Shown: in pieces, positions 1 to 64,000 of the stretch | Layout: each line of letters opens with the position of its first letter | Numbering within the stretch: position 1 is the first letter of the stretch | DNA from: a virus | Virus record (IMG/VR): IMGVR_UViG_3300044941_000276 | Coordinates: 32,001 to 96,000 of that record | Reading direction: 5' to 3' (one strand) | DNA length: 64,000 bases | Position numbers and translations under genes: made by a program | The notes under the pieces: generated by a model | What the model saw: only the letters and a program-made list of their open reading frames with translations | What the model was told of the DNA's origin: nothing | The model's database searches: none

Positions 1-543
1 AGTACCATCCCATCCTTCTCTTTCAAACTCTCTTACCAATATCCCCGATGGATTATTAGCATACACACCACCATCAACAAGACACCCTCGGTTCCATTCA
101 TGACATCCAAAGAATGTTGGTGCAGCACAAGATGCTGCAATAGCATCTATTAAAAGTACATCTTTAAACTGTGGTTTATATGATTTAAAAAGAACTGGTT
201 CTCCTTTCACTGTATCGTAAGCAGTGAGAATCAATTTGATTTTTAAATCTCCTAATTTTACATCACCTATTACTTTTCTTAATTCTTCATATAAGTTTTG
301 AGTAGAATATTTAGCACTCAATGTTCCTGGTAGAAACCTTGATTTTTTAAAAGCTGAGGTAGCCAATTGATTATACAGTTGGGTAATCTCAGAAGGTTTC
401 TTACCAATGGCTAATAACCCAGCAATTATACTTCCTGTAGAAGTACCAGCAACTACATCCCAAGTCTCGTTTTCAAAAGCTTTTAGAGCTACGGTGGTAA
501 GTAATCCTCTTATACCGCCCCCATTTAATGATAATCCTTTCAT
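1..543 (-). CDS. Patatin-like phospholipase (partial, runs off window edge)
   Basis: Not in ORF track. Manual translation from ATG at 543 gives MKGLSLNGGGIRG...VAGTSTG...DAIAASCAAPTFF...LVDGGVYANNP, i.e. the Gly-rich loop, GxSxG nucleophile and DGG motifs. ATGA overlap with the upstream stop. Confidence 0.9.
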   Translation of the reverse strand, partial: MKGLSLNGGGIRGLLTTVALKAFENETWDVVAGTSTGSIIAGLLAIGKKPSEITQLYNQLATSAFKKSRFLPGTLSAKYSTQNLYEELRKVIGDVKLGDLKIKLILTAYDTVKGEPVLFKSYKPQFKDVLLIDAIAASCAAPTFFGCHEWNRGCLVDGGVYANNPSGILVREFEREGWDGT

Positions 544-1307
544 TCTATACCAATGTTAAATCCGTATCTTTTAATGTCTTTAATAATTTGTCTTTTATCG
601 GCTTCCGAGTTTTTTCTAATTTCTCTTAATGTTTTTAACACTTCTTTTTCTCTTACTTCTAATATTTGTAAAGTACGATTATTCAATTCGTTTGCTTGTT
701 TTATAGCCTCTAGCATTTGAATTTTAACTTCGTTTTGTTCAACTATAAACTCGGACATGCGTTTTCTATCCTTTTCGTACTCTCCAATATAATAGTCTTT
801 AATTAAATTTGATATCAGTCCTAAAAATACAATAAAACCAAATAATATTTGTATTATTCTAGAAGATAATATCGACCAAAGTCTTATGTTTTTCATAAGA
901 AGATATTTTCTACTTTTTTCTAATTCTTTCAACTCTTCATTTTTTTCTTTGTAGTTTTTTAAAAGTCTTCTTACTTGCGTTACATCAACAAATAATATGA
1001 AATATGCAGCGCTGTTAACTATCTGTGTTTTTATAATCACGTCACCTATTTCAGATTCGTAGCTATATACTTGTGTTTCACGAGTTTTTTCTACAATGTC
1101 AAGAAAAGTATTATACAAATCTCGAGGATAATCTTTTATATTTTCTAAATTATCAGGTGATATTTTAAAGTAATTTAATAAGAATATTCTGTATGCAATA
1201 TTCCAATAAAGAACGTCGTATGTTTCCTTATCTACTAAAAGAATAGGATTGGGATTATCGTTTAACGAACGCTCAAATATTTCGATATCTTTAACTCTAC
1301 TGTACAT
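540..1307 (-). CDS. PAS-like N-terminal domain + single TM helix + coiled coil membrane protein
   Basis: NDNPNPILLVDKETYDVLYWNIAY resembles a PAS start and YFILFVDVT a PAS end; hydrophobic IIQILFGFIVFLGLISNLI; heptad-rich C-terminus. Confidence 0.55.
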   Translation of the reverse strand: MYSRVKDIEIFERSLNDNPNPILLVDKETYDVLYWNIAYRIFLLNYFKISPDNLENIKDYPRDLYNTFLDIVEKTRETQVYSYESEIGDVIIKTQIVNSAAYFILFVDVTQVRRLLKNYKEKNEELKELEKSRKYLLMKNIRLWSILSSRIIQILFGFIVFLGLISNLIKDYYIGEYEKDRKRMSEFIVEQNEVKIQMLEAIKQANELNNRTLQILEVREKEVLKTLREIRKNSEADKRQIIKDIKRYGFNIGIE

Positions 1308-1726
1308 TAAATTCGAGTTTCAAAGTTATTATCTTCTAAGGCTTGATTAATATAATTAACCTCTTCTTGGCTAAACGGCTCATTCATAACAGGTAACAAC
1401 ATACTTAAAGCAAGTTGTAAGGCTTGTTCTGATGCGCCTGTTGTTTTGCCATCAGATAACACCCGCAACAAAAACATAGCCGCGTTGCCTGTTGAATTTA
1501 AAACCTTAGATACTATACCAAAGTTTTTATACAATTCTCTTTCAAGATTTAACCAATTATCACTTGTTAATTCTGGTCTTGGGGGTACGTATTCTTCATA
1601 CTCTTGCTCTACTTGCCTAACACTCATATTATTCTGTTGCGCATAACTGGTTGCATCAGCTTCTTGTAAAAATTGCGCAATGAAAGTATTATCTTCATTA
1701 TGCACTTCGTAAATTGTCCGTATCAT
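1307..1726 (-). CDS. Hypothetical protein, possible tail fibre chaperone
   Basis: 139-aa ORF translationally coupled downstream of the tail spike. Confidence 0.5.
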   Translation of the reverse strand: MIRTIYEVHNEDNTFIAQFLQEADATSYAQQNNMSVRQVEQEYEEYVPPRPELTSDNWLNLERELYKNFGIVSKVLNSTGNAAMFLLRVLSDGKTTGASEQALQLALSMLLPVMNEPFSQEEVNYINQALEDNNFETRI

Positions 1727-4617
1727 CGATTTGTTGTTTTTATAATAGCACTAAAATAATCTATATCTAAATTGCGTACAGCACCTGTTGTTGTTGTAAT
1801 TAAATTACCAAAGTGTAATAAGTCAGTACCATCTGGAATATTAGTTGTTATTGTAGCAACCAACTGATCATCTATTTTATATTTAATAGTATCACCATGT
1901 TTTTTAATTTCAAGTTTATAATATTGATTCTGTACCACTGGAATAAGTGTATCTACTTTTGTTTGAATACCATTATTTCTAGAAACAGCTTGCCAAGTAG
2001 TATCTGATTCTGTTTTTTCAAAATAAAAACTATGAGCGGGGTTAAGCGCGCCCCAGTTTGAAGAAGCTCCTATTTGAATTACAGTTGTAGCAACATCATC
2101 TACTAATCTCACTATCCATATATTAGATACATAATCGTTGTATGAAAAATTAGGAGCGTTAGTAGCACGACCCATATAAAATGAACATATTTGATTAGCT
2201 GTTGTACCGCTTGCTCTTCTGACAACCCCGGGTCTTCCTGTTTCAGCTGCGTTAGTGTTTGACATGGAACCGTTAGTAAATTGCCAATTGTATTGTCCAA
2301 TTTCACCTGTCTCAATACCACCTACCATGAAATCATCAGATAATACTTTAATTGTGTTAGGTGAATATCCATCAGAAGTACTTACTAACCCTGTGTTATT
2401 CTCTAAAATCCAAAATGTAGTGTCATCTTCAATTCCAACAATTCGATTTGTTGGTGATGCAAGACCTGAAAAGATATTATCAGTAATATGTCCACCGCCT
2501 TGAGTGGTAAAGACAACGTTAGGGTTAATTTCAATACCTATATTATTAACTCTAAAATCATTATCTGATATTTTAACAGTTCTAAATGTGCCAGAAGGAA
2601 TGTATAATATTCTTGCTGCGGTTTCATTAGCAAAATAGTTAGTCGATATACCTAAGTTTCTTACTTGTCCACTTATGGTCAAACCTCCTGACATATTAAC
2701 CGAGCATATATTATTATTGAAAGCTATAATGTTTCCTCCTTGAACAGTACCTATGCTACCCGATCCAATAATACACTCACGTATTTGCAAACTATCTAAA
2801 CCCTCTCTACCAATGAACTGTATTAAAGATCCGTTACTGTGAGATGTAAATATATTAGATATCGTAAGAGTTTGGTTTATTGATACTATTGCAGAGCCTG
2901 TTCCGGTGTAAATAATACCATCATCGGACTTATCATATCCTAATATAGTATTACTCTCATCAGCAATTATTTGACTATCGCCTAAATATATCAATCCTTT
3001 TAATATATAAGTGACTCTTGGTTTAAGTTTATAATTATTACCAACTCTTGGAAGTTGATTACCATTGGTTATTTCTTGTACTTTATCGGTAACATTTATT
3101 TTCTTATAACTTTTTACACCTTGTAGGGTTGATTTAATGATGACTTCGTTATCATAATATCTTCTTTTTAATATGTTGGGTGCGTGATGAATGTAAATAT
3201 TGGCTATTTTATGGTGACTTGTTGCATCAGGGTGTATGTTATCGGTATTTACTACATCAACTTGAGGTAACAATACATATTGGTTATAAGCCAACGTTAA
3301 ATAATTATTAAAAGGGTTTACATCTATAACACCCTCGTTTAATAACAAAGAAGGATATACTCGTACTCCCGACGCTGTTATAGTTGCGTATAGAGTATCG
3401 TAATTAATTTGAATATTAGGATTATTAAATCTTACGTCATTTGAACCAAGTGCTATGATAGCAGTAAGAGGTCGAGATTCAGGAATATTAATATTAAAAT
3501 ATCTTGAATTGTTTACAACCATCTGCAAATCAGATGCTGTGTTAGCAATACCTGATAGGACTACAGTTCTTGGATTATAGGTTTTAATAATACTCGTCCA
3601 TCTATTAGAAAAACTACCGCTATTATAACCCTTTACTTTACTATCACCAATTATAATCAAATCAGGTTTTTCAACTTCATTCACTTGATAAGAAAACTCA
3701 TAGATTTCAAAACTACCACCAAAAATCCATAAAGCTGGTGATCCCATATTAGGTAAAAAATAAGGATGACCAGTGGTCAATGGAAATGAGTATTGTACGG
3801 AACATTGATTATCAGTAGTCTCATTAAGCGATGTTACAGTAAACACTTGATCTCTTAACGATACTTCTACAGAAATCACATCGTTGTTTGATATTGGTAT
3901 AGTATTGGCTCCGCTGTCTGCAATGTTTACGTTAAAGTTACCATTTTGATTATGGGATATTATAGATCTTCCCAAAAAAGGATCAGCAGCTGTACCTACT
4001 CTACCTAATAATGAGTATTTTTCTACTTGACTCATGCTTTTTAATCCTACACCTATTCCAAATGTATTACCGCCTGGTGTAAAATTAACTCTTGCTCTTA
4101 CTTTAACACGCCATCGATCACTTGCTATATATTTGTCAAGTAGATTTAAATTAGCTACACTTTGATTCAAATTAAAAGAAGCGTGATTGTTTGTAATAGT
4201 CACTGTATTACCGGTAACTTGCCAACCATTGACCGTTTGATCAGTTAACATACTTGTTAAGTCACCGCCAACAACATTAACAGGTGAACACAGATTGTTT
4301 TCATCAAATCCTGAGCTGTATTGGTTGTCATCTATTGGATAGTATACATTTCCTAATCCGTCCCTGATTAAATCATCGTTTACTACTTCAGGAAGTGGCG
4401 AATAACTTTCAAAAACATCAGTGGCGTTATTAGATTTCAGTAGTTGATAATTACCTCCTGTCCAATAGTAATTTTGATTACTTGATGCGTCTATATATAT
4501 CTTCCCCGACTCTCCAGGTATTGGAAACTGGTTAATATCGGGGTAGGTGAATACTTCTTCATTTGCTTCACTTGCAAAATCAAGATTTCCAGTGAAAGGA
4601 TTAAATTTATACGCCAT
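1723..4617 (-). CDS. Tail spike/fibre with SGNH(GDSL) esterase, beta-helix and lectin-like domains
   Basis: IIIGDSK, LGSND and DNIHPD SGNH blocks; Asn/Ile/Gly ladder typical of a parallel beta-helix; beta-rich C-terminus. Confidence 0.75.
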   Translation of the reverse strand: MAYKFNPFTGNLDFASEANEEVFTYPDINQFPIPGESGKIYIDASSNQNYYWTGGNYQLLKSNNATDVFESYSPLPEVVNDDLIRDGLGNVYYPIDDNQYSSGFDENNLCSPVNVVGGDLTSMLTDQTVNGWQVTGNTVTITNNHASFNLNQSVANLNLLDKYIASDRWRVKVRARVNFTPGGNTFGIGVGLKSMSQVEKYSLLGRVGTAADPFLGRSIISHNQNGNFNVNIADSGANTIPISNNDVISVEVSLRDQVFTVTSLNETTDNQCSVQYSFPLTTGHPYFLPNMGSPALWIFGGSFEIYEFSYQVNEVEKPDLIIIGDSKVKGYNSGSFSNRWTSIIKTYNPRTVVLSGIANTASDLQMVVNNSRYFNINIPESRPLTAIIALGSNDVRFNNPNIQINYDTLYATITASGVRVYPSLLLNEGVIDVNPFNNYLTLAYNQYVLLPQVDVVNTDNIHPDATSHHKIANIYIHHAPNILKRRYYDNEVIIKSTLQGVKSYKKINVTDKVQEITNGNQLPRVGNNYKLKPRVTYILKGLIYLGDSQIIADESNTILGYDKSDDGIIYTGTGSAIVSINQTLTISNIFTSHSNGSLIQFIGREGLDSLQIRECIIGSGSIGTVQGGNIIAFNNNICSVNMSGGLTISGQVRNLGISTNYFANETAARILYIPSGTFRTVKISDNDFRVNNIGIEINPNVVFTTQGGGHITDNIFSGLASPTNRIVGIEDDTTFWILENNTGLVSTSDGYSPNTIKVLSDDFMVGGIETGEIGQYNWQFTNGSMSNTNAAETGRPGVVRRASGTTANQICSFYMGRATNAPNFSYNDYVSNIWIVRLVDDVATTVIQIGASSNWGALNPAHSFYFEKTESDTTWQAVSRNNGIQTKVDTLIPVVQNQYYKLEIKKHGDTIKYKIDDQLVATITTNIPDGTDLLHFGNLITTTTGAVRNLDIDYFSAIIKTTNR

Positions 4618-4621
4618 AATA

Positions 4622-4945
4622 TTAATTGTTTAAAGTTGCAAAAAAACCAAGAGTTTTTGATAAATTAGACTCAGGGTTATTTAATAACAGCGATGCTTGT
4701 TGAGCCAATAAAGTTCTAATTGCTTGTCCAGCCTCACTATTATACCAATTGTTAAAATCTTCACCAGTATCGTTACCAGTAACCAGTTCTGTTTTTATTA
4801 CATTATTATCTTGATCTACTATCTCAAGTAACCAAGGTGTTGTAATAATAGGTTGTTGTGTACCTATATACAACTCATTTAATACAAGATTTACTTGAAA
4901 GCCTTGTATAGTAGTAGCTATGTTATTTATTCTTACTAAGTTCAT
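4622..4945 (-). CDS. Hypothetical protein between two fibre genes
   Basis: 107-aa ORF in operon. Confidence 0.55.
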   Translation of the reverse strand: MNLVRINNIATTIQGFQVNLVLNELYIGTQQPIITTPWLLEIVDQDNNVIKTELVTGNDTGEDFNNWYNSEAGQAIRTLLAQQASLLLNNPESNLSKTLGFFATLNN

Positions 4946-4965
4946 AGTTTTATTTTTTTTAAAAA

Positions 4966-7900
4966 TTAATGTAAATTAACCCATCCTGAATTGGTATAAC
5001 CTTGAAATTTGTTATCTGTAGTGTTGTAAATCATCATTCCAATATCAGTTGTAGCGTTCCAAGCCACAGCATTTCTTTCGGCAGTTGTAAGACGTGGTAA
5101 TTGGAAACCGCGATTAGTTGAATTTACTTCTAGTTGTGCACGCGGATTAATACTTGTAATATTACCAACTATTATTCGCGGTATTGATAAAAAACCATTA
5201 GTTCCAAACTCCAACCATCCATTATCGTATAATTGCATTAATAATGTACCAGCTGAATTTTCCAATCTTTGTGTGATTGTACCTTGTGTTGCACCGAAAC
5301 CCCGAATAAAAACGCGAACACCTGATAATGTCAATGTTGTACCAAAACTAAATCGGCCATCGTTGCTAATGGCTTGTCTTATAATGTTGTTAGTTTTAAA
5401 CATTAAGGCCGTGTTCTCAATAGAGCCAATAATTATGCTTGTGGTTGGGCCAAAATTGTTACCGTTTTGTAAGATTGCATTAGTTATATTAAAAGTAGTC
5501 AATGTAGCTGATAGGTTACCGCTAGAATCAGCAACAACAATACGATTACCTGATCCTGCAAGATTGGCTATATTAACACCTCCGCCTGAATTTATTGTAA
5601 TTCGTGGAGTGTTATTGGTTTCTATAATTACAGGATGGTTATCATTGCTTCCGATTGTTATAGTTGTACCAAAACTGTTACCGTTTTGCAGAATAGAATT
5701 TGTTATGTTAGTTATACTTGTAACATCTATCGTAGCAGACAAATCACCGCTATCATTAGCTACAACAACTCTATTGCCAACTCCTGAAAGATTTCCAACA
5801 TTAACGTTACCACCAGAACCCACTGTAAAACGCGGAATATTGTTAGTTTTAATGATTACAGATTGTGAATCATTAGAACCAATAACTACATTGGTTCCGA
5901 AACTATTTCCATTTTGAAGTATAACTTGGTTAAGATCAACAGTGGTGTTGATGCTCATTGAGTTGTTAGTGTCATCGTAACTGACTGTAACTCCACTATG
6001 ACTACCAGCGGCAAATAATTGTCCAACAATGTCTTGTATAAACTCTGCGTCAACAGGAATTTGGGTATTTTCAATTAATATCTCGCCCGATATATCGTTA
6101 TAAGTTACACTGATACCTGTACCTGCTGTTAATGAAGCGCCTACAACATCTTGAACGGCTTCTTCAAAGTCTGTTATATCGTTGGATACGTGAGTATGGT
6201 TAATATCGGCTTTATTATTCAAAGCAGGTTGTAAACCTACTATATCAGATATACCGTGGGTGTGTATTGTTAATTGAGAATTTGGTAATCTTCCTGATGA
6301 ATCAAGACTTGCATAACCATTGGGTTGTCCTTTTTGGGATGTCAACTGATAATTAGATAACAAATTAATCAAGTCAAGTTGATTAATTATGTTACCGTTT
6401 ATCTGACCCCATACAGCATTAGGGGCTGTTAGTGTAGTAGTCGTAACGCCTGTTACTATACCTCTATCATTTACAGTGATAACAGGAATAAGTGTAGAGC
6501 TACCATAAGTTCCAGGTGTTACGGTAGATATAGGTAAATCATTATTTACAAGTGCTCTAAATAAAGGTTGATTTGAAGGTGGACTTATAGGGCCAGCAAA
6601 TACAGTGTTAGGTGTTTGATTACCAAATGTAGGTGTTACAACAGCAAATTGTCCATCTCCTCTTAAAAATGTATTGGGTTGAGGATTAACACCTAATCTT
6701 GCTACATTGATTATACCTGTGGTTATATGACTACCATCATGATTGTGAACAGGTATGTCACTTGAAGATAAAAATGTACCTGTTACAATTCTACCTTTAC
6801 TGTCTACCGATACTTTTGTATAAGTACCTGCTGTAACCCCTGTGGGTTGTAATACCGCATCGATTTGATTTAATGTATCGTTGTATCTAAATTCAATTTC
6901 TGATGAATCGATTAATGCGTTGCCCACTGCATCTTGCGCAGCTTCTGTAAAGTCGGTTACTTGAGAAGCGTTTATTGTTGCTGCTGCCCAATTAATATTA
7001 ACCAATCCTACATTAACTACTCTTCCTTTTACGTCGGTAGTGATAACAGGTATGGTCGATCCATCGCCATATGTACCTAAGGTTCCAACATTTGTAAGAT
7101 CTGCTAATATTTGATTAGTTACAGGATTCCAAGTTAAAGCTATGTTAGATGTATTTCCAACACTTGTAGATAAAACGTTCCTGACACCAGTTACAAAATC
7201 AGCTATCTGTGCTGTAACAATATTAATATTAACATTACTCGCAGCTGTTAATCTACCTTGTGAGTTCACTGTAAAAGTTGGTATGGTTGATTGACTTCCA
7301 TAAGTACCACTTGTTACAGGCGTATTGGGTATTTCAATTGTTGTTAATCCGCTGGGGTCATCATAACTTATATTTAAAGTTGTTGAATTTAAAGATGTTC
7401 CAATAATATCTTGTACATCTTCAATGAAGTTAGGATTACCTGTTATAGATGTAGTGGTTATAGACGTTACTCTACCATATTGATCTATTGTTATGATTGG
7501 AAAGTTAGAACTATTACCATAAGTGCCAGCTGTTGTCAATGTAGGCAAATCTATCGTTCCACCGGTTACATCCAATGTACTCGATGTGATAATAGTTGGA
7601 AAATTATTGGTTATGTATGATACTAGATCACCAACTTGACTTGCTGATATCTGTATTGGTTGCGATGTTACATTTGTAACTCTACCTCTATCATCAGTGG
7701 TTATCGTTAATGTTTGATCAACATCTCCCACAGTGGTTGCTGTACCAATAACTGGTAATGAAAAAGTAAGCGATGTGGTATTATCAGTAATAGTTATACT
7801 ACCATCACTCAATAACCGATTGAACAGTTGAGGTACAAGGGTATCACCAAAGTCAGTTGATTGTAAAAAGTTAAATAATTTTAATGGTGTTACAGCTGCA

Positions 7901-8235
7901 TCGTCCACAGAACCCTGTTCTGTTTCTGCAATGGTTGCCACTCTTATACTACCATATATAATTTCAGTGGCCAAAGGTATTGTTACAGTACCATTGGGGA
8001 TAATTTCCCAACCATTAACTGTATATAAAACAATATCACCTATGACAACAGGTTCACCACCAACAGTACCGTCATTATCAGCTACTAACCACGCTTGGTT
8101 AGGTAAAGGTGTAGGTGTTGGAAACCCAGGGTTTAAATTTGCGTTTCTAATTACACCTACAAATTGTATACCTGTGATTAAACCTGATACACGGTCTAAG
8201 TTTTCTACGAAAGGGTTAAATATATACTGACTCAT
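4966..8235 (-). CDS. Long tail fibre protein
   Basis: Repeated GTYG..IP.ITVD..GRVT units, HxH motifs, F.E.VQD.VG repeats, three ILQNGN(S/N)FG repeats and C-terminal GFQLPRLTTAERNA...GMMIYNT typical of Bacteroidota phage fibres. Confidence 0.8.
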   Translation of the reverse strand: MSQYIFNPFVENLDRVSGLITGIQFVGVIRNANLNPGFPTPTPLPNQAWLVADNDGTVGGEPVVIGDIVLYTVNGWEIIPNGTVTIPLATEIIYGSIRVATIAETEQGSVDDAAVTPLKLFNFLQSTDFGDTLVPQLFNRLLSDGSITITDNTTSLTFSLPVIGTATTVGDVDQTLTITTDDRGRVTNVTSQPIQISASQVGDLVSYITNNFPTIITSSTLDVTGGTIDLPTLTTAGTYGNSSNFPIITIDQYGRVTSITTTSITGNPNFIEDVQDIIGTSLNSTTLNISYDDPSGLTTIEIPNTPVTSGTYGSQSTIPTFTVNSQGRLTAASNVNINIVTAQIADFVTGVRNVLSTSVGNTSNIALTWNPVTNQILADLTNVGTLGTYGDGSTIPVITTDVKGRVVNVGLVNINWAAATINASQVTDFTEAAQDAVGNALIDSSEIEFRYNDTLNQIDAVLQPTGVTAGTYTKVSVDSKGRIVTGTFLSSSDIPVHNHDGSHITTGIINVARLGVNPQPNTFLRGDGQFAVVTPTFGNQTPNTVFAGPISPPSNQPLFRALVNNDLPISTVTPGTYGSSTLIPVITVNDRGIVTGVTTTTLTAPNAVWGQINGNIINQLDLINLLSNYQLTSQKGQPNGYASLDSSGRLPNSQLTIHTHGISDIVGLQPALNNKADINHTHVSNDITDFEEAVQDVVGASLTAGTGISVTYNDISGEILIENTQIPVDAEFIQDIVGQLFAAGSHSGVTVSYDDTNNSMSINTTVDLNQVILQNGNSFGTNVVIGSNDSQSVIIKTNNIPRFTVGSGGNVNVGNLSGVGNRVVVANDSGDLSATIDVTSITNITNSILQNGNSFGTTITIGSNDNHPVIIETNNTPRITINSGGGVNIANLAGSGNRIVVADSSGNLSATLTTFNITNAILQNGNNFGPTTSIIIGSIENTALMFKTNNIIRQAISNDGRFSFGTTLTLSGVRVFIRGFGATQGTITQRLENSAGTLLMQLYDNGWLEFGTNGFLSIPRIIVGNITSINPRAQLEVNSTNRGFQLPRLTTAERNAVAWNATTDIGMMIYNTTDNKFQGYTNSGWVNLH

Positions 8236-8264
8236 AATCTTATTATTTGATATCGAATATAAAA

Positions 8265-8297
8265 AAAAGTTACAAGGATGTTTACCTTGTAACTTTT
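8265..8297 (-). terminator. Intrinsic terminator
   Basis: AAAAGTTACAAGG-atgttta-CCTTGTAACTTTT hairpin; the A-run on its left is a U-tract on the minus strand after ORF 8319-8786. Confidence 0.65.
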
Positions 8298-8318
8298 AAA
8301 TCCAAAATGTTTATTTGG

Positions 8319-8786
8319 TTATGAATAAACAAGTGAAAGATAATTATTAAATACAAAGTTTGGTAGGAGAGTCCCTCCTGCATATGTTGTAGTAACATTA
8401 CCTGACGCTGTTTCGACTGTTCTAGCAACTCTCCAACCTGTAGATCCTGGGGCAGTTCCAGGTAAAGCCCAGCCTCTATAATAAGTAACATCTCCTACAT
8501 TTGGCGTATCGGCTAATCTAATAACTCTAAGTAATTCTAAAGGATCAGTAGATACATGAAGTCTACCTGTATTATCAGTCTTAAGAGGCTGATAATTATT
8601 ATCACCAGACGTTGTAACAGTAGGTATAGTTGAACGTACGGTAAATATGGGTACGCCCGTATCACTTATTGTAGATGGAGTGTTACCTGATTTTATAAGA
8701 TTTTCGAGTATCGAAGATACATTACCACTTTTTAATTGAAGTTCAAGTAATATATCTATTACCCGTTGAGCGTTAAATTCTGTCAT
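8319..8786 (-). CDS. Putative virion structural protein
   Basis: LKTDNTGRLHV and YYRGWALPG...WRVAR segments typical of small phage structural proteins. Confidence 0.55.
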   Translation of the reverse strand: MTEFNAQRVIDILLELQLKSGNVSSILENLIKSGNTPSTISDTGVPIFTVRSTIPTVTTSGDNNYQPLKTDNTGRLHVSTDPLELLRVIRLADTPNVGDVTYYRGWALPGTAPGSTGWRVARTVETASGNVTTTYAGGTLLPNFVFNNYLSLVYS

Positions 8787-8800
8787 GATTATTTAAGAAA

Positions 8801-9127
8801 TTAATCTTGATAGTCCATGTAGTCATAATCTACTTTTCCTCCCATACCCATGGCGGGCTGTTCTTCTTGAGCAGCGGGTTCTCGTTTACTTGAAGTTTGT
8901 CCAGCTTGACCTTGTACAAATTCTACAAGCATTTCACAAGCTTCCATTGCCAAGTCGCTATTCTTTTCTTCTACAGCTTGCATTGCCATCATTACAATGT
9001 CTTCCATAGGATTTTTTTCAGTATCGGGAGTACCTTCTTCAAGAGGCATTAAAGCTCCACCACTTTGATATAAACCAAGTACATGAAGAGGTACATATGG
9101 CGCTTGATCGTTATTTTTTACAAACAT
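8801..9127 (-). CDS. Putative internal cargo protein (acidic, Met/Gln-rich)
   Basis: Likely start MFVKN at 9127; contains YQSGG motif. Confidence 0.6.
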   Translation of the reverse strand: MFVKNNDQAPYVPLHVLGLYQSGGALMPLEEGTPDTEKNPMEDIVMMAMQAVEEKNSDLAMEACEMLVEFVQGQAGQTSSKREPAAQEEQPAMGMGGKVDYDYMDYQD

Positions 9128-9149
9128 GTTTATAATTGATTTTATTTTA

Positions 9150-9392
9150 CTAATTTTTAACGTATTCTTTTTTTCTTGCACGCTGTTTCATTCTAACTTG
9201 GTGCATATATTTTCCTAAATTTATAAAATCATCTTCAGATGAAGCTGATTTTGCCATTTCAATAAGCTTTTTAGTTTCTACTCTTGATATAACTAATTCC
9301 CCTCCTCTTAGATACATTTGAGGATTTCCGTTATGATCAAGAAGTACCATATTAGCCCCCGGTGGCTTTAATAAGTTTTTTTTTGATTTCAT
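9150..9392 (-). CDS. Hypothetical protein (cargo cluster)
   Basis: 80-aa basic ORF with LRGGE. Confidence 0.6.
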   Translation of the reverse strand: MKSKKNLLKPPGANMVLLDHNGNPQMYLRGGELVISRVETKKLIEMAKSASSEDDFINLGKYMHQVRMKQRARKKEYVKN

Positions 9393-9666
9393 TTATAGTA
9401 TTGTTATTAAAAAACGGATAAGTTTCTATAGCATAATACGCATCATATTCTTCTACTTTTTGATTAGGTTTCATATAGTAACTAGTTATAACTTGAAAAT
9501 CTTTGTCAGTAAATATAACTTTTATAGGGAATTTCATTCCCGATGTATGAATATGTTTTGTGTTGGGAAAAACAAATATTTCATTGGGTGATATTTTACT
9601 ATGACCTAACAAACCCTTTTTCTTTTCTTCGATGGTATTAAATACTGTAATTTTAAAGTCTCTCAT
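9352..9666 (-). CDS. DUF192 family protein
   Basis: KGLLG..IFVFP..IHTSGMKFPIKVIFTD..YAIE pattern; likely start at the 9666 ATGA overlap. Confidence 0.7.
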   Translation of the reverse strand: MRDFKITVFNTIEEKKKGLLGHSKISPNEIFVFPNTKHIHTSGMKFPIKVIFTDKDFQVITSYYMKPNQKVEEYDAYYAIETYPFFNNNTINEIKKKLIKATGG

Positions 9667-10022
9667 CGTTTTAACAAACAAACTCCGTTAATATCACATT
9701 GATTATCTGACAAATTATCTATAACAAACTTAGTCAATTTTCCAAGTTGCAATAGTACCATAGGACATTTACAATCATTATACTCATCAACTAAGCGATT
9801 TATTTCTTTTGCGTAGTTATCCCTGATAATAATTTCACCTACTTCTATTTCAGCAATTTTAAGTTGATTATCGTATCGAGTTGTTTCTATTGGTACTAAA
9901 GGGATACCTTTGTCACCAATGTTATTCCTTTCTCTATGCAATACACCTGCAGTAATTATACCGCCAATCTCATATTTTCGTTTCAGTGTACTAGTAATAT
10001 TTTTAAATACCAATCCCCCCAT
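9663..10022 (-). CDS. Hypothetical protein (cargo cluster)
   Basis: GVLH..KGIP..AEIEVGEII; starts MGGLVFK and contains YEIGG. Confidence 0.6.
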   Translation of the reverse strand: MGGLVFKNITSTLKRKYEIGGIITAGVLHRERNNIGDKGIPLVPIETTRYDNQLKIAEIEVGEIIIRDNYAKEINRLVDEYNDCKCPMVLLQLGKLTKFVIDNLSDNQCDINGVCLLKR

Positions 10023-10052
10023 TGCGAACTATAATGATTTTTTATAAATTTG
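10022..10052 (+). promoter_or_regulatory. Bacteroidota housekeeping-sigma promoter (-33 TTG / -7 TAnnTTTG)
   Basis: TTG at 10022, 20-nt spacer, TAAATTTG at 10045-10052, upstream of ATG 10080. Confidence 0.65.
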
Positions 10053-10079
10053 TATGTAATAATTAATCGACACAAATAT

Positions 10080-10325
10080 ATGAAAACTTTAATTTTAACA
10101 ACTATATTATTTATTTCTTCTTCAGTTATAGAATTATATTATAACGCTATTAATGTTTATCGTCTTTTAAATGATCAGAATGAACTATACTATGCTGAAA
10201 ACATGGATACAAAAGGTATTGAGCCAATAGTAGCAGAAGAATTTGACATTGATGATCGCTATTTAAAAGATGCCGATAGCGTAAAGATAGTTTATGATTC
10301 TGTGTTTTATGTTTATTTGAAGTAA
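10080..10325 (+). CDS. Small exported/membrane protein
   Basis: ATG at 10080, MKTLILTTILFISSS signal-peptide-like; opposite strand to flanking operon. Confidence 0.65.
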   Translation: MKTLILTTILFISSSVIELYYNAINVYRLLNDQNELYYAENMDTKGIEPIVAEEFDIDDRYLKDADSVKIVYDSVFYVYLK

Positions 10326-10326
10326 T

Positions 10327-10674
10327 ATGAAAAAAATACTTATAGTTTTTGGATTCTTAATCTTTGCTTTGAAAGGTGTTGCGCAAACTTCTTTACCTGT
10401 AGAAGACTTAAAAAACACTTTATCTAAGTATGCAAAAGTAGAATATAGCTATTCAGAAGACGACTTCTTTTCAGTAGATGAAAACAATTCTTATTTTTAT
10501 AGTTTAAAGTTTCATTTAAACAGCCAAAAAGAAGTATATGAACAATATAAAAATAAGTTAGTGGAAATGACAAAACAATACAAAAAAATAAAAATCTACA
10601 ACAGCAATAAAACACTAGTTGAACATAAATCAGAACCTTATTACAGTTGGACACATTTTATGTTTTATAATTAA
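10327..10674 (+). CDS. Secreted/periplasmic protein
   Basis: MKKILIVFGFLIFALKGVA-Q: Sec signal with the Gln +1 typical of Bacteroidota. Confidence 0.7.
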   Translation: MKKILIVFGFLIFALKGVAQTSLPVEDLKNTLSKYAKVEYSYSEDDFFSVDENNSYFYSLKFHLNSQKEVYEQYKNKLVEMTKQYKKIKIYNSNKTLVEHKSEPYYSWTHFMFYN

Positions 10675-10694
10675 CTTCTCATCTTATAAATTAT

Positions 10695-10740
10695 AAATAA
10701 AAAAATAAGCCTCTACTTGATAGAGGCTTATTTTTTATTT
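10695..10740. terminator. Bidirectional intrinsic terminator
   Basis: AAAAAATAAGCCTCTA-cttga-TAGAGGCTTATTTTTT between convergent genes. Confidence 0.85.
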
Positions 10741-11721
10741 ACCGTAGTTTTTTCCTGGTTGTATTTGCCCTTTGTTTACTTTTCTAAAATTATTTCCTGG
10801 ACCTATACCTTCTTTTGTTTTTCCTTCCATTTCAGCAGAATAAGGCGCTAATCGTTCGCTATTCAAAGTTTCATCAAATTCTGGAAGCCTAATTAGTTTA
10901 CCAGTTTCTTCATCTTTGTAATATGCTTCTTTTACACCAGGATAATTCTCAACACCCATGTAAGATCTACCTTTCCAAGTTAGTGGAATTCTGCGACTAC
11001 CAGAATTTTTAATTACGAAATAGTTAGGTTTATATTGTTCAGTAGGTGGAGGTGGGGGCGGAGGCGGAACAATTTTTGGTTGTTGGTTAACTACTCCAAG
11101 ATCATATTCCATATCTGAAGTTAAATTGTCAAAACCTCTGAAACTGCGATTTTTTTCTTTTGCTTTTTTTGCAAGATAGTTATTAAGTTCATCGCGATAC
11201 GCTGTTATTGCACCGTTTTCTTTTAAATCAAACGTAATGCCAGTGACATCATCTTTATATTTTGGAGTTATTTTACCTTGTTGACCAAGCTCTCTTGCTC
11301 TTTCAATAGCAATTGCTTGTATCAATAGCTGAGCTTCATACGGTTTAATTCTACCAGCATCGAGAAGATCTATTATCTGCTGTTGACTATTTACTTCTGG
11401 AAACCTTGATCTAATTGTAGCTAAAGCTTGATTGTTTTTATTTACTTGCGCTTGAGTTTGAGCGCGTCCACGACGAACATAGTTGCTTTTTTTACCAACT
11501 ATATCAACGGTATTAAGATTAAAGTTAACATCGTTTGTTGTTTGAGAACCAGTGTTTTGATTTTTTGGAACAGTACTTCCTCCTTGTTGATACATCATCG
11601 GGTTCATACCTCCATTTCTAAATGATGGAAGTACACCGCCAACTTGAAAACTATATCCCAAAGCAGTTGGAGATTTTAGTATATCTATAGCGGGTCTCGG
11701 AATCAATCTTTTCTTTCTCAT
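10735..11721 (-). CDS. Putative internal cargo protein
   Basis: Basic leader with FQVGG/FRNGG/YQQGG motifs; poly-Pro linker. Confidence 0.65.
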   Translation of the reverse strand: MRKKRLIPRPAIDILKSPTALGYSFQVGGVLPSFRNGGMNPMMYQQGGSTVPKNQNTGSQTTNDVNFNLNTVDIVGKKSNYVRRGRAQTQAQVNKNNQALATIRSRFPEVNSQQQIIDLLDAGRIKPYEAQLLIQAIAIERARELGQQGKITPKYKDDVTGITFDLKENGAITAYRDELNNYLAKKAKEKNRSFRGFDNLTSDMEYDLGVVNQQPKIVPPPPPPPPTEQYKPNYFVIKNSGSRRIPLTWKGRSYMGVENYPGVKEAYYKDEETGKLIRLPEFDETLNSERLAPYSAEMEGKTKEGIGPGNNFRKVNKGQIQPGKNYGK

Positions 11722-11897
11722 TTTCTACTTAATATTTGTACGTACAAATTTTTATTGTTAGCTAATGTATTTAGTTTTATTTTTAAAAAAAATTCTTTTT
11801 AAATAAATATTGTATAATTATAATAATCGCGCGCTATTCTTATATATTAATCGTCGTAAAACAAAATAAAATTATTTTTTTGTTTTATTTAAAATAA

Positions 11898-11938
11898 AAA
11901 TTAAAAGAGTTTCTATTATACAGAAACTCTTTTAATTT
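11898..11938 (-). terminator. Intrinsic terminator
   Basis: AAATTAAAAGAGTTTCT-attatac-AGAAACTCTTTTAATTT just after ORF 11960-12427. Confidence 0.65.
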
Positions 11939-11959
11939 ATTGATTGTAAAAAACTATTA

Positions 11960-12427
11960 TTATCTATCTTGTTTGAATTTACCACCAGAAGCAATACTTT
12001 TTAATTTAGCGTACTGAGCGTCTGTTAGTTGACTCATTCCTTGAGGATTTGCTCCAATTGACTCTAAGTAATCTACTATAGCCATAAAGTTTGGATGATT
12101 TGGACCTATTTCCATGTCTTGTGAATGACGGGTATTGTTACCATAAAGATTATTATAAGTCATTTTTTTTCCTGCTATTATACTTCTAATGCCTCTAGAT
12201 CCATTTTGGATATGTACATAATTTTGTTCAACTTCAGGTACTCCAACTCCTTGTTTATTAGTCCAAATGGAAGGTTTTCCAGTCTCGCCACGATACCTCA
12301 AATCTTCTTGTTGTCTTTGGCTAGGAGACATCGGAAACATGCCTCCGTCTTGATAAAAAGAAAGTCCCAACGGGGTAAATTCTGAAAGAATAGATCTTTT
12401 TCTTCTAGGTATAAGTTGTTTTTTCAT
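11960..12427 (-). CDS. Putative internal cargo protein
   Basis: N-terminal leader homologous to that of 10735-11721, ending YQDGG. Confidence 0.65.
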   Translation of the reverse strand: MKKQLIPRRKRSILSEFTPLGLSFYQDGGMFPMSPSQRQQEDLRYRGETGKPSIWTNKQGVGVPEVEQNYVHIQNGSRGIRSIIAGKKMTYNNLYGNNTRHSQDMEIGPNHPNFMAIVDYLESIGANPQGMSQLTDAQYAKLKSIASGGKFKQDR

Positions 12428-12492
12428 AATTTTAAAATAAATTGTTTAAACGTTTATTTAGTTGAATTAAATAATTATTTATTATAACATAA

Positions 12493-12500
12493 CAAATGTA
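12493..12500 (-). promoter_or_regulatory. Possible Bacteroidota -7 promoter element
   Basis: TACATTTG on minus strand in an AT-rich gap upstream of 12427; no clear -33 element. Confidence 0.35.
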
Positions 12501-12616
12501 CATTAAAGTAATAATATTAGAAATAATAAGTGTAATCAGTAAAGAAAAAATATTTCATCGTATTTTATTTTAAAAATTAAACTTGTCATCTAATATTTTA
12601 CATACTTCACTCACAT

Positions 12617-12991
12617 TTATTTTCCAATTGACGCTAAGTAATTATAATAATCAATATCTTTTTCTTGCGAACCAAAAAATTGATTTATTACCGTTCTGTT
12701 TTCTGGATCATCTTTTGCATAAAATAAAGATTCTTGTTCAGCCAATGACTTTAAATGCTGATGTTCTGGTTTAAAATCTACAGACAAACACCAAACTTGT
12801 TGGTAATTATATAAACGATTATCGTTTAATTCAAACACTAACTCGTTTATTTTAGTGGCGTTCCAAAAAGACAGATGTCCAATTTCATCTCTTGGTACAG
12901 AATTTAAAACTTCTATAAAAGTTGAAATCTTATCCAATCCAAATACATAAATAGTTGGTGCTCTTTCTATTTGTTCAATCTCTTCACTCAT
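12617..12991 (-). CDS. Hypothetical protein
   Basis: 124-aa ORF. Confidence 0.6.
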   Translation of the reverse strand: MSEEIEQIERAPTIYVFGLDKISTFIEVLNSVPRDEIGHLSFWNATKINELVFELNDNRLYNYQQVWCLSVDFKPEHQHLKSLAEQESLFYAKDDPENRTVINQFFGSQEKDIDYYNYLASIGK

Positions 12992-13009
12992 ATCGTTTAA
13001 CTTATAATA

Positions 13010-13858
13010 TTACAAAGAATAAAAATCTGCGTATGTAGTGCCTGCTGTGTCTGGCGTTGTGTTGTTATACGGTGTAACAGTTAATTGTCTTGTGCTTGGG
13101 CGACAAATGGGTGCTTGCCCGTTCACACGGTTGAAGTCTATACTGATAAGATTCTTTAAGTCTGATATAGCTACTTTACCAGCTTGGTGAGCAGCGTAAA
13201 TTGTTCCATAATTATGAATAGCACGTAACTCTTCTGATGAACATTCTTTTTCTAACAAAATTTCAAAACTGCGGATATATCCTAAAAACGCGTTTTGTGC
13301 TTCTCTTGGCACAGGCCCTAACCTGCGATTTGGATAAGCTCCAATAGCGGCAAAATTACTTGTTGTATTTCTTCTTACATTAAAATTGTATTGCTGTGTG
13401 TATCGTCTACCGTTGAAAGTATTATTTGGATTTTCTACAATCGGATTTGAATTATATGCAACAGAAAAAATAGAACGTCTGTTTGATGTATTAATATTTA
13501 CTCCCACTGATTTTCGCCCTGTTAATACAGTAGATGGATGTAAAGCTAATGAAATTTGCGAAAGGAGTTCAGTCCCAGCATAAAGAATGTATAAATTTAC
13601 TCTTCCTTCCCCTGATACCCAATCGCTCAGCCCCTGATTAAATATTACGTTGCCGCCATCATTAAAGCTAACTGGCTCCGTCCTTTGATTAAAAAATGCT
13701 ACCGAAACTGTTAAAGGTATCTGCAAAAACGGCAAAGTATCTGCGCCGTCGCCAAGCAATATCCACCTGTTTACGTTAAACAACATTGCATTGCCCGCCA
13801 ATGCGCTGCGGTGAAATTGGTTATCTCTATCGCCTAAAACTTTAACTAATCTACTCAT
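13010..13858 (-). CDS. Putative ConA/LamG-like lectin domain virion protein
   Basis: FAAIGAY...FLGYIRSFEIL...SSEELRAIHN resembles a LamG C-terminal pattern. Confidence 0.45.
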   Translation of the reverse strand: MSRLVKVLGDRDNQFHRSALAGNAMLFNVNRWILLGDGADTLPFLQIPLTVSVAFFNQRTEPVSFNDGGNVIFNQGLSDWVSGEGRVNLYILYAGTELLSQISLALHPSTVLTGRKSVGVNINTSNRRSIFSVAYNSNPIVENPNNTFNGRRYTQQYNFNVRRNTTSNFAAIGAYPNRRLGPVPREAQNAFLGYIRSFEILLEKECSSEELRAIHNYGTIYAAHQAGKVAISDLKNLISIDFNRVNGQAPICRPSTRQLTVTPYNNTTPDTAGTTYADFYSL

Positions 13859-14706
13859 ATTTTATTTACAACAAACGTTCCTATTGCACTAGTATTACTT
13901 CCTGAATAATTAACCCAAACTTGAACAGCATATGGTTGATTTGCAGGTACAGCATTAATCGCTGAGTTCAAAGCTGCTAAAGTTGTCAAATCCCCAACTG
14001 TAAAATCATTTACATCGTTATTTATTATCAAATTATAAACAAACGTACTACCATTATTGCTTGTGGCTGATACAAATTGATATTTTGCAGAACCATCAAA
14101 ATATAAAACAACATCTTGTGAAATACCTTGAAAGTTATATTGAAAATTAGCAGGAAGAAAAGTTGATGCGTAGTTTAAACAGATACCACAATCTGTTCCT
14201 TGTGTGTAATCTTGTACAGTGATTCTAAGAGAATAAGGTAAAGAAGTTGTACCAAGAGCAGATATAAGTTGAGCTTGGGTTAATTGAGGAATACCCGTCC
14301 AGTTAGTTATACCTAATCCTGATGCTAATTGATATTGAATACCTACACAAGAATTGAAAACATTTACAAATGATGGATTGTTTAATCTAACGTTAGATTC
14401 AAATACTAATGATTTACTTTGTCCTCTAAAATGAAAAGAAACCCACTGTTCTATGAATAATTCAGGTAATATATCAATAATTTCTTTAGGACAAGATTCT
14501 CCGTTGTTATCTACGATCAGCCGCACTCTGATAGTTATTTCACCTGTAACTTCGTTATCTGGTATATTAGCAGATATTGTTAGAGTATTAACAGTTTCAG
14601 TAAGAGTACTTGATCTTACAACATTACCTACTAAAACCTCTGCGGTTTTAGTAAAAGGTAAACCTGAAGAATTAGTAAAAGTATATGTTTTATTTAATAC
14701 TGGCAT
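13855..14706 (-). CDS. Beta-rich putative virion surface protein
   Basis: Thr/Asn/Val-rich; N-terminus MPVLNKTY shared with 16002-16223. Confidence 0.55.
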   Translation of the reverse strand: MPVLNKTYTFTNSSGLPFTKTAEVLVGNVVRSSTLTETVNTLTISANIPDNEVTGEITIRVRLIVDNNGESCPKEIIDILPELFIEQWVSFHFRGQSKSLVFESNVRLNNPSFVNVFNSCVGIQYQLASGLGITNWTGIPQLTQAQLISALGTTSLPYSLRITVQDYTQGTDCGICLNYASTFLPANFQYNFQGISQDVVLYFDGSAKYQFVSATSNNGSTFVYNLIINNDVNDFTVGDLTTLAALNSAINAVPANQPYAVQVWVNYSGSNTSAIGTFVVNKI

Positions 14707-14709
14707 CTA

Positions 14710-16011
14710 CTATGTTATAGTTAATCTTGGAAAACTTAAAAACGGATTTTCTCCATATATATAAGGATAACTCGACACCATATCAAATTGACCTCTTATG
14801 TTTGTACTATTATTAAATAAGACTAAGGGTCTAGTACCTTCTGGTAAACTTAAATTACATGATATTAGAATAGGTCTTGTGTTATATCCGCCTGTTATAA
14901 AAGGAGATATATATTGATTATCGTGTAGTGTATTATAAGTATGAGAAAATCTATTACCATAATTAAACTCTACGTGATTTGTAGCTGAATTAAAATTGAA
15001 AGTTAAAAGGTCAGATAGTTCTAATATTATGCTACCACAAGAAAGATTAAAAGGTCCCTCAAATGGAAGAAATGAATCGGTATATACACAAGTAGTTCTT
15101 TTTTTAATCTTATACCAAGCTCTAAACTTTGTGAAACGACTGTCAGGTAACATAGATACATTTAATTTTAGACCCGCGTATGTCATACTACCTATTTGCA
15201 CATTATACGTTACAAACGCATCAAAAGAAGCATCCATTTCTTCCCTTGTTAATTCAAAAAGGTATCCATAAAATCCACAAAATGCATCTTCTTCGTTATA
15301 ATTATTAGGGTTTGTTGGTACTCCCACAAAACGAGGAGTACAATCATACCAGTTACATCTACGGTGTCCATGCTCAAGATATAACCACCAAGATTTAGTT
15401 AGATTTGAATTAAAAAATGCTACTAATAAACCTCCGTCTAATGGAGGCACTCTTAATGTATTAGTTAAATTATCACTGACTGCATCAGTTCTAAGTCTAT
15501 AATTTTCATCTGTATATATAATGTTTGGAAATCTAGCAAGATAACTTTCTGGATTAAATGCGCAATTAGGATAACCGTGAAAAAAAGCACCTTGCCCCCA
15601 TCCTATATGTTTAATATTTACTATTAAATTTCTTCCATAAAAATATGAGGCGTTTTCGGGACGAGAAGCATTTCTAAGCATAGATGATTGTCTACTAGAG
15701 CCACTGGTTAGACTCATATAAGGAAAATTAAATCGATATAACCCAGATTCTTCTGAATAATATTGATTCATATTAAGGCTATTGTTACTATATTGTGTGT
15801 AACAAACAGCTGGTAAACCTAAACCTTCAAAATTATCTTCGTCTGTGTATCTCCTATTATTATCACTAGGAACAAAAAGCGCACCGCCACCGGCTACACC
15901 TTGCATTCTTATTCTTTCACTTGGCGATGAGAAATTGATTCTATTACTCTCCGAATAACTGATATTATCAGTTATTGTTTTATTACATTCAATACAAGCC
16001 ATCAGGGACAA
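14710..16011 (-). CDS. Hypothetical protein, possible receptor-binding module
   Basis: 433-aa aromatic/Asn-rich ORF. Confidence 0.55.
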   Translation of the reverse strand: MSLMACIECNKTITDNISYSESNRINFSSPSERIRMQGVAGGGALFVPSDNNRRYTDEDNFEGLGLPAVCYTQYSNNSLNMNQYYSEESGLYRFNFPYMSLTSGSSRQSSMLRNASRPENASYFYGRNLIVNIKHIGWGQGAFFHGYPNCAFNPESYLARFPNIIYTDENYRLRTDAVSDNLTNTLRVPPLDGGLLVAFFNSNLTKSWWLYLEHGHRRCNWYDCTPRFVGVPTNPNNYNEEDAFCGFYGYLFELTREEMDASFDAFVTYNVQIGSMTYAGLKLNVSMLPDSRFTKFRAWYKIKKRTTCVYTDSFLPFEGPFNLSCGSIILELSDLLTFNFNSATNHVEFNYGNRFSHTYNTLHDNQYISPFITGGYNTRPILISCNLSLPEGTRPLVLFNNSTNIRGQFDMVSSYPYIYGENPFLSFPRLTIT

Positions 16012-16223
16012 TAATCTATACTGTTTATACTAATCTTTATTTGATAATCACCAACATTCCCAATAGGAAGTGAGCCGCTACTAACTGTTATTGTTGTTGG
16101 AGTAGTAGTTACAATCAAAGGTATAACTGTAGATCCTTGAACAAAATCAGCTGATATTATATAATCAGACAATTTAGATGGATCAGATATATTGAGATTA
16201 TATGTTTTATTTACAATTGGCAT
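16002..16223 (-). CDS. Small Ig-like/beta-rich protein
   Basis: Start MPIVNKTY, similar to the N-terminus of 13855-14706. Confidence 0.5.
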   Translation of the reverse strand: MPIVNKTYNLNISDPSKLSDYIISADFVQGSTVIPLIVTTTPTTITVSSGSLPIGNVGDYQIKISINSIDYCP

Positions 16224-16228
16224 AATTT

Positions 16229-16942
16229 TTACCATTTAACGCGATCAGACCAGAACGCAGCACTCATTTTACCCTTTGCTATATTTTTAGCATGACGTGC
16301 TTTAAACGCTTCTCTTCTTTTACGATAACTTTCTGATTCACCCTCTTTTTTAGGTGAACCTTTTACACCTTGTTGACCAAATCTAATCAGTTTTTGTTTT
16401 CCTCCTTCACAAGCCAATACAACATGGGACTTGGTTTTATGATCAGGGGTACGCTTTGGAGTATTGCATTTTAATGCTCCACCTTGTTTAAAATATCCAA
16501 CTCTTTTTTTAAAGTTTTCAATATCAGTGGATATGTTTTCTCTTTTAAATTGAGCTATTACATCATCGGTAATATCTCTTCTATTCTTTTTATCTCTAAT
16601 TTTTCTTATGATATTAACGATACCATCAACCATAGCTTTATCTTGTTTGTTTACAGTACCGCCGCTTTTCATTTTAGAATACAGATTTTTTCCATATTGC
16701 TTCATTCCAGAAATGTCATCTACTGGTCTAAGATAACCTCGTACAGAAGATTTATTGTCGCGACGTAGTTTACCGTTCACTAACTTGTATCCGTCTAAGG
16801 TGTGATCTCTATTAGTCTTGGTTCTTACAAATTCCATAGGTCTATCGCCTTGATTTAAAGTTCCTCCCTTTTTTAAAATCGCAGCAATCCAATTGGAACC
16901 ATTGCAAGATTTTTTATTTTTTTTATACCTGATGCCTGCCAT
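16229..16942 (-). CDS. Basic multi-segment cargo protein
   Basis: Segments separated by LKKGG, MKSGG and FKQGG; C-terminal KRTP..K..LIRFG..RREAFKARH..SAAFWS small basic domain. Confidence 0.65.
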   Translation of the reverse strand: MAGIRYKKNKKSCNGSNWIAAILKKGGTLNQGDRPMEFVRTKTNRDHTLDGYKLVNGKLRRDNKSSVRGYLRPVDDISGMKQYGKNLYSKMKSGGTVNKQDKAMVDGIVNIIRKIRDKKNRRDITDDVIAQFKRENISTDIENFKKRVGYFKQGGALKCNTPKRTPDHKTKSHVVLACEGGKQKLIRFGQQGVKGSPKKEGESESYRKRREAFKARHAKNIAKGKMSAAFWSDRVKW

Positions 16943-17750
16943 ATATTAATCCTCCATACTCTTTCTTTTCTTTATCCCATTGATCTTCACTGCCCCAATT
17001 ATACACAAAAAGATCGGGATCGATATAACTAGTTTTAACTACTTGAGGTGTGTTATTTAGTTTTTTTGAAACCATAGTACACACATATTTTACTGATTCT
17101 TTGTATGTTTTCTTATCGGTAGGTGTCGGCAAAGACATAAGATACCTATATCCGTAAACGTTAGCTCTAAATGTTCTAAAATCTTTAGATGAGAAATATG
17201 GAGACGTTTCATCTTTAATAAATTTAGTAAGAGTATAATCATCTATATTAAAAACAGGATCATATCCCGATTGATAAATAGATATAACATATTGACTAAG
17301 CTCTTTATCAAGAACAAAATGATTATCTACATGCTTTTTGCCAATAAAATCAAACGATACAATACCATTGGGAGATATTTTTATGTGATTTCGCTCCATA
17401 GTAGTAAGACCATAAGTCTTAGCAAGAACTCTCTTACCTTTTTCTTTGTATTCGGAATAGAAACCCTCAGCGCTATCTTCATTTCCTATTCTGATACCAG
17501 TTTTTAATATAATCAATGTTGCTACTGCACAATTATATCTTATTGATGTTGGGATTGATTTACTGCTATTAATAATATTTCTTAGTTTATTAACAATTTC
17601 GGTATATCTGCTAGCAATCATAGCAACCCTGTTAAATTTTACATCGGTTGACCCATTTACATTCCCGTAAAAACCTACTTCTCGTCCATCTATTAAAAAA
17701 CGATGACTATATTTAACATCTCCTCCCTTTTTAAATCCTATCATTTCCAA
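16923..17750 (-). CDS. DNA topoisomerase IB (minimal catalytic core)
   Basis: TGIRIGNE, TYGLTT, FIGKKH, SKDFRT and LNNTPQVVKTSYIDP give the R-K-R-(H/N)-Y catalytic pentad of poxviral/bacterial TopIB. Confidence 0.88.
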   Translation of the reverse strand: MEMIGFKKGGDVKYSHRFLIDGREVGFYGNVNGSTDVKFNRVAMIASRYTEIVNKLRNIINSSKSIPTSIRYNCAVATLIILKTGIRIGNEDSAEGFYSEYKEKGKRVLAKTYGLTTMERNHIKISPNGIVSFDFIGKKHVDNHFVLDKELSQYVISIYQSGYDPVFNIDDYTLTKFIKDETSPYFSSKDFRTFRANVYGYRYLMSLPTPTDKKTYKESVKYVCTMVSKKLNNTPQVVKTSYIDPDLFVYNWGSEDQWDKEKKEYGGLIYGRHQV

Positions 17751-17986
17751 TTAACGTTTTTACCCATCGACTTTTTTCTTTTAATTGCTTCAAGTTTATT
17801 ATTATCAGGACAATCAGATAGAGTTGGTCGGCATAATCTTTTCTTTCCAGCTCTATCTCCACCACACGGACCTCGTGATATACAATCTACCCAACCTTTT
17901 CCGCCATTTCTACTAAACCATCCACGCAGTCCTTGCTCTCTTTCTTTATCAAAGATACCGCCTTTTTTAAACTTTAATCCCTTCAT
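17741..17986 (-). CDS. Small basic Cys-containing protein
   Basis: MKGLKFKKGG leader; GLRGWF..WVDC..CGG..CRPT. Confidence 0.65.
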   Translation of the reverse strand: MKGLKFKKGGIFDKEREQGLRGWFSRNGGKGWVDCISRGPCGGDRAGKKRLCRPTLSDCPDNNKLEAIKRKKSMGKNVNWK

Positions 17987-18141
17987 GACTTTTTCTTTCT
18001 ACATTTAGACATGTACCCAGAACGATAAGCGCTGGTTTTTGGACCATATATCTCTACAGCTTTGCGATAACAATCATCCTTAGTACCAGAACCTTTATAT
18101 CGAGGTATCGATTTGCTCTTTTTAAACTTTAATCCTCCCAT
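17983..18141 (-). CDS. Small basic protein (52 aa, not in ORF track)
   Basis: Manual translation MGGLKFKKSKSIPRYKGSGTKDDCYRKAVEIYGPKTSAYRSGYMSKCRKKKS; start and stop both overlap neighbours. Confidence 0.7.
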   Translation of the reverse strand: MGGLKFKKSKSIPRYKGSGTKDDCYRKAVEIYGPKTSAYRSGYMSKCRKKKS

Positions 18142-19946
18142 TATTTTTTAAATCCTTTTAAAGTCTTTGCCAAATTACAACGTTGTTTACTCTTAGTTGA
18201 AAGATTAGATTGCGCACAATATTCTGATATACTCATACCAGCACGTTTAGCCGATGCTGTTAAAGCACCAGGTTTCTTGATTGCATTTTTAATCCAGCCA
18301 CCTTTTTTGAAAGACAATGGTTTCTTTTTTTTATTTTCTTGTGCTTGTTTATGTAATCCCAATCCTAATGTTGCTCCGACAACTGCTTTATGAATATTAG
18401 GATCATCCCAGTTCCATTTTGCAAGATGTTCACGAAATAGTGATTTTACATAATTTGGATAAAATGTTGCTATTTGAGGTTCTGCGTAGTTCAAATCATT
18501 AACAACAACTTTCATATTATCATATCCTTTTTTTATAGAATCTTTAATAGATTTACTCATTGCTGTACTATTATATGGAGGAATAACATCTTTATTATTT
18601 GGTAGCAAAGATTCGTAATACTCTTGAACATTTCTTCTATTATTATTTTTAGTTAGTAATGGGAATATAGTAGGAGAAAATTTTCTATTTTTTGGAAATG
18701 CAAAACGACTATAATCTTTCGCAACTTTTTTAAAAGGTGTTGTGAATATAGCTGGTTCTGGTGCAGTTATATCAATGTTAAATTCGTCACCATCTAATCT
18801 TTCAACCCCTGTACCATGATACTCTAAATTATCAGTTGCTTCTTTTAAACCTTTTCTGGCTTGTTCGGTTTTAGTTGATAACCATAAACCATCAGCTATT
18901 TGTTGATCAGATAATTTTGGATTTATTTTTTGAAAATAAGTATTTGACTTTTCATCATAAATAGCGTTTCTTTTTTTCCAAAATGATTCGGCAGCTTCGC
19001 TTCTGAGATTATCTGATTGCAGTCCTTTACTAGAACTATAGTTGCTAATAATATTATTTAATCTATTATAAACTTCATTTGTAATTCCTTTTCTTTGATA
19101 TTCTGGTTTTAGATTTGCCATTTTTATTTGGGAGGCTCCTTGCCCAACAAAATATTCTCCAACTCTACTTCCGTTTTTATCTTTTAATATTATAGAAAAT
19201 TCACCGTCAGGTTGTTTTTTAATTTTTACTACAATGTCATCTTTAAAGTTAGAAAATTCTTTTATTAAATCTTCTTCTATATTATTTGTTGCAACGCTGT
19301 TATTAAAATCTTTATAATATTTTCTTGCTCCTGGTACTTCTTCCAATATTTGTTTGTACAGATTACTTTCTCTATTGACTTTTATTCCTTGTTCTTCTGC
19401 CTGTTTTATTATATCTAAAAACATTTCGGTGCTATTACGGTATTCTTTTATTACTGGTTTAAACACTTTTGCAGCATCACCAGCAATACCTAACACAGGC
19501 AATATTGCAGCAATAGATATTGGACTAACTGTTCCTTTTGATTTATATTCATTCCAAACATCATAAAGTCCTTTTATATCTCCAATACCAGGTATAAAAT
19601 CAATACCTCCTGTTATAGTTTTACTCAGCCCTCGAGCATTGGTTGCTTCTTGTTTATTAGAATACCCTGTGTATCTTCTAACTGGTTTTCCATAACCAAA
19701 TCCCCCATCATTTGTTGTTTGAGCAGTGGGTATAAAGCTACTCTTGATTTCCACCTCTGGTAAAGTAGCTCCTTCGTATATACCATACTTATATTTTAAT
19801 TCTTTTGCTTTTTCAGGATTCTTTTCTTGATATGATTTCCACATCAATCTGCCTTGATTTGTACTTAAATCAAAAGGAAAACCTCTATCATATCCTACTA
19901 TTTTTTTAGGACTAGGAATATTATTGCCTTTTTGAAATCGTAACAT
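18141..19946 (-). CDS. Polyvalent cargo protein: pre-toxin-TG-like + GNAT-like + ADP-ribosyltransferase-like (ART-PolyVal type)
   Basis: IDFIPGIGDIKG; LKPEYQRKGIT..SEAAESFWKK; YHGTG..AIFTT..AKDY..KGYD..FYPNYVKS. Confidence 0.65.
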   Translation of the reverse strand: MLRFQKGNNIPSPKKIVGYDRGFPFDLSTNQGRLMWKSYQEKNPEKAKELKYKYGIYEGATLPEVEIKSSFIPTAQTTNDGGFGYGKPVRRYTGYSNKQEATNARGLSKTITGGIDFIPGIGDIKGLYDVWNEYKSKGTVSPISIAAILPVLGIAGDAAKVFKPVIKEYRNSTEMFLDIIKQAEEQGIKVNRESNLYKQILEEVPGARKYYKDFNNSVATNNIEEDLIKEFSNFKDDIVVKIKKQPDGEFSIILKDKNGSRVGEYFVGQGASQIKMANLKPEYQRKGITNEVYNRLNNIISNYSSSKGLQSDNLRSEAAESFWKKRNAIYDEKSNTYFQKINPKLSDQQIADGLWLSTKTEQARKGLKEATDNLEYHGTGVERLDGDEFNIDITAPEPAIFTTPFKKVAKDYSRFAFPKNRKFSPTIFPLLTKNNNRRNVQEYYESLLPNNKDVIPPYNSTAMSKSIKDSIKKGYDNMKVVVNDLNYAEPQIATFYPNYVKSLFREHLAKWNWDDPNIHKAVVGATLGLGLHKQAQENKKKKPLSFKKGGWIKNAIKKPGALTASAKRAGMSISEYCAQSNLSTKSKQRCNLAKTLKGFKK

Positions 19947-19951
19947 TTTAA

Positions 19952-20962
19952 TTATTTTTTACTTTTTTCCCATTGTTTAATAAAATCAGCTACTCTTTTA
20001 TCTATTGACATCACATAACTTCTAAGATTCATATTATCAGGCACGCTATATTTAAGTAGCATTTTTACTTTATTACTATAAGGTGTGTTTTCAGGTAAAT
20101 TTATTCTCTTTAAAACTAAATTAAATAGTTTTTTATTCATTGCGTAAAATACATCGGTGTCAAGCCCGTCTTTATCCTTAGTGCAACCACATTTTGATTT
20201 TGGTATCATAGCTCCCTTTTTAGCATAAGTTCCAAAAGCAGGATTAAGAGCTACTCTTTGCAATCGATTAGCCTCTGCCATAGCTTCAGCTTTCTTTTGA
20301 TTAAGTTGATTACTATAATCAAATCTATTCAAAGATGAAATGTTTGCAAGATTGATCTTTCTGTTATTTATATCATCTTGTATTCCATATATTTTTCCAA
20401 TAGGTGTACTTGCAAATATACTAGACGCTACATCTTTAGCGCTATGACCCTTGCCTATATTTTTTAAAGAATTAACAAAATCTTGTACATTACCAGCAAA
20501 AGATAAAGCATCGGCTTTATTTTTCTTTTTTAAACATTGACCTGTTGTAGGATCTATCATAGGCTCTCCTGTAATAGGATCAAGGACGCAATCATCTTTT
20601 GCAAGAGCTGTTTCTCCTATGCTAATAAGATTACCTACCGTTTCTCCTACCATTCCTCCAAGAGGTCCAAAAGCTGCGTTACCTGCTGTACTTAATATTT
20701 GTTTTCTAGTACCTTGAACGAAATGAGCGGTTGGATTATTTTTATTAAAATCGGGATCGATTTTATTTTGAGCTTTAACAGTCAAGATATTTGCTAAATC
20801 CGATCCCATGCTCATAGCATCTTGTTTCAATAAATTTTTACCAATATCTCCTTTATATTTTTCTAACCCGCCTAATCCACCGCTCATAAAATTTTCTAGA
20901 AAAGGTACAGATCCGATACCTGATTTTCCTTTTATATGTCTCTTTGTACGTTTTTTAAGCAT
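19952..20962 (-). CDS. Cargo/ejection protein with Gly-zipper-like segment
   Basis: AGNAAFGPLGGMVGETVGNLISIG; lies directly after the muzzle gene as in crAss-like genomes. Confidence 0.55.
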   Translation of the reverse strand: MLKKRTKRHIKGKSGIGSVPFLENFMSGGLGGLEKYKGDIGKNLLKQDAMSMGSDLANILTVKAQNKIDPDFNKNNPTAHFVQGTRKQILSTAGNAAFGPLGGMVGETVGNLISIGETALAKDDCVLDPITGEPMIDPTTGQCLKKKNKADALSFAGNVQDFVNSLKNIGKGHSAKDVASSIFASTPIGKIYGIQDDINNRKINLANISSLNRFDYSNQLNQKKAEAMAEANRLQRVALNPAFGTYAKKGAMIPKSKCGCTKDKDGLDTDVFYAMNKKLFNLVLKRINLPENTPYSNKVKMLLKYSVPDNMNLRSYVMSIDKRVADFIKQWEKSKK

Positions 20963-23900
20963 CGCTTCTTCTCATTAATGTTAATATATTTTTAATATAC
21001 AAATATTGGTTAGTTTTATAAGTGATCCGTATTTTACAATATTTGTCTCTAATTCTTCTGTTTATAAAGTTAGATAATTTTCTTGTATCGCTCTCATCTT
21101 TTATTACTGTTATATACATGCGATCTTCTTTATATACAGCATCATAAGTAAATAAAGAATTGGCAGGATTTTGTAAAAAAGGTTTTGATCCATTATCTAC
21201 TACGTTTCTGGGACGTATTGTTTGTATATAAGTACCACTGTCAGTAGTATATTCTATGGTATGAGGATATATATGATTGCCAATTATAATAAGATTGTCT
21301 ATTATTACTTGTGTTTGAGCATCAAGAGATGCAACAAATTCAATTACTGTATCGTATTGATTACCATAATAATTGGAATGATCTTCTGACACATAATGTT
21401 GATATATCAGAGAGTCTTTGATACCATATATCTCATCTCTTATATTAAACATTATATCGGGATATATAGGTTTAAAACTTAACCACCTACCTATCGGCAT
21501 TTCATTATACAATAATGATTGCGATACACCATCAGCTAAAAACGAAAACCATATATTTTGTTTAAATGTATCGTAAGTAGCTCTTATTTGTGTGGTTTGA
21601 TATACATCGGGAACATCTATAAACTTTTCGCTTATTGATCTAAGATACTTTTGAACCCTAAGATCAGATATTAGTTCCAATTGATTTCCTCCTACTCTCC
21701 ATATTTTACTTCTATCAATATCTACCCCATATACAGTATTATCGCTAGCTACTACTGAAGCTTGCCAACGAGATCCATATCGTTCTGATAAATAATTAAT
21801 TGCTCCTTCTGGTGGAAGAACTCCAGCTGATTGAAAAAACACAGCGCCTGCGCTGTCTCCAGTTTGAGCAATGCGTTGATTTACAGGAATCATAGCTACC
21901 CCGTGAGAAAACACTACGATTAAACCTTGACCGTTATAAGGTCTTATAGCTACTATATCTCCTACGTGATTTGGATAATCTCTATAATTTAACCCAGAGA
22001 ATCTTCTATATCCATTATCAAATGATTTTGAAACAAATAACTCAGAATATTGTATACGTGTTGAAAAATCAGTTTGTATAAAAGGTATGCGATTTCCTAA
22101 TGATTTATATATGGTATCGCCTTTTACTCTATTATAACCAGTATTGTAATTATCTGATTCTAAAAATTGATATTGTCTCCAAGTATTTTTATTACCAGTC
22201 CATTCTATCTGTTCATATGGAGGGTTGGGTTTAGTATAATATGGAGCCCATTCTCTTATACCTTCTGCTACATCAAATATCTGTTGGTTTCTAATATTTA
22301 TGTTTACATTACTATCTGAAGCAAATGATATCGTAGGTCCCAATCTAACATATCGAGATAAGTTGCCATCGTTCACAAGAGGATCGAGTTGATTTTTATA
22401 TAATCTTCTAAAAGTAATCGATACAAAATTATCTCCATTGTAACCTTCTATTTTACCATTGGTAAGTACTTGACTACTAGCCGATCCTTGATTTTCAGAA
22501 ATCGATTGTTGATTCCAATATGTCCAATGAGTTATTGGCATATAATCCTCTGCTTCTGGAAGATGGGTATCGATAAGAGCTTTACCATCAACTGGACCAA
22601 ATCTTGGATATATATTAGCGTGGGCCGCTACTACTCTTCTTGTAGTTTTTACACTAGCTCCGAACATTTCATATTCTTCATTGGGTGTATCGCTTTTACT
22701 AGATATAAAAAATCCAGACTCAGCATTACCTACTCTTGATGAATAAAAACTGTTATTGTAACCATTAAAAGGAGATAATAAATTTTCATTACTAGTATCG
22801 ATTGTTACACCTACATAATCATTATATGATAAAGGATGATAGCTGTAAGCACCTGATCGATCTCTATTTCCAGTAGCAAACATGACTTTATTGAAAGCTT
22901 GAAATAAAGCTCTACCTGTGAATCTATTTTTAGTAACAGTCGACGAATCTTTATCTATAAACTCAAGCTCTGCACTCTTAATAGTGAGAGTGCGTGTGTT
23001 AGTCGATACCTCTTTATACAGACTAAACATTGAAGGTAATGGTTCAAAATCTCCTCTTGATATACCACTTTCAAAATCTTCAAAGCTATCCATGTTTCTA
23101 GAACCGGCTATATTAGGTTGCGTCACACTATATACAAATTGACTATTTTCATATACTAGCAAACCTTTATCTCTTCCACTTAATCTTTGAGAAAATATAC
23201 CTTTTTCCCCCATAAAATCAGGGCTGATAAAAGCATATCTTTTATTAATATACAATGGTATAGAAGCGTTTTGAGGATAAGCTGCATTATTAAGATCTCT
23301 TACATAATTATTATTATTCATTAAAAACTTTACAGCTTCTACCGAATAACTATATATCGTATCGGTTCTATTAATTTGTCTACCGTTATTTGATTGATTT
23401 GCTTTGTATATACCTGCCGATTCCAGTATGTATTCTGGTGCAGGTATAAACTTAGAATTTAATTCACTATATCCTCTTTTTGACTGATCGGGTATATTAT
23501 TATAAGTAGTTAATTCTCCACCTCCGTCTCCGTTTCCCATTTTTTTATAAGAAGTATCAACATAATCGTTTTCTGGTATAATAAAAGTGTTTATTATTAT
23601 ACCTGATGATATCGCATCGCGTTTTCTTTCTTTTGCTCTGTGAATACGAAAACCCACAGTGTTTTCCTTTATATAATCAGAGACTTCGGGAATGTTAAAT
23701 ATCGGATGGATTATCCCAACACTTCCATTTTCAAGAATCTTATTCAAATAACTTCTTAACGGAAATCGATATATACCTCTTACATTTTCGTAATTATTAC
23801 GTTCATCATAATCAATATCTCCGCTAAGATCAGACATATTATATGACGCATCGTTATATATATTATCGATACCTCTAATTGGAAATACAGGACTCAACGA

Positions 23901-25316
23901 ACCATTTTTAAACATATATTGTATACCAAACATATAGGGTTCTCCTGGCCAATATCCAAGCCTGTCATGTACATTTCTTGGATTGGCATAACCCGATGGA
24001 TAGCCATCAAATCCTGCTCCTGATGTTATGGGGTCATATATATCAGAGATCACATTGTCAAAAGTAGCACCCTTTACGCCCAATCGTTTTTGTGCATAAT
24101 CTATTGTAACTTTATTAGAAAATTTTTTAAGTTCGTTATAATCAAAACCTGCTGTTTTAATATTACCTACAAACAATCTACCTTGTAATTCTGCACCTGT
24201 ACGATAAGTCAAAATGTTAGACGTTGTTAGTGAGAGATTGTTTATATTAATTTGATTCGCTATTTCTGTACCTCTATGAGTATAAGATACTTCGGTTTTA
24301 CCATCTATTACTATTTCTTGTTGTACTTCAAATAATGATGGTTGAGGTTCTACATCTTGCCCCGATACATAAGTATAATATAACTTTAAAGCGTAATAAT
24401 CAGGATCTATATTATGAAATACTAGTTGATTAGCTTTTGTTGTTAATTCATTTGGTACACCGCCTCTAATATCAGCTACAGTATTTCCAAAAAATACAGG
24501 AATTGAAAACGATTGACATATCACATCAGTAAGATTACCATCTCTAGTGCTATATCGTATATAGTAAGTATATGTACCAACTGGCAATCTACCTGAGTTA
24601 TCTTGTCCTAAAAACTCTATCCATCCCAATCGGTTAGATGTAATAATATGATTAAGATTGGAGTCAAAATCAGAAGCTTCATATCGATTATCATCGGTTG
24701 CGCCAATGCGATTTACCATAACATATCGATTGTTAGGCATAACGGAAAACCCACTATTTATTAACCGAGGTTTATTGTAATTATCTGTGAATATAACATT
24801 AACTGACCCATCGTAGCTTGGTTGTATAGCTACTATCTCGCAATGGTTTGTTTCTTTAAAATTAAACAAGTCGGTATTAAAATCACCGTAACTTCCTATT
24901 TTATTATCTCCATCTTTATAATTTTTAAAAGGTTGATATCGATTGACCATTTCTCCCAATCGCGAACAATTATCGACATCATTTCCTCCAATACACGATT
25001 CGAGAGTATAATTATCATAATCTGGACTAGGATAACTACCTATCTCTCCTCTACCTGTAAACACACCATTGATACTCTCTGCTGAAATTATATAACATAC
25101 GTTACCGTATGTTTTCCAAGCAATAGGATGATAATTTTGTTTTAATTCCGATCGCAATAGAGTACCTTTTTCATTTTGAAGTATAAGCTCGTTTCCATTA
25201 TGAGAAACAAAAGTAACGTTCTCAGCATAAGTATATACGTTATCAGGGGTAGCATATATTGCGCTATCGGTAGTTAACCCATCGTTAAATACATTATTTT
25301 TTACTTCTTTTGACAT
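20955..25316 (-). CDS. Tail stabilisation / muzzle protein (crAss-like)
   Basis: 1453 aa; N-terminal N.F..GL..D..TYAENVT..ILQNEKG, C-terminal RIRDKYCKIRITY; crAss synteny. Confidence 0.8.
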   Translation of the reverse strand: MSKEVKNNVFNDGLTTDSAIYATPDNVYTYAENVTFVSHNGNELILQNEKGTLLRSELKQNYHPIAWKTYGNVCYIISAESINGVFTGRGEIGSYPSPDYDNYTLESCIGGNDVDNCSRLGEMVNRYQPFKNYKDGDNKIGSYGDFNTDLFNFKETNHCEIVAIQPSYDGSVNVIFTDNYNKPRLINSGFSVMPNNRYVMVNRIGATDDNRYEASDFDSNLNHIITSNRLGWIEFLGQDNSGRLPVGTYTYYIRYSTRDGNLTDVICQSFSIPVFFGNTVADIRGGVPNELTTKANQLVFHNIDPDYYALKLYYTYVSGQDVEPQPSLFEVQQEIVIDGKTEVSYTHRGTEIANQININNLSLTTSNILTYRTGAELQGRLFVGNIKTAGFDYNELKKFSNKVTIDYAQKRLGVKGATFDNVISDIYDPITSGAGFDGYPSGYANPRNVHDRLGYWPGEPYMFGIQYMFKNGSLSPVFPIRGIDNIYNDASYNMSDLSGDIDYDERNNYENVRGIYRFPLRSYLNKILENGSVGIIHPIFNIPEVSDYIKENTVGFRIHRAKERKRDAISSGIIINTFIIPENDYVDTSYKKMGNGDGGGELTTYNNIPDQSKRGYSELNSKFIPAPEYILESAGIYKANQSNNGRQINRTDTIYSYSVEAVKFLMNNNNYVRDLNNAAYPQNASIPLYINKRYAFISPDFMGEKGIFSQRLSGRDKGLLVYENSQFVYSVTQPNIAGSRNMDSFEDFESGISRGDFEPLPSMFSLYKEVSTNTRTLTIKSAELEFIDKDSSTVTKNRFTGRALFQAFNKVMFATGNRDRSGAYSYHPLSYNDYVGVTIDTSNENLLSPFNGYNNSFYSSRVGNAESGFFISSKSDTPNEEYEMFGASVKTTRRVVAAHANIYPRFGPVDGKALIDTHLPEAEDYMPITHWTYWNQQSISENQGSASSQVLTNGKIEGYNGDNFVSITFRRLYKNQLDPLVNDGNLSRYVRLGPTISFASDSNVNINIRNQQIFDVAEGIREWAPYYTKPNPPYEQIEWTGNKNTWRQYQFLESDNYNTGYNRVKGDTIYKSLGNRIPFIQTDFSTRIQYSELFVSKSFDNGYRRFSGLNYRDYPNHVGDIVAIRPYNGQGLIVVFSHGVAMIPVNQRIAQTGDSAGAVFFQSAGVLPPEGAINYLSERYGSRWQASVVASDNTVYGVDIDRSKIWRVGGNQLELISDLRVQKYLRSISEKFIDVPDVYQTTQIRATYDTFKQNIWFSFLADGVSQSLLYNEMPIGRWLSFKPIYPDIMFNIRDEIYGIKDSLIYQHYVSEDHSNYYGNQYDTVIEFVASLDAQTQVIIDNLIIIGNHIYPHTIEYTTDSGTYIQTIRPRNVVDNGSKPFLQNPANSLFTYDAVYKEDRMYITVIKDESDTRKLSNFINRRIRDKYCKIRITYKTNQYLYIKNILTLMRRSDA

Positions 25317-25611
25317 CTCGATATAATTTTTCTAATTTACTACTGTCAAGGTTTTCTCCTAAAACCGTTATAGGGGATTCTCTTAACTTTGTTAAAAAAT
25401 CCCACATTGTGGAACGAGGTACTAATAAAAAATCTTCTTTTAATCGAGTTCCTATTTTTACTATAATACGATAAACTATTGCAAAAGATATAACAGTATC
25501 TACTGCAAATATTAATATTTTTGCTTGTTTACGAGTCATTCCTGGATAATATCCCATCATTATATCGTAGTAATCACTAGGTCTTTTAAAAAATAGCGAC
25601 TTTTTTTTCAT
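25294..25611 (-). CDS. Conserved hypothetical, possible IHF-like protein
   Basis: Position between ring and muzzle genes (synteny only). Confidence 0.4.
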   Translation of the reverse strand: MKKKSLFFKRPSDYYDIMMGYYPGMTRKQAKILIFAVDTVISFAIVYRIIVKIGTRLKEDFLLVPRSTMWDFLTKLRESPITVLGENLDSSKLEKLYRDVKRSKK

Positions 25612-26035
25612 CTATTGTTTTATCTAAACGGTCCATATATTCTTTTTTAAGTAATAATTCTGATCTGACATTACTTCTTATAAACAATATACAATACATC
25701 TTAAAATTTCTTTTAATTATATTACCTTTATAATAAGGCATAAGTCTTTTAGCTGTTTTTTCGTGTCTAGCAGCTATCCTGATTTGATATCCGTTACCTC
25801 TATATATTTTACCTTCATCTATTACGTCTTCTATAACATGACTCATGTATCGTCTAGCAAATTCGGAAAGAAATTCGCTATAAGTACTATACTTCCCCCA
25901 TTTTCTTATACCTATTTTGGCAGAAGTTAATATTTTTAATTTTAATTTTGAAAACAATTGTATAAAACTTATAGACCCCAAATCAAGCAGAGCTATAAAA
26001 GTTTTAGCTGATCGTATACGGTTTATAAGGTACAT
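25586..26035 (-). CDS. Conserved hypothetical, possible IHF-like protein (start uncertain)
   Basis: Basic ORF; synteny only. Confidence 0.4.
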   Translation of the reverse strand: MYLINRIRSAKTFIALLDLGSISFIQLFSKLKLKILTSAKIGIRKWGKYSTYSEFLSEFARRYMSHVIEDVIDEGKIYRGNGYQIRIAARHEKTAKRLMPYYKGNIIKRNFKMYCILFIRSNVRSELLLKKEYMDRLDKTIDEKKVAIF

Positions 26036-26708
26036 TGAATCTTTTTCTATTAGATGATGATAATACGTCTAGATATTGATTCATAAAGTTTTGACTAAAT
26101 CCTTCACTTATATCTACTCGCGCTTGATTAACCGCCTTGTTTTTATCTTTTTCTACTAGTGGTAGTATACTCATAGCAAGTTGATTACCTTGATATAATT
26201 TTCTTCTAGTATCAATCCATTTCCACCAATAAGCACAAGCTTCAGCCTCCGATTCTGTGATCATCGGTAAACCTTCATCATCGTGTACAAAAGTTCTATA
26301 TATCACTTGAAGATTAGTATTAGGAGTGGATATTATATGATCTCCATAAAACTCATATCGATTATAAAATCCTCTACCGTGAAGGTTAGAACTATTTATC
26401 CACAAAGAATCCTCTATTCTATCAACAACTGTAGGTACAGTTACCGATTCTATTTTAAAAGCTCTGACAGGCAAACATAATTTACCCTGATTATCAGTTT
26501 TGCCGTTTATTGCTTCTATTCTAGGATACATATTACCTATTTGACGTAGACAATTTAATGCGTTGTCTAGATAATCATCTACCGAAGGATTATCGCCAAA
26601 TAGATAATTTATTTTAGTCATTCCCATATAAATAGAATGAAGATCATATGATGAGTTGTTTTCTACAACCATCATAGGTCTGCTATGGTTTGGAAAATTA
26701 TTACCCAT
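26004..26708 (-). CDS. Tail ring/tubular protein
   Basis: DDEGLPMITESEAEACAYW motif; crAss synteny. Confidence 0.7.
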   Translation of the reverse strand: MGNNFPNHSRPMMVVENNSSYDLHSIYMGMTKINYLFGDNPSVDDYLDNALNCLRQIGNMYPRIEAINGKTDNQGKLCLPVRAFKIESVTVPTVVDRIEDSLWINSSNLHGRGFYNRYEFYGDHIISTPNTNLQVIYRTFVHDDEGLPMITESEAEACAYWWKWIDTRRKLYQGNQLAMSILPLVEKDKNKAVNQARVDISEGFSQNFMNQYLDVLSSSNRKRFNVPYKPYTIS

Positions 26709-27373
26709 TAGATTTGACTATTTGCGTTATACTTACTAAATCTGTAATACCAATTTGCCCAATTACTTGTTATTTCATTTATTATCATATTAACCATCTC
26801 AGGAGATACTGGAAATCTGTCTGTTTCTGGATTTAACGGACAGCAACCATATCGATTTACCTCAAATGGGTTTTCTAAAATCATAGAAGCCGATATATAT
26901 TCAATATTAAAAGTTGGAGGGTTTATTAAAAATCCATGATTAACTCCGTCTTTTCTACGTAACCATACGTAGGGTCGATTTCTTAAAGCTTGATTCCTAT
27001 ACTGATGATAATTCCACATTTCATCAGTATATATTTTAAATTCAATAGTTCTATGAGGAGTTCCTATAAAATCAAGCTCTAGATAATTGGGTAATATAAA
27101 ATGAAGAGCTGTTTGCTTACTAGGATCACAACATAAACTTAACGATTCACAATCAAGAGGAATGCAATTTATTTCTTGCATCATACCAAATTTATTCAAT
27201 TGTCCGTTCAGTTTTTGTTTTTCGTATAACTCATTTCTTACAGCGATAACAGTATGTTCCAACTGTTCTATACTAAAAGGATAACCATTGCTGGTTTTCA
27301 TACCTGCTTCAAGGTTGTTTTGAACAGCCGATACAATTTTAGCTAATGTCCAAGTTCCTAAAAAATCACTCAT
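26708..27373 (-). CDS. Tail ring protein
   Basis: FSIEQLE..R, QEINCIPLDC, ILENP; crAss synteny. Confidence 0.65.
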   Translation of the reverse strand: MSDFLGTWTLAKIVSAVQNNLEAGMKTSNGYPFSIEQLEHTVIAVRNELYEKQKLNGQLNKFGMMQEINCIPLDCESLSLCCDPSKQTALHFILPNYLELDFIGTPHRTIEFKIYTDEMWNYHQYRNQALRNRPYVWLRRKDGVNHGFLINPPTFNIEYISASMILENPFEVNRYGCCPLNPETDRFPVSPEMVNMIINEITSNWANWYYRFSKYNANSQI

Positions 27374-27402
27374 ATTTTTTTAATTTGCCAATAAATATAA
27401 AT

Positions 27403-27436
27403 AAAAAAGTCGCTCTTTATGGGAGCGACTTTTTTT
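27403..27436. terminator. Intrinsic terminator
   Basis: AAAAAAGTCGCTC-tttatgg-GAGCGACTTTTTT. Confidence 0.8.
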
Positions 27437-27449
27437 AATTTAATTACTA

Positions 27450-28430
27450 TTAAGCGTTTGTCTTAAATTGTGCTACAGTAGCTGTATCTTTAACATATGT
27501 ACCAGAAACCACAGCGCTAAATTGTGTACCTGGAACTTGATTAAAGAAATCAGCAAGGTTATCGATCAATGGTTCACAAGAAGACTCCTTGATATACAAT
27601 ACCATAGTAGGACGATTGCTCAAACGAGATGATTTTGGATCAGGTCGGTTAGATACATCATATCCCCAATAGATTTCAGTATATAACTCGGTTTCATGAG
27701 GAATATCTGCAAAATCAAAACCATATGGTATATTGTTATTTCCTGTAACTTTTTCTCTAAATTCTACATCGCTACCATAACCAATACCTTCACTGCTATT
27801 TTGTATACGAGTAGGGTTAAAAATAGTTACATAATTACTAGGTGAACCGTTATCATTGGTTACACGGAAACTTTCAATATAGCTACCACGTTCCAGCAGT
27901 TCAATTTCTAACTCAGTTAATGTAGTAGCTACATCATTAGCACTGATAGTACCAGCAGTACCAGAACCAGGTGCAATAAATAAATCACGATTTTTATCGT
28001 TACGTAGCGTTACAATTGAGTTGTACAATTTTGCTAAGAAGGTGTTAGCTGTTTCGCCAGTAGATAACATCACTGAGAAGGTGAAAGTACGACCAAATTC
28101 GTATTCTGGACGAGCAAGAGCCAGTGCTCTACGGCTACTTCTTACTACCATCTCTACGTGAACATAGGTATTATTTGGAATAGGACCAGAGATAGTAATC
28201 TCTGAGGGCGTAGCGGCGGTTAACGACCACTTTTCAGTTGTTGGAAATTGACCGCGAGTTAGACGAGCACCAAAAATGTTACTTAAACGGAAACGACCGT
28301 AACCTTGTATATCAAGTTGAGTAGCTGTAGCAGCTGCAGTCACATTGTTGTTATTGTCTAAGAAACGGAAATTATATCTTGTTGGGCTGTTTATAATCCG
28401 GGTCTTATCTTCTAATCTAAATTCTGACAT
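27450..28430 (-). CDS. Auxiliary capsid/decoration protein
   Basis: Synteny downstream of MCP; followed by a terminator. Confidence 0.6.
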   Translation of the reverse strand: MSEFRLEDKTRIINSPTRYNFRFLDNNNNVTAAATATQLDIQGYGRFRLSNIFGARLTRGQFPTTEKWSLTAATPSEITISGPIPNNTYVHVEMVVRSSRRALALARPEYEFGRTFTFSVMLSTGETANTFLAKLYNSIVTLRNDKNRDLFIAPGSGTAGTISANDVATTLTELEIELLERGSYIESFRVTNDNGSPSNYVTIFNPTRIQNSSEGIGYGSDVEFREKVTGNNNIPYGFDFADIPHETELYTEIYWGYDVSNRPDPKSSRLSNRPTMVLYIKESSCEPLIDNLADFFNQVPGTQFSAVVSGTYVKDTATVAQFKTNA

Positions 28431-28456
28431 GGTTTTTTATATTTTTATTTAAACTA

Positions 28457-29203
28457 TTATGTAGGTTGAGTTGGTGGTATTGTAGGTTGGACGGTGGTCA
28501 AAGAAGCATGAGTTGCATATCTTTGATCCATATTTCTTTCCATCACTCTCCTAATTACCATCTTAAGTATATGATTACAACTTATTTCATCAAATTCTAA
28601 TTCTTGAGATGTGTCGGTTCCTTCTTGTTCTACCTGATCATATGTAAGAGCTATGCGTTCTGGGGTTTTAATGTAATCAATATTAACTTCTACCAGTTCT
28701 ACGGGAGCTCCACTTCCAACTAATCCTGTGTCAGGTCCAAGAAAGACTTCACATTCGTTACCAATAATACTATATTTTGGAGCAAAAAACCTAGGGCGTA
28801 AAAAGTAATTTCTTACCAATGAAGCTTCGAGATTTGGACTTTGAAGTTGTGCTCCAAAATGAATAATGCTAGGTGATGGTGGATAACAGCGATCCCTGAT
28901 TTCTTTAACTACTCTTATTCCTACAATCACATTGCTCATGTGACGATAATCATCGGGTAAAGTAAATTTAAAAGATCTTTTTAAAGAAGGTCTAAACTCT
29001 TCTATTTTTTTATATCGTTTTACCGACTTTATAGTATCAAGAATTTTTTGATCCTGTTCTACTCTAAATGTCAATACTTGATTGTCAATCCATTCGTTTA
29101 TAACTTGATTGACATAATGATTAAATTCTCTAAGGTGAAAGTGAGGTGATTCTTCTTTAATTACCTCAATTAACACACCTTCAAATAGTTCTCTTGCTGT
29201 CAT
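28457..29203 (-). CDS. Ring/head-tail connector protein
   Basis: MTARELFE..L.E..K..P..EFN, LPDDYRH, DYIKTP, ELEF. Confidence 0.7.
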   Translation of the reverse strand: MTARELFEGVLIEVIKEESPHFHLREFNHYVNQVINEWIDNQVLTFRVEQDQKILDTIKSVKRYKKIEEFRPSLKRSFKFTLPDDYRHMSNVIVGIRVVKEIRDRCYPPSPSIIHFGAQLQSPNLEASLVRNYFLRPRFFAPKYSIIGNECEVFLGPDTGLVGSGAPVELVEVNIDYIKTPERIALTYDQVEQEGTDTSQELEFDEISCNHILKMVIRRVMERNMDQRYATHASLTTVQPTIPPTQPT

Positions 29204-30012
29204 CGTTTATTTAATTCTTCATTAAGCATGTAAAGAAGGTCTTTATCTGCCTCATTAGCGTTTTCTCGAGAAGCTGTATCTAAGAATGTAATGAAGGCTT
29301 CTCTGCTAGGGAAAGATTTATCTTTAAATTTAATTTCACCTGTTTTGCTAACAACTTTAATTACACCTTTCTCTATTAACCTAGAGGCTAGATCTTTGAA
29401 ATCTGCGTTTTTATCTGCCAATACATCTAGTATCGCTTTGGAATTACTAGTTGCAACTTCATAAAGCATTATGCGAATATCTCCTGGGTCTTTATCAGCT
29501 ACATTAAGTCCTAACAATCGAGCGTATTTAGCAAGATATGCTTCTGGTAAACTAGCAACCGCATCCATAGCAGCACGATATGTTTCAAATTTAGTAAGCT
29601 GTGTTTTTTGAGCTGTTGTTTTATCATATATAAAATATTTTTTGTTAGGATCACTCTGTCCCTCTTCGTAAGATAATGCTAATTCGTCTGTTTCAACTAA
29701 CCATTTTAAAATTAATCTGTTAGATTCATCGCTCAAATCCATTCTAGAACCATGACTTATTGTATATCTACTAAGAGTGTTATTTTCATCAAATGGATCT
29801 ACAAAAGGTTTTCCTGATTCTTTATATTCTCTGCTAACGCGATCTACGCCTAAAAACCATCCTGATTTATCAGGCACAGGACACGCGCTCCAACCTTTAT
29901 CTCCACGACGAGTGTGTCCATAATAAGAGTGAAATTCAATTTCACCCGATTTCATTTTCAATAATTGTTCTTTTAACGCTTTTCTTACACTTTCCATATT
30001 AATATATTTCAT
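29200..30012 (-). CDS. Conserved crAss-like protein downstream of MCP
   Basis: 270-aa ORF; synteny. Confidence 0.6.
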   Translation of the reverse strand: MKYINMESVRKALKEQLLKMKSGEIEFHSYYGHTRRGDKGWSACPVPDKSGWFLGVDRVSREYKESGKPFVDPFDENNTLSRYTISHGSRMDLSDESNRLILKWLVETDELALSYEEGQSDPNKKYFIYDKTTAQKTQLTKFETYRAAMDAVASLPEAYLAKYARLLGLNVADKDPGDIRIMLYEVATSNSKAILDVLADKNADFKDLASRLIEKGVIKVVSKTGEIKFKDKSFPSREAFITFLDTASRENANEADKDLLYMLNEELNKR

Positions 30013-30051
30013 TATTTAAACTATTTCCCATTTAAATTATTTCCCTAATTA

Positions 30052-30082
30052 AAGGGAGGGAGAGATCCTCTCTCCCTCTTAT
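30052..30082 (-). terminator. Hairpin after major capsid gene
   Basis: AGGGAGGGAGAG-atc-CTCTCTCCCTCT inverted repeat. Confidence 0.5.
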
Positions 30083-30092
30083 TTTGTTTTAA

Positions 30093-31598
30093 TTATCGAG
30101 CTACGTTCTCTACCATGATAGTAGCAGCATATGGGTTCATTACGCGTATACCGCGCCATCCTACCACTTCATAGCGAGATGCGTCCAAAGCTGTAGCTAC
30201 AGGTCCATTGCTGCCGCCTGTTGCACCACCCATACCATAGATATAGTTGGCTACAAGACTACGACTCTTCAAAGTCATCAAGCTAATAGCTGGAGTAGTA
30301 CCACTATCAGTTTCATATATACCAGTATCAATAAAGATAGCGTATCCACGATCTTGATAGTAGTTGGTCAAGGCTTCATCGACTACAAATGTAATAGTGT
30401 TGCCTTCATATATATAAGAATTAAACGTTGCGCCTACTGTAACTTCATTAGCCATTACTCTATTTGTCTTCTTGGCTTTAGTTATAGGATCGGTCATATT
30501 TAGACGATCTTTTGTAAAGAACCATGCACCGTAAGGGTTAATGTTAAACACTTCTTGTTGCAAAGCGCGAGCTTTTTGACGAGAGAATCTACGATTACAC
30601 AATACAGTGATATGGTTTCCAGTTGACATACCGCGACGTTCAGCTACGTTTTCAACAGCATCTTGGAACTGCTTAACTGTTAACGTATTATTGGTATAGT
30701 TAATATAGTGAGCATAACGCTCATATTGAGCAATAAGACCATCGCCAGCAATTACATCTTGCATGTTTTCTGTTTGCAACATGCTACGACCATTTTCTTC
30801 GTTCATTGCGCTACGACCGAAAATAAGGGCCGCGTTAGCGCTACGAGTAAAATGTTCCATTACTTGTTGCTCAATAGAATTGAGAGAGTAGATGCGGTAT
30901 TGACCACCATTAGCTCTCTCTGCTTTTTTCAAATCAGCCTCAGTCATGAAGAACTTATCTGACAACACGCGCAAATCAGAGCTATATTGTTGACCGGCTC
31001 TGATTTTCATCAGCCAGTTAATATGCTCTTCCATATTGTACCATTGTTTGTTGGTACCATACTCAGAAAGTTCAGGTTGCAAGTTATATACATAACGAGC
31101 AGTTGAGTTGATTTGAGTAAACGCTGTGTTAAGACGTTCAGTTGGCTTGTTAGTTACTAATTTACACTCATACAAATATTCATTTCCTGAAATTCGTTGA
31201 GGTTCACTAATTACATACAACAACTGAGTGTTTTGCAACGCAAACACATCATATTTGCTGAAGAAACGGTCATCGAGATAAATGTTAAGAATCTCTCCGT
31301 TTGTTCCACTTTGAGTGCATGGACGTTTAAAACGCAGTGTTGGAATTTGACTAGTGTCAATGCGCCACTTGAAAGAGTAGCTATCGATTTCTGAAAGACG
31401 AGTAAAAGATTTTTCATCTTCCATATAAATGTTACCTACTAACTCGGTGATAGTCAAAAGACCTAAGTCCTTTTGCTTGCTAAGACGCACGTAACCAGGA
31501 ATCAATGCGGGTTGTTGACCCATAAGATTCATGAAACGTTCTACCGTATAGTCAGTGTTTGAAAATTTAGCAATTGTTTCTTTTTGTACTAAACGCAT
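30093..31598 (-). CDS. Major capsid protein (crAss-like HK97 fold)
   Basis: 501 aa; FSKYDVFAL, QPELSEYG, AGDGLIAQ.ER, GIRVMNPY; position in the terminase-portal-scaffold-MCP module. Confidence 0.85.
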   Translation of the reverse strand: MRLVQKETIAKFSNTDYTVERFMNLMGQQPALIPGYVRLSKQKDLGLLTITELVGNIYMEDEKSFTRLSEIDSYSFKWRIDTSQIPTLRFKRPCTQSGTNGEILNIYLDDRFFSKYDVFALQNTQLLYVISEPQRISGNEYLYECKLVTNKPTERLNTAFTQINSTARYVYNLQPELSEYGTNKQWYNMEEHINWLMKIRAGQQYSSDLRVLSDKFFMTEADLKKAERANGGQYRIYSLNSIEQQVMEHFTRSANAALIFGRSAMNEENGRSMLQTENMQDVIAGDGLIAQYERYAHYINYTNNTLTVKQFQDAVENVAERRGMSTGNHITVLCNRRFSRQKARALQQEVFNINPYGAWFFTKDRLNMTDPITKAKKTNRVMANEVTVGATFNSYIYEGNTITFVVDEALTNYYQDRGYAIFIDTGIYETDSGTTPAISLMTLKSRSLVANYIYGMGGATGGSNGPVATALDASRYEVVGWRGIRVMNPYAATIMVENVAR

Positions 31599-31644
31599 GG
31601 TTAATTTAATTAAATTTTAAATATTATTTCTCCTATTATTTTTT

Positions 31645-32658
31645 CTAAATATCTACTCCGAAAAAGAAATCGGATACATCTTCTACTTCTTCATCTAATT
31701 TACTATTATATCGCTGTTTGCTATTATAATTGTTTTTATCATCTACAACAACTCTTTTCTTTTTTAATTCTGCAATTTCGTCAGTTAACTTATTTACATA
31801 TCCAGCGATTTTAGGTAATATTGCATAAGCTGTAGCTATTTCGAGTAATCCTTCTCTTGTATCGAGTAGATCTATTAATTCTGATCTGCCATTGTTGCTA
31901 AATATAAGTTGCCTTACATTATTTTTTACATCATCATCTACAATAAAATTATGGATGTGACTTATATTATCTATGAGCTCATCAACTACTTGATATTCTT
32001 CTCTAATTTTAGACATTTTGAGCTCATTAACTTCGTCTTCTTCCTCCCTAATTTTACGTTCAATCATATCAGATAACTCTCTTCTAGCCTGATTGAGTTT
32101 ATATTCATAATTAGGAGACTCTTTTAATAATTCTATCTCCATTGCTATTTGAGATTCATCAAAATCAGGATACATATCGGACAATTTCCAAAAAAGTACC
32201 TCATCATCGGTATATTCCTCATCGTATTCTCCAACATATCCTAAAAGTTTTTCAATAGTTTCAGTATCTCCAGAACGATAAGCGTTTATAAGATCTATTT
32301 CAAATGAATCAAGATCATCTTCGGAATCATAATCTTCAAAATTATCGTTAGCTTCACTATATCTTAATACGTCTAGCAATTGTTTATTATTAAGATCTGA
32401 TAACGGTATTTGAATAGGATCTTCATCTGTTCCACTGATAATATACTCACTTCCTATTTTAGATCTTACATAACCAAGTAAGTTAGAATCGGGACCCATA
32501 CCACCATAGGATTCTCTTGCTTTTCGATCTAATCTTTCTATTGGATCTTCCTTAATAATGTTAAAAAAAGGATCAAGTTGATTATTGTTATCTACACTTA
32601 TAGGTTCTTGATTAACATTTACAAGAACTTCATCATCATAATTATCAAAATTTGTCAT
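31645..32658 (-). CDS. Acidic scaffold-like protein
   Basis: Very Asp/Glu-rich, directly upstream of MCP. Confidence 0.65.
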   Translation of the reverse strand: MTNFDNYDDEVLVNVNQEPISVDNNNQLDPFFNIIKEDPIERLDRKARESYGGMGPDSNLLGYVRSKIGSEYIISGTDEDPIQIPLSDLNNKQLLDVLRYSEANDNFEDYDSEDDLDSFEIDLINAYRSGDTETIEKLLGYVGEYDEEYTDDEVLFWKLSDMYPDFDESQIAMEIELLKESPNYEYKLNQARRELSDMIERKIREEEDEVNELKMSKIREEYQVVDELIDNISHIHNFIVDDDVKNNVRQLIFSNNGRSELIDLLDTREGLLEIATAYAILPKIAGYVNKLTDEIAELKKKRVVVDDKNNYNSKQRYNSKLDEEVEDVSDFFFGVDI

Positions 32659-32676
32659 AACGCTCGTTATATTTTA

Positions 32677-33849
32677 TCATAAACTAATTGTAATTGTATT
32701 TCCACTCATATTGGTTGTTATATCATCGCAATCTAGTGCTCTAATTCCTTCTATATATATAGTATAATCTCTATCTATGCAAGGTATTGTATAAACACCG
32801 CCTATATTTTTATTATTAAAAACTTGATTCCAAGTAACGTCGGATAAACCAGATTGTCCGTTCACTAAAAATTCTGTAATTTCATGTATATTATTTATAC
32901 CTTGCCAAGCTATGTTTATTTGAGAACAATAAGTTCCAACTTGATTTATTCCTACTTGAAACTGTCCTAATATTTGAATATTTCCTGTAACATTTGGTCC
33001 TAGTTCTATTATAACAAGATACGGTAAGGTAGATACTGTTCTATTAATAGTAAATGAACCAGCACAATTTGAAACAGTCATTGTTATATTGTAACTAGTG
33101 TTTAAATTTAGTCCCGTAAAAGTAACAGTTCCTGTTGGTTCTACCAAATTTATAGTTTGACTACCCAATGTTATAGTACCAGTAGCTTGAGGATTTTGTA
33201 AAACGTAAGACAAAGTAATACTAGATGTAGTTACAGCAATCACATCTAAAAAAGGAGGATTAACTGATGAATATTGACAACAATCAGGAGAATCGAGTTG
33301 AACTATTCTAGTATTAAATAAATTGGTGGCCCAAGGATCAGGTATACCCAAAGCTATTATATCAGCAATAGTTGCATTATAAGGTATATTTATTATAGAT
33401 TCTACACCATCAATAACAGATCTAACTTTATATCTTATAACATCTCCTTGATAACAAGTATCAATATTGTACCATTGATAAGAAGTTGTTCCACATGTGG
33501 GTATAGAATTTTCAAATAAAGCAATCAATTCTCTAGATCGAGGGTTACTGCATATCAAAGGACAATCAATTAAAAACTTTGTCTTAGATTTTTCTATTTC
33601 TTCTTGTGTAAGACAAGATTTACCACAAACAAGCAAATGATTATCAATATATTCTAACCACTCGACTAGTCTATAAAGTTCATAAAAATAATTATTAATA
33701 AGAGTTCTTAAATCTTTTTGATGATCTCCATATCGTTCATAGTGAACTATATCGTCGAAATAACTTAACATATAGGGTTCAAGTATACGATAGCCCTTTT
33801 CTATTAAGTTATTATATCGACTATGGTAAGGATAAGTATTACACATCAA
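32677..33849 (-). CDS. Virion surface protein with FN3-like domain
   Basis: VTTSSITLSY...VTFTGLNLNTSYNITMT. Confidence 0.6.
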   Translation of the reverse strand: MMCNTYPYHSRYNNLIEKGYRILEPYMLSYFDDIVHYERYGDHQKDLRTLINNYFYELYRLVEWLEYIDNHLLVCGKSCLTQEEIEKSKTKFLIDCPLICSNPRSRELIALFENSIPTCGTTSYQWYNIDTCYQGDVIRYKVRSVIDGVESIINIPYNATIADIIALGIPDPWATNLFNTRIVQLDSPDCCQYSSVNPPFLDVIAVTTSSITLSYVLQNPQATGTITLGSQTINLVEPTGTVTFTGLNLNTSYNITMTVSNCAGSFTINRTVSTLPYLVIIELGPNVTGNIQILGQFQVGINQVGTYCSQINIAWQGINNIHEITEFLVNGQSGLSDVTWNQVFNNKNIGGVYTIPCIDRDYTIYIEGIRALDCDDITTNMSGNTITISL

Positions 33850-35678
33850 TTTAACGTTTTAGTTACTATAGTACCTACTGTAAAAGTACCTATTAATCTC
33901 CTGAACGCAAAGTCAGAGTTACCAAATATACGAGTAGATGTATTATTTTTCACTTGTAATTGAGAACCCGATATACGACCTTGTAAATTAAAAGTGCCTT
34001 CTTGACTAACCAATGTAAAGTTTTGCCAGTTGGTTGTAAACCCAAAACCTGAAAAAGAATTAGGATTGGGATTATACCCTGGTACATTATAAGGTGAAGG
34101 CGATATTCTCATATTCACTGTTGTTACTGATACAGTACCTCCTGAATATCTATTAAAGACACCTCCTGATATAGGAGGGCTGCTTGGAGACTTAGCGTTA
34201 AATTGAAATCCCGATAGAAGTAAATTTGTTGTTGGCGAAGGCCAAGTACTTTGTCCTCCTGATAATAGAGTGATTGTATAATCGGCACCAAATATAGGAT
34301 TTAATTCTTGAGTGATGTATTGATTTAACGCTGCTTCTATTCCAGCAGTTGTAGTGGATGATAATTTAATATATACCTCGGTTGCAGGATCAAATGATCG
34401 AGGTGGTGTGGCTTCACTAGGAGAATTAACCGTGCCTATAGATAATCTTCTTGGAGATACAAGTTGTCCTCTGTAGTTTGCAGTTAAAGCTATATGGGTA
34501 GCATAATTGATATTTGCTCCAGGAGAAGTTGCTGATATATTGCTAGTCGTATAATACACCTCTCTTTCTTCTGTAACGGTGACTTGATTCATTTCTACAT
34601 TAGGTCCATTATCTACAACACAAGTAGAACCTTGTTGTATATAACCTTGTGGACAAGATGATACACAAGTACCTGAGAAACAGAATAATCCAGAACAACA
34701 AACGCCTGATGTACAGCTACCACCTTGACCAATACATGGATTTTCTGTACATTGTCCATTTCTACAAGTACGATTATTACCACAAGGTAATCCTTCTCTT
34801 ATATTAACAGTGGTTGTTTCTGTAGAATCTACACATTGTCCTCCAACACATATCTGTCTAACCGACGATTGTATACAATCGTTAGGTTGTGGAGGGATCA
34901 ATCTTTCTCTACATTCTGGATTACATGGTCGATCAATACATATACCGTTTTGACAAATCTGTCCCGATGGGCAAGATTTAGGTTGACATCTTCCATTTCT
35001 ACATTCGGTACAAGGATCTTGACAAGAACCGTTAGGACAATCGAGAGAACAAGGTGCGTTTTGACAATTTATTTTACATGAACCATTTACGCAGTTATAA
35101 CCGGCTGGACATGAACCTTGAGGACAAGATGGACTACATGTCGTACAAGGTTGAACACATTTATTTCCATCGCAATTACCAGTACATACAAAATACGGTT
35201 CACTTGTATCAACACATTGACCGTTTACACAACGAGTATTTCTTCTAAATTCTCCACAAATGACTGTACTGACAACTCTATAGTCGGTACATCCAACACA
35301 AGACTGAGATGTACATGTACCAAGTTGATTAGCTGTAGCTTGAGCTATACGACGAAATTCTTCTTCTGCTTGTCTATTGGCATCCTCTTGAGATATCGAC
35401 GATCTATATCTTCCAGCAGGAATATTAACTGTAACAAGCGATCCTACTGCTGGAAAAACACATTCCTTTCTTACTTGTCTTGATATCGCTACGTTAAAAT
35501 AAGTATTGCAACTTTCATCAGGTACAATGCGAGTATTTAATAAATTTATAGCGTCTTCTAAACTTATATCGGGTATAAGTAAGGTTAATTCATAAGGTGT
35601 TATGTTTACAGGAACACTGTAAGTAGCTTTAGGTTTTCCACAACATCCCCCCCATTCTATTGTTGTATATCTTATCAT
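33846..35678 (-). CDS. DUF5977-like domain + Cys-rich repeat protein
   Basis: YFNVAIS..GSLVTVNIPAGRYRSSISQEDANRQA..ANQLGTC followed by many C-x(3-6)-C-xNG-xC units; likely start at the 35678 ATGA overlap. Confidence 0.65.
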   Translation of the reverse strand: MIRYTTIEWGGCCGKPKATYSVPVNITPYELTLLIPDISLEDAINLLNTRIVPDESCNTYFNVAISRQVRKECVFPAVGSLVTVNIPAGRYRSSISQEDANRQAEEEFRRIAQATANQLGTCTSQSCVGCTDYRVVSTVICGEFRRNTRCVNGQCVDTSEPYFVCTGNCDGNKCVQPCTTCSPSCPQGSCPAGYNCVNGSCKINCQNAPCSLDCPNGSCQDPCTECRNGRCQPKSCPSGQICQNGICIDRPCNPECRERLIPPQPNDCIQSSVRQICVGGQCVDSTETTTVNIREGLPCGNNRTCRNGQCTENPCIGQGGSCTSGVCCSGLFCFSGTCVSSCPQGYIQQGSTCVVDNGPNVEMNQVTVTEEREVYYTTSNISATSPGANINYATHIALTANYRGQLVSPRRLSIGTVNSPSEATPPRSFDPATEVYIKLSSTTTAGIEAALNQYITQELNPIFGADYTITLLSGGQSTWPSPTTNLLLSGFQFNAKSPSSPPISGGVFNRYSGGTVSVTTVNMRISPSPYNVPGYNPNPNSFSGFGFTTNWQNFTLVSQEGTFNLQGRISGSQLQVKNNTSTRIFGNSDFAFRRLIGTFTVGTIVTKTLN

Positions 35679-37825
35679 ATGCAAGTACCGTTTGACCAAT
35701 TAAAACATTTAGGACAATTTAGTCTACATACATCGCAATATTTTAATAAAGCCTCTTTTAATTTATCCCACTCTGCAAAATCATCAAGCTGATTAGTGAT
35801 GTCAATTGCAGTATATCTATAATTTGCACGTATGTTATAATATTCTAATTTATTTAAAAACAATTGATATATAGGTTGTATAGTAGCTAATCGACCATTC
35901 ATCAGCTCTCTGTCATCACAACAACCACTGGTGGTGGTTTTACACAATTGCTCTTTTAACAATTTATTGTAACACTCATTTATTTTGCAAAATATAGGAA
36001 GTATAACATTTTTATCTCCGTAAGTTATTATATAAATATTATCTTCTTTAAATCGATGAGTTTGTTTGCTTAATGGATTTATAGTATAAGTTTGAATCGT
36101 TTGATTTGTTTTTGATAATTTTATATTAACTGTTTGAGGTGTAGTACAATTATTTATTATTTCATATACATCACATTCGCTACATTTTTCTATGCTTTTA
36201 CACACAGGCCTTACTTGTAAACATTCACATATATCAAATTCTACTGTTTTTTCTACTGTATCACAACAGTTAGATAACTGAGCTACAACTTTATAAGGAG
36301 ATAATTGTGTAGGAGTAAATCTAAATACAGCACTATTTGGGTTATTTGACACTATTATTGTACTATATTCTTCTTCAGGTATCCAAGAAGAAGTATCAAT
36401 ATCATAACGATAAGCTTGATAAGATATAGATTGATTTGTTTCAGAGAAAGTAGCAAAATGATTGGGATCAAAGTTTTGAGGATTAAAACCGCCAGTGAGG
36501 GTCAATTGTTCACATAAATCGTTATTTACTTCTACTATGCTAGGTAATATCGTTACAGTTTCTCCAAGATTTACACAACATGGAGGTTTAGTTAATTCTA
36601 ATCGAGGGATATACTCTAATACTGTTATTGTATTATATACCCAAGAAGATAGTAATATTATTCTACTTGTTCCTCCACAATTTACTACTTGTCTAGCAAT
36701 AAATCTTTTTCTTATATTATATTGACCTGGACCTAATGCACAATTACTATAAGTAAATCTATTAGTTCTAGGTATCGATGCCATACGATACCATTCACCA
36801 GATATTTCTATTTCATATTCTACTCTACCTCTATTAGCGAGAGCGGGATTAAAAATATTGGTAGAATCAACAATTTCTATAATATCACTACAAGATTTTT
36901 GAACATATGAACTTATTTCAACAGCTACTGATTCTATATCAACGCTACTAGACATAAATTGTAGCCCTCCAGTAGAAATCAACAAACCGTTGAAGAATAT
37001 TTTAGAATAATATTGATATCCAAAGTTTATAGTGTAATAACCCTCGGGTAGATTAGATATGGTCAGGGTTTTATTTGCGCTACTATATAATCCTATAACA
37101 GGAGTAATGCTTGATGAATGGTACTCAATAGTATATCCTTCCCCGTCATTTTTTAGCGTTAGTATAAAAGATTGATCTGGGAAAGTTGTAACGATTGAGT
37201 TATTAGCATAATATACACCTTCGGTAGAATCTACTGTGTAATAGATATTACTTGATTGATATCCTCCAGGTGTAAGTATAAAGGTATCTCCGATAGCTTC
37301 CCATTCTATTGTTCCACTTGGAGCATATATTATACGACTTCTAAGAGTAACTGGCGCAGATGGTTTTACTAAAGCTGTACCAGTTACTTTAAAACTAGCA
37401 TACGTTTCCCATACTCCAGGACTAACTTCTCGTTCAACTATTACCGTCGAGTTTAATAAAATTGGATTTTGTAACCAACTAGTATTGCTTACTGAAACAT
37501 CTGGGTGAGGATAGGTTTGTACACTTGTTACATCATATAATAATATACCTTGAGTGTCAGGTAGTCGTTTGTATATTACTTTTGGAGAAACTACCTCGTA
37601 AAAATATTGCTGACTATCTGTACCAGAGGTAAGAGTAGCAGTTGCTATATAACCAGAGCTATTTATATCAGTGATCCCGTTTATTTGCAAAGAAGCGGGT
37701 TGATTTACTACTCCTGGTTGGTCAGATAAAAAATTTATAGTTCTATTAAATCCTCGCGATACTGTTATATAATTACTATTATAAAATAATCGGATATCAC
37801 GAGGAGTAGTAATAAATATAGCCAT
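35675..37825 (-). CDS. Beta-rich virion protein with Cys-rich C-terminus
   Basis: 716-aa ORF. Confidence 0.6.
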   Translation of the reverse strand: MAIFITTPRDIRLFYNSNYITVSRGFNRTINFLSDQPGVVNQPASLQINGITDINSSGYIATATLTSGTDSQQYFYEVVSPKVIYKRLPDTQGILLYDVTSVQTYPHPDVSVSNTSWLQNPILLNSTVIVEREVSPGVWETYASFKVTGTALVKPSAPVTLRSRIIYAPSGTIEWEAIGDTFILTPGGYQSSNIYYTVDSTEGVYYANNSIVTTFPDQSFILTLKNDGEGYTIEYHSSSITPVIGLYSSANKTLTISNLPEGYYTINFGYQYYSKIFFNGLLISTGGLQFMSSSVDIESVAVEISSYVQKSCSDIIEIVDSTNIFNPALANRGRVEYEIEISGEWYRMASIPRTNRFTYSNCALGPGQYNIRKRFIARQVVNCGGTSRIILLSSWVYNTITVLEYIPRLELTKPPCCVNLGETVTILPSIVEVNNDLCEQLTLTGGFNPQNFDPNHFATFSETNQSISYQAYRYDIDTSSWIPEEEYSTIIVSNNPNSAVFRFTPTQLSPYKVVAQLSNCCDTVEKTVEFDICECLQVRPVCKSIEKCSECDVYEIINNCTTPQTVNIKLSKTNQTIQTYTINPLSKQTHRFKEDNIYIITYGDKNVILPIFCKINECYNKLLKEQLCKTTTSGCCDDRELMNGRLATIQPIYQLFLNKLEYYNIRANYRYTAIDITNQLDDFAEWDKLKEALLKYCDVCRLNCPKCFNWSNGTCI

Positions 37826-39243
37826 TATATAGACGTTGTTAATTTAGTTGCCAATTCATTCACTCTATCTTGAAGGTTTTTAACTACACGTATCAAAGTA
37901 TCAAGTTCGTTTTTATTAGCAAACCCCCAAGGAGACGTATTAGTTGTATCGGTGATAACAAAATCATTTGTACCAGTTAAAGCTGTAACAGTAATTGTGG
38001 TTAGAGCAGTGTTAACCATCGGACTAGTTGAAATAGCACTTAATTTGTTATCGTTAGCTACTGTAAATACACGATTATTAGTACCGTTAACATGATTGTC
38101 CACATTACGAGCAGCTACCAATTCAGTATTAATCTTACTTGCTGACCACAAATGGGTGATAGAAGTAGAAGAATCGTTAATCTGTCTATGAATAGTAGAG
38201 TCGGCAATGTGCGCATCTATCTGAGTATGGTTATTTATCCCTGCACCTGATAAACTTTGATGGGGTATATTTTCTGGTGATACTTGTATCGCAACATGAT
38301 CAGGTTGATCTGAAACACTCAATGTTGTATTACCAGCTCTAATTCTTTTAAATTGTAAATCTACACCTGATTTACCTGCAAAAATAATAGCACCTGTTCC
38401 AGCTAAATTACTACCAGTGTTAACTTCACCAATATCGGCAGACCATTCCAATCCACTCAAAGTAGAACTATTAGCTTTAAGTACTTGACCATTAGATCCT
38501 GGCGTTAAAGATACATAGTTCACACCATCGTGTACGAGAATATGACCTTTTGCTGGTGTTAGTGATGCAGCTGAAACTACTTGATTAATTGTAGTACTGT
38601 GCGGGTTAATTGTAGATGCTATATGGGCATCTATTTGAGCGTGGGTGTTAGATCCCCTATTATTAATAAAATTGTGGTCTATGTCTGCTTGTGTAAAGTG
38701 AATAGAATTATTTGCTATATGTGTGTCTATTTGAGCATGAGTATTGGTACCGCGATTAATTATATTGTTGTGGTCAATTTGACTTTGAGTAAAGTGGATA
38801 TTATTATTATCCAAGTGTACTCTAATCGCAGATACCTGAGTTTCATTAGGCGACCCTTGAGCTATCACTTGAACTTGAGAAGGGTTAGGTAAATTATCAA
38901 TCAAGTTTTTCAACAATTGACCTTGAGCAGCAGACAATGGGCTATCAACCGAATTGGATAAAAGATTGTTTACCACATTGGCTCGTTTAAGTATAGTAGG
39001 ATCGGCGTTTTCTTTTCCAGCAATTGCTGCAGACAATCCGCTAATCGATGCGATAGACAAACCATCGATTTTATTATAACTACTATCAACAAGATTTTGT
39101 ATAACACTTTGTAATACTGTAAATATCTCGTTAACAGTACTTGGTATAATTAACGGAGAAGTATTATCCATCTTAGTATCAAGCTCGTTAGCTTTCCATG
39201 TACTAAGTTGGGTTGATATTTGAGACGAACTAAGTATAGCCAT
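37825..39243 (-). CDS. Fibre protein (possible head fibre) with His repeats
   Basis: Repeated THAQID.HI and HFTQ..IDH units, PLSAAQG, GSNGQVLKA; coiled-coil end. Confidence 0.65.
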   Translation of the reverse strand: MAILSSSQISTQLSTWKANELDTKMDNTSPLIIPSTVNEIFTVLQSVIQNLVDSSYNKIDGLSIASISGLSAAIAGKENADPTILKRANVVNNLLSNSVDSPLSAAQGQLLKNLIDNLPNPSQVQVIAQGSPNETQVSAIRVHLDNNNIHFTQSQIDHNNIINRGTNTHAQIDTHIANNSIHFTQADIDHNFINNRGSNTHAQIDAHIASTINPHSTTINQVVSAASLTPAKGHILVHDGVNYVSLTPGSNGQVLKANSSTLSGLEWSADIGEVNTGSNLAGTGAIIFAGKSGVDLQFKRIRAGNTTLSVSDQPDHVAIQVSPENIPHQSLSGAGINNHTQIDAHIADSTIHRQINDSSTSITHLWSASKINTELVAARNVDNHVNGTNNRVFTVANDNKLSAISTSPMVNTALTTITVTALTGTNDFVITDTTNTSPWGFANKNELDTLIRVVKNLQDRVNELATKLTTSI

Positions 39244-39252
39244 ATATTAATA

Positions 39253-39678
39253 TTAAAAAGGATTCCAATAAAATTCACTAATTGGTTTTAAATGTAAGAG
39301 TTTTTTATAATTATCTAATAAGTTTTGTAGTTTCTCTTTTCCAAACTTATCAACCCATCGCGATTTAAATAATTGCCCCTCTCTTATAAAATAAACAGTG
39401 TGAGGATCTGATCGCACAGGTATCAATAATTCTTGATTGTTATCTTTTTTTTCTACTTTTTGATTTTTTAGTAGAGTCGTATATCTAAGTCGAGTAATTC
39501 TAATAGTTTCTTCATCATATTGGTCACAATTATCCAATATTGATTTATATTCTTCTAGCTTTTTTAACTCGGCTGCTTTTTTTTCTTCTTTTTCTTGAAG
39601 CCTTCTTGTTTGATATCTTTTAGAATAAACGTTCCAACGTTCTCCATCAAACTTATATCTTTTTGTACGTTGAGCCAT
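39253..39678 (-). CDS. Hypothetical basic protein
   Basis: 141-aa ORF coupled to the portal stop. Confidence 0.6.
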   Translation of the reverse strand: MAQRTKRYKFDGERWNVYSKRYQTRRLQEKEEKKAAELKKLEEYKSILDNCDQYDEETIRITRLRYTTLLKNQKVEKKDNNQELLIPVRSDPHTVYFIREGQLFKSRWVDKFGKEKLQNLLDNYKKLLHLKPISEFYWNPF

Positions 39679-42053
39679 TATATCATGTTAAAATTAATAC
39701 TATTATTATTAGGATTATTATCCTTAATCTGTAATTTTTCTACATTGAGCGCCTCTTCTTTAATAGCTCTATTGTCATTAATCTGTTTGTTTTTAAGTTC
39801 AAGCTCTTTTAGTTTAGTTTCTTTTTCCAAATTTAACTTTTCGCGCTCAAGTTTAAGTTTTTCTTCTTGTATTAAAGCTTCTTTGCCTCCTAATTTTTGA
39901 ATTGTTGCTTGCAACTCTTCAATTTGTTTTTGTAATTGTTCATTTTCTTGTTGCATGTTAGCCAGTTGCGTCATAGCCGATTGTTCAATTGCCGCAACAC
40001 CTTGATCAATAACTTGTTTCCTTCTACTTATAGATCGAGACATCAATGTATTAAATGCAGTTTGAAGATCTACTAAGTTGTTATCAAGCGCTCTCAATAA
40101 TAACTCATCGGCTCTTTTTAATTTTTCTGTATCTTCAAGGTCATCGCTTATAAATACACCATAATCAGCTAAACTATATCGCTCTGCATCTATTGAAAAT
40201 ATTTTATGAGTATCTCCAACAGTAACACTACCTACCCAGTTATCCATGACAGTTAATCTTGATAAGTTAACAACATTGGTCAAAGTTTGTTTGATTAACA
40301 TTCCATTAAGATAATATAAATCTTTTGTAATAACTTCTCCTTGTTTTATTGCCATGGTAGTAGTAGATTTACCATCTTGTTCTTCTATTTGACCTAACAG
40401 TTGTCTATTTAAGCCAACAATATTCATTGCTTGTTCTCTTAGTATCTCAAGATAGTTCATATAAGCTTGAAGTAATCCTCCATCAAGGTTAGAAGGGTAA
40501 CTTCCAAAGTTATTAAAAGCATATTGACCTTCCATGCCTTCTTGAGAAAGCGATACTATTTGATCCATTCCTGCTTTTTTATAAGCTGCGTTTTTAATAA
40601 TTCTTTCGTGAACTTTATCTCCAAATTGTTTAGGTATGTGTTCAAGAGGTATGATTACTCCACCTGGACGAGCCATAGAAAATAAGTTATTTAATTGAAA
40701 ATATGTGATATCGTACATATTTTGTATGTCTCTTGTTGCCCATACTAAAGAATAGGGCTTGCTATTACGTCCGCGATATAATAACCCATTGTATGATAAT
40801 TTACATTCATAGGGATTATCGTGTTCTCTATTAACATAAGCACACTTACCATATCCAAAATATAAACCTCTTCCAATATCTATCTTATAACATTCATATC
40901 GATCTTTTCTTCTACGTTTTTTAGAATTGATATTATCTCTTCCTTTTGTATGAACCAAATCAAGAACGTCATTATCGGCTTCTACTTCATTAGGACTTAT
41001 CCATTCTACGTGAAATACTGGAATGAGAGCTCTTCTCCATCTAGCTGTACCTGTAAAGTAAAGATGTTCTTGGTTAGACCGGTTTTCTGAATCAATTTGA
41101 TTAATAAATACCTGTTCGTTTCTCCATCGACCGTAGTTATTATAATAATCTACAAACATCATCTCTAATCGAGTTCTATCCTCCTCAGTAAGATAATGCC
41201 CGTATTCTGTTAATATGTCTCCCGATGTCATCCAGCGTCTATGTACTACTCTTCTACAATCTTGTAACCACATTTTCTCTTCATTGTAATCAAAAAAAGT
41301 TTCTTCGGGATTACATAATTCTACTACTGGATCTTTTCCAAGTTCTTTTATATAGGTTCTTATATAGGCTTGTCCGGTAACACACAGATCTTGAAAAGCC
41401 ATATTAAACTTTTGTTTAAGATTATATCGATCAATATAATATTGTATATAATCTTGTGCAGCTACTTCGTAATCGGTTTTCCAATTGCTTCCGTATTTTT
41501 GACTTATTTTCCTTTTTAAGTCTTCGATCCAAAACATTTTCTTTTTACTTTCTCTTTCAAGCTCCTCTTTAATACTTTCTGCTTTTTTTGGATCGCGACT
41601 CATCAACTTTTGATACTCTTGAACCATTTGAAGGTGTTTGTTAAAAGTATTCATTACTTCTAGTGATATTTCCTCCAACATGAAGAAGCGTCTCTCATTT
41701 TGTTTAATCAAAAGAGCATCGGAGTTTTGACAAGTAACTTGATAATCGAGATGATTTTGCAATTGAACGTTAGTTAATGCTTTTATCATTACTCCCATCA
41801 AAGGAACAAAAGGTATATCTTGTGGGTGAGATACTCCATAATTGTCTACTAAGTGTTGAAATTCACTGTTATCTCTTATACCATTAAAAAAATCATAACA
41901 TTTACGTTCGTAAATTTTATCTGTTACGAGATCGGCAATGTGTCTATCACAATTACCTATCAAGTACCGTTCTTTTGATTTATCTTCTTCTTTTACAAAG
42001 TCACTTAATTCGCTTATACGATTGTAACCTACTTCTTGAGAACCATTAGTCAT
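39678..42053 (-). CDS. Portal protein
   Basis: 791 aa directly after terminase; YDFFNG.RD, DLCVTG, C-terminal coiled coil. Confidence 0.85.
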   Translation of the reverse strand: MTNGSQEVGYNRISELSDFVKEEDKSKERYLIGNCDRHIADLVTDKIYERKCYDFFNGIRDNSEFQHLVDNYGVSHPQDIPFVPLMGVMIKALTNVQLQNHLDYQVTCQNSDALLIKQNERRFFMLEEISLEVMNTFNKHLQMVQEYQKLMSRDPKKAESIKEELERESKKKMFWIEDLKRKISQKYGSNWKTDYEVAAQDYIQYYIDRYNLKQKFNMAFQDLCVTGQAYIRTYIKELGKDPVVELCNPEETFFDYNEEKMWLQDCRRVVHRRWMTSGDILTEYGHYLTEEDRTRLEMMFVDYYNNYGRWRNEQVFINQIDSENRSNQEHLYFTGTARWRRALIPVFHVEWISPNEVEADNDVLDLVHTKGRDNINSKKRRRKDRYECYKIDIGRGLYFGYGKCAYVNREHDNPYECKLSYNGLLYRGRNSKPYSLVWATRDIQNMYDITYFQLNNLFSMARPGGVIIPLEHIPKQFGDKVHERIIKNAAYKKAGMDQIVSLSQEGMEGQYAFNNFGSYPSNLDGGLLQAYMNYLEILREQAMNIVGLNRQLLGQIEEQDGKSTTTMAIKQGEVITKDLYYLNGMLIKQTLTNVVNLSRLTVMDNWVGSVTVGDTHKIFSIDAERYSLADYGVFISDDLEDTEKLKRADELLLRALDNNLVDLQTAFNTLMSRSISRRKQVIDQGVAAIEQSAMTQLANMQQENEQLQKQIEELQATIQKLGGKEALIQEEKLKLEREKLNLEKETKLKELELKNKQINDNRAIKEEALNVEKLQIKDNNPNNNSINFNMI

Positions 42054-44253
42054 ATATCCAAGTTTTTGTTTTTACATTATATATACGTTCCTTTATCTGT
42101 TCTTGTACTATAAAATCATTATTGCGTCCAGGAACACCAAAATGCTTAGCTCCATTGGGAAGTCGATACCATACGGGAAGCTCCAAAGTGTCTTTTGTAG
42201 ATACTATCTCTTTTGCTATTTTATTTGAATACTCGGCTTCTAATATTTCTGTCATTCCCATTGCAGCTACTATGTCAAACTTTCCTTTTTCTTCTCTTGT
42301 GTAAGAAGTTAACTGTTTAACTTGAGCACTAAAATAAAGATTCTCACCATAATCAGTAAGATATTGAGTTATTTTCTCAATATAAAAGTTAACAACTACA
42401 TGGGTAGCTCTTATTCCATATTTATTTTTGTTAGCGCGATAACTATTATCTGATCGAGATAAAGCGTCGGGTTCTTTAGAAAGGTATCTTAAAAATCCAT
42501 TATCTCTAAAATAATCCAATATATTTATACGAGTATATTCTAGCAAAGCTATACCATTAAAGTACATCAAAGCATAAGCTATTTGTTTATATCCTTCTCT
42601 AACATCATCGGGGCGATGATTGTACAAACAAACATAAGTGTTGTTATAAACATCTCTAGGATTATTAGGATCGATGCGTTTTTTTATAACCATTGATAAT
42701 TTGGAAGCTTTTCCTCCACTTTCTGAATCGACACCTCCCTGATCTATACTATCAATACCCCCTATATATAGATGACTTATATTTTGATTAGATAATAACG
42801 ATTCATACGCACCATAGGGCTGTTTTATGACCCACGATGGATGATCCAATATATGTATCAGACCAGCGGGATCCTCTATAAATTTTATTCCTATTAACTG
42901 ACCCTCTCTATTTCTTATTTCTGAGAAATAACCGCGTTGTATATTAGGTTTTATAAGGCCAGTTTCCAAATCTACAAGCTGCCTAGCTAACTTATTAGAA
43001 CTAAATACTCTACCTGTGGTTTTAATAAGAGCCTCTTCTATTGTAAAAGGGTGATCGGCAATGTAAGCCATAGCATCTTGATCAGATTGACCAGAAAGAA
43101 CTTTGGCTCTTCCTTGTTTTAATCTTCTTAATGACTCAGATCTTAGTGGATTTCCGTCAACATCTCGCAAAGCGACATCATAAGCTGGAACAAACCATCC
43201 TACACCCGATCCTTTTTCATAATACTCGGGACTATTATGATCAATTATTATAGATAAAGGATCGGTAGGTATTGATTCTATAAATTCCTCGGTTATTACT
43301 CCTTCAGGAGGGGCCCACACATTCCTAAATTTTACCATATTAAAACCATTGGGGTTATATATAATAGATTTTAACCCTTCGGCTGCTTGTTCTTCTACGT
43401 TGGATGTTCCCCACGCAATGATAGTTCCTATTACTTGAGTACCACTGTTAAGTTCTACAAGAGGTCTAGAAATATTTATTTGATTTACAAGATTTTTATT
43501 AGTACCAGCTTCTTCATAATATAATTTATAACCGCGTTTACCTCGTACTTTATCTACTTTATCTACAACTACACCTTCTATTACACCCGATGTTTTAGTA
43601 CGAGTACCATCTTTTTTGATTATACCGCCTTGTCTTTTATAATCGGCTACTTTATCTGCAATCTTGAAGTGCTTTTTAAATCTACCATCGGTGTGGTTAT
43701 TGAGATAGTCCATAGCATTAAAAGCTTTTGTTATGATACCATCGCCTCCGAGATATTGGTCATAACTAGCAAAATAAAAGCTATTTCTTTCTATTATTTC
43801 TTTTGATGATGGGTCATAATCGGTTATCATTATATCACGCGCTCCCATAGCTGCACACTTTTCGCTATAACCACACCCTCTAACTTTAACAGCTCCAAGA
43901 TGAAGTCCATTTTTTTCACAATATTCTACTATACGAAAAAATTGCCAATCGATAAACCAAAAATCAGGATGTCCTTGTACCCTATCGGGACTACCGTTGC
44001 GCATAATAATTTTAGGTATAGGATAATAATTAAGATAAAAATAATGATATCCTGTTATTCTTACCTCGCCTACTTGGTAACCTTCTAAACATCTACGTTT
44101 TTCCTCATCCCAAAAAGCAGCCCAGGCTTTTGAGCCTGGGACTTCCAATGTGTATCTGCCATGGGCTAACTTAAATTGGGCAGCTTTATTAAAATGATGG
44201 GTGTTTTTTATATACCCTCGATCATCAAAATAAGGAACATTCTTTTTACTCAT
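42046..44253 (-). CDS. terL: Terminase large subunit
   Basis: ITGYHYFYLNY, KVRGCGYSE (Walker A variant), LYYEEAG (Walker B), GGIDSID and FDIVAAMG nuclease motifs. Confidence 0.92.
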   Translation of the reverse strand: MSKKNVPYFDDRGYIKNTHHFNKAAQFKLAHGRYTLEVPGSKAWAAFWDEEKRRCLEGYQVGEVRITGYHYFYLNYYPIPKIIMRNGSPDRVQGHPDFWFIDWQFFRIVEYCEKNGLHLGAVKVRGCGYSEKCAAMGARDIMITDYDPSSKEIIERNSFYFASYDQYLGGDGIITKAFNAMDYLNNHTDGRFKKHFKIADKVADYKRQGGIIKKDGTRTKTSGVIEGVVVDKVDKVRGKRGYKLYYEEAGTNKNLVNQINISRPLVELNSGTQVIGTIIAWGTSNVEEQAAEGLKSIIYNPNGFNMVKFRNVWAPPEGVITEEFIESIPTDPLSIIIDHNSPEYYEKGSGVGWFVPAYDVALRDVDGNPLRSESLRRLKQGRAKVLSGQSDQDAMAYIADHPFTIEEALIKTTGRVFSSNKLARQLVDLETGLIKPNIQRGYFSEIRNREGQLIGIKFIEDPAGLIHILDHPSWVIKQPYGAYESLLSNQNISHLYIGGIDSIDQGGVDSESGGKASKLSMVIKKRIDPNNPRDVYNNTYVCLYNHRPDDVREGYKQIAYALMYFNGIALLEYTRINILDYFRDNGFLRYLSKEPDALSRSDNSYRANKNKYGIRATHVVVNFYIEKITQYLTDYGENLYFSAQVKQLTSYTREEKGKFDIVAAMGMTEILEAEYSNKIAKEIVSTKDTLELPVWYRLPNGAKHFGVPGRNNDFIVQEQIKERIYNVKTKTWIYD

Positions 44254-44818
44254 CGCCGATAATTAATTTTTCTTCCCATCCAAGATCAAGATCTCCTTTT
44301 GTAGCGGTTTCTTGTTTAAGTTCTTCAAGAGCTCTCTTTTCAAGACGTTTAATAGAATCAATAACAAACTCTGCTTGTTTCATAATAGCTATAAGTTCTT
44401 TAGGATCATGAAGAAGCGTGCCTTTTCTAGCACCACTATCTACTTTTTCAATAAAATTGACTGTATCAAAATAATCTTCTAGTGATTTCATTCCCTTTTC
44501 CATTTTTTTAATCATTCTTAGTACTGGAGTGGAATATTTTATACTATGATATTTTTCAGCAGCTATTTTTACATAATCGGGGACTTCTTTTAACGATATA
44601 TCGGAAAGAGCTTGCGCTTCTGCTTCTACTCTTGTAAAATTCACATAGGGACTTTCTGGATCTTGAGTAAGGTATATATAGGTAAAGTATTTAAACGCTT
44701 GACCTTTATCTTTAGATTTATCATTATCTATTATTTTTTTAAATTCCTCTATTAAAAGTAACTCGGGTATATTAAGAGTTAATTTAAAATTATTATAACT
44801 AAATATCTTCAGTTTCAT
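44246..44818 (-). CDS. Conserved protein upstream of terL, possible small terminase
   Basis: DKSKDK..A.K.FTYIY..D..SPY; synteny. Confidence 0.55.
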   Translation of the reverse strand: MKLKIFSYNNFKLTLNIPELLLIEEFKKIIDNDKSKDKGQAFKYFTYIYLTQDPESPYVNFTRVEAEAQALSDISLKEVPDYVKIAAEKYHSIKYSTPVLRMIKKMEKGMKSLEDYFDTVNFIEKVDSGARKGTLLHDPKELIAIMKQAEFVIDSIKRLEKRALEELKQETATKGDLDLGWEEKLIIGDE

Positions 44819-45134
44819 CTATTACTTCACAATTGTTTTCTTTACAATAATCAGCCAACATTTCAGACGCATATCTGACCCAAATTTGAGGAATATCAAT
44901 CATACATTGATCCTCACCATCAATACCTCGATATATTCTATTACCATCGGTAATTTCAAGAGTAAAATTACCTAATCGAGGGAATATTCTATATCCCAAC
45001 CCGTTGGTAAAATTTCCTTGAGCCCAACCATTATACAAACCGTTACCTCCATATTGATCAGGAGATCGATAAAAGTTAGACAATATGCGTATTGTCTTAG
45101 CTATATCTTCTGGAGAAGAATATGTAGATTTCAT
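44799..45134 (-). CDS. Hypothetical protein
   Basis: 111-aa ORF in operon. Confidence 0.55.
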   Translation of the reverse strand: MKSTYSSPEDIAKTIRILSNFYRSPDQYGGNGLYNGWAQGNFTNGLGYRIFPRLGNFTLEITDGNRIYRGIDGEDQCMIDIPQIWVRYASEMLADYCKENNCEVIDETEDI

Positions 45135-45553
45135 GGATTAAGGGATAATAAATAAACATATCGAGCTATAAAACCTTCAAGCTCATCGAGTACATTTTTT
45201 ATTGATCCAACAGTTTCAGGAAATTCCATAATATACTCTAACATTGTTTGAAGAATAGTTATAGCTTCTTTTTTAGAATGATAATCGGTTAATTTATCAA
45301 CTATCATTGGAGATATAGGTGATGAGGTAATACCTATGTATATCTCGGCTAAAGTATCGGCATACTTGGCAAATCCATCGACAATTTCATCATAATATTT
45401 ATGCTCAGTAGAAGACTGAGTATTCCAATGATAAAATTTAAACTGGGTTTCAAGAAATTTTAAATCGCTTATCAATTGTACGATAGGATCGACTTCTTGA
45501 ACTTGTTCTTCTGCAGAACTTTTGCTATCATGAATTGATTCTATTAAGTTCAT
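45131..45553 (-). CDS. Ferritin/Dps-like four-helix protein (DUF5856-like)
   Basis: QFKFYHWNT..EHKYYDE..D.LAE..G..LDEL..YLL; likely start 45553. Confidence 0.65.
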   Translation of the reverse strand: MNLIESIHDSKSSAEEQVQEVDPIVQLISDLKFLETQFKFYHWNTQSSTEHKYYDEIVDGFAKYADTLAEIYIGITSSPISPMIVDKLTDYHSKKEAITILQTMLEYIMEFPETVGSIKNVLDELEGFIARYVYLLSLNP

Positions 45554-45986
45554 CTTGTTTTTTAATATATTGTTCAAATAAAGTTTTATTCCATCGACCC
45601 ATCGGGCAAGGTCCTGTTCCATCTTTCTTCTCAAGTTCTGATTCTTCAAAATAATGATTGGGTTTATTAGGCGTGCCGTCAGCATTTAATATAGGACAAC
45701 CACATCCTCTATAATATACTTTGTTATTATCAATTACTAATCGAATAACACCAAAACTATCAGTAACGTTGATATATTTATCAGCGTTGATTATATCTAT
45801 AGTATCTCCGTCTTCAGATTTTAATACATTGGGATCACATACTCTATCATTTAATAAAGGACATGATTTGCATTGAGAAACCCTAAAAGATACAACATCA
45901 GGATCGGGTCGACCATTAATAAGAGTATTAAACTTGGTAGATACCAAGTTTAATGCTCCTTTTACTAAGAATTTATTTTCCATCAA
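45528..45986 (-). CDS. Cys-containing hypothetical protein
   Basis: CKSC, GCGC and CPMGRW possible Zn ligands. Confidence 0.55.
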   Translation of the reverse strand: MMENKFLVKGALNLVSTKFNTLINGRPDPDVVSFRVSQCKSCPLLNDRVCDPNVLKSEDGDTIDIINADKYINVTDSFGVIRLVIDNNKVYYRGCGCPILNADGTPNKPNHYFEESELEKKDGTGPCPMGRWNKTLFEQYIKKQDELNRINS

Positions 45987-46323
45987 AGTAATAAATAATA
46001 TTATGGGTAATCATCATAATATACTCACCTCGATATTCTTTAAGATCAGCTACTTCAAACTTTTGGAAAGTGCTCATAGTTGACCAAAATACTAACATAC
46101 CGGGCAAAATATCTTTATCGTTAGATGCAAGTACATAACCACAAGGTAATTTATCTCCAACCATAGAAGGAGCTACATATATACCTTTTTCATTTTTCTC
46201 ATTAATATCGATAGGTTTAACAATTACCTGACGAGTGTCGGTAATATTTGGAAATTTAGCAAGAGCAAAATAATCATATTCTGCTTGTGCTGGTTTTTTT
46301 GTTTTTATAGTTTCTAATTTCAT
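45973..46323 (-). CDS. GroES-like co-chaperonin
   Basis: RQVIVKPI..EKGIYV..GYVLA..I.PG..VFW pattern. Confidence 0.55.
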   Translation of the reverse strand: MKLETIKTKKPAQAEYDYFALAKFPNITDTRQVIVKPIDINEKNEKGIYVAPSMVGDKLPCGYVLASNDKDILPGMLVFWSTMSTFQKFEVADLKEYRGEYIMMITHNIIYYFDGK

Positions 46324-46724
46324 AACATTTCTAATATTTCATTTATACGTTTAATTATTTCACTATTGCCATACAAAGCATCTTTTGCCAATTGTAAATA
46401 ATATTCACCTGTACGACTTTCTTTTACAAGATCTCTTGAGTCAAAGTTTTTTTCAATGTATTCTCCTTCGGTTGTATGACCCATGGGATCGGTATACTTG
46501 GTATACCAACCACACTGGATACCTTTTAATACATTGTTTTCGACTTTTTCTCCGTTTTCTAATTCTACTACTCTCTTTTTAAGAGATCCATCAGGATTGG
46601 TGTCCCATATGATACCAGTAACTCTCATACTTGGAGATTGATCGAAAGGAACTCCTTTCAATTTAACTGTATCGTTTATATGAAACATCACTTTTCTTTT
46701 TTTGTTGCTCTTATTGCTTTCCAT
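46320..46724 (-). CDS. YodC/DUF2158-like protein
   Basis: FHINDTVKLK..SPSMRV..IQCGWY..FDSRDL. Confidence 0.55.
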   Translation of the reverse strand: MESNKSNKKRKVMFHINDTVKLKGVPFDQSPSMRVTGIIWDTNPDGSLKKRVVELENGEKVENNVLKGIQCGWYTKYTDPMGHTTEGEYIEKNFDSRDLVKESRTGEYYLQLAKDALYGNSEIIKRINEILEML

Positions 46725-47149
46725 TCTTCGTAAATTGATTCTCCTATTATAATATAATTAACATTGACTATGTTGTAAGAAGCTTGTCCTTTATACGATA
46801 ATCTATACAACAGCGCAAAGATATCGGGGTTTTCTTTACAAAACAAATAACAACTTAGATAACTTATAAAATGAGCTATAGTTCTATTTGAATAAAACAC
46901 ACCTCGATAATTAAAAGCTCCTTGATTATTATATATCCTTTTACCTACTTTAAGAGGTATAGTAAGATATACGTTTTCTTTATAATAATATCCAAAAGAT
47001 ATACCATCGACATTATATATACCGCGCGTATTATTTTCTACTTTACCTGTAAATACTTCACCATAACATGATGATTTTACTACAGGTACCCACGGGTTAT
47101 ATAACGATAATACCTCGGTAACAATATCACTAGGAGTCGTTACTTCCAT
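46688..47149 (-). CDS. Hypothetical protein
   Basis: 153-aa ORF. Confidence 0.5.
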   Translation of the reverse strand: MEVTTPSDIVTEVLSLYNPWVPVVKSSCYGEVFTGKVENNTRGIYNVDGISFGYYYKENVYLTIPLKVGKRIYNNQGAFNYRGVFYSNRTIAHFISYLSCYLFCKENPDIFALLYRLSYKGQASYNIVNVNYIIIGESIYEEWKAIRATKKEK

Positions 47150-47886
47150 ATTACAGATACATCTATCTTATCAGCATCTACTATTGTAAATCGATCCCGA
47201 TCTATGTGAATTAATTTTAATTCATCTACCTCATAACCGACTTTCGTTAATATATGTCGATATATAGATAATTGTATAGAGTATCGGGAATGGTTCGTAT
47301 TAGGAAGATAGTCAAAAGGAGGTCGCAATTTAAAATTGGTCTTTTTTTCTTTTCCTGTTTTTTTATCAATATAAGTATCTCTTAGTATAGGCTTTCCAGT
47401 TTTATAATCGAGCAAAGCAAGACGATTGGTTTCAAGATTGTAAGCAAGTACATCACATGTACCCGACACTCTGAGATCTGGATCGTACATGCGCAACTCG
47501 GAACATATAATCTTATATCGCCCAGCAAGATGTCTATACAACGATATCAATGTTGATCGATACTCTTTTATATCAATACCTTTTACTGGTAAATTAAGGC
47601 TCTTATTTTCAAGATATTTATGAACCAATGAACCTTTCTCGGTAGCTATTTTTGACTTTTTATCCCATTCTTTGATAACTTCTTCTTGAGTCATATTATA
47701 CTCATCGGCCTTCTTTTTAGACCAGTAATCACGGTCAAAATTCTCATAGCGTTTTACTATACTAGTAGCAGATGTTAATTCTACATCGGGTTGAGTAGCT
47801 AAGTAATATTTATGATTAACTTCATCAAATATAAGATCCTTAAATAACTCTTCTATCTCTGCGCGCAGTTTCTTTTTATTTATCAT
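47140..47886 (-). CDS. PD-(D/E)xK exonuclease
   Basis: FDEVNHKY, SATSI, KGSLVH, SE..Y..SGTCD..LLDYKT, YSIQLSIY. Confidence 0.85.
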   Translation of the reverse strand: MINKKKLRAEIEELFKDLIFDEVNHKYYLATQPDVELTSATSIVKRYENFDRDYWSKKKADEYNMTQEEVIKEWDKKSKIATEKGSLVHKYLENKSLNLPVKGIDIKEYRSTLISLYRHLAGRYKIICSELRMYDPDLRVSGTCDVLAYNLETNRLALLDYKTGKPILRDTYIDKKTGKEKKTNFKLRPPFDYLPNTNHSRYSIQLSIYRHILTKVGYEVDELKLIHIDRDRFTIVDADKIDVSVIWK

Positions 47887-48064
47887 ATGTTACAGGAATA
47901 ACTTCTTCAATTGTATAATCGTCATAATCGATACCCAAATCTTCAAATTTTTTTATAGCTTGTTCTTTCCCCCAAGCTTCTATCAACAAAGTCTCTGTTA
48001 TAAATCGTCCACGATCATTAAAACGATAATACAGATAATAAAATATCTTATAAGTTTTCATCAT
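47876..48064 (-). CDS. Small hypothetical protein
   Basis: 62-aa ORF. Confidence 0.5.
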   Translation of the reverse strand: MMKTYKIFYYLYYRFNDRGRFITETLLIEAWGKEQAIKKFEDLGIDYDDYTIEEVIPVTYDK

Positions 48065-48207
48065 TTCTTGTAAAAGAATAAAGTAAAAATATAATAGAAA
48101 CCATTAATAATGATAAATCAAGTATACTGATATTTAATCTCATTATACTATAAGTAGTATTTATCACTACAAGTAAAAATATAATAGCAGCTAACCAAAA
48201 TAAATAT

Positions 48208-48420
48208 TTATTTTTCATCATCTTTATGTTTTAATCTTCCAAAACTAATATTGGGCAAAACTCTCATGTCTGTATGAGTCCATTGCCATATCTCGCCAGA
48301 CTCTTGTATCACAGTATATAGAGTATCGGTCTCTGTTCCATACTCGGTTACTAACCATATCACACCTTCGCCCTTAGGTGTCAAAACATAAACCCTATTT
48401 TGAGGTTCAAATATTCTCAT
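48208..48420 (-). CDS. Small hypothetical protein
   Basis: 70 aa, TPKGEG..YG.E.D..GEIW. Confidence 0.6.
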   Translation of the reverse strand: MRIFEPQNRVYVLTPKGEGVIWLVTEYGTETDTLYTVIQESGEIWQWTHTDMRVLPNISFGRLKHKDDEK

Positions 48421-48872
48421 TGTATCTTATCTCTGTATTTCTTTATACGATTACCTTGAAAAAACATATCGGGATTTATCCAAAAAACATCTTTTATTAC
48501 TGTTGGAGAAATAAATCCATATCGGATCAATTCATCTCTTGCTTTAGTGTAAGTGTTATAAGATAAATTTTGTTCTTTAAGATAGCGATCTTTATTAATA
48601 TAAACCCAATCACAACCCTCATCTATTTCAAATATTAACCAAAGAAAAAGTCTTTGAGAACATGAGGATAGATCGTTTACAATCTTTCTACGTTCACTCG
48701 AAACAAATATTTTAGTAAAACGCGTAGCTTCCAACTCTATAATCTCTTTTACTAAAACATCATCATCCATCACATAATTTTTTCCTTTTATTTTATTTAC
48801 AGGAATGGATAAAGAGTTAACAAAAGGATTTTTACCTAATAAAGATTGATCTATTGATTTATTCTTTTTCAT
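48417..48872 (-). CDS. RepL-like winged-helix replication/maintenance protein
   Basis: FTKIF..LFLWL..LSYNTYTKARDELIRYGFI..FWINPDMFFQG. Confidence 0.7.
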   Translation of the reverse strand: MKKNKSIDQSLLGKNPFVNSLSIPVNKIKGKNYVMDDDVLVKEIIELEATRFTKIFVSSERRKIVNDLSSCSQRLFLWLIFEIDEGCDWVYINKDRYLKEQNLSYNTYTKARDELIRYGFISPTVIKDVFWINPDMFFQGNRIKKYRDKIQ

Positions 48873-48877
48873 TTGTG

Positions 48878-48885
48878 CAAAGCTA
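48878..48885 (-). promoter_or_regulatory. Bacteroidota -7 element immediately before RepL-like ATG (possible leaderless mRNA)
   Basis: Minus strand reads TAGCTTTG-cacaa-ATG. Confidence 0.45.
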
Positions 48886-48900
48886 ACACATATATGTATA

Positions 48901-49214
48901 TTATCATATAGTTATCATATAGATATTATCAAAATTTTGTGAGTTTTATAAAATACTATACATCTCACAAATGAGCGGTCACAAAAAATAGGGTCACAAA
49001 AAATTGTGAAATCGAAAAAGTCAAAAAATTGCTTAATCAGATATATGAGAGTAACAAAAAATGACAAAAAAAATTCAAAAAAGAACCGTCTTATAGCTTT
49101 AAGGGTATACTCGAGTAGGTCAATTTTTGGTCAAAAAACGATTGATGAGCTATATAAAAGTAAACTTTTCTCTTTTTTTCTACTCACAAAAAATTGTGAG
49201 AAAAATGTGAGATG
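48901..49214. repeat. Iteron-like direct/inverted repeats at the strand switch
   Basis: TTATCATATAG x2 (48901-22); GGTCACAAAAAAT x2 (48977, 48992); CTCACAAAAAATTGTGAG (49183); inverted TTTTGTGAG (48935) and ATGTGAGATG (49205). Confidence 0.65.
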
Positions 49215-49356
49215 GGTTCTCTAATGTTGTTTAAAGTACATCAAACGAATTTTTTTATTTTTTTATTTTTTTATTTTTTGTTTTTTGTTGAGGGAATATT
49301 TGGTCTGTACCCCCATCCTGCCCCGCTTGGGTTTGCAACTAAACACCATAAATTAT

Positions 49357-49647
49357 ATGAAATCTTACGAATTTGAATCCGGTGCTGAGTTCACCGGAGG
49401 CTCGCTCTTAGGGCGTATTGAAGTACAAGTTGAAACCTCGACGAAAGGGTCAGGTCTTAACAAAGGCAAGTGGCGCAATACTATAAAGCCGGTTGAAGTA
49501 ATCCTCACAAATAAGAAGACTGGGAAGAAAACGGCGTCTATCCGTGAGGCGTTCAATTCAAAGACTAAATTGGACGCCGGCACCTACACAGTAGGTGTCT
49601 ATGAAGCGGACATCAACAACAAATTGACAGCCTACCTGGCTTTGTAA
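49357..49647 (+). CDS. Hypothetical early protein
   Basis: ATG at 49357 after an A/T-rich leader; first gene after the strand switch. Confidence 0.65.
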   Translation: MKSYEFESGAEFTGGSLLGRIEVQVETSTKGSGLNKGKWRNTIKPVEVILTNKKTGKKTASIREAFNSKTKLDAGTYTVGVYEADINNKLTAYLAL

Positions 49648-49998
49648 GTCGGGTAGGTCCCCCTTCGGGGGTAAGTGTGCCTCAATCATTAGCCACATGA
49701 TGAGAGGCACAACCATACACTCGCCACACGGTGTATGGTAAGTAGCAAGTGTGGGCATATTTTCATTGTCTTGGTTGAAAATATGCTTCCCCAGATATCT
49801 GGGAGTGGGTTTTTTTAAAAAATCCAAGACATCCACCCCTCAGTCCGAGTGAGGGAGAGTGTGACCAAGTTGTTGTAACCATCCGACAACTTGGCACACG
49901 AGGTGGATTATGTAGGCAAATTGAAGACGCCTAATCTCGGAACGGGGTAAGCCGAAAACTCATAAAAAGAGTAGGCGTAAATTGAAAACGACTAGTTT
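49648..49998 (+). ncRNA. Structured non-coding segment 1 (hairpins + 3 pseudoknots)
   Basis: Consecutive stems; loop/downstream pairings ccacac/gtgtgg, tgtcttgg/ccaagaca and tccgag/ctcgga. Confidence 0.6.
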
Positions 49999-50256
49999 AT
50001 GACCAGGACTATCATATCGGAGGTGAACACAGCTCACCTTCATATGATCAAAGAAAGATTTGATCATGAGTACCCGCTACCAAACGGAGGGTACGTACTA
50101 TATTCGTTTTGCTCGTCGACATCAAAAGATATTGAAGCTTTAATCATTGTAGTAAAGAAAGAAAAGCTCATCAAATCGAGAGCTTTTCTTTTCACGGGGG
50201 AGGTTCTCCAATTGGAAAATTTCCTCGCTAAACATGGGATTGAAATATCCCTTTAG
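49999..50256 (+). CDS. Hypothetical protein
   Basis: 85-aa ORF. Confidence 0.55.
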   Translation: MTRTIISEVNTAHLHMIKERFDHEYPLPNGGYVLYSFCSSTSKDIEALIIVVKKEKLIKSRAFLFTGEVLQLENFLAKHGIEISL

Positions 50257-50905
50257 CGAGGTCTCCCCTTTTTTCCCCTTGCTGCCATTTAATGGGTAAA
50301 ACGGCAAGGGGGTTTTAAAGCCCTGTCAGGCGAAATTGAAGATGACAGGGCATCTTTCTCCCTACCTTGGGTAAGTAGGGAGATATTTTATACCCATCGT
50401 CGAGAGAGGATTCGACCCGTGTAAGCGAAGTGCTCTGGCCGGTCGCAGCACGGGTTGTTATCCATTTTTTACTCCTCACCTTGAGCAAGTGAGGGTGGGT
50501 GTTTGCTCACGTCCCTCAATCGGACTGCAAATGTAACGTCGTTATTTGATGGTTACTCAAGCCGGTTCGATGAGGGACACTTATTTGACTAAGACGGGGT
50601 CAGATAAGTAAAAATTAAACCGTCTCTGCCGAAAAGCTCGCGACGCGTTTTGCTCGCTGAGCATTGGCAGATTCCCCGAAAGGGGAAATTAGCGCCCCTT
50701 AAGTGGGGCTTTAGCTTGTCCGTACCATACCGGACTTAAACATAGTATGGTAAGCCTTTGTACTAGGCTTTGATTGAGGGGTAAAACCCAAGAGAAGGTA
50801 CAAAGACCGTCACCTAGCATCGCTTTTTATGGCTTTAATCATGCTATAGGTAGAATCAGAAGACGGCGCGCACAGGGTTCTTTATGAGCTTCTTACCTGT
50901 GCAAA
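50257..50905 (+). ncRNA. Structured non-coding segment 2 (at least 4 pseudoknots, one AATTGAAGA hairpin)
   Basis: No ORF over about 650 nt; almost continuous inverted repeats; see findings. Confidence 0.65.
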
Positions 50906-50912
50906 ATAAGTT

Positions 50913-50986
50913 ACTCCCATAGCTCAACTGGATAGAGCAACTGCCTTCTAAGCAGTAGGTTGCAAGTTCGAATCTTGCTAGGGGTA
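50913..50986 (+). tRNA. tRNA-Arg(TCT)
   Basis: ACTCCCA-TAGCTCAACTGGATAGAGCA-ACTGC-cttctaa-GCAGT...GCAAG-TTCGAAT-CTTGC-TAGGGGT-A; one acceptor mismatch, no encoded CCA. Confidence 0.9.
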
Positions 50987-51028
50987 CGATTAAAAAACCT
51001 AATCACAATTAAAAAAACAAAAAACGTT

Positions 51029-51445
51029 ATGAACAAGAACACATTCGTTTTTGTGATCACCATGTTGGTGGTCACAATCTTTTTGGCTGCCGCTGCGGTA
51101 GCCAAGCCCCGCCCGAAATGGGTGCGGGTTAGCCACTCTATCTTATCAACCGTTGACCGTATCGACCGAGATACGGTTGCAATTAAGCTCACCTTCGTCC
51201 GCTTTGACGGCGAAGGTCGTCCTACTATTGGTCAAAATTTGGGTCACTTTATTATAGAAGTGGCCTTCACAGTCGACCGCTCAGAGGCGGTACGCATTTT
51301 AAACGGCGGGCAGTTGTCCGCCAACGGGCATGTCCTCGCCCGTATAAGCGAGGGCACCAAAATAATTCGTGACCCTGAGGGTCGCGAAATCCGCCGTATG
51401 AAAGCGGCGGATATCTGCAAGATCCTTTATGGGTCTTCAGAGTAA
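51029..51445 (+). CDS. Exported protein with signal peptide
   Basis: ATG 51029, MNKNTFVFVITMLVVTIFLAAAAVA; the longer ORF call overlaps the tRNA. Confidence 0.7.
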   Translation: MNKNTFVFVITMLVVTIFLAAAAVAKPRPKWVRVSHSILSTVDRIDRDTVAIKLTFVRFDGEGRPTIGQNLGHFIIEVAFTVDRSEAVRILNGGQLSANGHVLARISEGTKIIRDPEGREIRRMKAADICKILYGSSE

Positions 51446-51450
51446 AAAAG

Positions 51451-51485
51451 ACAAGGCGGTTTCTATGAAATCGCCTTGTTTTTTA
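51451..51485 (+). terminator. Intrinsic terminator
   Basis: ACAAGGCGGTTTC-tat-GAAATCGCCTTGT-TTTTTT. Confidence 0.8.
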
Positions 51486-52582
51486 TCAGGGTGAGAATCC
51501 CTGACAAGCCTGTGGGGCTCATGTCTTGCTAAGGCATTGTTGCACTTGTATAGGGGAAGAGTAGTAAAGTCGAGTAATATTGCTGCGTTAGGTAATACTA
51601 TAAGCATTATGAAAGAGGAATATCTATTTTGACTATATGGCGCAATGTCTGATCAAGCATTAGTGCGGACTCAAAAATCAGGCAGTGGTACAGCCTTAAT
51701 CTGTACAAATCTTTGTTTATCAAAGATTAACAAGGAAATAACCAATACCTTGTCCTAACTATGGGTAAAATAGTAGTCGTCCTTTTTTTAAATGTATTTT
51801 TTAAACCTGTACTATCGTCCCCGGATAGTACATCAATAGTGGCACAAGGAGGCCGCGAGGGGCGAAGACATATGGTCTTCAATGTTTAACAAATCGTGGT
51901 ATTGAGCTAGACCACGTTGAAATAGTTAGCTCGCCTGTCCACAAACACGGAGGTGTGACAGGTTCATGGGAGAAGAAGAGGCCGTCAATATTAAACGACG
52001 TGTCTCTAAAGAGAAAAGGGTTTCCGTGTTGCGACTGAATCTCATGTCGCACAAGTTAACGACTTGACCCGAGATATATGTAGCTCTATACATTAACAAT
52101 AACTACGTCAACAATAGATGTAGGGAGTGGTGTATATCTATATATGTACGATTTGAGACTGGACAACTCAAATCAATATGTACAATGTCCAATAGCCGTA
52201 CGCCACAACGGCTATGATATCTTAAGATATAGGTCGATATTAAAAGACCTTATCTTAGATATAATTATTTTAGTCAAGGGCATGAATCGGGGTTGACATC
52301 CCGATAAGGGTATGGAGTAAAGACCATACTTGAAAACGTCAGCGTCCGATAATCAAATCAACAATAGATTTGAGGAGGACGTTAAGGCGAATTGAAGTCG
52401 CCGTCATTTTTCTATCCTGTACGGATAGTTGTCAAAGTCGACCATGGGACTAAGACGTAAAAACAGAAAGAAGCCTAAGTCGTGCGATGCTTCGCATCGA
52501 TATGGTGAGCGCTCATGGTTATAGTAGGAGACTACGACAATGTCGTATGTCGTTATTACTACTGAATAAGTCCGAAAGGACT
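51486..52582 (+). ncRNA. Large structured non-coding segment 3 (about 1.1 kb)
   Basis: No ORF of 60 aa or more; dense hairpins; at least 4 pseudoknots; ends at the hammerhead. Confidence 0.65.
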
Positions 52583-52638
52583 CTGTCGTCTATGTGCGTG
52601 GCTGTGCATAGGCCTGATGAGGGGTTAACCCGAAACAG
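52583..52638 (+). ncRNA. Type III hammerhead ribozyme
   Basis: CTGTC|GTCTATGTGC-gtggct-GTGCATAGGC-CTGATGA-GGG-gttaa-CCC-GAAACAG: full CUGAUGA/GAAA core, stems I-III, GUC cleavage site after 52587. Confidence 0.85.
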
Positions 52639-52728
52639 TATTGCCCGCGTAAAATAAGACTGCGTTAAGGTCTTGTGAGTGATGCGTGCCCACTCAGAAC
52701 GGCATTAATTTTTTATCCAAAATTGAAG

Positions 52729-53853
52729 ATGGATAGAAAATTAATTAACGCCCTAGAATGCGAAAAGTATATACAGAAAAAACTTTTCGCGTTCAACGCC
52801 GGCAAGACGCTGGCTAGGGCGTGGAACGCGGGGGAAAATTGTCTTCTTACCGGACCTGGTGGGTACGGTAAGACGGACGGAGCTGCTTTGTTCTTTGAGT
52901 ATCTCAAAGAACAAGGGGCTTTGTCTGACGAACGTCCATACGTATTGGCGTTCGGACAGGGCATGACTGAGGAAAGGTTATTCGCTGGGTTGGATATCAA
53001 ACGCTTTCAGAATGAAGGCGAATTGGTGTACAACCTGAAGAAGGCCTTCGTATCCTTCGAATATGTAATATTCGAGGAAATGTTCGACGCATTTCCTGGG
53101 GTATTGCTTATTCTGAAGGATGTTCTTCAGTCTAAGAGCGTACGGTTAGGCGACACCGTATTTCCCTTGCGAACTAAATTTATAGTCGCCTGTACCAACC
53201 GTAGCAATGAGGAAGTCGCTACGGATAGAAGTACATGGGCTCTTTTAGAAAGATTCGTCTTTCAAAAAGAGGTAACCTGGACTTCGTGGGAAAAGTCCGA
53301 CTACCTCTCGGCTTTCGAGGCAGCCACAGGCCAGAAAGCTGATTCCGTAATGGAGGCTGTGGCAAGAATAGCTGCTGCCAGCAGCAAAGGTGAGATGAAG
53401 ATCTCGCCTCGTACTGCTGGTAAAGGTCTTAAGGCAGTAAAACAAAACGGTAACGACATTACCGTTTTGGAAGACATTCTCGGCTTCGATAAGAAGTCGG
53501 TAAGAGAAGTCTTCACTGCTATGGAAGGCATAGCAGCAGACAAGGCTCAACGTGACCACGTAGCTGCGGTGGTCGCGTTATGTAAGCAGACAGCAGCTAC
53601 TTCTTCGAATTCCGCCATTAAATTGGCGGTTGCCGCTAAACGAGTTCACGTAGAACTCGAAAAACTTAGTGGAATTCAACGTCGTGATGCGAACGTTGAA
53701 TTGTTCGAGGAAAGCATCATTGTCATAGAGAATCTGAGGGAGTCTCTATGGCAAAGAGCCAAGTCCCTTATTAACAAGCCACCAGTTGGCAGCTTGGCAG
53801 AGTTTATACAAAACTCTAGCACAAGCTCATTCGACTGGAGCTTGTTGAGATAA
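52729..53853 (+). CDS. MoxR/RavA-like AAA+ ATPase
   Basis: GPGGYGKT Walker A, YVIFEE Walker B, ACTN sensor 1, ALLERF, ISPR; likely ATG 52729. Confidence 0.85.
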   Translation: MDRKLINALECEKYIQKKLFAFNAGKTLARAWNAGENCLLTGPGGYGKTDGAALFFEYLKEQGALSDERPYVLAFGQGMTEERLFAGLDIKRFQNEGELVYNLKKAFVSFEYVIFEEMFDAFPGVLLILKDVLQSKSVRLGDTVFPLRTKFIVACTNRSNEEVATDRSTWALLERFVFQKEVTWTSWEKSDYLSAFEAATGQKADSVMEAVARIAAASSKGEMKISPRTAGKGLKAVKQNGNDITVLEDILGFDKKSVREVFTAMEGIAADKAQRDHVAAVVALCKQTAATSSNSAIKLAVAAKRVHVELEKLSGIQRRDANVELFEESIIVIENLRESLWQRAKSLINKPPVGSLAEFIQNSSTSSFDWSLLR

Positions 53854-53931
53854 TCGTTAACCCAATCTCTTGGGTTTGACTTGCATATAAGGTTAATCGT
53901 AAAAGCAAGGTAGTTATAATTTTATGGGGTT

Positions 53932-55161
53932 ATGAAAAAAAGAACCATACCCCACCATCTGTACGTTGAGCCTACGCGGCGAGACGTACAAGAAAGATTT
54001 AAGGAGTTAGGTTTTGATAAAACCTACTCTTATGATCTCGTACGGGATATTGCTAATGCGATGTCTCACGTACAGAATGGTGGGAAAGTCACTGACGCAA
54101 TGACCAACGTCAGTGATTGGGTTCTTCCTTCTGACTATAAGTCAGAGAGGGAATATCAAAGAGCACTCTCGTATCACGAGAATGTTCAAAGATTTATTTC
54201 TTCTCTTGACTTTGACAAGTTCAGTGGCAATACTCCGCTTGCAAAAGCGGCAAGTGTTGTAGCTGCACTGTCTAGTCAAGAAGGGGGACAAGGCGAGGAG
54301 GGTGATGGTCAACCCTTGCCAATCTTCCGAGGTTCGTCAGAATCTATGGAAGAAAAGGCTAAAAAGTTGGAAGAGGCAGTTGATCAAACTGTCGAGGCCA
54401 ATAAAAGCCTTGCGAGGTACATCATCAATCCTGATGAGGCCTCCCCAGAGGTGGCTCTCGCGACCTTGAACAGCGAGAATCGGGACCTCTTAGCCAAGTT
54501 AGCGCTACTTGGTGACAGGGGTAAGATACGTTCACAGCGCACTTCTCCCACAAACAAACTCACTCAAATGAGTGAGTATTCACAGGTGGGTCGTGTGAAT
54601 AATATGAGTAGTATGTTTCTCCCAACTTTCGGGTATAAATTTGCGACCAAGCAATTGGTTGTGAAAGAACCCGAACAATCAACGAGACAAACCCTTGTCT
54701 TATTGATTGACAACAGCGGTTCTATGGACGAGACCGACAAATTAAGTTGGGTCAAAGCCATAGTAGTTAACAGATTAGACGCTGTTAGTAAGGGAGAAGC
54801 TGAGTTGTATATCGGTTGGTTTGAATGTTCTCTTGATGAAGAGAACATTGTTAAAATTGCCAACAAAAAAGAAGCCATAGCTTTTTTACAAGAAGGCTTC
54901 TTGGGTAATTTTAACGGGGGAAAAACTGATATACAACGGGCCATTGAACAAGTTTGCGAGGGAATCAAACTTGGAAGGCTCGGTAATTATTCCCTCAACG
55001 GAGTTAAGCCTCAAATCGTTGTAATGAACGATGGGCAAGACTTTGTTGATAGCAATTATAAACCCAGTGTTGTGACTCACGGGTTTATCTTAGGGCGTGA
55101 CAATGACGGAATGAAGTCAATGATCGCCAATTGCGGAGGTCACTATGAGAGATTTTTATAA
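53932..55161 (+). CDS. VWA-domain protein
   Basis: LIDNSGSM MIDAS, GGKTD, NDGQD; adjacent to MoxR ATPase. Confidence 0.85.
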   Translation: MKKRTIPHHLYVEPTRRDVQERFKELGFDKTYSYDLVRDIANAMSHVQNGGKVTDAMTNVSDWVLPSDYKSEREYQRALSYHENVQRFISSLDFDKFSGNTPLAKAASVVAALSSQEGGQGEEGDGQPLPIFRGSSESMEEKAKKLEEAVDQTVEANKSLARYIINPDEASPEVALATLNSENRDLLAKLALLGDRGKIRSQRTSPTNKLTQMSEYSQVGRVNNMSSMFLPTFGYKFATKQLVVKEPEQSTRQTLVLLIDNSGSMDETDKLSWVKAIVVNRLDAVSKGEAELYIGWFECSLDEENIVKIANKKEAIAFLQEGFLGNFNGGKTDIQRAIEQVCEGIKLGRLGNYSLNGVKPQIVVMNDGQDFVDSNYKPSVVTHGFILGRDNDGMKSMIANCGGHYERFL

Positions 55162-55368
55162 TCTTTCTTTTCCCTATGCTCTACTAATAGGGATGTAAAA
55201 CGATAGTAGCTGGAAGAAAACTACCCTACCTCAGGGTTATGTGACTATAAGGGTTAATGGGTGCGCTACCATTAGAAATGTCACGCATATAAAAATCCTG
55301 CCATTGCAGGTTGAAGCACAAAACCTTACCCAGTTTTGTGTGTATATAACTCATGGGTAATAAAAGAC

Positions 55369-55614
55369 ATGGATAACTTTTTTCTTGAGTTATTTATTAT
55401 AACTCAACAAGAAAGAATTCAATCCGAGGGATTATTTTCTATCCTTTGCCGAATTGAAGAAGGCAAGGATATGAAGAAAATCCCTTTCCATTCTCAAAAA
55501 GAGATGGAAGATTTCCTCTGGTTAAACAGAGGGAATTATCTATTCATCTCTTTGGAAGAGGCTGGGCTATTAGTGTCCACCTCTCCATTTGAGAATGGAT
55601 TGGGAGTGAATTGA
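55369..55614 (+). CDS. Hypothetical protein (start 55369 or 55471)
   Basis: In-frame ATGs; the 55471 ATG directly follows an AATTGAAGA hairpin. Confidence 0.4.
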   Translation: MDNFFLELFIITQQERIQSEGLFSILCRIEEGKDMKKIPFHSQKEMEDFLWLNRGNYLFISLEEAGLLVSTSPFENGLGVN

Positions 55615-55798
55615 TTGGGGACCACCTGCACTAATCATCGGTGGGATATAAATAGAGGATTTTTTCTAACCATTCCATTTTGTAATATTACAAATAAAGG
55701 TTGAATCTGCGACAGGCATAGGGATATGTGCGAGTAATAGCAGAAGAGGAAGCCGAAAAGCTAAGTGAGTAGGCAATAACTATCCAAAAAATTGAAGA

Positions 55799-56116
55799 AT
55801 GGATATGATCAAGTTTTTATTTCCTCAGGTAGCCAAGTCTACCTTTGGAAAAAAGATGTTTAATCGCATAGCTCCTATCGTAGAAAGACTATGCGATGAA
55901 ACATCGATGATCGCAATGCCCTCAATCGCGATGTTTCTTACTTACCATCCCGGAGCTTCTGCTCCGCAGCAGATGGTATTTAATTATCTTGCAGAAGTCG
56001 CACTGCAAGGCAACTGGAGAGTATTTGTTGCGACGTATGGGGAACTCATTTCTCCTTCTGACCCATTGGCTGTATTGGGTCAAGACGGAAGAAAACAGTT
56101 CTTCCGACCAATGTGA
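55799..56116 (+). CDS. Hypothetical protein
   Basis: 105 aa; start codon at the loop/3-prime-arm junction of an AATTGAAGA hairpin. Confidence 0.6.
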   Translation: MDMIKFLFPQVAKSTFGKKMFNRIAPIVERLCDETSMIAMPSIAMFLTYHPGASAPQQMVFNYLAEVALQGNWRVFVATYGELISPSDPLAVLGQDGRKQFFRPM

Positions 56117-56463
56117 AGCTTTACGTCCTTAACTCTGCGGTAATGCCAGAAGATGGTTATTATCGCAGAGTTAAGATAAGTAGAGAGAAGGCTTCCGAGA
56201 TACTCAATACAGCCACAGAAATTGTATCTTCTGTTGGGTATCCGGAAGTTTGTCAAATATTACATGAAATATCAGGAGTTGTTGTTCCTCTTGATATTGA
56301 AAAGCGAGTAACAACATTTACTGAAGACGAGTGTACTATATTAGTATGTAAACTTGTCTTCAGGGAAAAAGCAGAACGAAAAGGAGTTAATCGTCATACC
56401 GACATTAACGAATATGAGTTCTGCTTAGTTCATTATAAAAAAAATAACCCTTTTATCAAATAA
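56113..56463 (+). CDS. DUF1874 / AcrIII-1 ring-nuclease family homolog
   Basis: LYVLNSAVMP..IS.E.A..L..IVSSVGYPEVCQIL..GVVVP..R..ILVCKL.FR matches the STIV B116/YddF layout; GY where GH is expected. Confidence 0.6.
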   Translation: MKLYVLNSAVMPEDGYYRRVKISREKASEILNTATEIVSSVGYPEVCQILHEISGVVVPLDIEKRVTTFTEDECTILVCKLVFREKAERKGVNRHTDINEYEFCLVHYKKNNPFIK

Positions 56464-56484
56464 ATAATAAAAGGGTTATTTTTT
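56440..56484 (+). terminator. Intrinsic terminator
   Basis: AAAAAATAACCCTTTTAT...ATAAAAGGGTTATTTTTT. Confidence 0.65.
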
Positions 56485-56517
56485 AATTCATTCAAATCAT
56501 AATCGTTTATCATTCAT

Positions 56518-56712
56518 ATGGAATTATATCCTATAGTAGAATGTTCAACAAAAGAAGGAGCGTCGCTTATTGTTTCTTTCTTTTGTGAAAAAGGTTTTGA
56601 CTTCTACTTTGTATTTACAGGTAATAAGAAACCTTATCTTGTAGTTACAAATAAGGAAGGTCTAAAAGCTTTTGAGCAATGGAATCATTCATTAGCAACA
56701 ATTGTTCATTAG
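56518..56712 (+). CDS. Small hypothetical protein
   Basis: 64-aa ORF. Confidence 0.5.
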   Translation: MELYPIVECSTKEGASLIVSFFCEKGFDFYFVFTGNKKPYLVVTNKEGLKAFEQWNHSLATIVH

Positions 56713-56765
56713 CAGGTTTCATTAACAACTTATTCACTTTTCATTAGCAATTTTCATTAGCAATT
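56688..56765 (+). repeat. Five TTCATTA(G/A)CA direct repeats
   Basis: Copies at 56688, 56705, 56718, 56740 and 56753. Confidence 0.75.
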
Positions 56766-56978
56766 ATGTATCAAGTCACAAAAAATATAAACGGAGTCTA
56801 TGCTGAGGCTACGTTTAAAACAAGAGAAGAGGCCTTGCGCCAAGCCACACGTTGGTTCGATTCCATGAACACTGATATTTCAGATTTATGCGGATCGTTC
56901 ATTAGCCGTATTGTTAGCGGTAAGAATATAACTTATAGATTTCAAAAAGCATCCTTAACAATAAGACATGAAAAATGA
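56766..56978 (+). CDS. Small hypothetical protein
   Basis: 70-aa ORF. Confidence 0.55.
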   Translation: MYQVTKNINGVYAEATFKTREEALRQATRWFDSMNTDISDLCGSFISRIVSGKNITYRFQKASLTIRHEK

Positions 56979-57198
56979 AATCTATGGGTCTTTTTCGTCA
57001 ATGACATTGACGGAAGAGGGAAAGTTGATTATAAATTTTCTATCGGACAATAACGAAAAGTTTATTGTTGAAATAGAATCTTTAATAAAAGAAGATGGTA
57101 GCGGAAGAAAATTTTTAATTAATCATAAACATGTAAACTCTATTAGCGGCTATGTTGACTTTGCTACTAATAAAGGTTACATAAAAATTAAAAATTAA
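56968..57198 (+). CDS. Small hypothetical protein
   Basis: 76-aa ORF. Confidence 0.55.
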   Translation: MKNEIYGSFSSMTLTEEGKLIINFLSDNNEKFIVEIESLIKEDGSGRKFLINHKHVNSISGYVDFATNKGYIKIKN

Positions 57199-57328
57199 AT
57201 TTTTACTTTTGTTGTTATTATAACAGCAAAGGTTTATTTGCGAACTCTTAACTCAATAAGTTAAACTAATTGACTTATAAAGAGTTACAAGTTCGTCTTG
57301 TAGAGCTCACCATCAAAAATCAGATTTT

Positions 57329-57469
57329 AGAGGTGGCGCTGGATGCGCCTTGGATGCTGGCAGGCGCGCGACTGTGCAACATCGGTACTGGCAAGAAGCT
57401 GAACGACGGTTCAGTGGATGTTAGCAAAGGGCTGCTCCCTTGAGGCCGGTTCGATTCCGGCCACCTCTA
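57329..57469 (+). ncRNA. Expanded tRNA-like RNA (about 140 nt)
   Basis: AGAGGTG/CACCTCT acceptor, perfect GCCGG-TTCGATT-CCGGC T arm, enlarged middle with no 7-nt anticodon loop. Confidence 0.7.
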
Positions 57470-57483
57470 CTTAAACAAACAAA

Positions 57484-57557
57484 GGGTCCATAGCTCAGCC
57501 GGTTAGAGCATCTGACTCATAATCAGGGGGTCGCAAGTTCGAGCCCTGCTGGACCCA
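57484..57557 (+). tRNA. tRNA with CAT anticodon (Ile2 or elongator Met)
   Basis: GGGTCCA/TGGACCC acceptor, TAGCTCAGCCGGTTAGAGC, TCTGA-ctcataa-TCAGG; T stem has one mismatch. Confidence 0.88.
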
Positions 57558-57598
57558 CAATCGTTCATTCACAAAAACCGCGACTGAGGTATCAGCAA

Positions 57599-57844
57599 AT
57601 GGATGAAAGTTCCTTTACAATTATGTATATGATAACGGTAGAAGTTTATGATTGTGAAAAAGGCACTAATCGCTATGCGATAAAAGCTGCCAACTTCGAA
57701 GAAGCTGTTGAAAGATATGAAGATATCAAATCACGCATCACCGTAAACTGGACTCGCCATCCAGCAATCACCGAAGAAATTAAACACCTCGATTGTACAT
57801 ACGATTCTTTTAATGAAGGTTGTATAATCATGTCTCGTGTTTAA
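57599..57844 (+). CDS. Small hypothetical protein
   Basis: 81-aa ORF; start may be a downstream ATG. Confidence 0.5.
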   Translation: MDESSFTIMYMITVEVYDCEKGTNRYAIKAANFEEAVERYEDIKSRITVNWTRHPAITEEIKHLDCTYDSFNEGCIIMSRV

Positions 57845-57852
57845 AAATATTA

Positions 57853-57955
57853 CCATCTATCGTCTAAGTAAGACGATTTGACAATCGCTTATAACAAAAA
57901 TTGAAGATTATAAGCAATTGTTAAATAAATACAGGTTCGTATCCTGTTAGATGGT
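57853..57955 (+). ncRNA. tRNA-like RNA whose anticodon arm is a 19-bp stem with a CAAAAATTGAAGA loop
   Basis: CCATCTA/TAGATGG acceptor; TC; GTCT-aagta-AGAC D arm; long arm; AAAT; ACAGG-TTCGTAT-CCTGT T arm. Confidence 0.75.
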
Positions 57956-58074
57956 CAATTAATCACCTGAGTTTAAGAGATTCACCCTAAGGTAACTGAC
58001 GTTAAACTTTTTGTCAGGAGAATAAGGTTATGACATAAGTCATAGGTGATTTAAGATTTTAAATTATTTATCGT

Positions 58075-58296
58075 ATGAAAGTTTACGTTCATAGGTACCA
58101 ATTTGAAGGAGTATTAATCGAATTAATATTGCCTCATAACAAGCCTATTGAAGTTGGTGATGCGATTTCAATTGAAGAAATTGAAATTGAACCAATAAGA
58201 ATAGAGCACGCAATCTTAGATGCGGTTGTCGTATATTTTTCTTATAGAAGCAAAGAAAGAAGTGTAATCGTTGACAAATCAAATCTTGAAAAGTAA
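58075..58296 (+). CDS. Small hypothetical protein
   Basis: 73-aa ORF. Confidence 0.55.
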   Translation: MKVYVHRYQFEGVLIELILPHNKPIEVGDAISIEEIEIEPIRIEHAILDAVVVYFSYRSKERSVIVDKSNLEK

Positions 58297-58547
58297 TGGA
58301 AGAAATAATCTTGGCGTTGTTAGACACTTGTCTAATCAGAGAACGCGACCCGCGACAATTTCCAATATCAGAAGACACTATGTATCGGTATAATATGCCT
58401 GAGCAATTATGCGATACTATTGTATCTATTGGTAAATATGTTGAACCGCAAACAGAAGCAGATCGCTATCGTGAAGCTGCAATTGGTAAAACATATATCG
58501 TTGACATTTATCAATTATATAATACAATCATTTCTCATGGAATTTAA
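58296..58547 (+). CDS. Small hypothetical protein
   Basis: 83 aa, TAATG coupling. Confidence 0.55.
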   Translation: MEEIILALLDTCLIRERDPRQFPISEDTMYRYNMPEQLCDTIVSIGKYVEPQTEADRYREAAIGKTYIVDIYQLYNTIISHGI

Positions 58548-58944
58548 AGTTTTATTCACATCACCTAACGGTTACGCTGTCGATTTAAAAAAACAATCGT
58601 TTGGTTATAACCAATATGAGTTTGCCAAACGTTATGTAAATCCAATGGAACTCGATCCCCGTGTGGTTTTAGATTACATAGATGAGTTTAAAACCGATAT
58701 TATCATAGACGTATGTGTAAGTAAAATTAAAGGATGTCTTTCATCTGTATTTTATGACACTACGTTTGTAAAAGTAATAGTTCCATCAGGAACATTGCGT
58801 CGGTATGTAAGTCTCATCCCTGTTGTCGAAAAACATTATGATCAAATAACCAGTATAACTTGGAGATACCAAATCAACGATGACAATATATTAGATTCAT
58901 GGTCGTCAGATGGTTGTCCTTTATACTGGAATCCCATTAAATAA
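58537..58944 (+). CDS. Hypothetical protein
   Basis: Likely ATG 58537 (MEFKV). Confidence 0.55.
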   Translation: MEFKVLFTSPNGYAVDLKKQSFGYNQYEFAKRYVNPMELDPRVVLDYIDEFKTDIIIDVCVSKIKGCLSSVFYDTTFVKVIVPSGTLRRYVSLIPVVEKHYDQITSITWRYQINDDNILDSWSSDGCPLYWNPIK

Positions 58945-58972
58945 TCATTCATTCACCTTAAATTTAAAAACC

Positions 58973-59572
58973 ATGTACAAGATCATCTCGGTCGTTTCAA
59001 AAAATTCCTTAATTGAAACAGATTATAGAAAAAACATAATCACTAAAGAAATTAAAAAGAGAGAGTCGATCATTGCAAACGAAAACCCTTATTGGGTTAA
59101 CGTATCGTTATATATGGTCGTCGCCAATCTTAAAAGTTATCCAAAGCGATGGTATTATGTTGTAGATGAAGAAGGTCGGTATAACATTGCTGTTGCTGAC
59201 AACGTGTCTAAAGCAACTCCTAACATACCATCGTGGGTTATTGACGTTTGGTTAAAAGATAACAATGTTCAATTTAATGTTACTTTTGATGAACTTGAAC
59301 AATTAAACTATGAAGTAGCAAAAGAAGATAATGTTCAATCATCAAATTGCTTGGAGGAGGTTGTAGTAACAAAAGAACATTTTGAAGTTATTCAATTAAC
59401 TAAAAGTAATAACTTTATATTGAGACACATCAAAAAAGGACTGATAGTTATACTTGAAAAAAAACATCATAAGAAGTTTTTTGAAGGTTTAAAATTTCAA
59501 GTAGAAAAAGAAACTTGGTCCCGATATGGTGATGTTTTTGTAGTAAGACCGTTCTCTGTTGTAATTTTGTAA
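58973..59572 (+). CDS. Hypothetical protein
   Basis: Likely ATG 58973 after an A-rich leader. Confidence 0.6.
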   Translation: MYKIISVVSKNSLIETDYRKNIITKEIKKRESIIANENPYWVNVSLYMVVANLKSYPKRWYYVVDEEGRYNIAVADNVSKATPNIPSWVIDVWLKDNNVQFNVTFDELEQLNYEVAKEDNVQSSNCLEEVVVTKEHFEVIQLTKSNNFILRHIKKGLIVILEKKHHKKFFEGLKFQVEKETWSRYGDVFVVRPFSVVIL

Positions 59573-59576
59573 TATC

Positions 59577-59605
59577 AGTACGCCTCTTGAACAGAGGCGT
59601 ACTTT
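59577..59605 (+). terminator. Intrinsic terminator
   Basis: AGTACGCCTCT-tgaac-AGAGGCGTACT-TT. Confidence 0.6.
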
Positions 59606-59620
59606 AAATCAGTCAAAAAA

Positions 59621-60331
59621 ATGAAAAAGATTCGTAAAAACAAAGAACTTTTTGAATTATTTCAAAACAATAAATTCAAAAATAAAAATATAGATTATAT
59701 TCAAATGCTCATTGATAGGTATCGGTCGATAGTTAATCCAGTATTCAAATTAGGTAGTTATGATTTTAATATAAATATATCATATCAGTTTTTAGACAGT
59801 CGAGATATTAGAACAATAAAATTATTAGTCGAATCATTTGAAAAAGAAATTAATCGAGTATATGATGATATTAAAAAAAGATATTATCAAGATATACTCG
59901 ACTGGGGTAATCAATACAAATCGCCAAGATGGAATTTAGAAAATTTATACGCAATGGCTGATTATATATCAACTATATCTCAGGAAGAATTTAATATAAG
60001 CGCCCCTCTCAATTATGATATAAAACACATCAAAGATGTAAAAGTAAAAGATGTTATTGGTCATTGTGTAATAATCGATGATCAATTTAATTCTTTTCTT
60101 ACTCAAAATAATTTTGATTTTCATCGATGGTGTGAAAACTTTACTGGTTTATCAATACACTGCCCAGAATGGATTTGGTGTTTTGGTTCACAATGGGCTA
60201 ATACAGATAATACACCAATGGGCGCTGCTATAAGAATACTTTGGCTTATTGAGTGCGGTTTACCTAATAATTGGGAAGCACAAATGAACAATCAGGCACC
60301 TTTGTGTTACGAACAATTTTATGACATATGA
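59621..60331 (+). CDS. Hypothetical protein, paralog of 60328-60738
   Basis: Shared VIGHC..TGL..EW.WCF..QWA..DNTP.GAA.RI.WLI..GLP.NW..PLCY domain. Confidence 0.7.
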   Translation: MKKIRKNKELFELFQNNKFKNKNIDYIQMLIDRYRSIVNPVFKLGSYDFNINISYQFLDSRDIRTIKLLVESFEKEINRVYDDIKKRYYQDILDWGNQYKSPRWNLENLYAMADYISTISQEEFNISAPLNYDIKHIKDVKVKDVIGHCVIIDDQFNSFLTQNNFDFHRWCENFTGLSIHCPEWIWCFGSQWANTDNTPMGAAIRILWLIECGLPNNWEAQMNNQAPLCYEQFYDI

Positions 60332-60738
60332 ATAAAAAAAATCTTATTTCGATAGCTCGATACTTGCCTACAATAAGACAAGAAAATTTTGACATGTTAA
60401 AATTTAGGACTGGTGATAAATCATCTCATGAGTGCAATTCAATAGGATGCGTCATTGGTCATTGTACAATATTAGATGACTACGAAAACATACCTCGTAC
60501 ACCTACAGGTCAAATAAATTTTCAATTATGGTCTGAAAAGTACACGGGTTTACCTATCGATAGTGAAGAATGGGCTTGGTGCTTTTCTGAACAATGGGCT
60601 CATTGGGGAACAGATAATACTCCCATTGGTGCAGCCAAACGTATAATTTGGTTAATTACCGAAGGACTACCTGAAAATTGGAGAGAACAAATTACAGGTG
60701 AAGATCCTTTGTGTTATACGAACATCGAAATATTTTAA
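60328..60738 (+). CDS. Hypothetical Trp/Cys-rich protein, paralog of 59621-60331
   Basis: Same domain, standalone. Confidence 0.7.
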   Translation: MNKKNLISIARYLPTIRQENFDMLKFRTGDKSSHECNSIGCVIGHCTILDDYENIPRTPTGQINFQLWSEKYTGLPIDSEEWAWCFSEQWAHWGTDNTPIGAAKRIIWLITEGLPENWREQITGEDPLCYTNIEIF

Positions 60739-60746
60739 ATATCACT

Positions 60747-61055
60747 ATGTATACAATTTATTTAGAATTAAAAGACGGTAGTAAAAGCAAACACACCGTC
60801 GAATCAAAACAAGATTTTGCAAATTGGTCGCTTAAAAACATTAGAAAATTCGATACTATGGGAGTATTTTTAGTTTATCCTGAACATTATTTGTCAATCG
60901 ATTCTCCTAATAGTTTTTTCGTAACGCCTTTCTTTGTTGAAGTTATCGACTGGTTTAAAGACATAAATCTTTCTCCTAAAATATACATAAAAATATTTGA
61001 AAGAAATGATTACTTAGGAGTAGTAGATTATTTATATAATTTTTATAAAAAATAA
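60747..61055 (+). CDS. Hypothetical protein
   Basis: Likely ATG 60747. Confidence 0.55.
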   Translation: MYTIYLELKDGSKSKHTVESKQDFANWSLKNIRKFDTMGVFLVYPEHYLSIDSPNSFFVTPFFVEVIDWFKDINLSPKIYIKIFERNDYLGVVDYLYNFYKK

Positions 61056-61232
61056 CCAGTTGATTTTGTAGTAACTGTACCCGTGTTGCATCCCGTCAGA
61101 TCTGCTCGCGGGTCTTTTTTTTATTTAAATATCAATACACATGAACGATACTCAATTGGTAACTGTGATAATACTTTTATCATTTACCCTATTTAAAATA
61201 TTAAAAAGAATAATTTTTAATTCACTTGAGAA

Positions 61233-61604
61233 ATGAGAAAGCAAGCGTTTTATATCATCATGATTATCATAACTATTTTTATGGCGGTTATTAGTTATGC
61301 GTCGGTTCCTCGATGGAATCTTAAATCTACTACTATTATCAATAATCACGACTCTATTGTGACATATAAAACGGTGTATGAAAATAAATCAACCGATAAC
61401 GATACAGTAATTACTGTAGTATTTCAATTACCTCTTGGTATCAATCCAGTAAATGGATTACCCGATCATAAATTTTCAGCTGTATATGTTAAATTTACTG
61501 TTCAAGGAGTAGTAACAATATATAGAAAAAAATTTAACGATCGATACAGAATCATTTCTTTTAGAAAAATGTCAGTAGACGATTTAAAATTATTAATGAA
61601 CTGA
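61233..61604 (+). CDS. Membrane-anchored/exported protein
   Basis: N-terminal hydrophobic AFYIIMIIITIFMAVISYA. Confidence 0.6.
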   Translation: MRKQAFYIIMIIITIFMAVISYASVPRWNLKSTTIINNHDSIVTYKTVYENKSTDNDTVITVVFQLPLGINPVNGLPDHKFSAVYVKFTVQGVVTIYRKKFNDRYRIISFRKMSVDDLKLLMN

Positions 61605-61617
61605 ATCACAAAAAAAC

Positions 61618-61998
61618 ATGAAAAAAGGAGATTATGTAAAAACCAGTAAAAATAAAACTGGTATAATAAAATCAATAAAATTTATTGTTTACTCTTCTAC
61701 CGATCCCGATGGAGAAGTTGATGTAAAAGAGATTAGATGTTTTGAAAACGAAACAGAAGGTTATACTTATATAACAAACCTTGAAAACGATAACCAAGAT
61801 AGTAATATCTACTACCATATAAAAAAATCTATTATGGTCCAACTTGGTAGTAATGAATATGAAATTGGAGAAAACCAATTAAGAACTATCGATTGGTTAA
61901 CCATCACTATCCCATCGAGTTTTACTCTTGATATAAATAATGCTCGAGAGGTACTTGATATGTTATCAAGATATAGAATATATCACACAATCGATTAA
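61618..61998 (+). CDS. Hypothetical protein
   Basis: 126 aa, MKKGDYVK start. Confidence 0.55.
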   Translation: MKKGDYVKTSKNKTGIIKSIKFIVYSSTDPDGEVDVKEIRCFENETEGYTYITNLENDNQDSNIYYHIKKSIMVQLGSNEYEIGENQLRTIDWLTITIPSSFTLDINNAREVLDMLSRYRIYHTID

Positions 61999-62035
61999 TT
62001 ATCAAATCGTTCATTCACCTTTTATTTACACAAAA

Positions 62036-62302
62036 ATGAGAGTAGCACACGTTTATCATCCAACAAAAGATCCCCAAGGCATGTATGAAATCAATAAAAA
62101 GCAAATATCGGGTACACGTAAAGTAAAATTATCCGAGGCTTACGTTGATTGGTACACTGTTACTGTTCATAAAGCTCAACTTATGGATCAAGATCTTGTA
62201 AGATTGTTCTTTTACATTGGAAACCAAGAACAATCTTGCGTAGCGTTAAGCGATGAGTACTTGAGATTAAAATCAACCGACGATGCAACTATAACAAACT
62301 AG
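62036..62302 (+). CDS. Hypothetical protein
   Basis: Likely ATG 62036. Confidence 0.55.
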   Translation: MRVAHVYHPTKDPQGMYEINKKQISGTRKVKLSEAYVDWYTVTVHKAQLMDQDLVRLFFYIGNQEQSCVALSDEYLRLKSTDDATITN

Positions 62303-62305
62303 ACT

Positions 62306-62674
62306 ATGAAAAAGCTGATTTTATTATTAATGTTAGCGATAAGTTTTTCAACTTATGCGCAAACCCAAGACGTTTTGAAAGACAAGATGTATGAAATGAA
62401 GATAGAAGATACTACTATAACTTGTTACAAAGTTATACGTAAGTATACTATCGCAAATGATTACCGTCCTGTTTACATATACGTTTGGGCATTTGTTCCT
62501 GTATCGGCAGCAGAGACTATGAATAGTTATGATCTGTGGCCTTTTTCATTTGACATGAAAATACAATATTGGTATGGTGTCAAAGTAAAAAATCGTTGGG
62601 TAGAAGTTCCTATGGGTAATGTAAAAGACACTGATTGGATAGATGTTAACCATTACTATCACGGAGAAAGATAA
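62306..62674 (+). CDS. Secreted protein
   Basis: MKKLILLLMLAISFSTYA-Q signal peptide. Confidence 0.7.
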   Translation: MKKLILLLMLAISFSTYAQTQDVLKDKMYEMKIEDTTITCYKVIRKYTIANDYRPVYIYVWAFVPVSAAETMNSYDLWPFSFDMKIQYWYGVKVKNRWVEVPMGNVKDTDWIDVNHYYHGER

Positions 62675-63277
62675 ATGACAAAGTCACAAATCATCTTAGA
62701 GGTTGAAACGAGTGATTTTCAACCTCGTTTTTCATTCACAGACGATATCGATTCTGTTGTAGATGATATTAATCGCCCGCATGAAGATTATTTTCTTGGA
62801 TTCAATGATAAAGTTAAAGAAATAATCCAACGTGAAATCGAGTACGCTCAGTCAGTTGATAATTATTCTATACTTTTTGCTGATGTCTGCAATTGGCAAA
62901 AAGAATTGTTTGAGTACAAAAAAGAAAAAATATATCAACTGCAAAATAATAGTGATGACAAACTCAAAGAAAAAGCAATCGGGTTGCCAAATCAACATAT
63001 TAACCTCGGTCTTAGACAAGTTAGTGTAAAAGTTGGTCGATGGACACCACCTGGGCCTATCTTTCTTGAAGAGTTAAAGTCAATGAACTTCCCTATTTCA
63101 GTTGAGATTGTAAAGTCTTTGTGTGATTCTGACGAAGATGTAAGACTTTATCTTACTGATTGGTATAAAATCTTTCAAACTATTCACATGTTTGAAGATT
63201 TCAATGGACGATTAGGAGGTATAGTAATTAACATACTGTCCTATATCGTAAACGGTCACTACCTTATTAGACTATGA
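62675..63277 (+). CDS. Fic/Doc family protein
   Basis: FQTIHMFEDFNGRLG is a variant of HPFxDGNGRxxR; LRQVSVKVG. Confidence 0.75.
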   Translation: MTKSQIILEVETSDFQPRFSFTDDIDSVVDDINRPHEDYFLGFNDKVKEIIQREIEYAQSVDNYSILFADVCNWQKELFEYKKEKIYQLQNNSDDKLKEKAIGLPNQHINLGLRQVSVKVGRWTPPGPIFLEELKSMNFPISVEIVKSLCDSDEDVRLYLTDWYKIFQTIHMFEDFNGRLGGIVINILSYIVNGHYLIRL

Positions 63278-63636
63278 GTATCAATGAAGAACAACTGAAA
63301 CAAGTAGTACCTCATATGAATGAGGTACTACAGCGTTGGTCAGTACCGTATAACATGAAGAATGTAAACGATACTATGAAAAGTTTTATTCTTGCATGTA
63401 TTTATTATAATGACCGAAAGGAACATTATATAGCTAAAAGATTAAAAAAATCTTTTGATGTAAACTTAGATTTGACCTTTGATGGTAAAATCAAACAAGT
63501 TAATATCGTAAATCATTTGAAACCATTTGAGCTAGGTACTGCTTATGAAAATATAATTGATGCTTTACAAACCTTCTTTTCTTTTAAGATAGAAGAGCTT
63601 GATTATGAAAAAATTAATAGTATAACATTTCCATAA
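63274..63636 (+). CDS. Hypothetical protein
   Basis: 120-aa ORF. Confidence 0.55.
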   Translation: MSINEEQLKQVVPHMNEVLQRWSVPYNMKNVNDTMKSFILACIYYNDRKEHYIAKRLKKSFDVNLDLTFDGKIKQVNIVNHLKPFELGTAYENIIDALQTFFSFKIEELDYEKINSITFP

Positions 63637-63642
63637 ACCATT

Positions 63643-64000
63643 ATGACAGAAGAAAAAAAGTTTTATGATGCTTTAGCCAAGTTAGATGCTATTATGAAAG
63701 GAACACTTAATCGTAAAGATAAAGTAAGATCCGACTCATTAAATAGCATTGTTGATCAATTGATCGCGGAACAACAACAAGCTGTAGCTGAAAAGGTAAA
63801 AGAACATCTTAGACAACTTGTAAAAGCAAAAGCAGACTTTGACAGAGTAATGAAAGAAGAAGAAGACAAGTTGAAAGCTCTAAGAGAAAAGAAAATGAAG
63901 GAGTTTGTTTCATCTGTTCAAAAGCTTCAATCTATGATAGAAGATGTTTCAAAAGTAGAAGACAGTTATAAAAGTACTGTAGAAGCTATTTCAAAAGAAC
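63643..64000 (+). CDS. Coiled-coil protein (partial)
   Basis: ATG 63643 (MTEEKKFYDALAK...), open to the window end. Confidence 0.6.
   Translation, partial: MTEEKKFYDALAKLDAIMKGTLNRKDKVRSDSLNSIVDQLIAEQQQAVAEKVKEHLRQLVKAKADFDRVMKEEEDKLKALREKKMKEFVSSVQKLQSMIEDVSKVEDSYKSTVEAISKE

Follow-up and report, generated by a model that had tools for sequence, protein, structure and literature searches.

A ribozyme-bearing operon of a divergent crAss-like phage as a possible nuclease-proof mRNA rather than a source of decoys

The operator hairpins of RNA phages and the targets of the T4 protein RegA resemble the start-codon hairpins described below, and the promoters of phage N4 have hairpin loops of 3 nt. 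In phage operons, hammerhead ribozymes flank genes; the early transcript of a halovirus starts at a hammerhead cut, and a search by Perreault et al. for circles or splicing products from clustered phage hammerheads came back empty (PMC3088659). About 90% of Hatchet ribozymes carry a P0 hairpin (PMC4604424). Early non-coding RNAs, to which no function has been ascribed, are abundant in the crAss-like phage phi14:2, and the crAss-like virion polymerase transcribes ssDNA well and dsDNA hardly at all, with no early promoter motif found (bioRxiv 10.1101/2020.03.07.982082). The window analysed here, a stretch of 64,000 nt, comes from a divergent crAss-like phage. It contains a block with ~3 kb of ORF-free, folded DNA, which an initial annotation had taken for a source of many small decoy RNAs.

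Anatomy of the block and of its relatives

The block is GC-rich, lies at ~49.3-56.5 kb and is immediately preceded by a strand switch; we infer early timing from this position only. GC climbs from 0.30 to 0.45 at the first gene, is 0.45-0.49 in the block against 0.30 in the flanks, and is back to 0.30 beyond 56.2-56.6 kb. The genes, ribozymes and tRNA-related elements of the block and of the DNA just after it are the following (L001 is a near relative).

49357..49647, +: first gene of the GC-rich block, an uncharacterised ORF of 96 aa (76% identical in L001, equivalent ATG start)
49999..50256, +: orf85, small uncharacterised protein (81% identical in L001)
50913..50987, +: tRNA-Arg, anticodon TCT (ARAGORN; Rfam tRNA, 65.6 bits)
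51029..51445, +: ORF138, predicted secreted or membrane protein with an N-terminal hydrophobic segment
51451..51479, +: P0 hairpin of the Hatchet, 13 bp then a U run, terminator-like (from the fold)
51482..51683, +: self-cleaving Hatchet ribozyme, its P4 extended by a long insert (70.3 bits over the full Rfam RF02678 model, 1-133; cut-off 51)
52583..52638, +: type III hammerhead candidate (stem III 4 bp, C17 at 52587, stem I 11 bp, CUGAUGA, stem II 3 bp, GAAA)
52729..53853, +: MoxR-type AAA+ ATPase, bpMoxR family (Pfam PF20030 and PF07728)
53932..55161, +: VWA-domain partner protein (Pfam VWA_2), syntenic in distant loci
55471..55614, +: 47-aa gene with ATG at 55471, the conserved part of 'orf92' (tblastn)
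55799..56116, +: orf105, uncharacterised ORF
56113..56463, +: DUF1874 / STIV B116-like protein, AcrIII-1 fold family (Pfam PF08960, 33.2 bits)
56444..56484, +: terminator-like hairpin and U run (z -5.9), closing the GC-rich block
57240..57310, +: decayed tRNA-like element with a 2-nt T-loop deletion and D-arm changes (the L001 copy scores 35.8 bits as a tRNA)
57328..57470, +: tRNA-like element whose acceptor stem (8 bp) and canonical T arm enclose an insert of ~90 nt (from the fold)
57484..57558, +: tRNA-Met, anticodon CAT (ARAGORN, Rfam)
57852..57955, +: tRNA-shaped scaffold (MFE cloverleaf, z -7.5) with shared-loop hairpin 7 (57887-57915) at the tip of its long 'anticodon' arm

The MoxR, VWA and DUF1874-family genes, both tRNAs and both tRNA mimics had been named in the initial annotation and were recovered. 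The decayed copy brings the tRNA-like elements to three. The element at 57328..57470 has a partial Rfam match to tmRNA (19.9 bits, E 7.5e-5) and no ARAGORN call; the scaffold at 57852..57955 is unrecognised by the tRNA models of ARAGORN and Rfam, and its hairpin 7 is identical in L001. The gaps reported as non-coding have no + strand ORF of at least 60 aa under code 11, and reading TAG as Q or TGA as W opens none. The exception is part of the last gap (57199-58074), where 57599-57844 is an 81-aa ORF retained in the relative.

The tblastn matches to orf92 in L012, L006 and L010 cover its C-terminal part only, and the true gene is probably the 47-aa one from 55471. ORF138 is found only in the window and in L001 (ORF 8643-9056), with five compensatory double changes between them. 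The DUF1874-like protein has Tyr at the catalytic His position, as do 7 of 7 module homologs: its GY aligns with GH in AFV3-109 and in Csx1-Crn2-type chains; in a deposited chain differing from these by an Ala at that position, the counterpart is GA. MoxR has 47 homologs.

The Hatchet, missing from the initial list, is certain, and cleavage is expected at its 5' edge. Among the 13 distant loci with upstream sequence, eight have a Hatchet ~50 nt ahead of MoxR. L001 lacks a 266-bp segment (51482-51747) and thus the Hatchet, and retains P0 with its pairing intact. The hammerhead, identified by descriptor, was borne out as a candidate: it is the sole match in the window, where 0.03 are expected on both strands (0.001 on the + strand of the island), and conforms to the acceptance rules of PMC3088659. 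It fails against the Rfam models (16.5 bits, E 0.36). It is kept in L001, where one U.G pair is U-A, and occupies the leader slot ahead of MoxR that the Hatchet has in distant loci. A further locus, L013, is hyper-folded with no ribozyme detected; together with the absence of the Hatchet from L001, this indicates that the parts are separable.

The module of MoxR, VWA, small protein and DUF1874 is common to distant metagenomic phage contigs (40-54% protein identity), in which it is syntenic and vertically diverged across lineages; the operon design recurs in relatives from other uncultured phages. Leaders are short in the distant loci, and tRNAs are absent there. L001 is 96-97% identical in the flanks and only 81-86% over 49941-51481, and carries an extra 0.6-kb gene cassette at the leader 49648..49998, between two DUF805b copies.

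Excess folding is conserved and has RNA-strand polarity

The initial annotation described the non-coding DNA as base-paired wall to wall. It is indeed folded, but this was overstated: the MFE fold pairs 64% of bases, and that of control DNA 56%. The folding energy per base is about double (-0.35 vs -0.19 kcal/mol/nt). A crude scan for H-type pseudoknots gave 20 candidates against 9.5 +/- 2.9 in shuffles (the initial annotation had listed at least 13, which stay candidates).

The folding is not confined to the non-coding DNA, as had been supposed. The whole block is hairpin-dense on the + strand, and its genes are more folded than its gaps: the gaps have mean z values of -2.0 to -3.8 (-2.15 for 51486-52728, with -5.0 for the fold of 50470-50600 in another gap) and MoxR, VWA and ORF138 values of -3.4 to -4.3, against a control mean of -0.36. 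In sliding windows the island averages -3.16 and the rest -0.36, and no control window falls below -4. When synonymous codons were permuted, with protein and codon usage kept constant, z was -19.2 for MoxR, -16.9 for VWA, -7.8 for DUF1874, -7.1 for ORF138, -5.5 for orf85 and -4.9 for orf105, against -0.2 to -1.8 for six control genes. Hairpins inside the genes, MoxR among them, have 8-25 bp and z of -5 to -10. Folding of the sense strand surpasses that of the antisense strand by 17%, with 234 G.U pairs against 113 on the island (150 vs 152 in the control region). This twofold excess points to structure at the level of RNA rather than to cruciforms in duplex DNA.

Excess mRNA folding is common to most distant contigs with the module, and MoxR, VWA and DUF1874 in five further lineages have z of -4.6 to -11.3. 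L007 encodes the same ATPase at z +0.7, so the protein itself does not force the folding. Exact base pairs are kept at 19-35% when proteins are 70-82% identical and at 0-4% when they are 41-50% identical. Individual helices inside genes covary weakly (pairing is kept in 0.31-0.69 of double changes, vs 0.30-0.40 in slid controls), and selection therefore seems aimed at overall foldedness, which mutational bias could partly mimic. The near-continuous local hairpins resemble the 'genome-scale ordered RNA structure' of RNA viruses.

Hairpins with a shared loop

The folded elements outside the genes include the following.

49648..49998, +: folded leader (mean z -3.8) with shared-loop hairpin 1 (49913-49933), a DUF805b motif and a weaker AAAUUGAAA hairpin directly ahead of the orf85 ATG
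49942-49977, +: this DUF805b motif (Rfam, 36.1 bits, cut-off 35.6)
50257..50905, +: folded and without ORFs; contains shared-loop hairpin 2 and, at ~50474-50600, a long closed domain of several stems
50320-50351, +: shared-loop hairpin 2, 9-bp stem; a 10-codon mini-ORF begins at the loop edge (50343)
51684..52582, +: ORF-poor 0.9-kb RNA between both ribozymes, with shared-loop hairpin 3 (52386-52402) inside
52099-52127 and 52349-52377, +: two hairpins within that RNA, with loop AACAAUA then GGAG
52704..52745, +: MoxR start-codon hairpin, 16-bp stem, loop AAAUUGAAGA, AUG (52729) at the edge of loop and 3' arm
55444-55468, +: shared-loop hairpin 5, followed by the 47-aa gene
55743-55775, +: DUF805b-like motif (32.1 bits, below the cut-off of 35.6)
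55781-55805, +: shared-loop hairpin 6, enclosing the orf105 AUG (55799)

All seven hairpins reported to share a loop, AAUUGAAG(A), on unrelated stems are present (49913, 50320, 52386, 52704, 55444, 55781 and 57887, where shuffled island sequence yields 1.0), and their loops have 7-14 nt. The family suggests a common binding partner. The AUGs of MoxR, orf105, the 47-aa gene and the mini-ORF lie within or beside such hairpins, and that of VWA is likewise at a hairpin, whose loop is A-rich. Of the seven hairpins, three to four are on or just ahead of start codons, which points to action in cis, and three to four are away from them.

An equivalent hairpin, with loop AAAUAGAAGA(A/C), surrounds the MoxR AUG in L006, L008, L009, L010, L012, L017, L020 and L021. 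The loop AAAU(A/U)GAAGA is present in the window and in 8 of 8 Hatchet-bearing loci, on differing stems. Covariation extends to all 6 stem pairs, with 97.9% of cells paired, in an alignment whose members were partly picked for forming stems; the covariance model, too short for significance, gave E of 0.16-2.5 on copies outside the training set. Shared-loop hairpin 5 likewise has its equal in L010, at the start of the homolog of the 47-aa gene (L010:7812-7834). The initial annotation recognised no described family here. This is contradicted by the Hatchet, DUF805b (both motifs absent from its list) and the hammerhead; it stands for the start-codon hairpin and the folded coding sequences, which have no counterpart in Rfam or in the literature searched.

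Possible roles: protection, translation control or decoys

The explanation we favour, tentatively and at somewhat less than an even chance, is that the block is an operon mRNA processed by ribozymes and tRNA maturation, selected for global folding, with loop-specific hairpins at start codons. At ~49.3-56.5 kb, a conserved phage module (MoxR ATPase, VWA protein, 47-aa protein, DUF1874-like protein), preceded in this phage by variable small gene cassettes and a tRNA, would be transcribed into a + strand RNA selected, coding parts included, to self-fold into near-continuous local hairpins. The Hatchet (about 51485) and the hammerhead (after 52587) would cut the primary transcript, as would RNase P/Z at the tRNA, and the units set free would begin or end in a 5'-OH or in structure. 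Translation would begin at AUG-enclosing hairpins displaying the conserved purine-rich loop AAAU(U/A)GAAGA, read by the ribosome or by some other factor. We infer that folding is protective: it may keep single-strand-specific RNases, Rho and RNA-guided targeting away from these transcripts, whose translation the loop hairpins would gate. Long perfect hairpins could instead attract RNase III.

The placement of the AUGs, including that of VWA, the conservation of loop and loop position across lineages, and the resemblance to RNA phage operators and RegA targets would also fit control of translation as the main role. Hairpins would then slow ribosomes and hide starts, so that MoxR-VWA is made slowly, in fixed ratios, or only when the loops have been opened by a factor such as a helicase, RNA-binding protein or temperature shift, and nuclease protection would be incidental. 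We consider this unlikely, because control of initiation needs no folding along 7 kb of coding sequence, start stems in distant loci are weak, 7-bp and AU-rich, and L007 makes the same protein family without any such folding.

The decoy reading, in which ribozymes and tRNA processing release many small stable folded RNAs as the region's main product, and these soak up defence or regulatory proteins of the host in trans, as decoys or sponges, is quite improbable. The region is RNA-rich and has the means to process a long transcript (two self-cleaving ribozymes, two tRNAs, three tRNA-like elements), and several observations would suit decoys: the ~3 kb of folded, ORF-free DNA, the 1.1-kb RNA without a convincing ORF bounded by Hatchet and hammerhead, and the early non-coding RNAs of phi14:2. 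The tRNA-scaffolded AAUUGAAGA hairpin, which would be processed and stable, and the copies away from start codons would sequester a factor that binds the loop, in the manner of CsrB with CsrA; in distant loci the P0 hairpin, which remains on the upstream cleavage product, bears the same loop motif. However, the idea is unsupported as an account of the main product. The strongest folding is inside conserved protein-coding genes, the loop hairpins at start codons point to cis action, and neither ToxI-like tandem repeats nor CRISPR-repeat-like arrays nor Rfam matches to GOLLD or ROOL were found in the region. Apart from the Hatchet and the start hairpin, its non-coding stretches are not conserved past the 96%-identical relative, and distant loci lack the long leaders and tRNAs.

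Action at the level of DNA or transcription is very unlikely. On this reading, extruded single-strand hairpins would provide the virion-packaged polymerase with promoters or points of entry, as in N4, or self-folding of nascent RNA would peel it off an ssDNA template and prevent R-loops. The preference of the crAss-like polymerase for ssDNA, its lack of a known early promoter motif and the position directly after the strand switch would fit. Yet the G.U excess points to RNA, the loops have 7-14 nt in contrast to the 3 nt of N4 promoters, three or four contain or adjoin an AUG (MoxR, orf105, mini-ORF, with the 47-aa gene just downstream), the hairpins lie downstream of ribozymes within the transcript, and the early region of phi14:2 itself is not hyper-folded.

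Slightly less probable still is a recently acquired foreign or selfish module of no service to the phage, its GC and folding reflecting a previous host or a life style at the RNA level (e.g. ribozyme-bounded RNA ligated into circles): the GC contrast with the flanks, the presence of the Hatchet and of one cassette varying between 96%-identical phages and the lower identity over 49941-51481 suit it, but a milder GC excess, which can follow from selection for stable helices, is found in every distant locus, the module is syntenic and vertically diverged, no circular or spliced products of clustered phage hammerheads were found by Perreault et al. (PMC3088659), and its MoxR subfamily did not turn up among 185,579 prokaryote species genomes or 50,697 GenBank phage records.

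A conserved MoxR-VWA operon with folded coding sequences

The window comes from a 105.6-kb viral record whose portal and terminase match crAss-type PHROGs, the large terminase being closest to Crassvirales at only 26-28% identity. Structural genes occupy the minus strand up to ~48.9 kb, and plus-strand genes run from ~49.3 kb. An independent IMG/VR contig, the close relative L001, is 96-97% identical to the window over the flanks and the block studied here, which rules out misassembly as the source of the arrangement. The segment 49941-51481 stands out as a local hot spot of divergence or recombination, with only 81-86% identity between the two contigs (96-97% around it). The elements discussed are the following.

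49942-49977, DUF805b RNA motif
51451-51479, plus strand, P0 hairpin of the Hatchet ribozyme
51482-51683, plus strand, Hatchet ribozyme
52583-52638, plus strand, candidate type III hammerhead
52729, plus strand, MoxR start codon
53932, plus strand, VWA start codon
55471, plus strand, start of the 47-aa gene
55743-55775, second DUF805b match, below cut-off
55799, plus strand, orf105 start
56113-56463, plus strand, DUF1874-family gene
57240-57310, decayed tRNA
57328-57470, acceptor stem and T arm around an insert
57852-57955, cloverleaf

The MoxR, VWA and DUF1874-family genes named by the initial annotation are all present. MoxR (PF20030/AAA_5) scores 30.8 bits against a PF20030 cut-off of 27 and has the Walker A motif GPGGYGKT; the VWA protein (VWA_2, 29.1 against 27) is encoded next to it in all loci. 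We found 47 homologues of this MoxR in a large protein collection, none at the protein level in 50,697 GenBank phage records, and no member of its subfamily in 185,579 prokaryote species genomes. Searches of IMG/VR with MoxR, TerL, VWA and the MoxR alignment returned one close relative only. DNA comparison with GenBank phages gave matches to tRNA-Arg only, and no megablast match for the structural block. A metagenome scan identified 16 further loci with MoxR at 40-54% identity (hereafter the distant loci). The shared synteny is MoxR, VWA, a small protein (a homologue of the C-terminal 47 aa of orf92) and DUF1874; the ~47-aa protein and the DUF1874-like protein are the conserved partners of the pair. 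The third, beta-propeller component of the bpMoxR 'ternary' systems is absent from the block and from the distant loci.

The DUF1874 protein (PF08960, 33.2 bits against 26) has PDB profile matches to Csx1-Crn2-type chains and AFV3-109. The AcrIII-1/Crn2 ring nucleases are members of this Pfam family too, and the product of the last module gene aligns with them over the fold core. In those enzymes the catalytic His is absolutely conserved (His47 of SIRV1 gp29; bioRxiv 10.1101/778746), whereas all seven module homologues have Tyr at this position; in alignments, this Tyr falls on the His of AFV3-109 and 8y7f/8y6z and on an Ala of 8y7g. We therefore rejected an active AcrIII-1 ring nuclease, since the known mechanism is not expected to cleave cA4 once the His is replaced. 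The protein may bind a cyclic nucleotide rather than cleave it, or do something else, and the family of this last gene points only indirectly to a possible anti-defence role for the module. The Tyr subfamily carries the motif SSV[G/A]YPE (in the window, L001, L006, L010, L012, L017 and L018) and always lies downstream of MoxR-VWA.

We computed folding in 120-nt windows. The plus strand between 49.5 and 56.5 kb has a mean z of -3.16, with 51% of windows below -3; the 221 windows elsewhere average -0.36, and none is below -4. The gaps delimited by the initial annotation indeed lack sizeable plus-strand ORFs under code 11, and reading TAG=Q or TGA=W as sense does not open them. That annotation had described the folding for this non-coding DNA; the genes are folded too, and more so than the gaps. 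Inside MoxR, VWA and orf105, hairpins of 8-25 bp follow one another with z of -5 to -10. An excess is also seen against permutations of synonymous codons, which keep the protein and the codon usage.

Folding of genes and gaps in the block (sequence; mean folding z; z against synonymous permutation, where given)
MoxR; -4.26; -19.2
VWA; -3.39; -16.9
ORF138; -4.12; -7.1
DUF1874; z against permutation -7.8
orf85; z against permutation -5.5
orf105; z against permutation -4.9
Annotated gaps; mean folding z -2.0 to -3.8
Six control genes of the same phage; z against permutation -0.2 to -1.8

The sense strand of the block folds 17% better than the antisense and contains 234 G.U pairs against 113 (150 against 152 in a control region). 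The strand bias and the G.U excess therefore indicate a constraint on the plus strand as a single strand, which is most simply the transcript. The claim of 13 pseudoknots does not hold as stated: a crude scan gave 20 candidates against 9.5 +/- 2.9 in shuffles, a twofold enrichment only, with no covariation behind it.

Excess folding is conserved in MoxR, VWA and DUF1874 of seven distant loci (z -4.6 to -11.3 in L006, L010, L012, L013, L016, L017 and L018). L007 is a natural contrast case: its MoxR (2734-3903) belongs to the same subfamily and shows no excess mRNA folding (z +0.7), so the protein family does not force folding, and the locus has no Hatchet ribozyme and no start hairpin. Exact base pairs are shared at 19-35% when proteins are 70-82% identical (less than 1% in a slid control) and are almost all replaced at 41-50% protein identity. 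Compensatory changes inside genes are only modestly enriched and helix-by-helix covariation is weak, in a comparison made without the MoxR homologues P0002-P0005 (59-77% identical). This turnover fits selection for overall foldedness in which individual helices are replaced.

Folding along whole coding regions characterises the positive-strand RNA viruses with genome-scale ordered RNA structure (GORS). The genomes of the RNA phages MS2 and Qbeta are also folded, and the MS2 operator hairpin contains a start codon. The block resembles these systems in its excess folding energy over whole coding regions relative to permuted controls, and in the quick turnover of helices under preserved foldedness. 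It differs from them in being a dsDNA-phage transcript, folded in one operon of ~7 kb only, for which a role in RNA replication or packaging is not expected. Our literature search found no report of folding over whole coding regions in a DNA-phage operon. Coding sequences folded as strongly as structural RNAs (z of -17 to -19 against synonymous permutation for MoxR and VWA), with folding kept among relatives at 40-50% protein identity, are undescribed for DNA phages in the literature found.

Ribozymes and start-codon hairpins

The leader contains a Hatchet ribozyme that the initial annotation had missed (70.3 bits against a gathering score of 51, model positions 1-133 of RF02678). Its P0, a 13-bp hairpin, lies a few bases ahead of P1. 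It resembles the family in its full-length match and in having P0 5' of the cleavage site, as do ~90% of members (Weinberg et al. 2015; Li et al. 2015, PMC4604424). Its ~200 nt result from a long P4 insert, also seen in the published Ht-1 representative. All 210 representatives of 2015 were metagenomic, with no known host and, in the text consulted, no stated gene partner, whereas the carrier here is a crAss-like phage and the partner a MoxR-VWA-DUF1874 operon. In the window, the Hatchet lies 1 kb upstream of the hammerhead slot, on a 266-bp segment absent from L001. Among the 13 loci with upstream sequence, eight, from about four lineages, have a Hatchet ~50 nt before the MoxR start. This gives the class a crAss-like phage as carrier and ties it, over several lineages, to one particular operon leader.

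In the window, the slot before MoxR that is taken by the Hatchet in relatives is filled by a hammerhead candidate. The hammerhead of the initial annotation is upheld by a match to a type III descriptor, conserved in L001, and is unsupported by the Rfam hammerhead models. Type III hammerheads have the core C3-U-G-A-N-G-A9, G12-A-A14, an A15.1-U16.1 pair and H17. The descriptor has a single match in the window, where 0.03 are expected on both strands (0.001 on the plus strand of the block). The candidate has CUGAUGA, GAAA, the A-U pair (A15.1-U16.1) and C17, without core-adjacent mispairs (G1.1-C2.1, G10.1-C11.1, A15.1-U16.1), and would be accepted under the rules set by Perreault et al. (PMC3088659). 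In L001, the copy has one change, from a U.G to a U-A pair. In Rfam there is no match to RF00008, and the best score is to Hammerhead_II (16.5 bits against 37, E 0.36 in 141 nt). In summary, the operon leader certainly has a Hatchet and probably a hammerhead, and self-cleavage is predicted for both.

The nearest described situation is that of phage operons punctuated by ribozymes. Perreault et al. (2011, PMC3088659) reported self-cleaving ribozymes clustered in the operons of phages and prophages, with hammerheads flanking genes, which are thought to split long transcripts into gene-length mRNAs. One example of HHphage, in haloviruses HF1/HF2, immediately precedes the first early gene, with a 5' end mapped to the cut (PMC3088659). 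Ribozyme classes are also known to share gene neighbourhoods (PMC4604424, PMC8782182). Here too the ribozymes lie in intergenic leaders of co-oriented phage genes. Unlike in PMC3088659, two classes serve one operon, and we found neither the hyper-folded mRNA nor the loop-specific, ribozyme-linked start hairpin described there. Our search, made outside PMC4509812, PMC3867598 and the supplement of PMC5737381, returned no paper linking self-cleaving ribozymes with MoxR/VWA; a published Hatchet-MoxR/VWA association may exist.

The seven hairpins with one shared loop, AAUUGAAG(A), and unrelated stems are confirmed: shuffles of the block give 1.0, and all seven are kept in L001. Several of these loops sit at translation starts. 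The MoxR AUG is at the edge between loop and 3' arm of a hairpin with loop AAAUUGAAGA, the orf105 start is built in the same way, the start of the 47-aa gene is 3 nt past a shared-loop hairpin, and one more such hairpin holds the start of a 10-codon mini-ORF. The eight distant loci that bear a Hatchet all place the MoxR AUG within the 3' arm of a 7-bp hairpin; its loop is AAAUAGAAGA(A/C), and its 5' arm varies in step with the second codon. The loop motif recurs at the start of the small-protein gene of L010 and in the P0 hairpin loops of the eight Hatchet-bearing loci. P0 was reported without sequence conservation (PMC4604424); in the distant loci, unlike there, its loops bear the AUAGAAGA motif of the start hairpin.

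When nine copies are aligned, each of the six stem pairs shows changes on both sides, and pairing holds in 97.9% of cells, a figure that is partly circular because some copies were chosen for forming a stem. With 23 positions, the resulting covariance model is not long enough to give significant scores to copies on which it was not trained: these have E of 0.16-2.5, and a few minus-strand matches do just as well. The motif matches no Rfam family. With its fixed loop at start codons, it is a candidate new cis-regulatory RNA motif whose binding partner can be sought. The VWA start codon is at the edge of a hairpin with an A-rich loop (53925-53960), which would fit a display of start sites in loops across the operon. 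A second hairpin family, limited to two copies (52099-52127 and 52349-52377), has differing stems of 6-7 bp, the loop AACAAUA, and GGAG downstream.

Possible roles of the folded transcript

The conserved operon, its ribozyme leader, the tRNA and tRNA-like elements, the hyper-folded sense RNA and the start-codon loop hairpin are direct observations. We tentatively read them as one package, an operon mRNA that is cut, folded and gated by loops, which has in our view a little less than an even chance of being correct. A long plus-strand transcript would be cut at ~51485 by the Hatchet, after 52587 by the hammerhead, and at the tRNA, yielding pieces with 5'-OH or structured ends. Folding would shield these RNAs from single-strand-specific nucleases, Rho or the pairing of guide RNAs, and the purine-rich loop would be a landing or control site for translation. 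The presumed protective purpose is the weakest link of the package. If it is correct, transcripts shielded in this way against RNases or RNA-guided immunity would represent passive counter-defence of a new kind, and synonymous sites in these genes would not be neutral.

The full claim, of a conserved class of phage operons whose 'armoured' mRNA is trimmed by ribozymes, entered through one loop hairpin and able to survive host attack on RNA, is possible and on balance doubtful. It would require that synonymous sites be selected for almost full base-pairing of the coding sequences, that an interchangeable Hatchet or hammerhead trim the 5' end, and that the AAAU(U/A)GAAGA start-codon hairpin be the sole entry point. 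The mRNA of the MoxR-VWA-DUF1874-like module, itself probably a counter-defence module, would then survive and be translated in the presence of single-strand RNases, Cas13 or type III systems. What small self-cleaving ribozymes do in bacteria and phages is a long-standing puzzle, and this reading, if true, would give the bacterial ones a concrete job.

Among the alternatives, pure translation control draws on the hairpins at start codons and would have to accommodate the pairing within genes; we think it unlikely. The trans-acting decoys or sponges proposed by the initial annotation, as an early polycistronic RNA cut into many small RNAs, seem to us quite unlikely. The block does share with the counter-defence RNAs invoked there (pseudo-ToxI, CRISPR-repeat mimics, GOLLD, ROOL) the presence of phage structured non-coding RNA near tRNAs, but it has neither their tandem or spaced repeat arrays nor an Rfam match. 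Neither the GOLLD nor the ROOL model reached its gathering score, and relaxing the search to E up to 1 still gave no match. ToxI or pseudo-ToxI RNAs were rejected on the lack of a tandem ~36-nt array in 48800-58300 (Tandem Repeats Finder), and CRISPR-repeat mimics because a search for direct repeats gave only short matches in two or three copies and the two tRNAs.

The Cellulophaga phage phi14:2 produces abundant long non-coding RNAs from the earliest time point (bioRxiv 10.1101/2020.03.07.982082). There, as in the window, the rightward (early) genes of a crAss-like phage begin with long ORF-free stretches. However, no hyper-folding is seen in the phi14:2 region (z about 0), and it lacks a Hatchet, a hammerhead and loop hairpins, with a tmRNA-like gene instead; we rejected it as a homologue or structural analogue. 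The tmRNA-like match (NC_021806, 4031-4502; 46 bits against a cut-off of 47, E 4.7e-16) falls inside the long intergenic region reported as abundant early non-coding RNA (bioRxiv 10.1101/2020.03.07.982082).

A role at the level of DNA or transcription, tied to the preference of the virion polymerase for single-stranded templates, is very unlikely. N4-type hairpin promoters have stems of 5-7 bp and 3-nt loops upstream of early transcription starts. The hairpins of the block were rejected as such promoters: their loops have 7-14 nt, and in four cases an AUG lies in the hairpin or beside it. A foreign or selfish module, of which the rise in GC content from ~0.30 to 0.45-0.49 between 49.3 and 56.4 kb and the return thereafter might be a trace, is likewise very unlikely.

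tRNA-like elements, DUF805b motifs and repeats

Both tRNAs of the initial annotation, Arg-TCT and Met-CAT, are certain, and tRNA-shaped elements are present as well. The 57852-57955 element folds as a cloverleaf (z -7.5) whose long 'anticodon' arm bears one of the shared-loop hairpins. In the 57328-57470 element, an insert of ~90 nt is enclosed by an acceptor stem and a canonical T arm. We rejected it as a tmRNA: the match to RF00023 (57329-57472) is partial, at 19.9 bits against a gathering score of 47, ARAGORN makes no call, and the third pair of the acceptor stem is not a G.U. Upstream of it lies a decayed tRNA (57240-57310), of which the L001 copy still scores 35.8 bits.

Two matches to the DUF805b motif (RF02914) were absent from the initial annotation; they score 36.1 bits (49942-49977) and 32.1 bits (55743-55775), the latter below the gathering score of 35.6. 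Copies in L001 reach 46.4 and 43.7 bits. Weinberg et al. (2017, PMC5737381) describe the RNA motifs DUF805b, DUF805 and DUF1874 as small, conserved and structured, upstream of short genes, with the DUF1874 motif repeated in consecutive intergenic regions (motif-ORF-motif-ORF). We did not find the DUF1874 RNA motif here, even though the DUF1874 protein gene is present, and the AAAU(U/A)GAAGA start hairpin is a motif separate from these three. In L001, an extra cassette of ~0.6 kb (7045-7715) with an ORF of ~140-170 aa is bracketed by both DUF805b copies, a layout like that of the DUF1874 motif in PMC5737381; the window has a single motif in its place, at 49942-49977. This suggests that the cassette may be gained or lost by recombination between the copies.

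Two repeats lie at the edges of the block. At the strand switch, a 16-nt inverted repeat, TCACAAAAAATTGTGA, occurs in two exact copies (48994-49009 and 49184-49199) within the AT-rich region between the divergent minus- and plus-strand genes, with variants at 48979-49000 and 49022-49038; these resemble operators bound by a dimeric DNA-binding protein. Just past the GC-rich block, a tandem array (56699-56765) separates two small AT-rich ORFs; it has ~5.4 copies of a 13-nt unit of the TTCATTAGCA type and could be iteron-like or a promoter.

Follow-up and report, generated by a model that had tools for sequence, protein, structure and literature searches.

The hairpin family described here originates from a phage of a hot-spring mat, recognised as a distant crAss-like phage by its terminase and portal and represented by a 105.6-kb contig, of which a stretch of 64,000 nucleotides (the window) was analysed. 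Little is known about early-gene control in crAss-like phages and in phages of hosts poor in Shine-Dalgarno (SD) sequences. The early region of the window includes a MoxR-type AAA+ ATPase gene and a vWA gene, along with several RNA elements (Table 1), and the window encodes two tRNAs, including tRNA-Arg(TCT). Eight sense-strand hairpins (h1 to h8) lie among the early genes, with varied stems and a common AAAUUGAAGA loop. All eight carry the loop word ATTGAA(G/A), and loop lengths across the family range from 7 to 14 nt. Seven of these hairpins had been proposed in the original prediction, and each was found at its proposed position, while h2 is an addition. A ninth candidate at 58163-58189 was dropped, as its fold places the motif in the stem.

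Table 1 Hairpins, genes and RNA elements of the early region, in window coordinates
Feature	Position	Strand	Description
h1	49913-49933	+	5-bp stem TAGGC/GCCTA; loop AAATTGAAGAC; non-coding; DUF805b element 8 nt downstream
DUF805b RNA element	49942-49977	+	Between h1 and h2
h2 (variant)	49972-49994	+	7-bp stem TAGGCGT/ACGACTA including one G.A mismatch; loop AAATTGAAA
h3	50320-50351	+	9-bp GC-rich stem; loop GGCGAAATTGAAGA; -16.7 kcal/mol, z -4.5
Hatchet self-cleaving ribozyme	51482-51683	+	Rfam 70.3 bits (threshold 51)
h4	52386-52402	+	5-bp stem GGCGA/TCGCC; 7-nt loop ATTGAAG; non-coding; followed by a T-run
Candidate type III hammerhead core	52583-52638	+	CUGUC / stem I / CUGAUGA / stem II / GAAAC AG; 65 nt 5' of h5
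h5	52704-52745	+	16-bp stem with one T.G; loop AAATTGAAGA; z -5.8
MoxR-type AAA+ ATPase gene	52729-53853	+	Start codon within h5
vWA gene	53932-55161	+	Downstream of the MoxR gene
h6	55441-55470	+	7-bp stem, or 9 bp with a bulge; loop GAATTGAAGAA; inside an 81-aa ORF (55369-55614)
DUF805b RNA element, weaker second copy	55743-55775	+	Just 5' of h7
h7	55781-55805	+	6-bp stem TATCCA/TGGATA; loop AAAAATTGAAGAA
tRNA-like cloverleaf	57852-57955	+	Long anticodon arm (57877-57925) capped by h8
h8	57887-57915	+	8-bp stem, extended to about 18 bp over 57877-57925; loop CAAAAATTGAAGA

Placement of the motif in loops, which the original prediction had expected to be enriched, was confirmed contig-wide, as ATTGAAGA ranked first among 36,978 8-mers, with 7 of its 11 copies in hairpin loops (binomial p = 1e-6). 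Hairpins with the motif in the loop numbered nine on the plus strand and two on the minus strand, compared with 2.02 +/- 1.37 (maximum 6) expected from 200 Markov simulations, and all but one of the nine fall within 49.9-58.2 kb. Within the rightward block, the hairpins are limited to the first 8 kb, and all are oriented with transcription; half of the copies lie away from start codons. The stems had been described as unrelated, which holds only in part: h5 and h7 both use TATCCA/TGGATA, and h1, h2 and h4 share (T)AGGCG, so that about five stems are independent. Wobble pairs argue for the plus strand, occurring in h5 (one, and two in the 96% identical relative L001 following an A-to-G change), h6, h3 of L001, the outer stem of h8 and the D arm of the tRNA-like RNA. 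Conversely, two plus-strand C.A mismatches, in the h8 extension and in h6 of L001 (after a G-to-A change), would be wobble pairs if the other strand were read, giving a tally of about 6 to 2 that is not significant.

Several hairpins are placed directly on or beside start codons. The ATG of the MoxR gene (52729) and that of a 105-aa ORF (55799) span the loop and 3' arm of h5 and h7, respectively, as originally claimed; h5 is still present when 201 nt are folded, and h7 starts 5 nt downstream of the DUF805b-like element. The variant h2 ends 4 nt upstream of ATG 49999 of an 85-aa ORF, and L001 retains GTAAATTGAAAA at this site but not the 3' arm. A terminator-like hairpin precedes h3, in which a frame of only 10 codons opens from an ATG where loop and arm meet. 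The block around h3 is only 81% identical to L001, where the stem (up to 13 bp, with a T.G pair) and the motif are kept and the 5' part of the loop is changed. A further ATG, at 55471, does follow h6 as proposed but is an internal Met of the 81-aa ORF; this ORF is collinear with its homologue in the relative L086, making h6 intragenic. The h1 hairpin lies near the head of a non-coding island, downstream of a 96-aa ORF (49357-49647), and its stem has 7 bp in L001. On their own, h1 and h7, whose short stems close loops of 11-13 nt, would be unstable at hot-spring temperature, with -4 to -5 kcal/mol (z about -1.5) at 37 C.

At the MoxR start, five lineages that are more distant, with 41-54% identity in MoxR, retain a hairpin with the ATG in its 3' arm, and hairpins orthologous to h5 were identified in L082, L085, L086, L088, L089 and L094. 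Their stems covary, with TCTCATA/TATGAGA in L082/L084 and L085/L094, TCCATAA/TTATGGA in L086 and L088, and a TATACA/TGTATA type in L087 and L089-L091; since the ATG keeps to the 3' arm in each of these different stems, the 5' arm tracks the first codons. The loops of the relatives hold a lineage-specific variant, AAATAGAAGAC or AAATTAAAGG, and each lineage uses a single one (ATAGAAG in L082-L094, ATTAAAG in L089), with second copies of ATAGAAG at L086:7812 and L094:11867. Over a small comparative set of about seven lineages and one syntenic MoxR-vWA module, this single variant per lineage points to co-evolution with a reader, and the loop consensus can be written as AAAU-W-R-AAG-R (AAAT-W-R-AAG-R as DNA). 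One relative, L083 (43% identity), departs from this pattern with a plain A-rich leader. Most other plus-strand gene starts show A-rich leaders with neither SD nor hairpin, so the element is gene-specific.

The loop variants also bear on two readings in which the motif would mimic or pair with another RNA. The word ATTGAA is similar to the sequence conserved at the 3' end in many CRISPR repeats, and the original prediction had accordingly included mimicry of a CRISPR RNA 5' handle of the AUUGAAAC/G type. This handle is an 8-nt tag 3' of the repeat stem, whereas the motif lies inside the loop and is followed by a G or A that differs from the handle; as related lineages moreover retain the hairpin with ATAGAAG or ATTAAAG in this place, handle mimicry appears largely refuted and can be given next to no weight. 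Alternatively, instead of binding a protein, the loop could kiss that of a second RNA, for instance a phage small RNA or the anticodon loop of a tRNA. The relatives' UAGAAG exactly complements C32-A37 of tRNA-Arg(UCU), their loop AAAUAGAAGAC has 6 nt complementary to the anticodon loop (CUUCUA) of tRNA-Arg(TCT) encoded in the window, and a single GUCUUCAAU complement occurs at 51875-51883 in the non-coding island. However, the window's own loop UUGAAG has one mismatched position against its own tRNA-Arg, the relatives' loci examined show no tRNA, and complements in the relatives have no positional conservation, consistent with chance, which makes kissing very improbable.

The surroundings of the MoxR hairpin are rich in structured RNA. 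A Hatchet ribozyme is found 30-31 nt 5' of the hairpin in L082, L085, L086, L088 and L094 (four of the five further lineages), and no terminator was detected between the two, implying a read-through transcript that contains the hairpin. The Hatchet ribozyme, for which no biological role is known, is thereby linked at a fixed distance of 30-31 nt with a defined element that follows it, ahead of a MoxR-vWA module. In the window, the core upstream of h5 is a hammerhead candidate that scored just 16.5 bits to the Rfam model Hammerhead_II; its stems I and II fold, and one U.G pair of stem I is U-A in L001 owing to a G-to-A change. Two DUF805b copies are also present in L001.

This context weighs on the proposal that the hairpins are single-stranded DNA promoters. 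The early promoters of phage N4 are DNA hairpins with 5-7-bp stems and 3-nt loops that are read by a virion RNA polymerase. They share with the present elements the inverted repeats, varied stems and early location, and the phage analysed here, a distant crAss-like phage with giant virion-type ORFs, also probably injects its own polymerase. Here, inverted repeats extruded or on single-stranded DNA would present the loop as the initiation site for a crAss-type virion RNA polymerase, and mRNAs would begin a few bases ahead of the ATG, which in many copies lies 0-4 nt past the motif. The confinement of the hairpins to the start of the rightward block and their uniform orientation would suit such a role, as would the location of h1 close to where the non-coding island begins (albeit behind the 96-aa ORF) and of h3 after a terminator. 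In addition, gp66 of phage phi14:2, the one crAss-like virion polymerase to have been studied, used only single-stranded DNA as its template in vitro, and a motif for its early promoters was not found (10.1101/2020.03.07.982082). Nevertheless, hairpins with 5-6-bp stems and 7-14-nt loops are poorly suited to extrusion, one copy is intragenic and another forms one arm of a structured RNA, whereas N4 hairpins lie upstream of transcription units on the template strand, where the plus-strand wobbles would become A.C mismatches. Furthermore, the ribozyme lying about 30 nt upstream in five relatives indicates that the MoxR message is produced by read-through, and an RNA polymerase was not recognised when the giant ORFs were searched by sequence. 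Promoter function, as put forward originally, is therefore weakened and appears unlikely, and it is more doubtful still that the hairpins are the sought early promoters of the crAss-type virion polymerase, with loop-initiated, near-leaderless mRNAs and the loop variant as each lineage's promoter specificity.

The start-codon hairpins and their covarying stems, the plus-strand wobbles, the display on a tRNA-like RNA and the upstream ribozymes agree best with a factor that reads the loop and acts on translation. Hence, of the RNA-binding option in the original prediction, the translational part is preferred, and the boxB-like antitermination part received no specific support. We give roughly even credence to the hairpins being RNA elements whose loop is read by a factor acting in trans, the most likely role being control of early-message translation; the reader would presumably be a protein. 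Judging from the sequence comparisons, the hairpin is probably an undescribed RNA signal. Covariance models of Rfam 15 gave only noise-level matches over the hairpins (Rota_CRE at 16 bits and miRNA models), the Hatchet, DUF805b and tRNA matches being separate elements.

Several known systems resemble the hairpins in part. Coat-protein operators of MS2, Qbeta and PP7 similarly hold the start codon in the 3' arm and are recognised by loop bases on a stem of largely free sequence, and a start codon within the hairpin is seen in h5, h7 and the MoxR orthologues of L082, L085, L086, L088, L089 and L094, although not in h1, h4, h6 and h8. Yet the operators occur once per genome, with a 4-6-nt loop, a bulged purine and the coat protein as reader, whereas the present dsDNA phage has at least eight sites with 7-14-nt loops and no conserved bulge. 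CsrA/RsmA sites and their sponge RNAs likewise display a loop word on varied stems at translation starts, with extra non-coding copies that are possible decoys; however, CsrA is a host regulator, in contrast to a loop variant set by phage lineage, and the GGA loop triplet is absent from the consensus. The lambda nut boxB resembles the hairpins in its early location, sense orientation and a loop end of GAAGA or GAAAA, equal to lambda boxB pentaloops, and the first copy here lies close to where the early non-coding island begins. In lambda, a 5-bp stem and 5-nt GNRA-like loop stand beside boxA at two sites, while here the pentaloop words form only the 3' end of longer loops, many copies sit on start codons, and no boxA-type flank is conserved, the motif-aligned flanks having nothing in common except (T)AGGC in some copies.

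Under the preferred translational reading, the hairpins would act on the sense strand of early transcripts, where the factor would recognise the single-stranded loop and the stem need only pair. With the start codon in the 3' arm or at the loop-arm junction, as for MoxR, the 105-aa ORF and the relatives' orthologues, binding could stabilise or open the hairpin and so set translation in a host apparently without SD pairing. A search of the small early ORFs against Pfam for a candidate reader gave no match. Such a signal would be compact and mutable, while being conserved across lineages and found on start codons, beside self-cleaving ribozymes and on a tRNA-like RNA, and it offers a concrete experimental handle.

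The factor may instead cut the RNA. A loop-specific endoribonuclease of phage or host, RegB-like or anticodon-nuclease-like, could cleave the AAAUUGAAGA loop, either inactivating early messages or releasing the AUG from the stem to yield a near-leaderless mRNA, as one part of heavy early-transcript processing. The region resembles a processing hub, with the Hatchet ribozyme, the hammerhead-like core, two tRNAs and the tRNA-like RNA; cleavage would cover copies on and off start codons, including the anticodon-like arm loop, and lineage-specific loop variants would match an enzyme's specificity. The GGAG sites of T4 RegB are comparable as short purine-rich words found only at early-message starts and read by a phage-specified factor that switches early expression, but RegB targets the SD itself, which the hairpins lack, cleavage here being a proposal only. 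As no nuclease gene was found and cleavage is computationally indistinguishable from simple binding, this account is considered unlikely.

At sites other than start codons (h1, h4, h6 within its ORF, and h8), the hairpins could bind the same translational factor and act, for instance, as decoys or reservoirs. The RNA displaying h8 was not called as a tRNA by ARAGORN or Rfam, yet its cloverleaf is the minimum free energy structure (-35.1 kcal/mol, z -7.0), with none of 200 shuffles as good, and in L001 a C-to-U change in the D arm preserves a G.U pair.

All seven hairpins of the original prediction are present in the window, together with an additional variant hairpin, h2 (Table). The motif abuts the 3′ arm in these structures, with 0-2 nt separating ATTGAAG from the arm and 0-6 nt of variation on the 5′ side of the loop. 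When all perfect hairpins of the contig were surveyed without bias, ATTGAAGA ranked first of 36,978 8-mers for location in loops, with 7 of its 11 copies there (p = 1e-6). Under a fixed definition, motif-in-loop hairpins numbered nine on the plus strand and two on the minus strand, compared with 2.0 ± 1.4 (maximum 6) in 200 runs of simulated sequence. Eight of the nine plus-strand hairpins fall inside 8 kb; a candidate at 58163 was dropped, as its fold places the motif in a stem. The stems had been described as unrelated, which needs correction for TATCCA/TGGATA, common to h5 and h7, and (T)AGGCG, common to h1, h2, and h4, leaving around five independent stems. A literature search for the motif strings returned siRNA noise only. 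Scanning IMG/VR with the pattern GAGTAGGC..AAATTGAAR yielded chance matches and the known 96% relative, and with CATAAAATAGAAGACTATG two matches, of which the one examined (L310) is coding sequence.

Table. Motif hairpins and neighbouring RNA elements (window positions unless a locus is named)
Feature	Location	Details
h1	49913-49933	
h2	49972-49994	variant
h3	50320-50351	
h4	52386-52402	
h5	52704-52745	MoxR start
h6	55441-55470	
h7	55781-55805	ATG 55799, 105-aa ORF
h8	57887-57915	
MoxR start hairpin	L082/L084 and L085/L094	TCTCATA, loop aaatagaagac, TATGAGA
MoxR start hairpin	L086	TCCATAA, loop aaatagaagaa, TTATGGA
MoxR start hairpin	L088	TCCATAA, loop aaatagaagac, TTATGGA
MoxR start hairpin	L087 and L089-L091	5′ arm ends TATACA, loop aaattaaaggta, TGTATA
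Hatchet ribozymes	51482-51683; L094:7872-7945; L088:1397-1471; L086:4289-4363; L082:1329-1402; L085:2226-2299	
Hammerhead-like core	52583-52638	CUGUC, 10-bp stem I, CUGAUGA, GGG/CCC stem II, GAAAC AG
DUF805b-type elements	49942-49977; 55743-55775; L001:6991-7027; L001:7623-7661	

The hairpin at the start of the gene encoding MoxR, an AAA+ ATPase, can be followed in metagenome loci retrieved via an alignment of MoxR homologues. The comparison covers MoxR lineages at 41-54% identity, the closest homologues P0002-P0005 (59-77% identity) standing outside it. With the exception of L083, each of these lineages whose contig includes the MoxR N-terminus has its MoxR start codon within the 3′ arm of a hairpin (6-11 bp), and the loop is a near-copy of the motif. 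The first MoxR codons read M-R, M-E, M-D, or M-Y and the 5′ arm varies in step, which, judged by inspection, is covariation of the stem at an orthologous site. Inspection was relied upon because MAFFT aligns the loops but scatters the stems over different columns, giving no single consensus structure; the lineages are not fully independent, since MoxR, vWA, and a B116-like gene form one syntenic module that they have in common. The loop of the lineage recurs in second copies at L086:7812, where an 81-aa ORF homologous to window 55369-55614 begins, and at L094:11867 and L088:169. Each genome has one loop variant, common to all its copies, and this sequence pattern points to a lineage-specific reader. 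The proposal that the loop mimics a crRNA 5′ handle fails, as the loop variants differ in relatives. Further away, the motif was not above background in 80 IMG/VR loci with MoxR at 24-43% identity. Beyond homologues in that range, the MoxR alignment found just one relative (96%) in IMG/VR, and nothing above 39% identity in genome contigs.

A hairpin with a single-stranded loop that is read by a trans-acting factor would be the simplest account of all copies. Binding of the factor to the start-codon hairpins could control translation, as likewise exerted by a hairpin at the start codon in the coat-protein operators of RNA phages; the factor would also be bound by copies on non-coding RNA, particularly the one on the tRNA-like scaffold. 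An equally mechanical variant, indistinguishable here from binding, would be a loop-specific nuclease. The B116-like protein (56113-56463; STIV B116-like, PF08960), its gene being the only one of nucleic-acid-binding type retained in the hairpin module of L082, L086, L088, and L094, is a candidate reader; a Pfam search of the small early ORFs gave no match. A complementary RNA partner for the loop was also considered, but the complements, one GUCUUCAAU at 51875-51883 and one TCUUCUAU in L085, lack positional conservation and were taken as chance.

The claim that several hairpins sequester start codons holds for h5 and h7, where the ATG spans the loop and 3′ arm, but not for h1, h4, h6, and h8, which lie away from starts. 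The ATG of h3 is also at the loop/3′-arm junction, yet the frame it opens is only 10 codons long and is not kept in the close relative L001, and h2 ends 4 nt ahead of an ATG. The spacing from GAAG to ATG is 0, 1, 3, 4, or 11 nt, and this variation rules out the motif as a Shine-Dalgarno substitute or a fixed-register start context. Most plus-strand gene starts have an A-rich leader with neither a Shine-Dalgarno sequence nor a hairpin; such leaders fit a Bacteroidota-type host, as expected.

Several points in the sequence place the likely action of the hairpin on the transcript, namely upstream ribozymes, a cloverleaf around h8, G·U pairs, and the location of h6 within an ORF. In L082, L085, L086, L088, and L094, a Hatchet ribozyme scoring above the Rfam threshold precedes the MoxR hairpin by 30-31 nt; the window copy carries a large insertion. 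Cleavage by Hatchet is at the ribozyme's own 5′ end, and no T-run separates it from the MoxR hairpin in the relatives, so the MoxR message would be a read-through transcript carrying the ribozyme and then the hairpin. The hammerhead-like core, 65 nt upstream of h5 and scoring only 16.5 bits with Rfam, is a candidate hammerhead ribozyme. The copy predicted on a tRNA mimic, h8, is the long anticodon arm of a cloverleaf (z -7.0) in the minimum-energy fold of 57852-57955; a C-to-U change in the D arm in L001 keeps the pairing as G·U. Non-Watson-Crick pairs within the stems comprise around six G·U (plus strand) versus two C·A, an excess that is suggestive but not significant. It is possible that the hairpins are instead promoters for a virion polymerase. 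This would be important, if true, because phage phi14:2 gp66 transcribes only single-stranded DNA in vitro and its early promoter motif was not found (10.1101/2020.03.07.982082). However, the points placing the hairpin on the transcript weigh against promoters, as does poor extrusion, since 7-14-nt loops on 5-6-bp stems would extrude poorly from duplex DNA. Searches of the 1881-aa and 3041-aa giant virion ORFs against PDB sequences, PHROGs, Pfam, and the Atlas gave no hit, and neither ORF was recognisable by sequence as a polymerase.

L001 is 96-97% identical to the window across most of the region and 81-83% across 49.94-51.48 kb; the Hatchet segment is absent from L001, which carries an extra ORF. 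In the divergent block, the stem of h3 and ATTGAAGA are the same in L001, the 5′ part of the loop is altered, and a 4-nt insertion extends the stem to 13 bp including a T·G pair. A leader-peptide attenuator at h3 was rejected, the 10-codon frame and the downstream terminator-like hairpin both being absent from L001. Also in L001, h1 gains two pairs, h5 a second T·G, and h6 a C·A mismatch, and h2 retains the loop word with its 3′ arm lost.

The source record, of which the window is bases 32001-96000, is a linear IMG/VR contig of 105,641 bp (32.5% G+C, ~71% complete by CheckV), the DNA of which was found in hot-spring and microbial-mat metagenomes (ten runs, all DNA). Matches to crAss-type families were obtained for its portal and large terminase, the latter at 26-30% identity to Crassvirales terminases. 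Minus-strand genes, including structural ones, extend up to 48.9 kb, and plus-strand genes start from ~49.36 kb. An island at 49648-55161 has 41-46% G+C versus 31-33% in the remaining window, with sparse ORFs and many hairpins, covers the MoxR-vWA pair, and may be an acquired module. Listed for this 49.6-55.2 kb stretch are the Hatchet ribozyme (70 bits), two DUF805b-type elements, tRNA-Arg, and tRNA-Met. A second MoxR-vWA pair lies past the window end (window coordinates 65401-67918).

DUF805b is a bacterial cis-regulatory motif, and in the phage early region each DUF805b-type element is immediately followed by a motif hairpin or word and precedes an ATG by ~22-24 nt. A 9.8-kb search gave a weak tmRNA-model match (19.9 bits, E 7.7e-5) at 57329-57472, just 5′ of tRNA-Met, and this segment is a possible tRNA-like domain; L001 has one more weakly called tRNA, ~240 nt before its tRNA-Met. 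The divergent region that separates the leftward from the rightward genes (28% G+C) contains five or more copies of (T)CACAAAAAAT(T/A)G at 48979-49203, part of them as inverted pairs, near a T-rich run at 49247-49290, and the repeat cluster is a candidate operator or origin. The word AAAAATTG, present in these iterons and in some hairpin loops, was set aside as coincidence, having no counterpart in L094. Finally, locus L162 (G000:C1:5235-10310) has a plus-strand 1691-aa ORF with polynucleotide-kinase-like (phrog_505) and metalloprotease-like segments, an ORF of interest because ribozyme cleavage leaves 5′-OH ends.

Follow-up and report, generated by a model that had tools for sequence, protein, structure and literature searches.

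The window analysed here is a 64,000-nt stretch (positions 32,001 to 96,000) of the virus record IMGVR_UViG_3300044941_000276. The phage is crAss-like and comes from a hot spring; the sequencing runs that contain this DNA carry the habitat labels hot springs or microbial mat. At 49550..57350, on the + strand, lies a GC-rich, hyper-structured RNA island, coding as well as non-coding. The island is about 7.8 kb long and makes up 7.4% of the 105.6-kb genome, in which no second GC-rich island of this type was found; its GC content is 0.41-0.45, versus ~0.31 elsewhere. In 150-nt windows, its mean z is -4.18 on the + strand and -3.03 on the - strand (paired Wilcoxon p 1e-4), compared with -0.2 in the window outside the island. 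This folding is not confined to the non-coding parts; the protein genes of the island are likewise hyper-structured. Besides pseudoknot candidates, the island contains a tRNA-Arg, a hatchet ribozyme, a hammerhead-like core and DUF805b motifs, and the hatchet, the tRNA and the folded gene-free RNA are all on one strand. All coordinates below refer to the + strand.

A sequence-only reading of this DNA had listed 13 pairs of hairpin-loop segments and downstream partners as a battery of pseudoknots, numbered PK1 to PK13 here. All 13 pairs lie where that reading placed them, 12 of them as exact reverse complements and with stems of 5-11 bp as it had described; the eighth (tctgat/atcagg) needs one G.U pair. 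As pseudoknots, eight are well-formed compact H-type candidates and two are plausible long-range pairings of 8 bp, but the third, eighth and thirteenth are weak. The linkers had also been described as A-rich; by our count the nine L3 segments are ~47% A, but that of PK5 contains no A. In what follows, S1 is the hairpin stem, S2 the pairing of the loop with the downstream segment, and L3 the linker.

Three non-coding RNAs in the island, A, B and C, are strongly folded (z -7.3 to -7.8), and they are 94.8-98.5% identical to their counterparts in L003, with neighbouring ORFs at 71-89%, in a comparison that covered a single close relative (L002/L003) plus a few contigs from sequencing runs. RNA A (49648..49998, z -7.27) is the leader of the ORF at 49999-50256. 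It includes PK1-PK3, a hairpin with a AAUUGAAG loop, and a DUF805b RNA motif at 49942..49977 (Rfam RF02914, 36.1 bits versus a gathering score of 35.6), of which a second, sub-threshold copy is found at 55743-55775 (32.1 bits). RNA A is 94.8% identical to L003, the ORF upstream only 71%, and the indels in RNA A (4, 2 and 2 nt) are incompatible with a coding sequence. PK1 (49712..49754) has a 9-bp S1, a 10-nt loop, a 9-nt L3 and the S2 CCACAC/GTGTGG; in relatives, AA in its linker is replaced by GT or AT, and S2 is retained and can gain a G.U pair. PK2 (49755..49831) is a hairpin of 10 bp; its loop, TGTCTTGG, could pair with CCAAGACA, 57 nt downstream, with an S2 duplex energy of -10.5 kcal/mol, and it is unchanged in L003. 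PK3 (49837..49941) pairs the loop segment TCCGAG of a 6-bp hairpin with CTCGGA, 92 nt downstream. This pair is weak: six base pairs across that distance are about what chance provides, and in the MFE fold the partner is occupied by a closing stem that is nested.

RNA B (50257..50912) contains PK4-PK7, and its 3' border is the 5' end of the tRNA-Arg (TCT; 50913..50987). Its part at 50466-50912 has a z of -7.37, its core at 50474-50800 is 95.7% identical to L003 (flanking ORFs, 81% and 75%), and compensatory changes are seen in its hairpins. PK4 (50357..50396) consists of a 9-bp S1, the loop CTTGGGTAA, a 7-nt L3 and the S2 TGGGTA/TACCCA, and PK5 (50473..50509) of an S1 of 6-7 bp, with a double compensatory change in L003, the loop CTTGAGCAA, an 8-nt L3 and the S2 TGAGCAA/TTGCTCA. 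These two modules align as paralogues. When PK4, PK5 and the L003 version of PK5 are aligned, 36 of 36 cells pair and both sides change in five pairs, two of which are within S2; this covariation comes from three sequences, which also served to derive the structure. PK4 is moreover an indel: a contig of run X9 lacks 48 nt (50358-50405), and X7/L003 lacks 119 nt. That PK4 is dispensable in natural variants speaks against reading such modules as structural locks. PK6 (50579..50625) has an 11-bp S1 with one mismatch, the loop TAAGACGGG, the L3 AAAAATTAAA and the S2 AGACGG/CCGTCT, and PK7 (50718..50752) a 5-bp S1 and an 8-nt loop, TACCATAC, that matches GTATGGTA as its complement over the whole length, with a 9-nt linker between; both are unchanged in L003. 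Because L1 is 0 in PK7, its geometry suggests that the full 8 bp probably cannot form.

The hatchet ribozyme (51482..51683; Rfam RF02678, 70.3 bits versus a gathering score of 51) contains the eighth pair, a weak one: the ATCAGG segment of this pair overlaps the conserved 3' strand of P2, and the pair clashes with P2. The ribozyme is preceded by a P0 hairpin, and another P0-like hairpin (ACAAGG...CCTTGT) forms the end of the unit; the whole unit, ~51485-51757, is missing from L003. RNA C (51684..52728) extends from the hatchet to the start of a MoxR gene, with PK9-PK11 inside. It has a z of -7.83 at 51750-52700 and 96.6% identity to L003, and here, too, the indels (12, 2, 1 and 1 nt) are incompatible with a coding sequence. 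Among its 18 variable pairs, 14 still pair when read on the + strand and 3 when read on the - strand. PK9 (51895..51932) has a 6-bp S1, a 10-nt loop, the L3 TTGAAATAGT and the S2 GAGCTA/TAGCTC, which becomes 7 bp in L003 through a G-to-A change that converts an adjoining U.G to U-A. PK10 (51934..52030) is a bulged 9-bp hairpin with the loop AACACGGA, complementary to TCCGTGTT 79 nt downstream (S2 duplex, -10.4 kcal/mol), and PK11 (52150..52191) has an 8-bp S1, a 9-nt loop, an 11-nt L3 and the S2 TGGACA/TGTCCA; both are unchanged in L003. About 90 nt upstream of the MoxR start, a hammerhead-like core (CUGAUGA ... GAAA, with a GUC triplet) can be read from the sequence at 52583..52638. The Rfam Hammerhead_II match there is weak (16.5 bits versus a gathering score of 37), and marine relatives have a hatchet in the equivalent place.

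Downstream are genes for a MoxR-like AAA ATPase (52729-53853; Pfam PF20030/PF07728) and a vWA protein (53932-55161; PF13519). Their mRNA (52729..55161) is heavily folded, with a z of -13.7 for 52675-53300, and the scanner described below finds coding-sequence candidates at 53549-53600, 53673-53719, 53720-53770 and 54949-54996. PK12 (55171..55209), which begins 10 nt past the vWA stop codon and is unchanged in L003, has a 7-bp S1, a 9-nt loop, a 10-nt L3 and the S2 CTACTA/TAGTAG, the weakest of the modules at -4.4 kcal/mol. A candidate absent from the earlier list, PK14 (55316..55360), has an S1 of 8-9 bp, extended to 9 bp by a G-to-A change in L003, the loop CTTACCCA, an L3 of 12-13 nt and the S2 TTACCCA/TGGGTAA; its 3' end is 8 nt upstream of the ATG at 55369. 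PK13 (55612..55644) is the weak pair CCACC/GGTGG: it has only 5 bp, and by its geometry the 2-nt linker is too short for a 5-bp S1.

The enrichment of compact H-type candidates is real. Using a scanner in which both stems had to be perfect (S1 no shorter than 5 bp, S2 no shorter than 6 bp), while loop and linker had to measure 7-13 nt and 5-16 nt, respectively, we found 7 matches in 49650-52675, far in excess of the 0.19 +/- 0.44 (max 3) in 200 dinucleotide shuffles, and 3 in 55162-55800, versus 0.08 in shuffles. Across the + strand of the whole genome, 10 of 13 matches at strict settings are inside the island, as are 15 of 42 genome-wide at relaxed settings; in DAC15, a cultured crAss-like phage used for comparison, there is 1 match in 39.5 kb, and the mean z is -0.5. 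Beyond the earlier list, PK14 is the one further candidate in non-coding RNA, and about seven are in coding sequence. With the real hairpins held fixed, a 3' partner was found for 16 of the 121 hairpins counted in the island, as against 1.67 (max 5) in shifted downstream windows and 5 at the mirrored upstream position; that is, the complementarity is directional. In the rest of the window there is no such excess (12 of 505 hairpins, 10.8 expected). The 8-bp long-range pairings, two among 57 hairpins, are by our estimate marginally above chance. All nine compact modules have the same geometry, but not the same sequence, with L1 of 0-3 nt, S2 of 6-8 bp, L2 of 0-1 nt and L3 of 7-13 nt, dimensions that correspond to the classical H-type layout.

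In total, 93 of 199 variable pairs remain paired when read on the + strand, and 46 when read on the - strand. Together with the asymmetry in z, these pair-preserving substitutions demonstrate a constraint on the + strand RNA. S2 is never broken by substitutions in L003 or by the variant letters listed from run contigs; the changes hit linkers or extend helices (PK1, PK9, PK14). Since a single close relative was compared, the covariation evidence is thin, and most S2 helices are invariant in this set and thus uninformative either way. Several linkers are also invariant, yet generic armour might predict freer linker drift, a point against the structural-lock reading. At 37 C, the S2 duplex energies range from -6.7 to -8.9 kcal/mol. 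At 60 C they range from -3.6 to -5.5 kcal/mol, and the large-loop hairpins by themselves reach only -1.9 to -7.6 kcal/mol. For the 3' partners of PK5, PK6, PK9 and PK11, nested folds compete.

Our best reading, to which we give a probability of roughly one half, is that these complementarities are real, modular H-type pseudoknots that serve as structural locks within phage RNAs that are conserved and self-processing, rather than as antitoxin mimics. The locks would be part of RNAs A, B and C and of the short spacers that follow the vWA gene, in a + strand transcript region of ~7.8 kb that would be divided by the tRNA, the hatchet ribozyme and probably the hammerhead. In each module, the hairpin stem has 5-11 bp and the loop 8-10 nt; across an A/U-rich linker of 7-13 nt, 6-8 bp would clamp this loop onto the next single-stranded segment. 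Such a clamp would sequester loop and linker nucleotides that are otherwise single-stranded, and would stabilise, by several kcal/mol, hairpins that have little strength of their own at high temperature. The compact knots would thereby hold the RNA fold and offer less to single-strand-specific nucleases and exonucleases. We infer a role in stability or nuclease resistance rather than in binding a specific ligand or protein.

The sequence-only reading had considered type III antitoxin mimics, nuclease-blocking elements, or tertiary contacts of large ornate RNAs. The last two fit, since the modules sit in three strongly folded, conserved non-coding RNAs in an island punctuated by ribozymes and a tRNA. 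The first, in which the pseudoknots would act as decoys, binding and thereby neutralising type III toxins of the host (ToxN/CptN/TenpN/AbiQ) or RNases of other kinds, finds no positive support, and we judge it very improbable. Type III antitoxins (ToxI, CptI, antiQ) are indeed H-type pseudoknots of comparable size, some with an A-rich long loop, as in CptI (PMC5086642), a phage-borne mimic, pseudo-ToxI, is already known (PMC3475682), and the region of the island includes candidate host-takeover genes (MoxR-vWA). However, those antitoxins form tandem arrays of identical, toxin-processed 34-45-nt repeats (PMC5086642, PMC3475682), whereas a tandem repeat array is absent from 49-58 kb, the units here are sequence-unrelated and scattered between other helices, and they have no toxin-cut single-stranded flanking tails in common. 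No antitoxin-type Rfam family, ToxI-type included, matches at threshold, even with E up to 10; the only weak match is OrzO-P, within the ORF at 49999-50256 (22.8 bits versus a gathering score of 60). Modules of this architecture are present within coding sequence too, so a general folding rule fits better than a decoy library. It is unlikely, too, that each compact pseudoknot is a directional, xrRNA-like roadblock that stalls exonucleases and would define and protect the ends of the RNA fragments that the tRNA and the ribozymes set free. The layout, a hairpin loop paired with a 3' segment within 35-47 nt, resembles that of plant-virus xrRNAs as described in PMC11702639; the RNAs that host the modules are bounded by processing sites (tRNA-Arg, hatchet, hammerhead-like core), and PK12 closely follows a stop codon. 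Module positions, though, are not consistently at domain ends.

A similarly unlikely reading takes S1 and S2 as alternative, mutually exclusive helices of thermosensor- or attenuator-type switches. The nested MFE fold of PK9 has S2 instead of S1, other helices compete for several partners, S1 and S2 have similar energies, and PK14 ends just before a start codon; yet loop and linker lengths suit simultaneous H-type stacking in nine of nine modules, most modules are distant from start codons and terminators, and it would be unparsimonious for 3.6 kb of non-coding RNA to accommodate at least nine independent switches. Lastly, the interleaved complementarities might have no function of their own: they could be a by-product of inverted repeats that are locally very dense, or reflect some feature at the level of DNA. 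The crowding of hairpins in the island, the negative z of the minus strand as well, and S2 helices that mostly offer no variation to test are in keeping with this, but the within-island shifted and mirrored controls already account for hairpin density, the strand asymmetry indicates + strand RNA, and module geometry is uniform; we consider this quite unlikely.

Among known systems, tmRNA PK1-PK4 and the tobamovirus upstream pseudoknot domain before the tRNA-like end are classical, stabilising H-type pseudoknots with an A-rich loop 3. The island modules are like them in that several small two-stem knots with a short loop 1 and a longer, A-rich loop 3 occur serially, and in the tRNA or tRNA-like neighbour, PK4-PK7 being within 650 nt before the tRNA-Arg. 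They differ in belonging to a dsDNA phage transcript, with no sequence relation and no tmRNA or TLS function; the Rfam search of the window gave a weak tmRNA match, but elsewhere, at 57329-57472 (19.9 bits). GOLLD and ROOL, known from phages and prophages, are large non-coding RNAs with complex folds and several pseudoknots, often beside tRNA genes (PMC5737381). RNA B (~650 nt), which abuts the tRNA-Arg, and RNA C (~1 kb) are similar in this respect, but no GOLLD, ROOL or other large-RNA family matched in Rfam, even with E up to 10, and unlike those families, the island RNAs have no known multi-phylum conservation and their neighbouring mRNAs are hyper-structured too. In the xrRNAs of plant and animal RNA viruses (PMC11702639), a short hairpin loop pairs with a 3' segment to give a compact knot, as proposed for the island modules; these xrRNAs are defined by a ring-around-5'-end fold and act against eukaryotic Xrn1.

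All 13 pairings between a hairpin loop and a downstream segment that were proposed in the sequence-only reading (PK1 to PK13) were located at their coordinates, and 12 of the 13 segment pairs are exact reverse complements. As a battery of pseudoknots, the proposal stands for eight of them (PK1, PK4, PK5, PK6, PK7, PK9, PK11 and PK12), which are well-formed compact H-type candidates; PK3, PK8 and PK13 are weak. PK3 joins 6 bp across 92 nt, no more than chance would give, and its partner is also claimed by a nested closing stem. PK8 lies inside a hatchet ribozyme at 51482-51683 on the + strand (Rfam RF02678, 70.3 bits, gathering score 51), with its 3' segment overlapping the conserved P2 strand, so that the ribozyme accounts for this pairing. 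PK13, of 5 bp, fails the H-type geometry because its linker has only 2 nt and the stem cannot be spanned. PK2 and PK10 are 8-bp loop pairings with segments 57 and 79 nt downstream, respectively; such long-range pairings are plausible, and by our estimate only marginally above chance. A motif scanner for the compact form looked for a perfect hairpin stem (5 bp or longer) with 7-13 nt in its loop, followed, after a linker of 5-16 nt, by a perfect complement to 6 nt or more of that loop. To the 13 pairings we add one + strand module in non-coding RNA (PK14, 55316-55360) and several in coding sequence, at 51191, 51324, 53549, 53673, 53720, 54949, 55892 and 56268.

In classical H-type pseudoknots, S1 is the hairpin stem and S2 the helix between its loop and the 3' partner; the deep groove of S2 is bridged by a short loop, and a longer loop runs along S1. 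The nine compact modules, PK14 included, have this arrangement; that is, the 5' strand of S2 is in the loop of S1, and the loops are able to span the grooves. S1 has 5-11 bp, L1 0-3 nt, S2 6-8 bp, L2 0-1 nt and L3, the linker before the 3' partner, 7-13 nt. This geometry is common to all nine, and the sequence is not. The linkers had been described as A-rich; by our own count L3 has about 47% A, and the linker of PK5 has no A. The calculated duplex energies of S2 range from -6.7 to -8.9 kcal/mol at 37 °C and from -3.6 to -5.5 kcal/mol at 60 °C; the large-loop hairpins alone range from -1.9 to -7.6 kcal/mol at 60 °C.

The modules are strongly enriched. In a comparison with shuffled sequence, for which the motif scanner stood in for a pseudoknot-aware folding program, 7 compact candidates were found in 49650-52675 versus 0.19 ± 0.44 in 200 dinucleotide shuffles; in 55162-55800, 3 compact candidates were found versus 0.08 in dinucleotide shuffles. 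The interleaved pairings might nevertheless be by-products of dense inverted repeats. Because shuffling also breaks the hairpins, we used a second control in which the real hairpins are retained. A 3' partner at the right distance is found for 16 of 121 hairpins in the island, versus 1.67 (maximum 5) when the search window is shifted 40-400 nt downstream. The excess is also directional, since at the mirrored upstream position only 5 island hairpins have a partner. Outside the island there is no excess, with 12 of 505 hairpins having a 3' partner versus 10.8 expected. When the whole genome was scanned with strict settings, 10 of the 13 matches on the + strand fell in the island, and the entire minus strand yielded 5; a relaxed scan, allowing G.U pairs and one mismatch, placed 15 of 42 matches within 7.4% of the genome. 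The early arm of DAC15, a cultured crAss-like phage used as control, gave 1 scanner match in 39.5 kb.

The virus record, of which the window covers bases 32001-96000, carries crAss-like terminase and portal genes and has a GC content of about 31%. The pseudoknot modules fall in the sole GC-rich island of this 105.6-kb genome (49550-57350, +), downstream of a switch point at about 48.9 kb, where large minus-strand genes end and + strand genes start. The public runs that contain the window DNA are labeled as hot springs or microbial mat metagenomes; none of them is listed as RNA, and two may be the sample from which the record itself came. Across the island (52 windows of 150 nt, 49.55-57.35 kb), the mean folding z is -4.18 on the + strand versus -3.03 on the minus strand (Wilcoxon p 1e-4); it is -0.2 in the rest of the window and -0.5 in the DAC15 early arm. 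Relative to shuffles, the folded non-coding RNA A (49648-49998, +) has a z of -7.27, the tested part of RNA B (50466-50912, +) of -7.37 and that of RNA C (51750-52700, +) of -7.83. Allowing for reassigned stop codons revealed no notable ORF in the gene-free stretches, and indels relative to a close relative break reading frames through them. Unexpectedly, the coding genes of the island are as structured as its non-coding RNAs, with z values of -13.7 for the first 626 nt of the MoxR-like ATPase gene (tested as 52675-53300, +) and of -13.0 for an ORF encoding 138 amino acids with a signal-peptide-like start (51030-51445, +). The mRNAs of these two and of the vWA gene (53932-55161, +) appear as back-to-back stems of 8-16 bp, far past normal mRNA. 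Transcripts of marine MoxR homologues, in contrast, show mild structure only.

The close comparison rests on one related contig (IMGVR_UViG_3300044940_000357; L002/L003), the only relative recovered by IMG/VR scans with the MoxR protein, a MoxR alignment and the terminase. A 15-mer from PK6 matched this contig, the rest being chance matches; a genome contig search found no relative, and in a phage collection the DNA search matched tRNAs only and the protein search matched nothing. MoxR homologues P0002-P0005 have 59-77% identity. The non-coding segments that bear the pseudoknots are highly conserved, with 94.8-98.5% identity to the relative, versus 71-89% for adjacent ORFs. The constraint is also strand-specific: among the variable predicted pairs, 93 of 199 keep their pairing on the + strand and 46 on the minus strand, and in RNA C these figures are 14 of 18 and 3 of 18. 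This higher retention on the + strand points to selection acting on + strand RNA structure.

For the modules themselves, the relative shows a double compensatory change in S1 of PK5, a G-to-A change beside S2 of PK9 that converts U.G to U-A, and a change beside PK14 that lengthens S1; in PK1, variation is confined to the linker. That is, the changes in PK1, PK9 and PK14 are one-sided and compatible with pairing, and the remaining helices are invariant. PK4 and PK5 align as paralogues; with the copy in the relative, all 36 cells pair and 5 changes are two-sided, 2 of them in S2, in three sequences that are the same ones that yielded the structure. The comparative support for the pseudoknots is thin but never contrary. 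Comparison with four hot-spring or mat DNA runs gave at least a few variant letters and module indels. One contig of run X9 lacks PK4, as exactly 48 nt (50358-50405), and run X7 and the relative lack 119 nt; among these variants PK4 behaves as a cassette.

We consider it most likely that the modules are structural locks in self-processed RNAs. The island would be a single transcript. RNase P/Z would cut the RNAs out of it at the tRNA, and the hatchet and probably a hammerhead would make the other cuts. Assuming that the pseudoknots form in RNA, each hairpin loop would be clamped onto the next single-stranded segment, which would remove exposed single strands and stabilize the RNAs, and the benefit would presumably be thermal or nuclease stability. 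This interpretation fits modules that are alike in geometry and free to differ in sequence, the constraint on the + strand and the indels of PK4, and it also fits the hot-spring origin and the hyper-structure across the island. Rows of stabilizing pseudoknots stand beside tRNA-like elements in tmRNA and at tobamovirus 3' ends, and these would be the nearest functional analogues of the modules. As rivals, the same modules might act as exonuclease roadblocks, in the manner of exoribonuclease-resistant RNAs (xrRNAs), whose ring-like fold stalls a processive enzyme, or as alternative-helix switches. A role in read-through or frameshifting was also considered, and was dropped because the extension past the vWA stop has only about 15 codons.

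The sequence-only reading had raised the possibility that the pseudoknots mimic antitoxin RNAs. Type III antitoxins are tandem arrays of repeats of about 34-45 nt each, which become H-type pseudoknots once processed by the toxin (PMC5086642); an antitoxin of this type binds its cognate endoribonuclease toxin and neutralizes it. A pseudo-ToxI repeat is the phage mimic known so far (PMC3475682). Unlike these tandem direct repeats, the modules form no array, as judged by Tandem Repeats Finder (score of at least 30) and a direct-repeat search over 49.6-55.7 kb. Further points against mimicry are the lack of any ToxI-type Rfam match, both with the gathering score as cutoff and with E values up to 10, the units without a common sequence, and the occurrence of the same architecture inside coding sequence. 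That they are decoys mimicking an undescribed host antitoxin is a remote possibility that nothing supports. The nearest analogues by context are GOLLD and ROOL, large ornate phage RNAs adjoining tRNAs (PMC5737381), but the window RNAs match no such covariance model at E up to 10 (49600-52760) or at E up to 1 (48500-58000). PreQ1 matched once only, with 17.5 bits versus 39 and on the minus strand; on the + strand there was no match to preQ1-I or other small pseudoknotted families, and the pistol ribozyme covariance model gave no match.

H-type pseudoknots and folded phage RNAs are known already. A dense, direction-specific battery of pseudoknots was not found described in the literature searched and was not seen in the cultured crAss-like control. 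The present one lies in a part of a DNA phage where the mRNAs of protein-coding genes, too, fold much more strongly than expected by chance (z down to -13.7). Provided that they form, the modules would be small, sequence-diverse and probably heat-stable RNA locks, and a natural system in which to study how a phage protects or organizes a self-processing transcript. A broader proposal, which we regard as unlikely, is that the island in its full 7.8 kb acts as an 'armoured' transcript, with mRNAs and spacer RNAs both very tightly folded. Its hairpins, together with pseudoknots as bacterial counterparts of xrRNAs, would resist the host's single-strand-specific RNases and RNA-guided defenses, among them type III or type VI CRISPR and the toxins of abortive infection, and its ribozymes and tRNA would release pieces with protected ends. 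Some RNA viruses have ordered RNA structure on the scale of the genome, and this proposal likens to them an island in a DNA phage.

Several elements could provide the ends of the RNAs in the island. A tRNA-Arg is found at 50913-50987 (+, Rfam). The hatchet scores above the gathering threshold of its family and has P1-P4 and, upstream, a P0-like hairpin (51448-51480, +), a feature described for this class (PMC4604424). A unit of about 275 nt containing it (51482-51757) is absent from the close relative (L003:6975-7075). The unit is flanked by two hairpins with an identical stem (ACAAGG...CCTTGT), the first being P0, followed by a T-run, and the second, P0-like, ending the unit; it may be excised or mobile as one piece. 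A hammerhead-like core at 52583-52638 (+) comprises GUC, a 10-bp stem I, CUGAUGA, a 3-bp stem II, GAAA and a short stem III. It precedes the MoxR start by about 90 nt, the place taken by the hatchet in relatives, and scores only 16.5 bits with Rfam Hammerhead_II.

A metagenome scan returned MoxR homologues with 41-54% identity at 16 loci from marine or estuarine samples, and in 8 of these (L004, L006, L007, L008, L010, L015, L018 and L019) a hatchet lies about 55 nt upstream of the MoxR start. The linkage of hatchet, MoxR and vWA is conserved. This tie to MoxR-vWA pairs in distant phages, with the putative hammerhead replacing the hatchet in the lineage of the window, offers a testable context for an orphan ribozyme class. 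Transcripts of the distant loci are mildly structured (mean z -1.5 to -2.7), and the pseudoknot battery was not found in them; the one pseudoknot candidate, at the 5' end of their MoxR genes, is disrupted in L015 and is thus probably due to chance.

Some further elements were noted in and around the island. Rfam places a DUF805b motif at 49942-49977 (+); another copy, at 55743-55775, scores below the threshold. The close relative has an extra cassette of about 600 nt (L003:5026-5622) edged by two DUF805b copies (46.4 and 43.7 bits); at the corresponding position the window has one. A tRNA-Met (Rfam) is at 57484-57557, and the stretch ahead of it (57200-57480) has a z of -10.5 and a weak tmRNA match (57329-57472, 19.9 bits); L003:12534-12603, corresponding to about 57242-57311, scores as a tRNA with 35.8 bits. 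Hairpin loops at 49919, 50334, 52390, 52721, 55452, 55790, 57899 and 58170 (+) carry AATTGAAG, which in several cases overlaps a start codon or immediately precedes one; besides these 8 copies in 49.9-58.2 kb, the rest of the window has 1 + strand copy. In marine relatives, the hairpin at the equivalent position ahead of the MoxR ATG contains AATAGAAGA. The hairpins at 52097-52127 and 52347-52377, separated by 250 nt, are paralogous, with covarying 7-bp stems and an identical AACAATA loop, followed by GGAG. Finally, the ORF at 56113-56463 belongs by its Pfam match (PF08960, E 5.7e-08) with the STIV B116-like proteins, a family whose name comes from a protein of a hot-spring archaeal virus.
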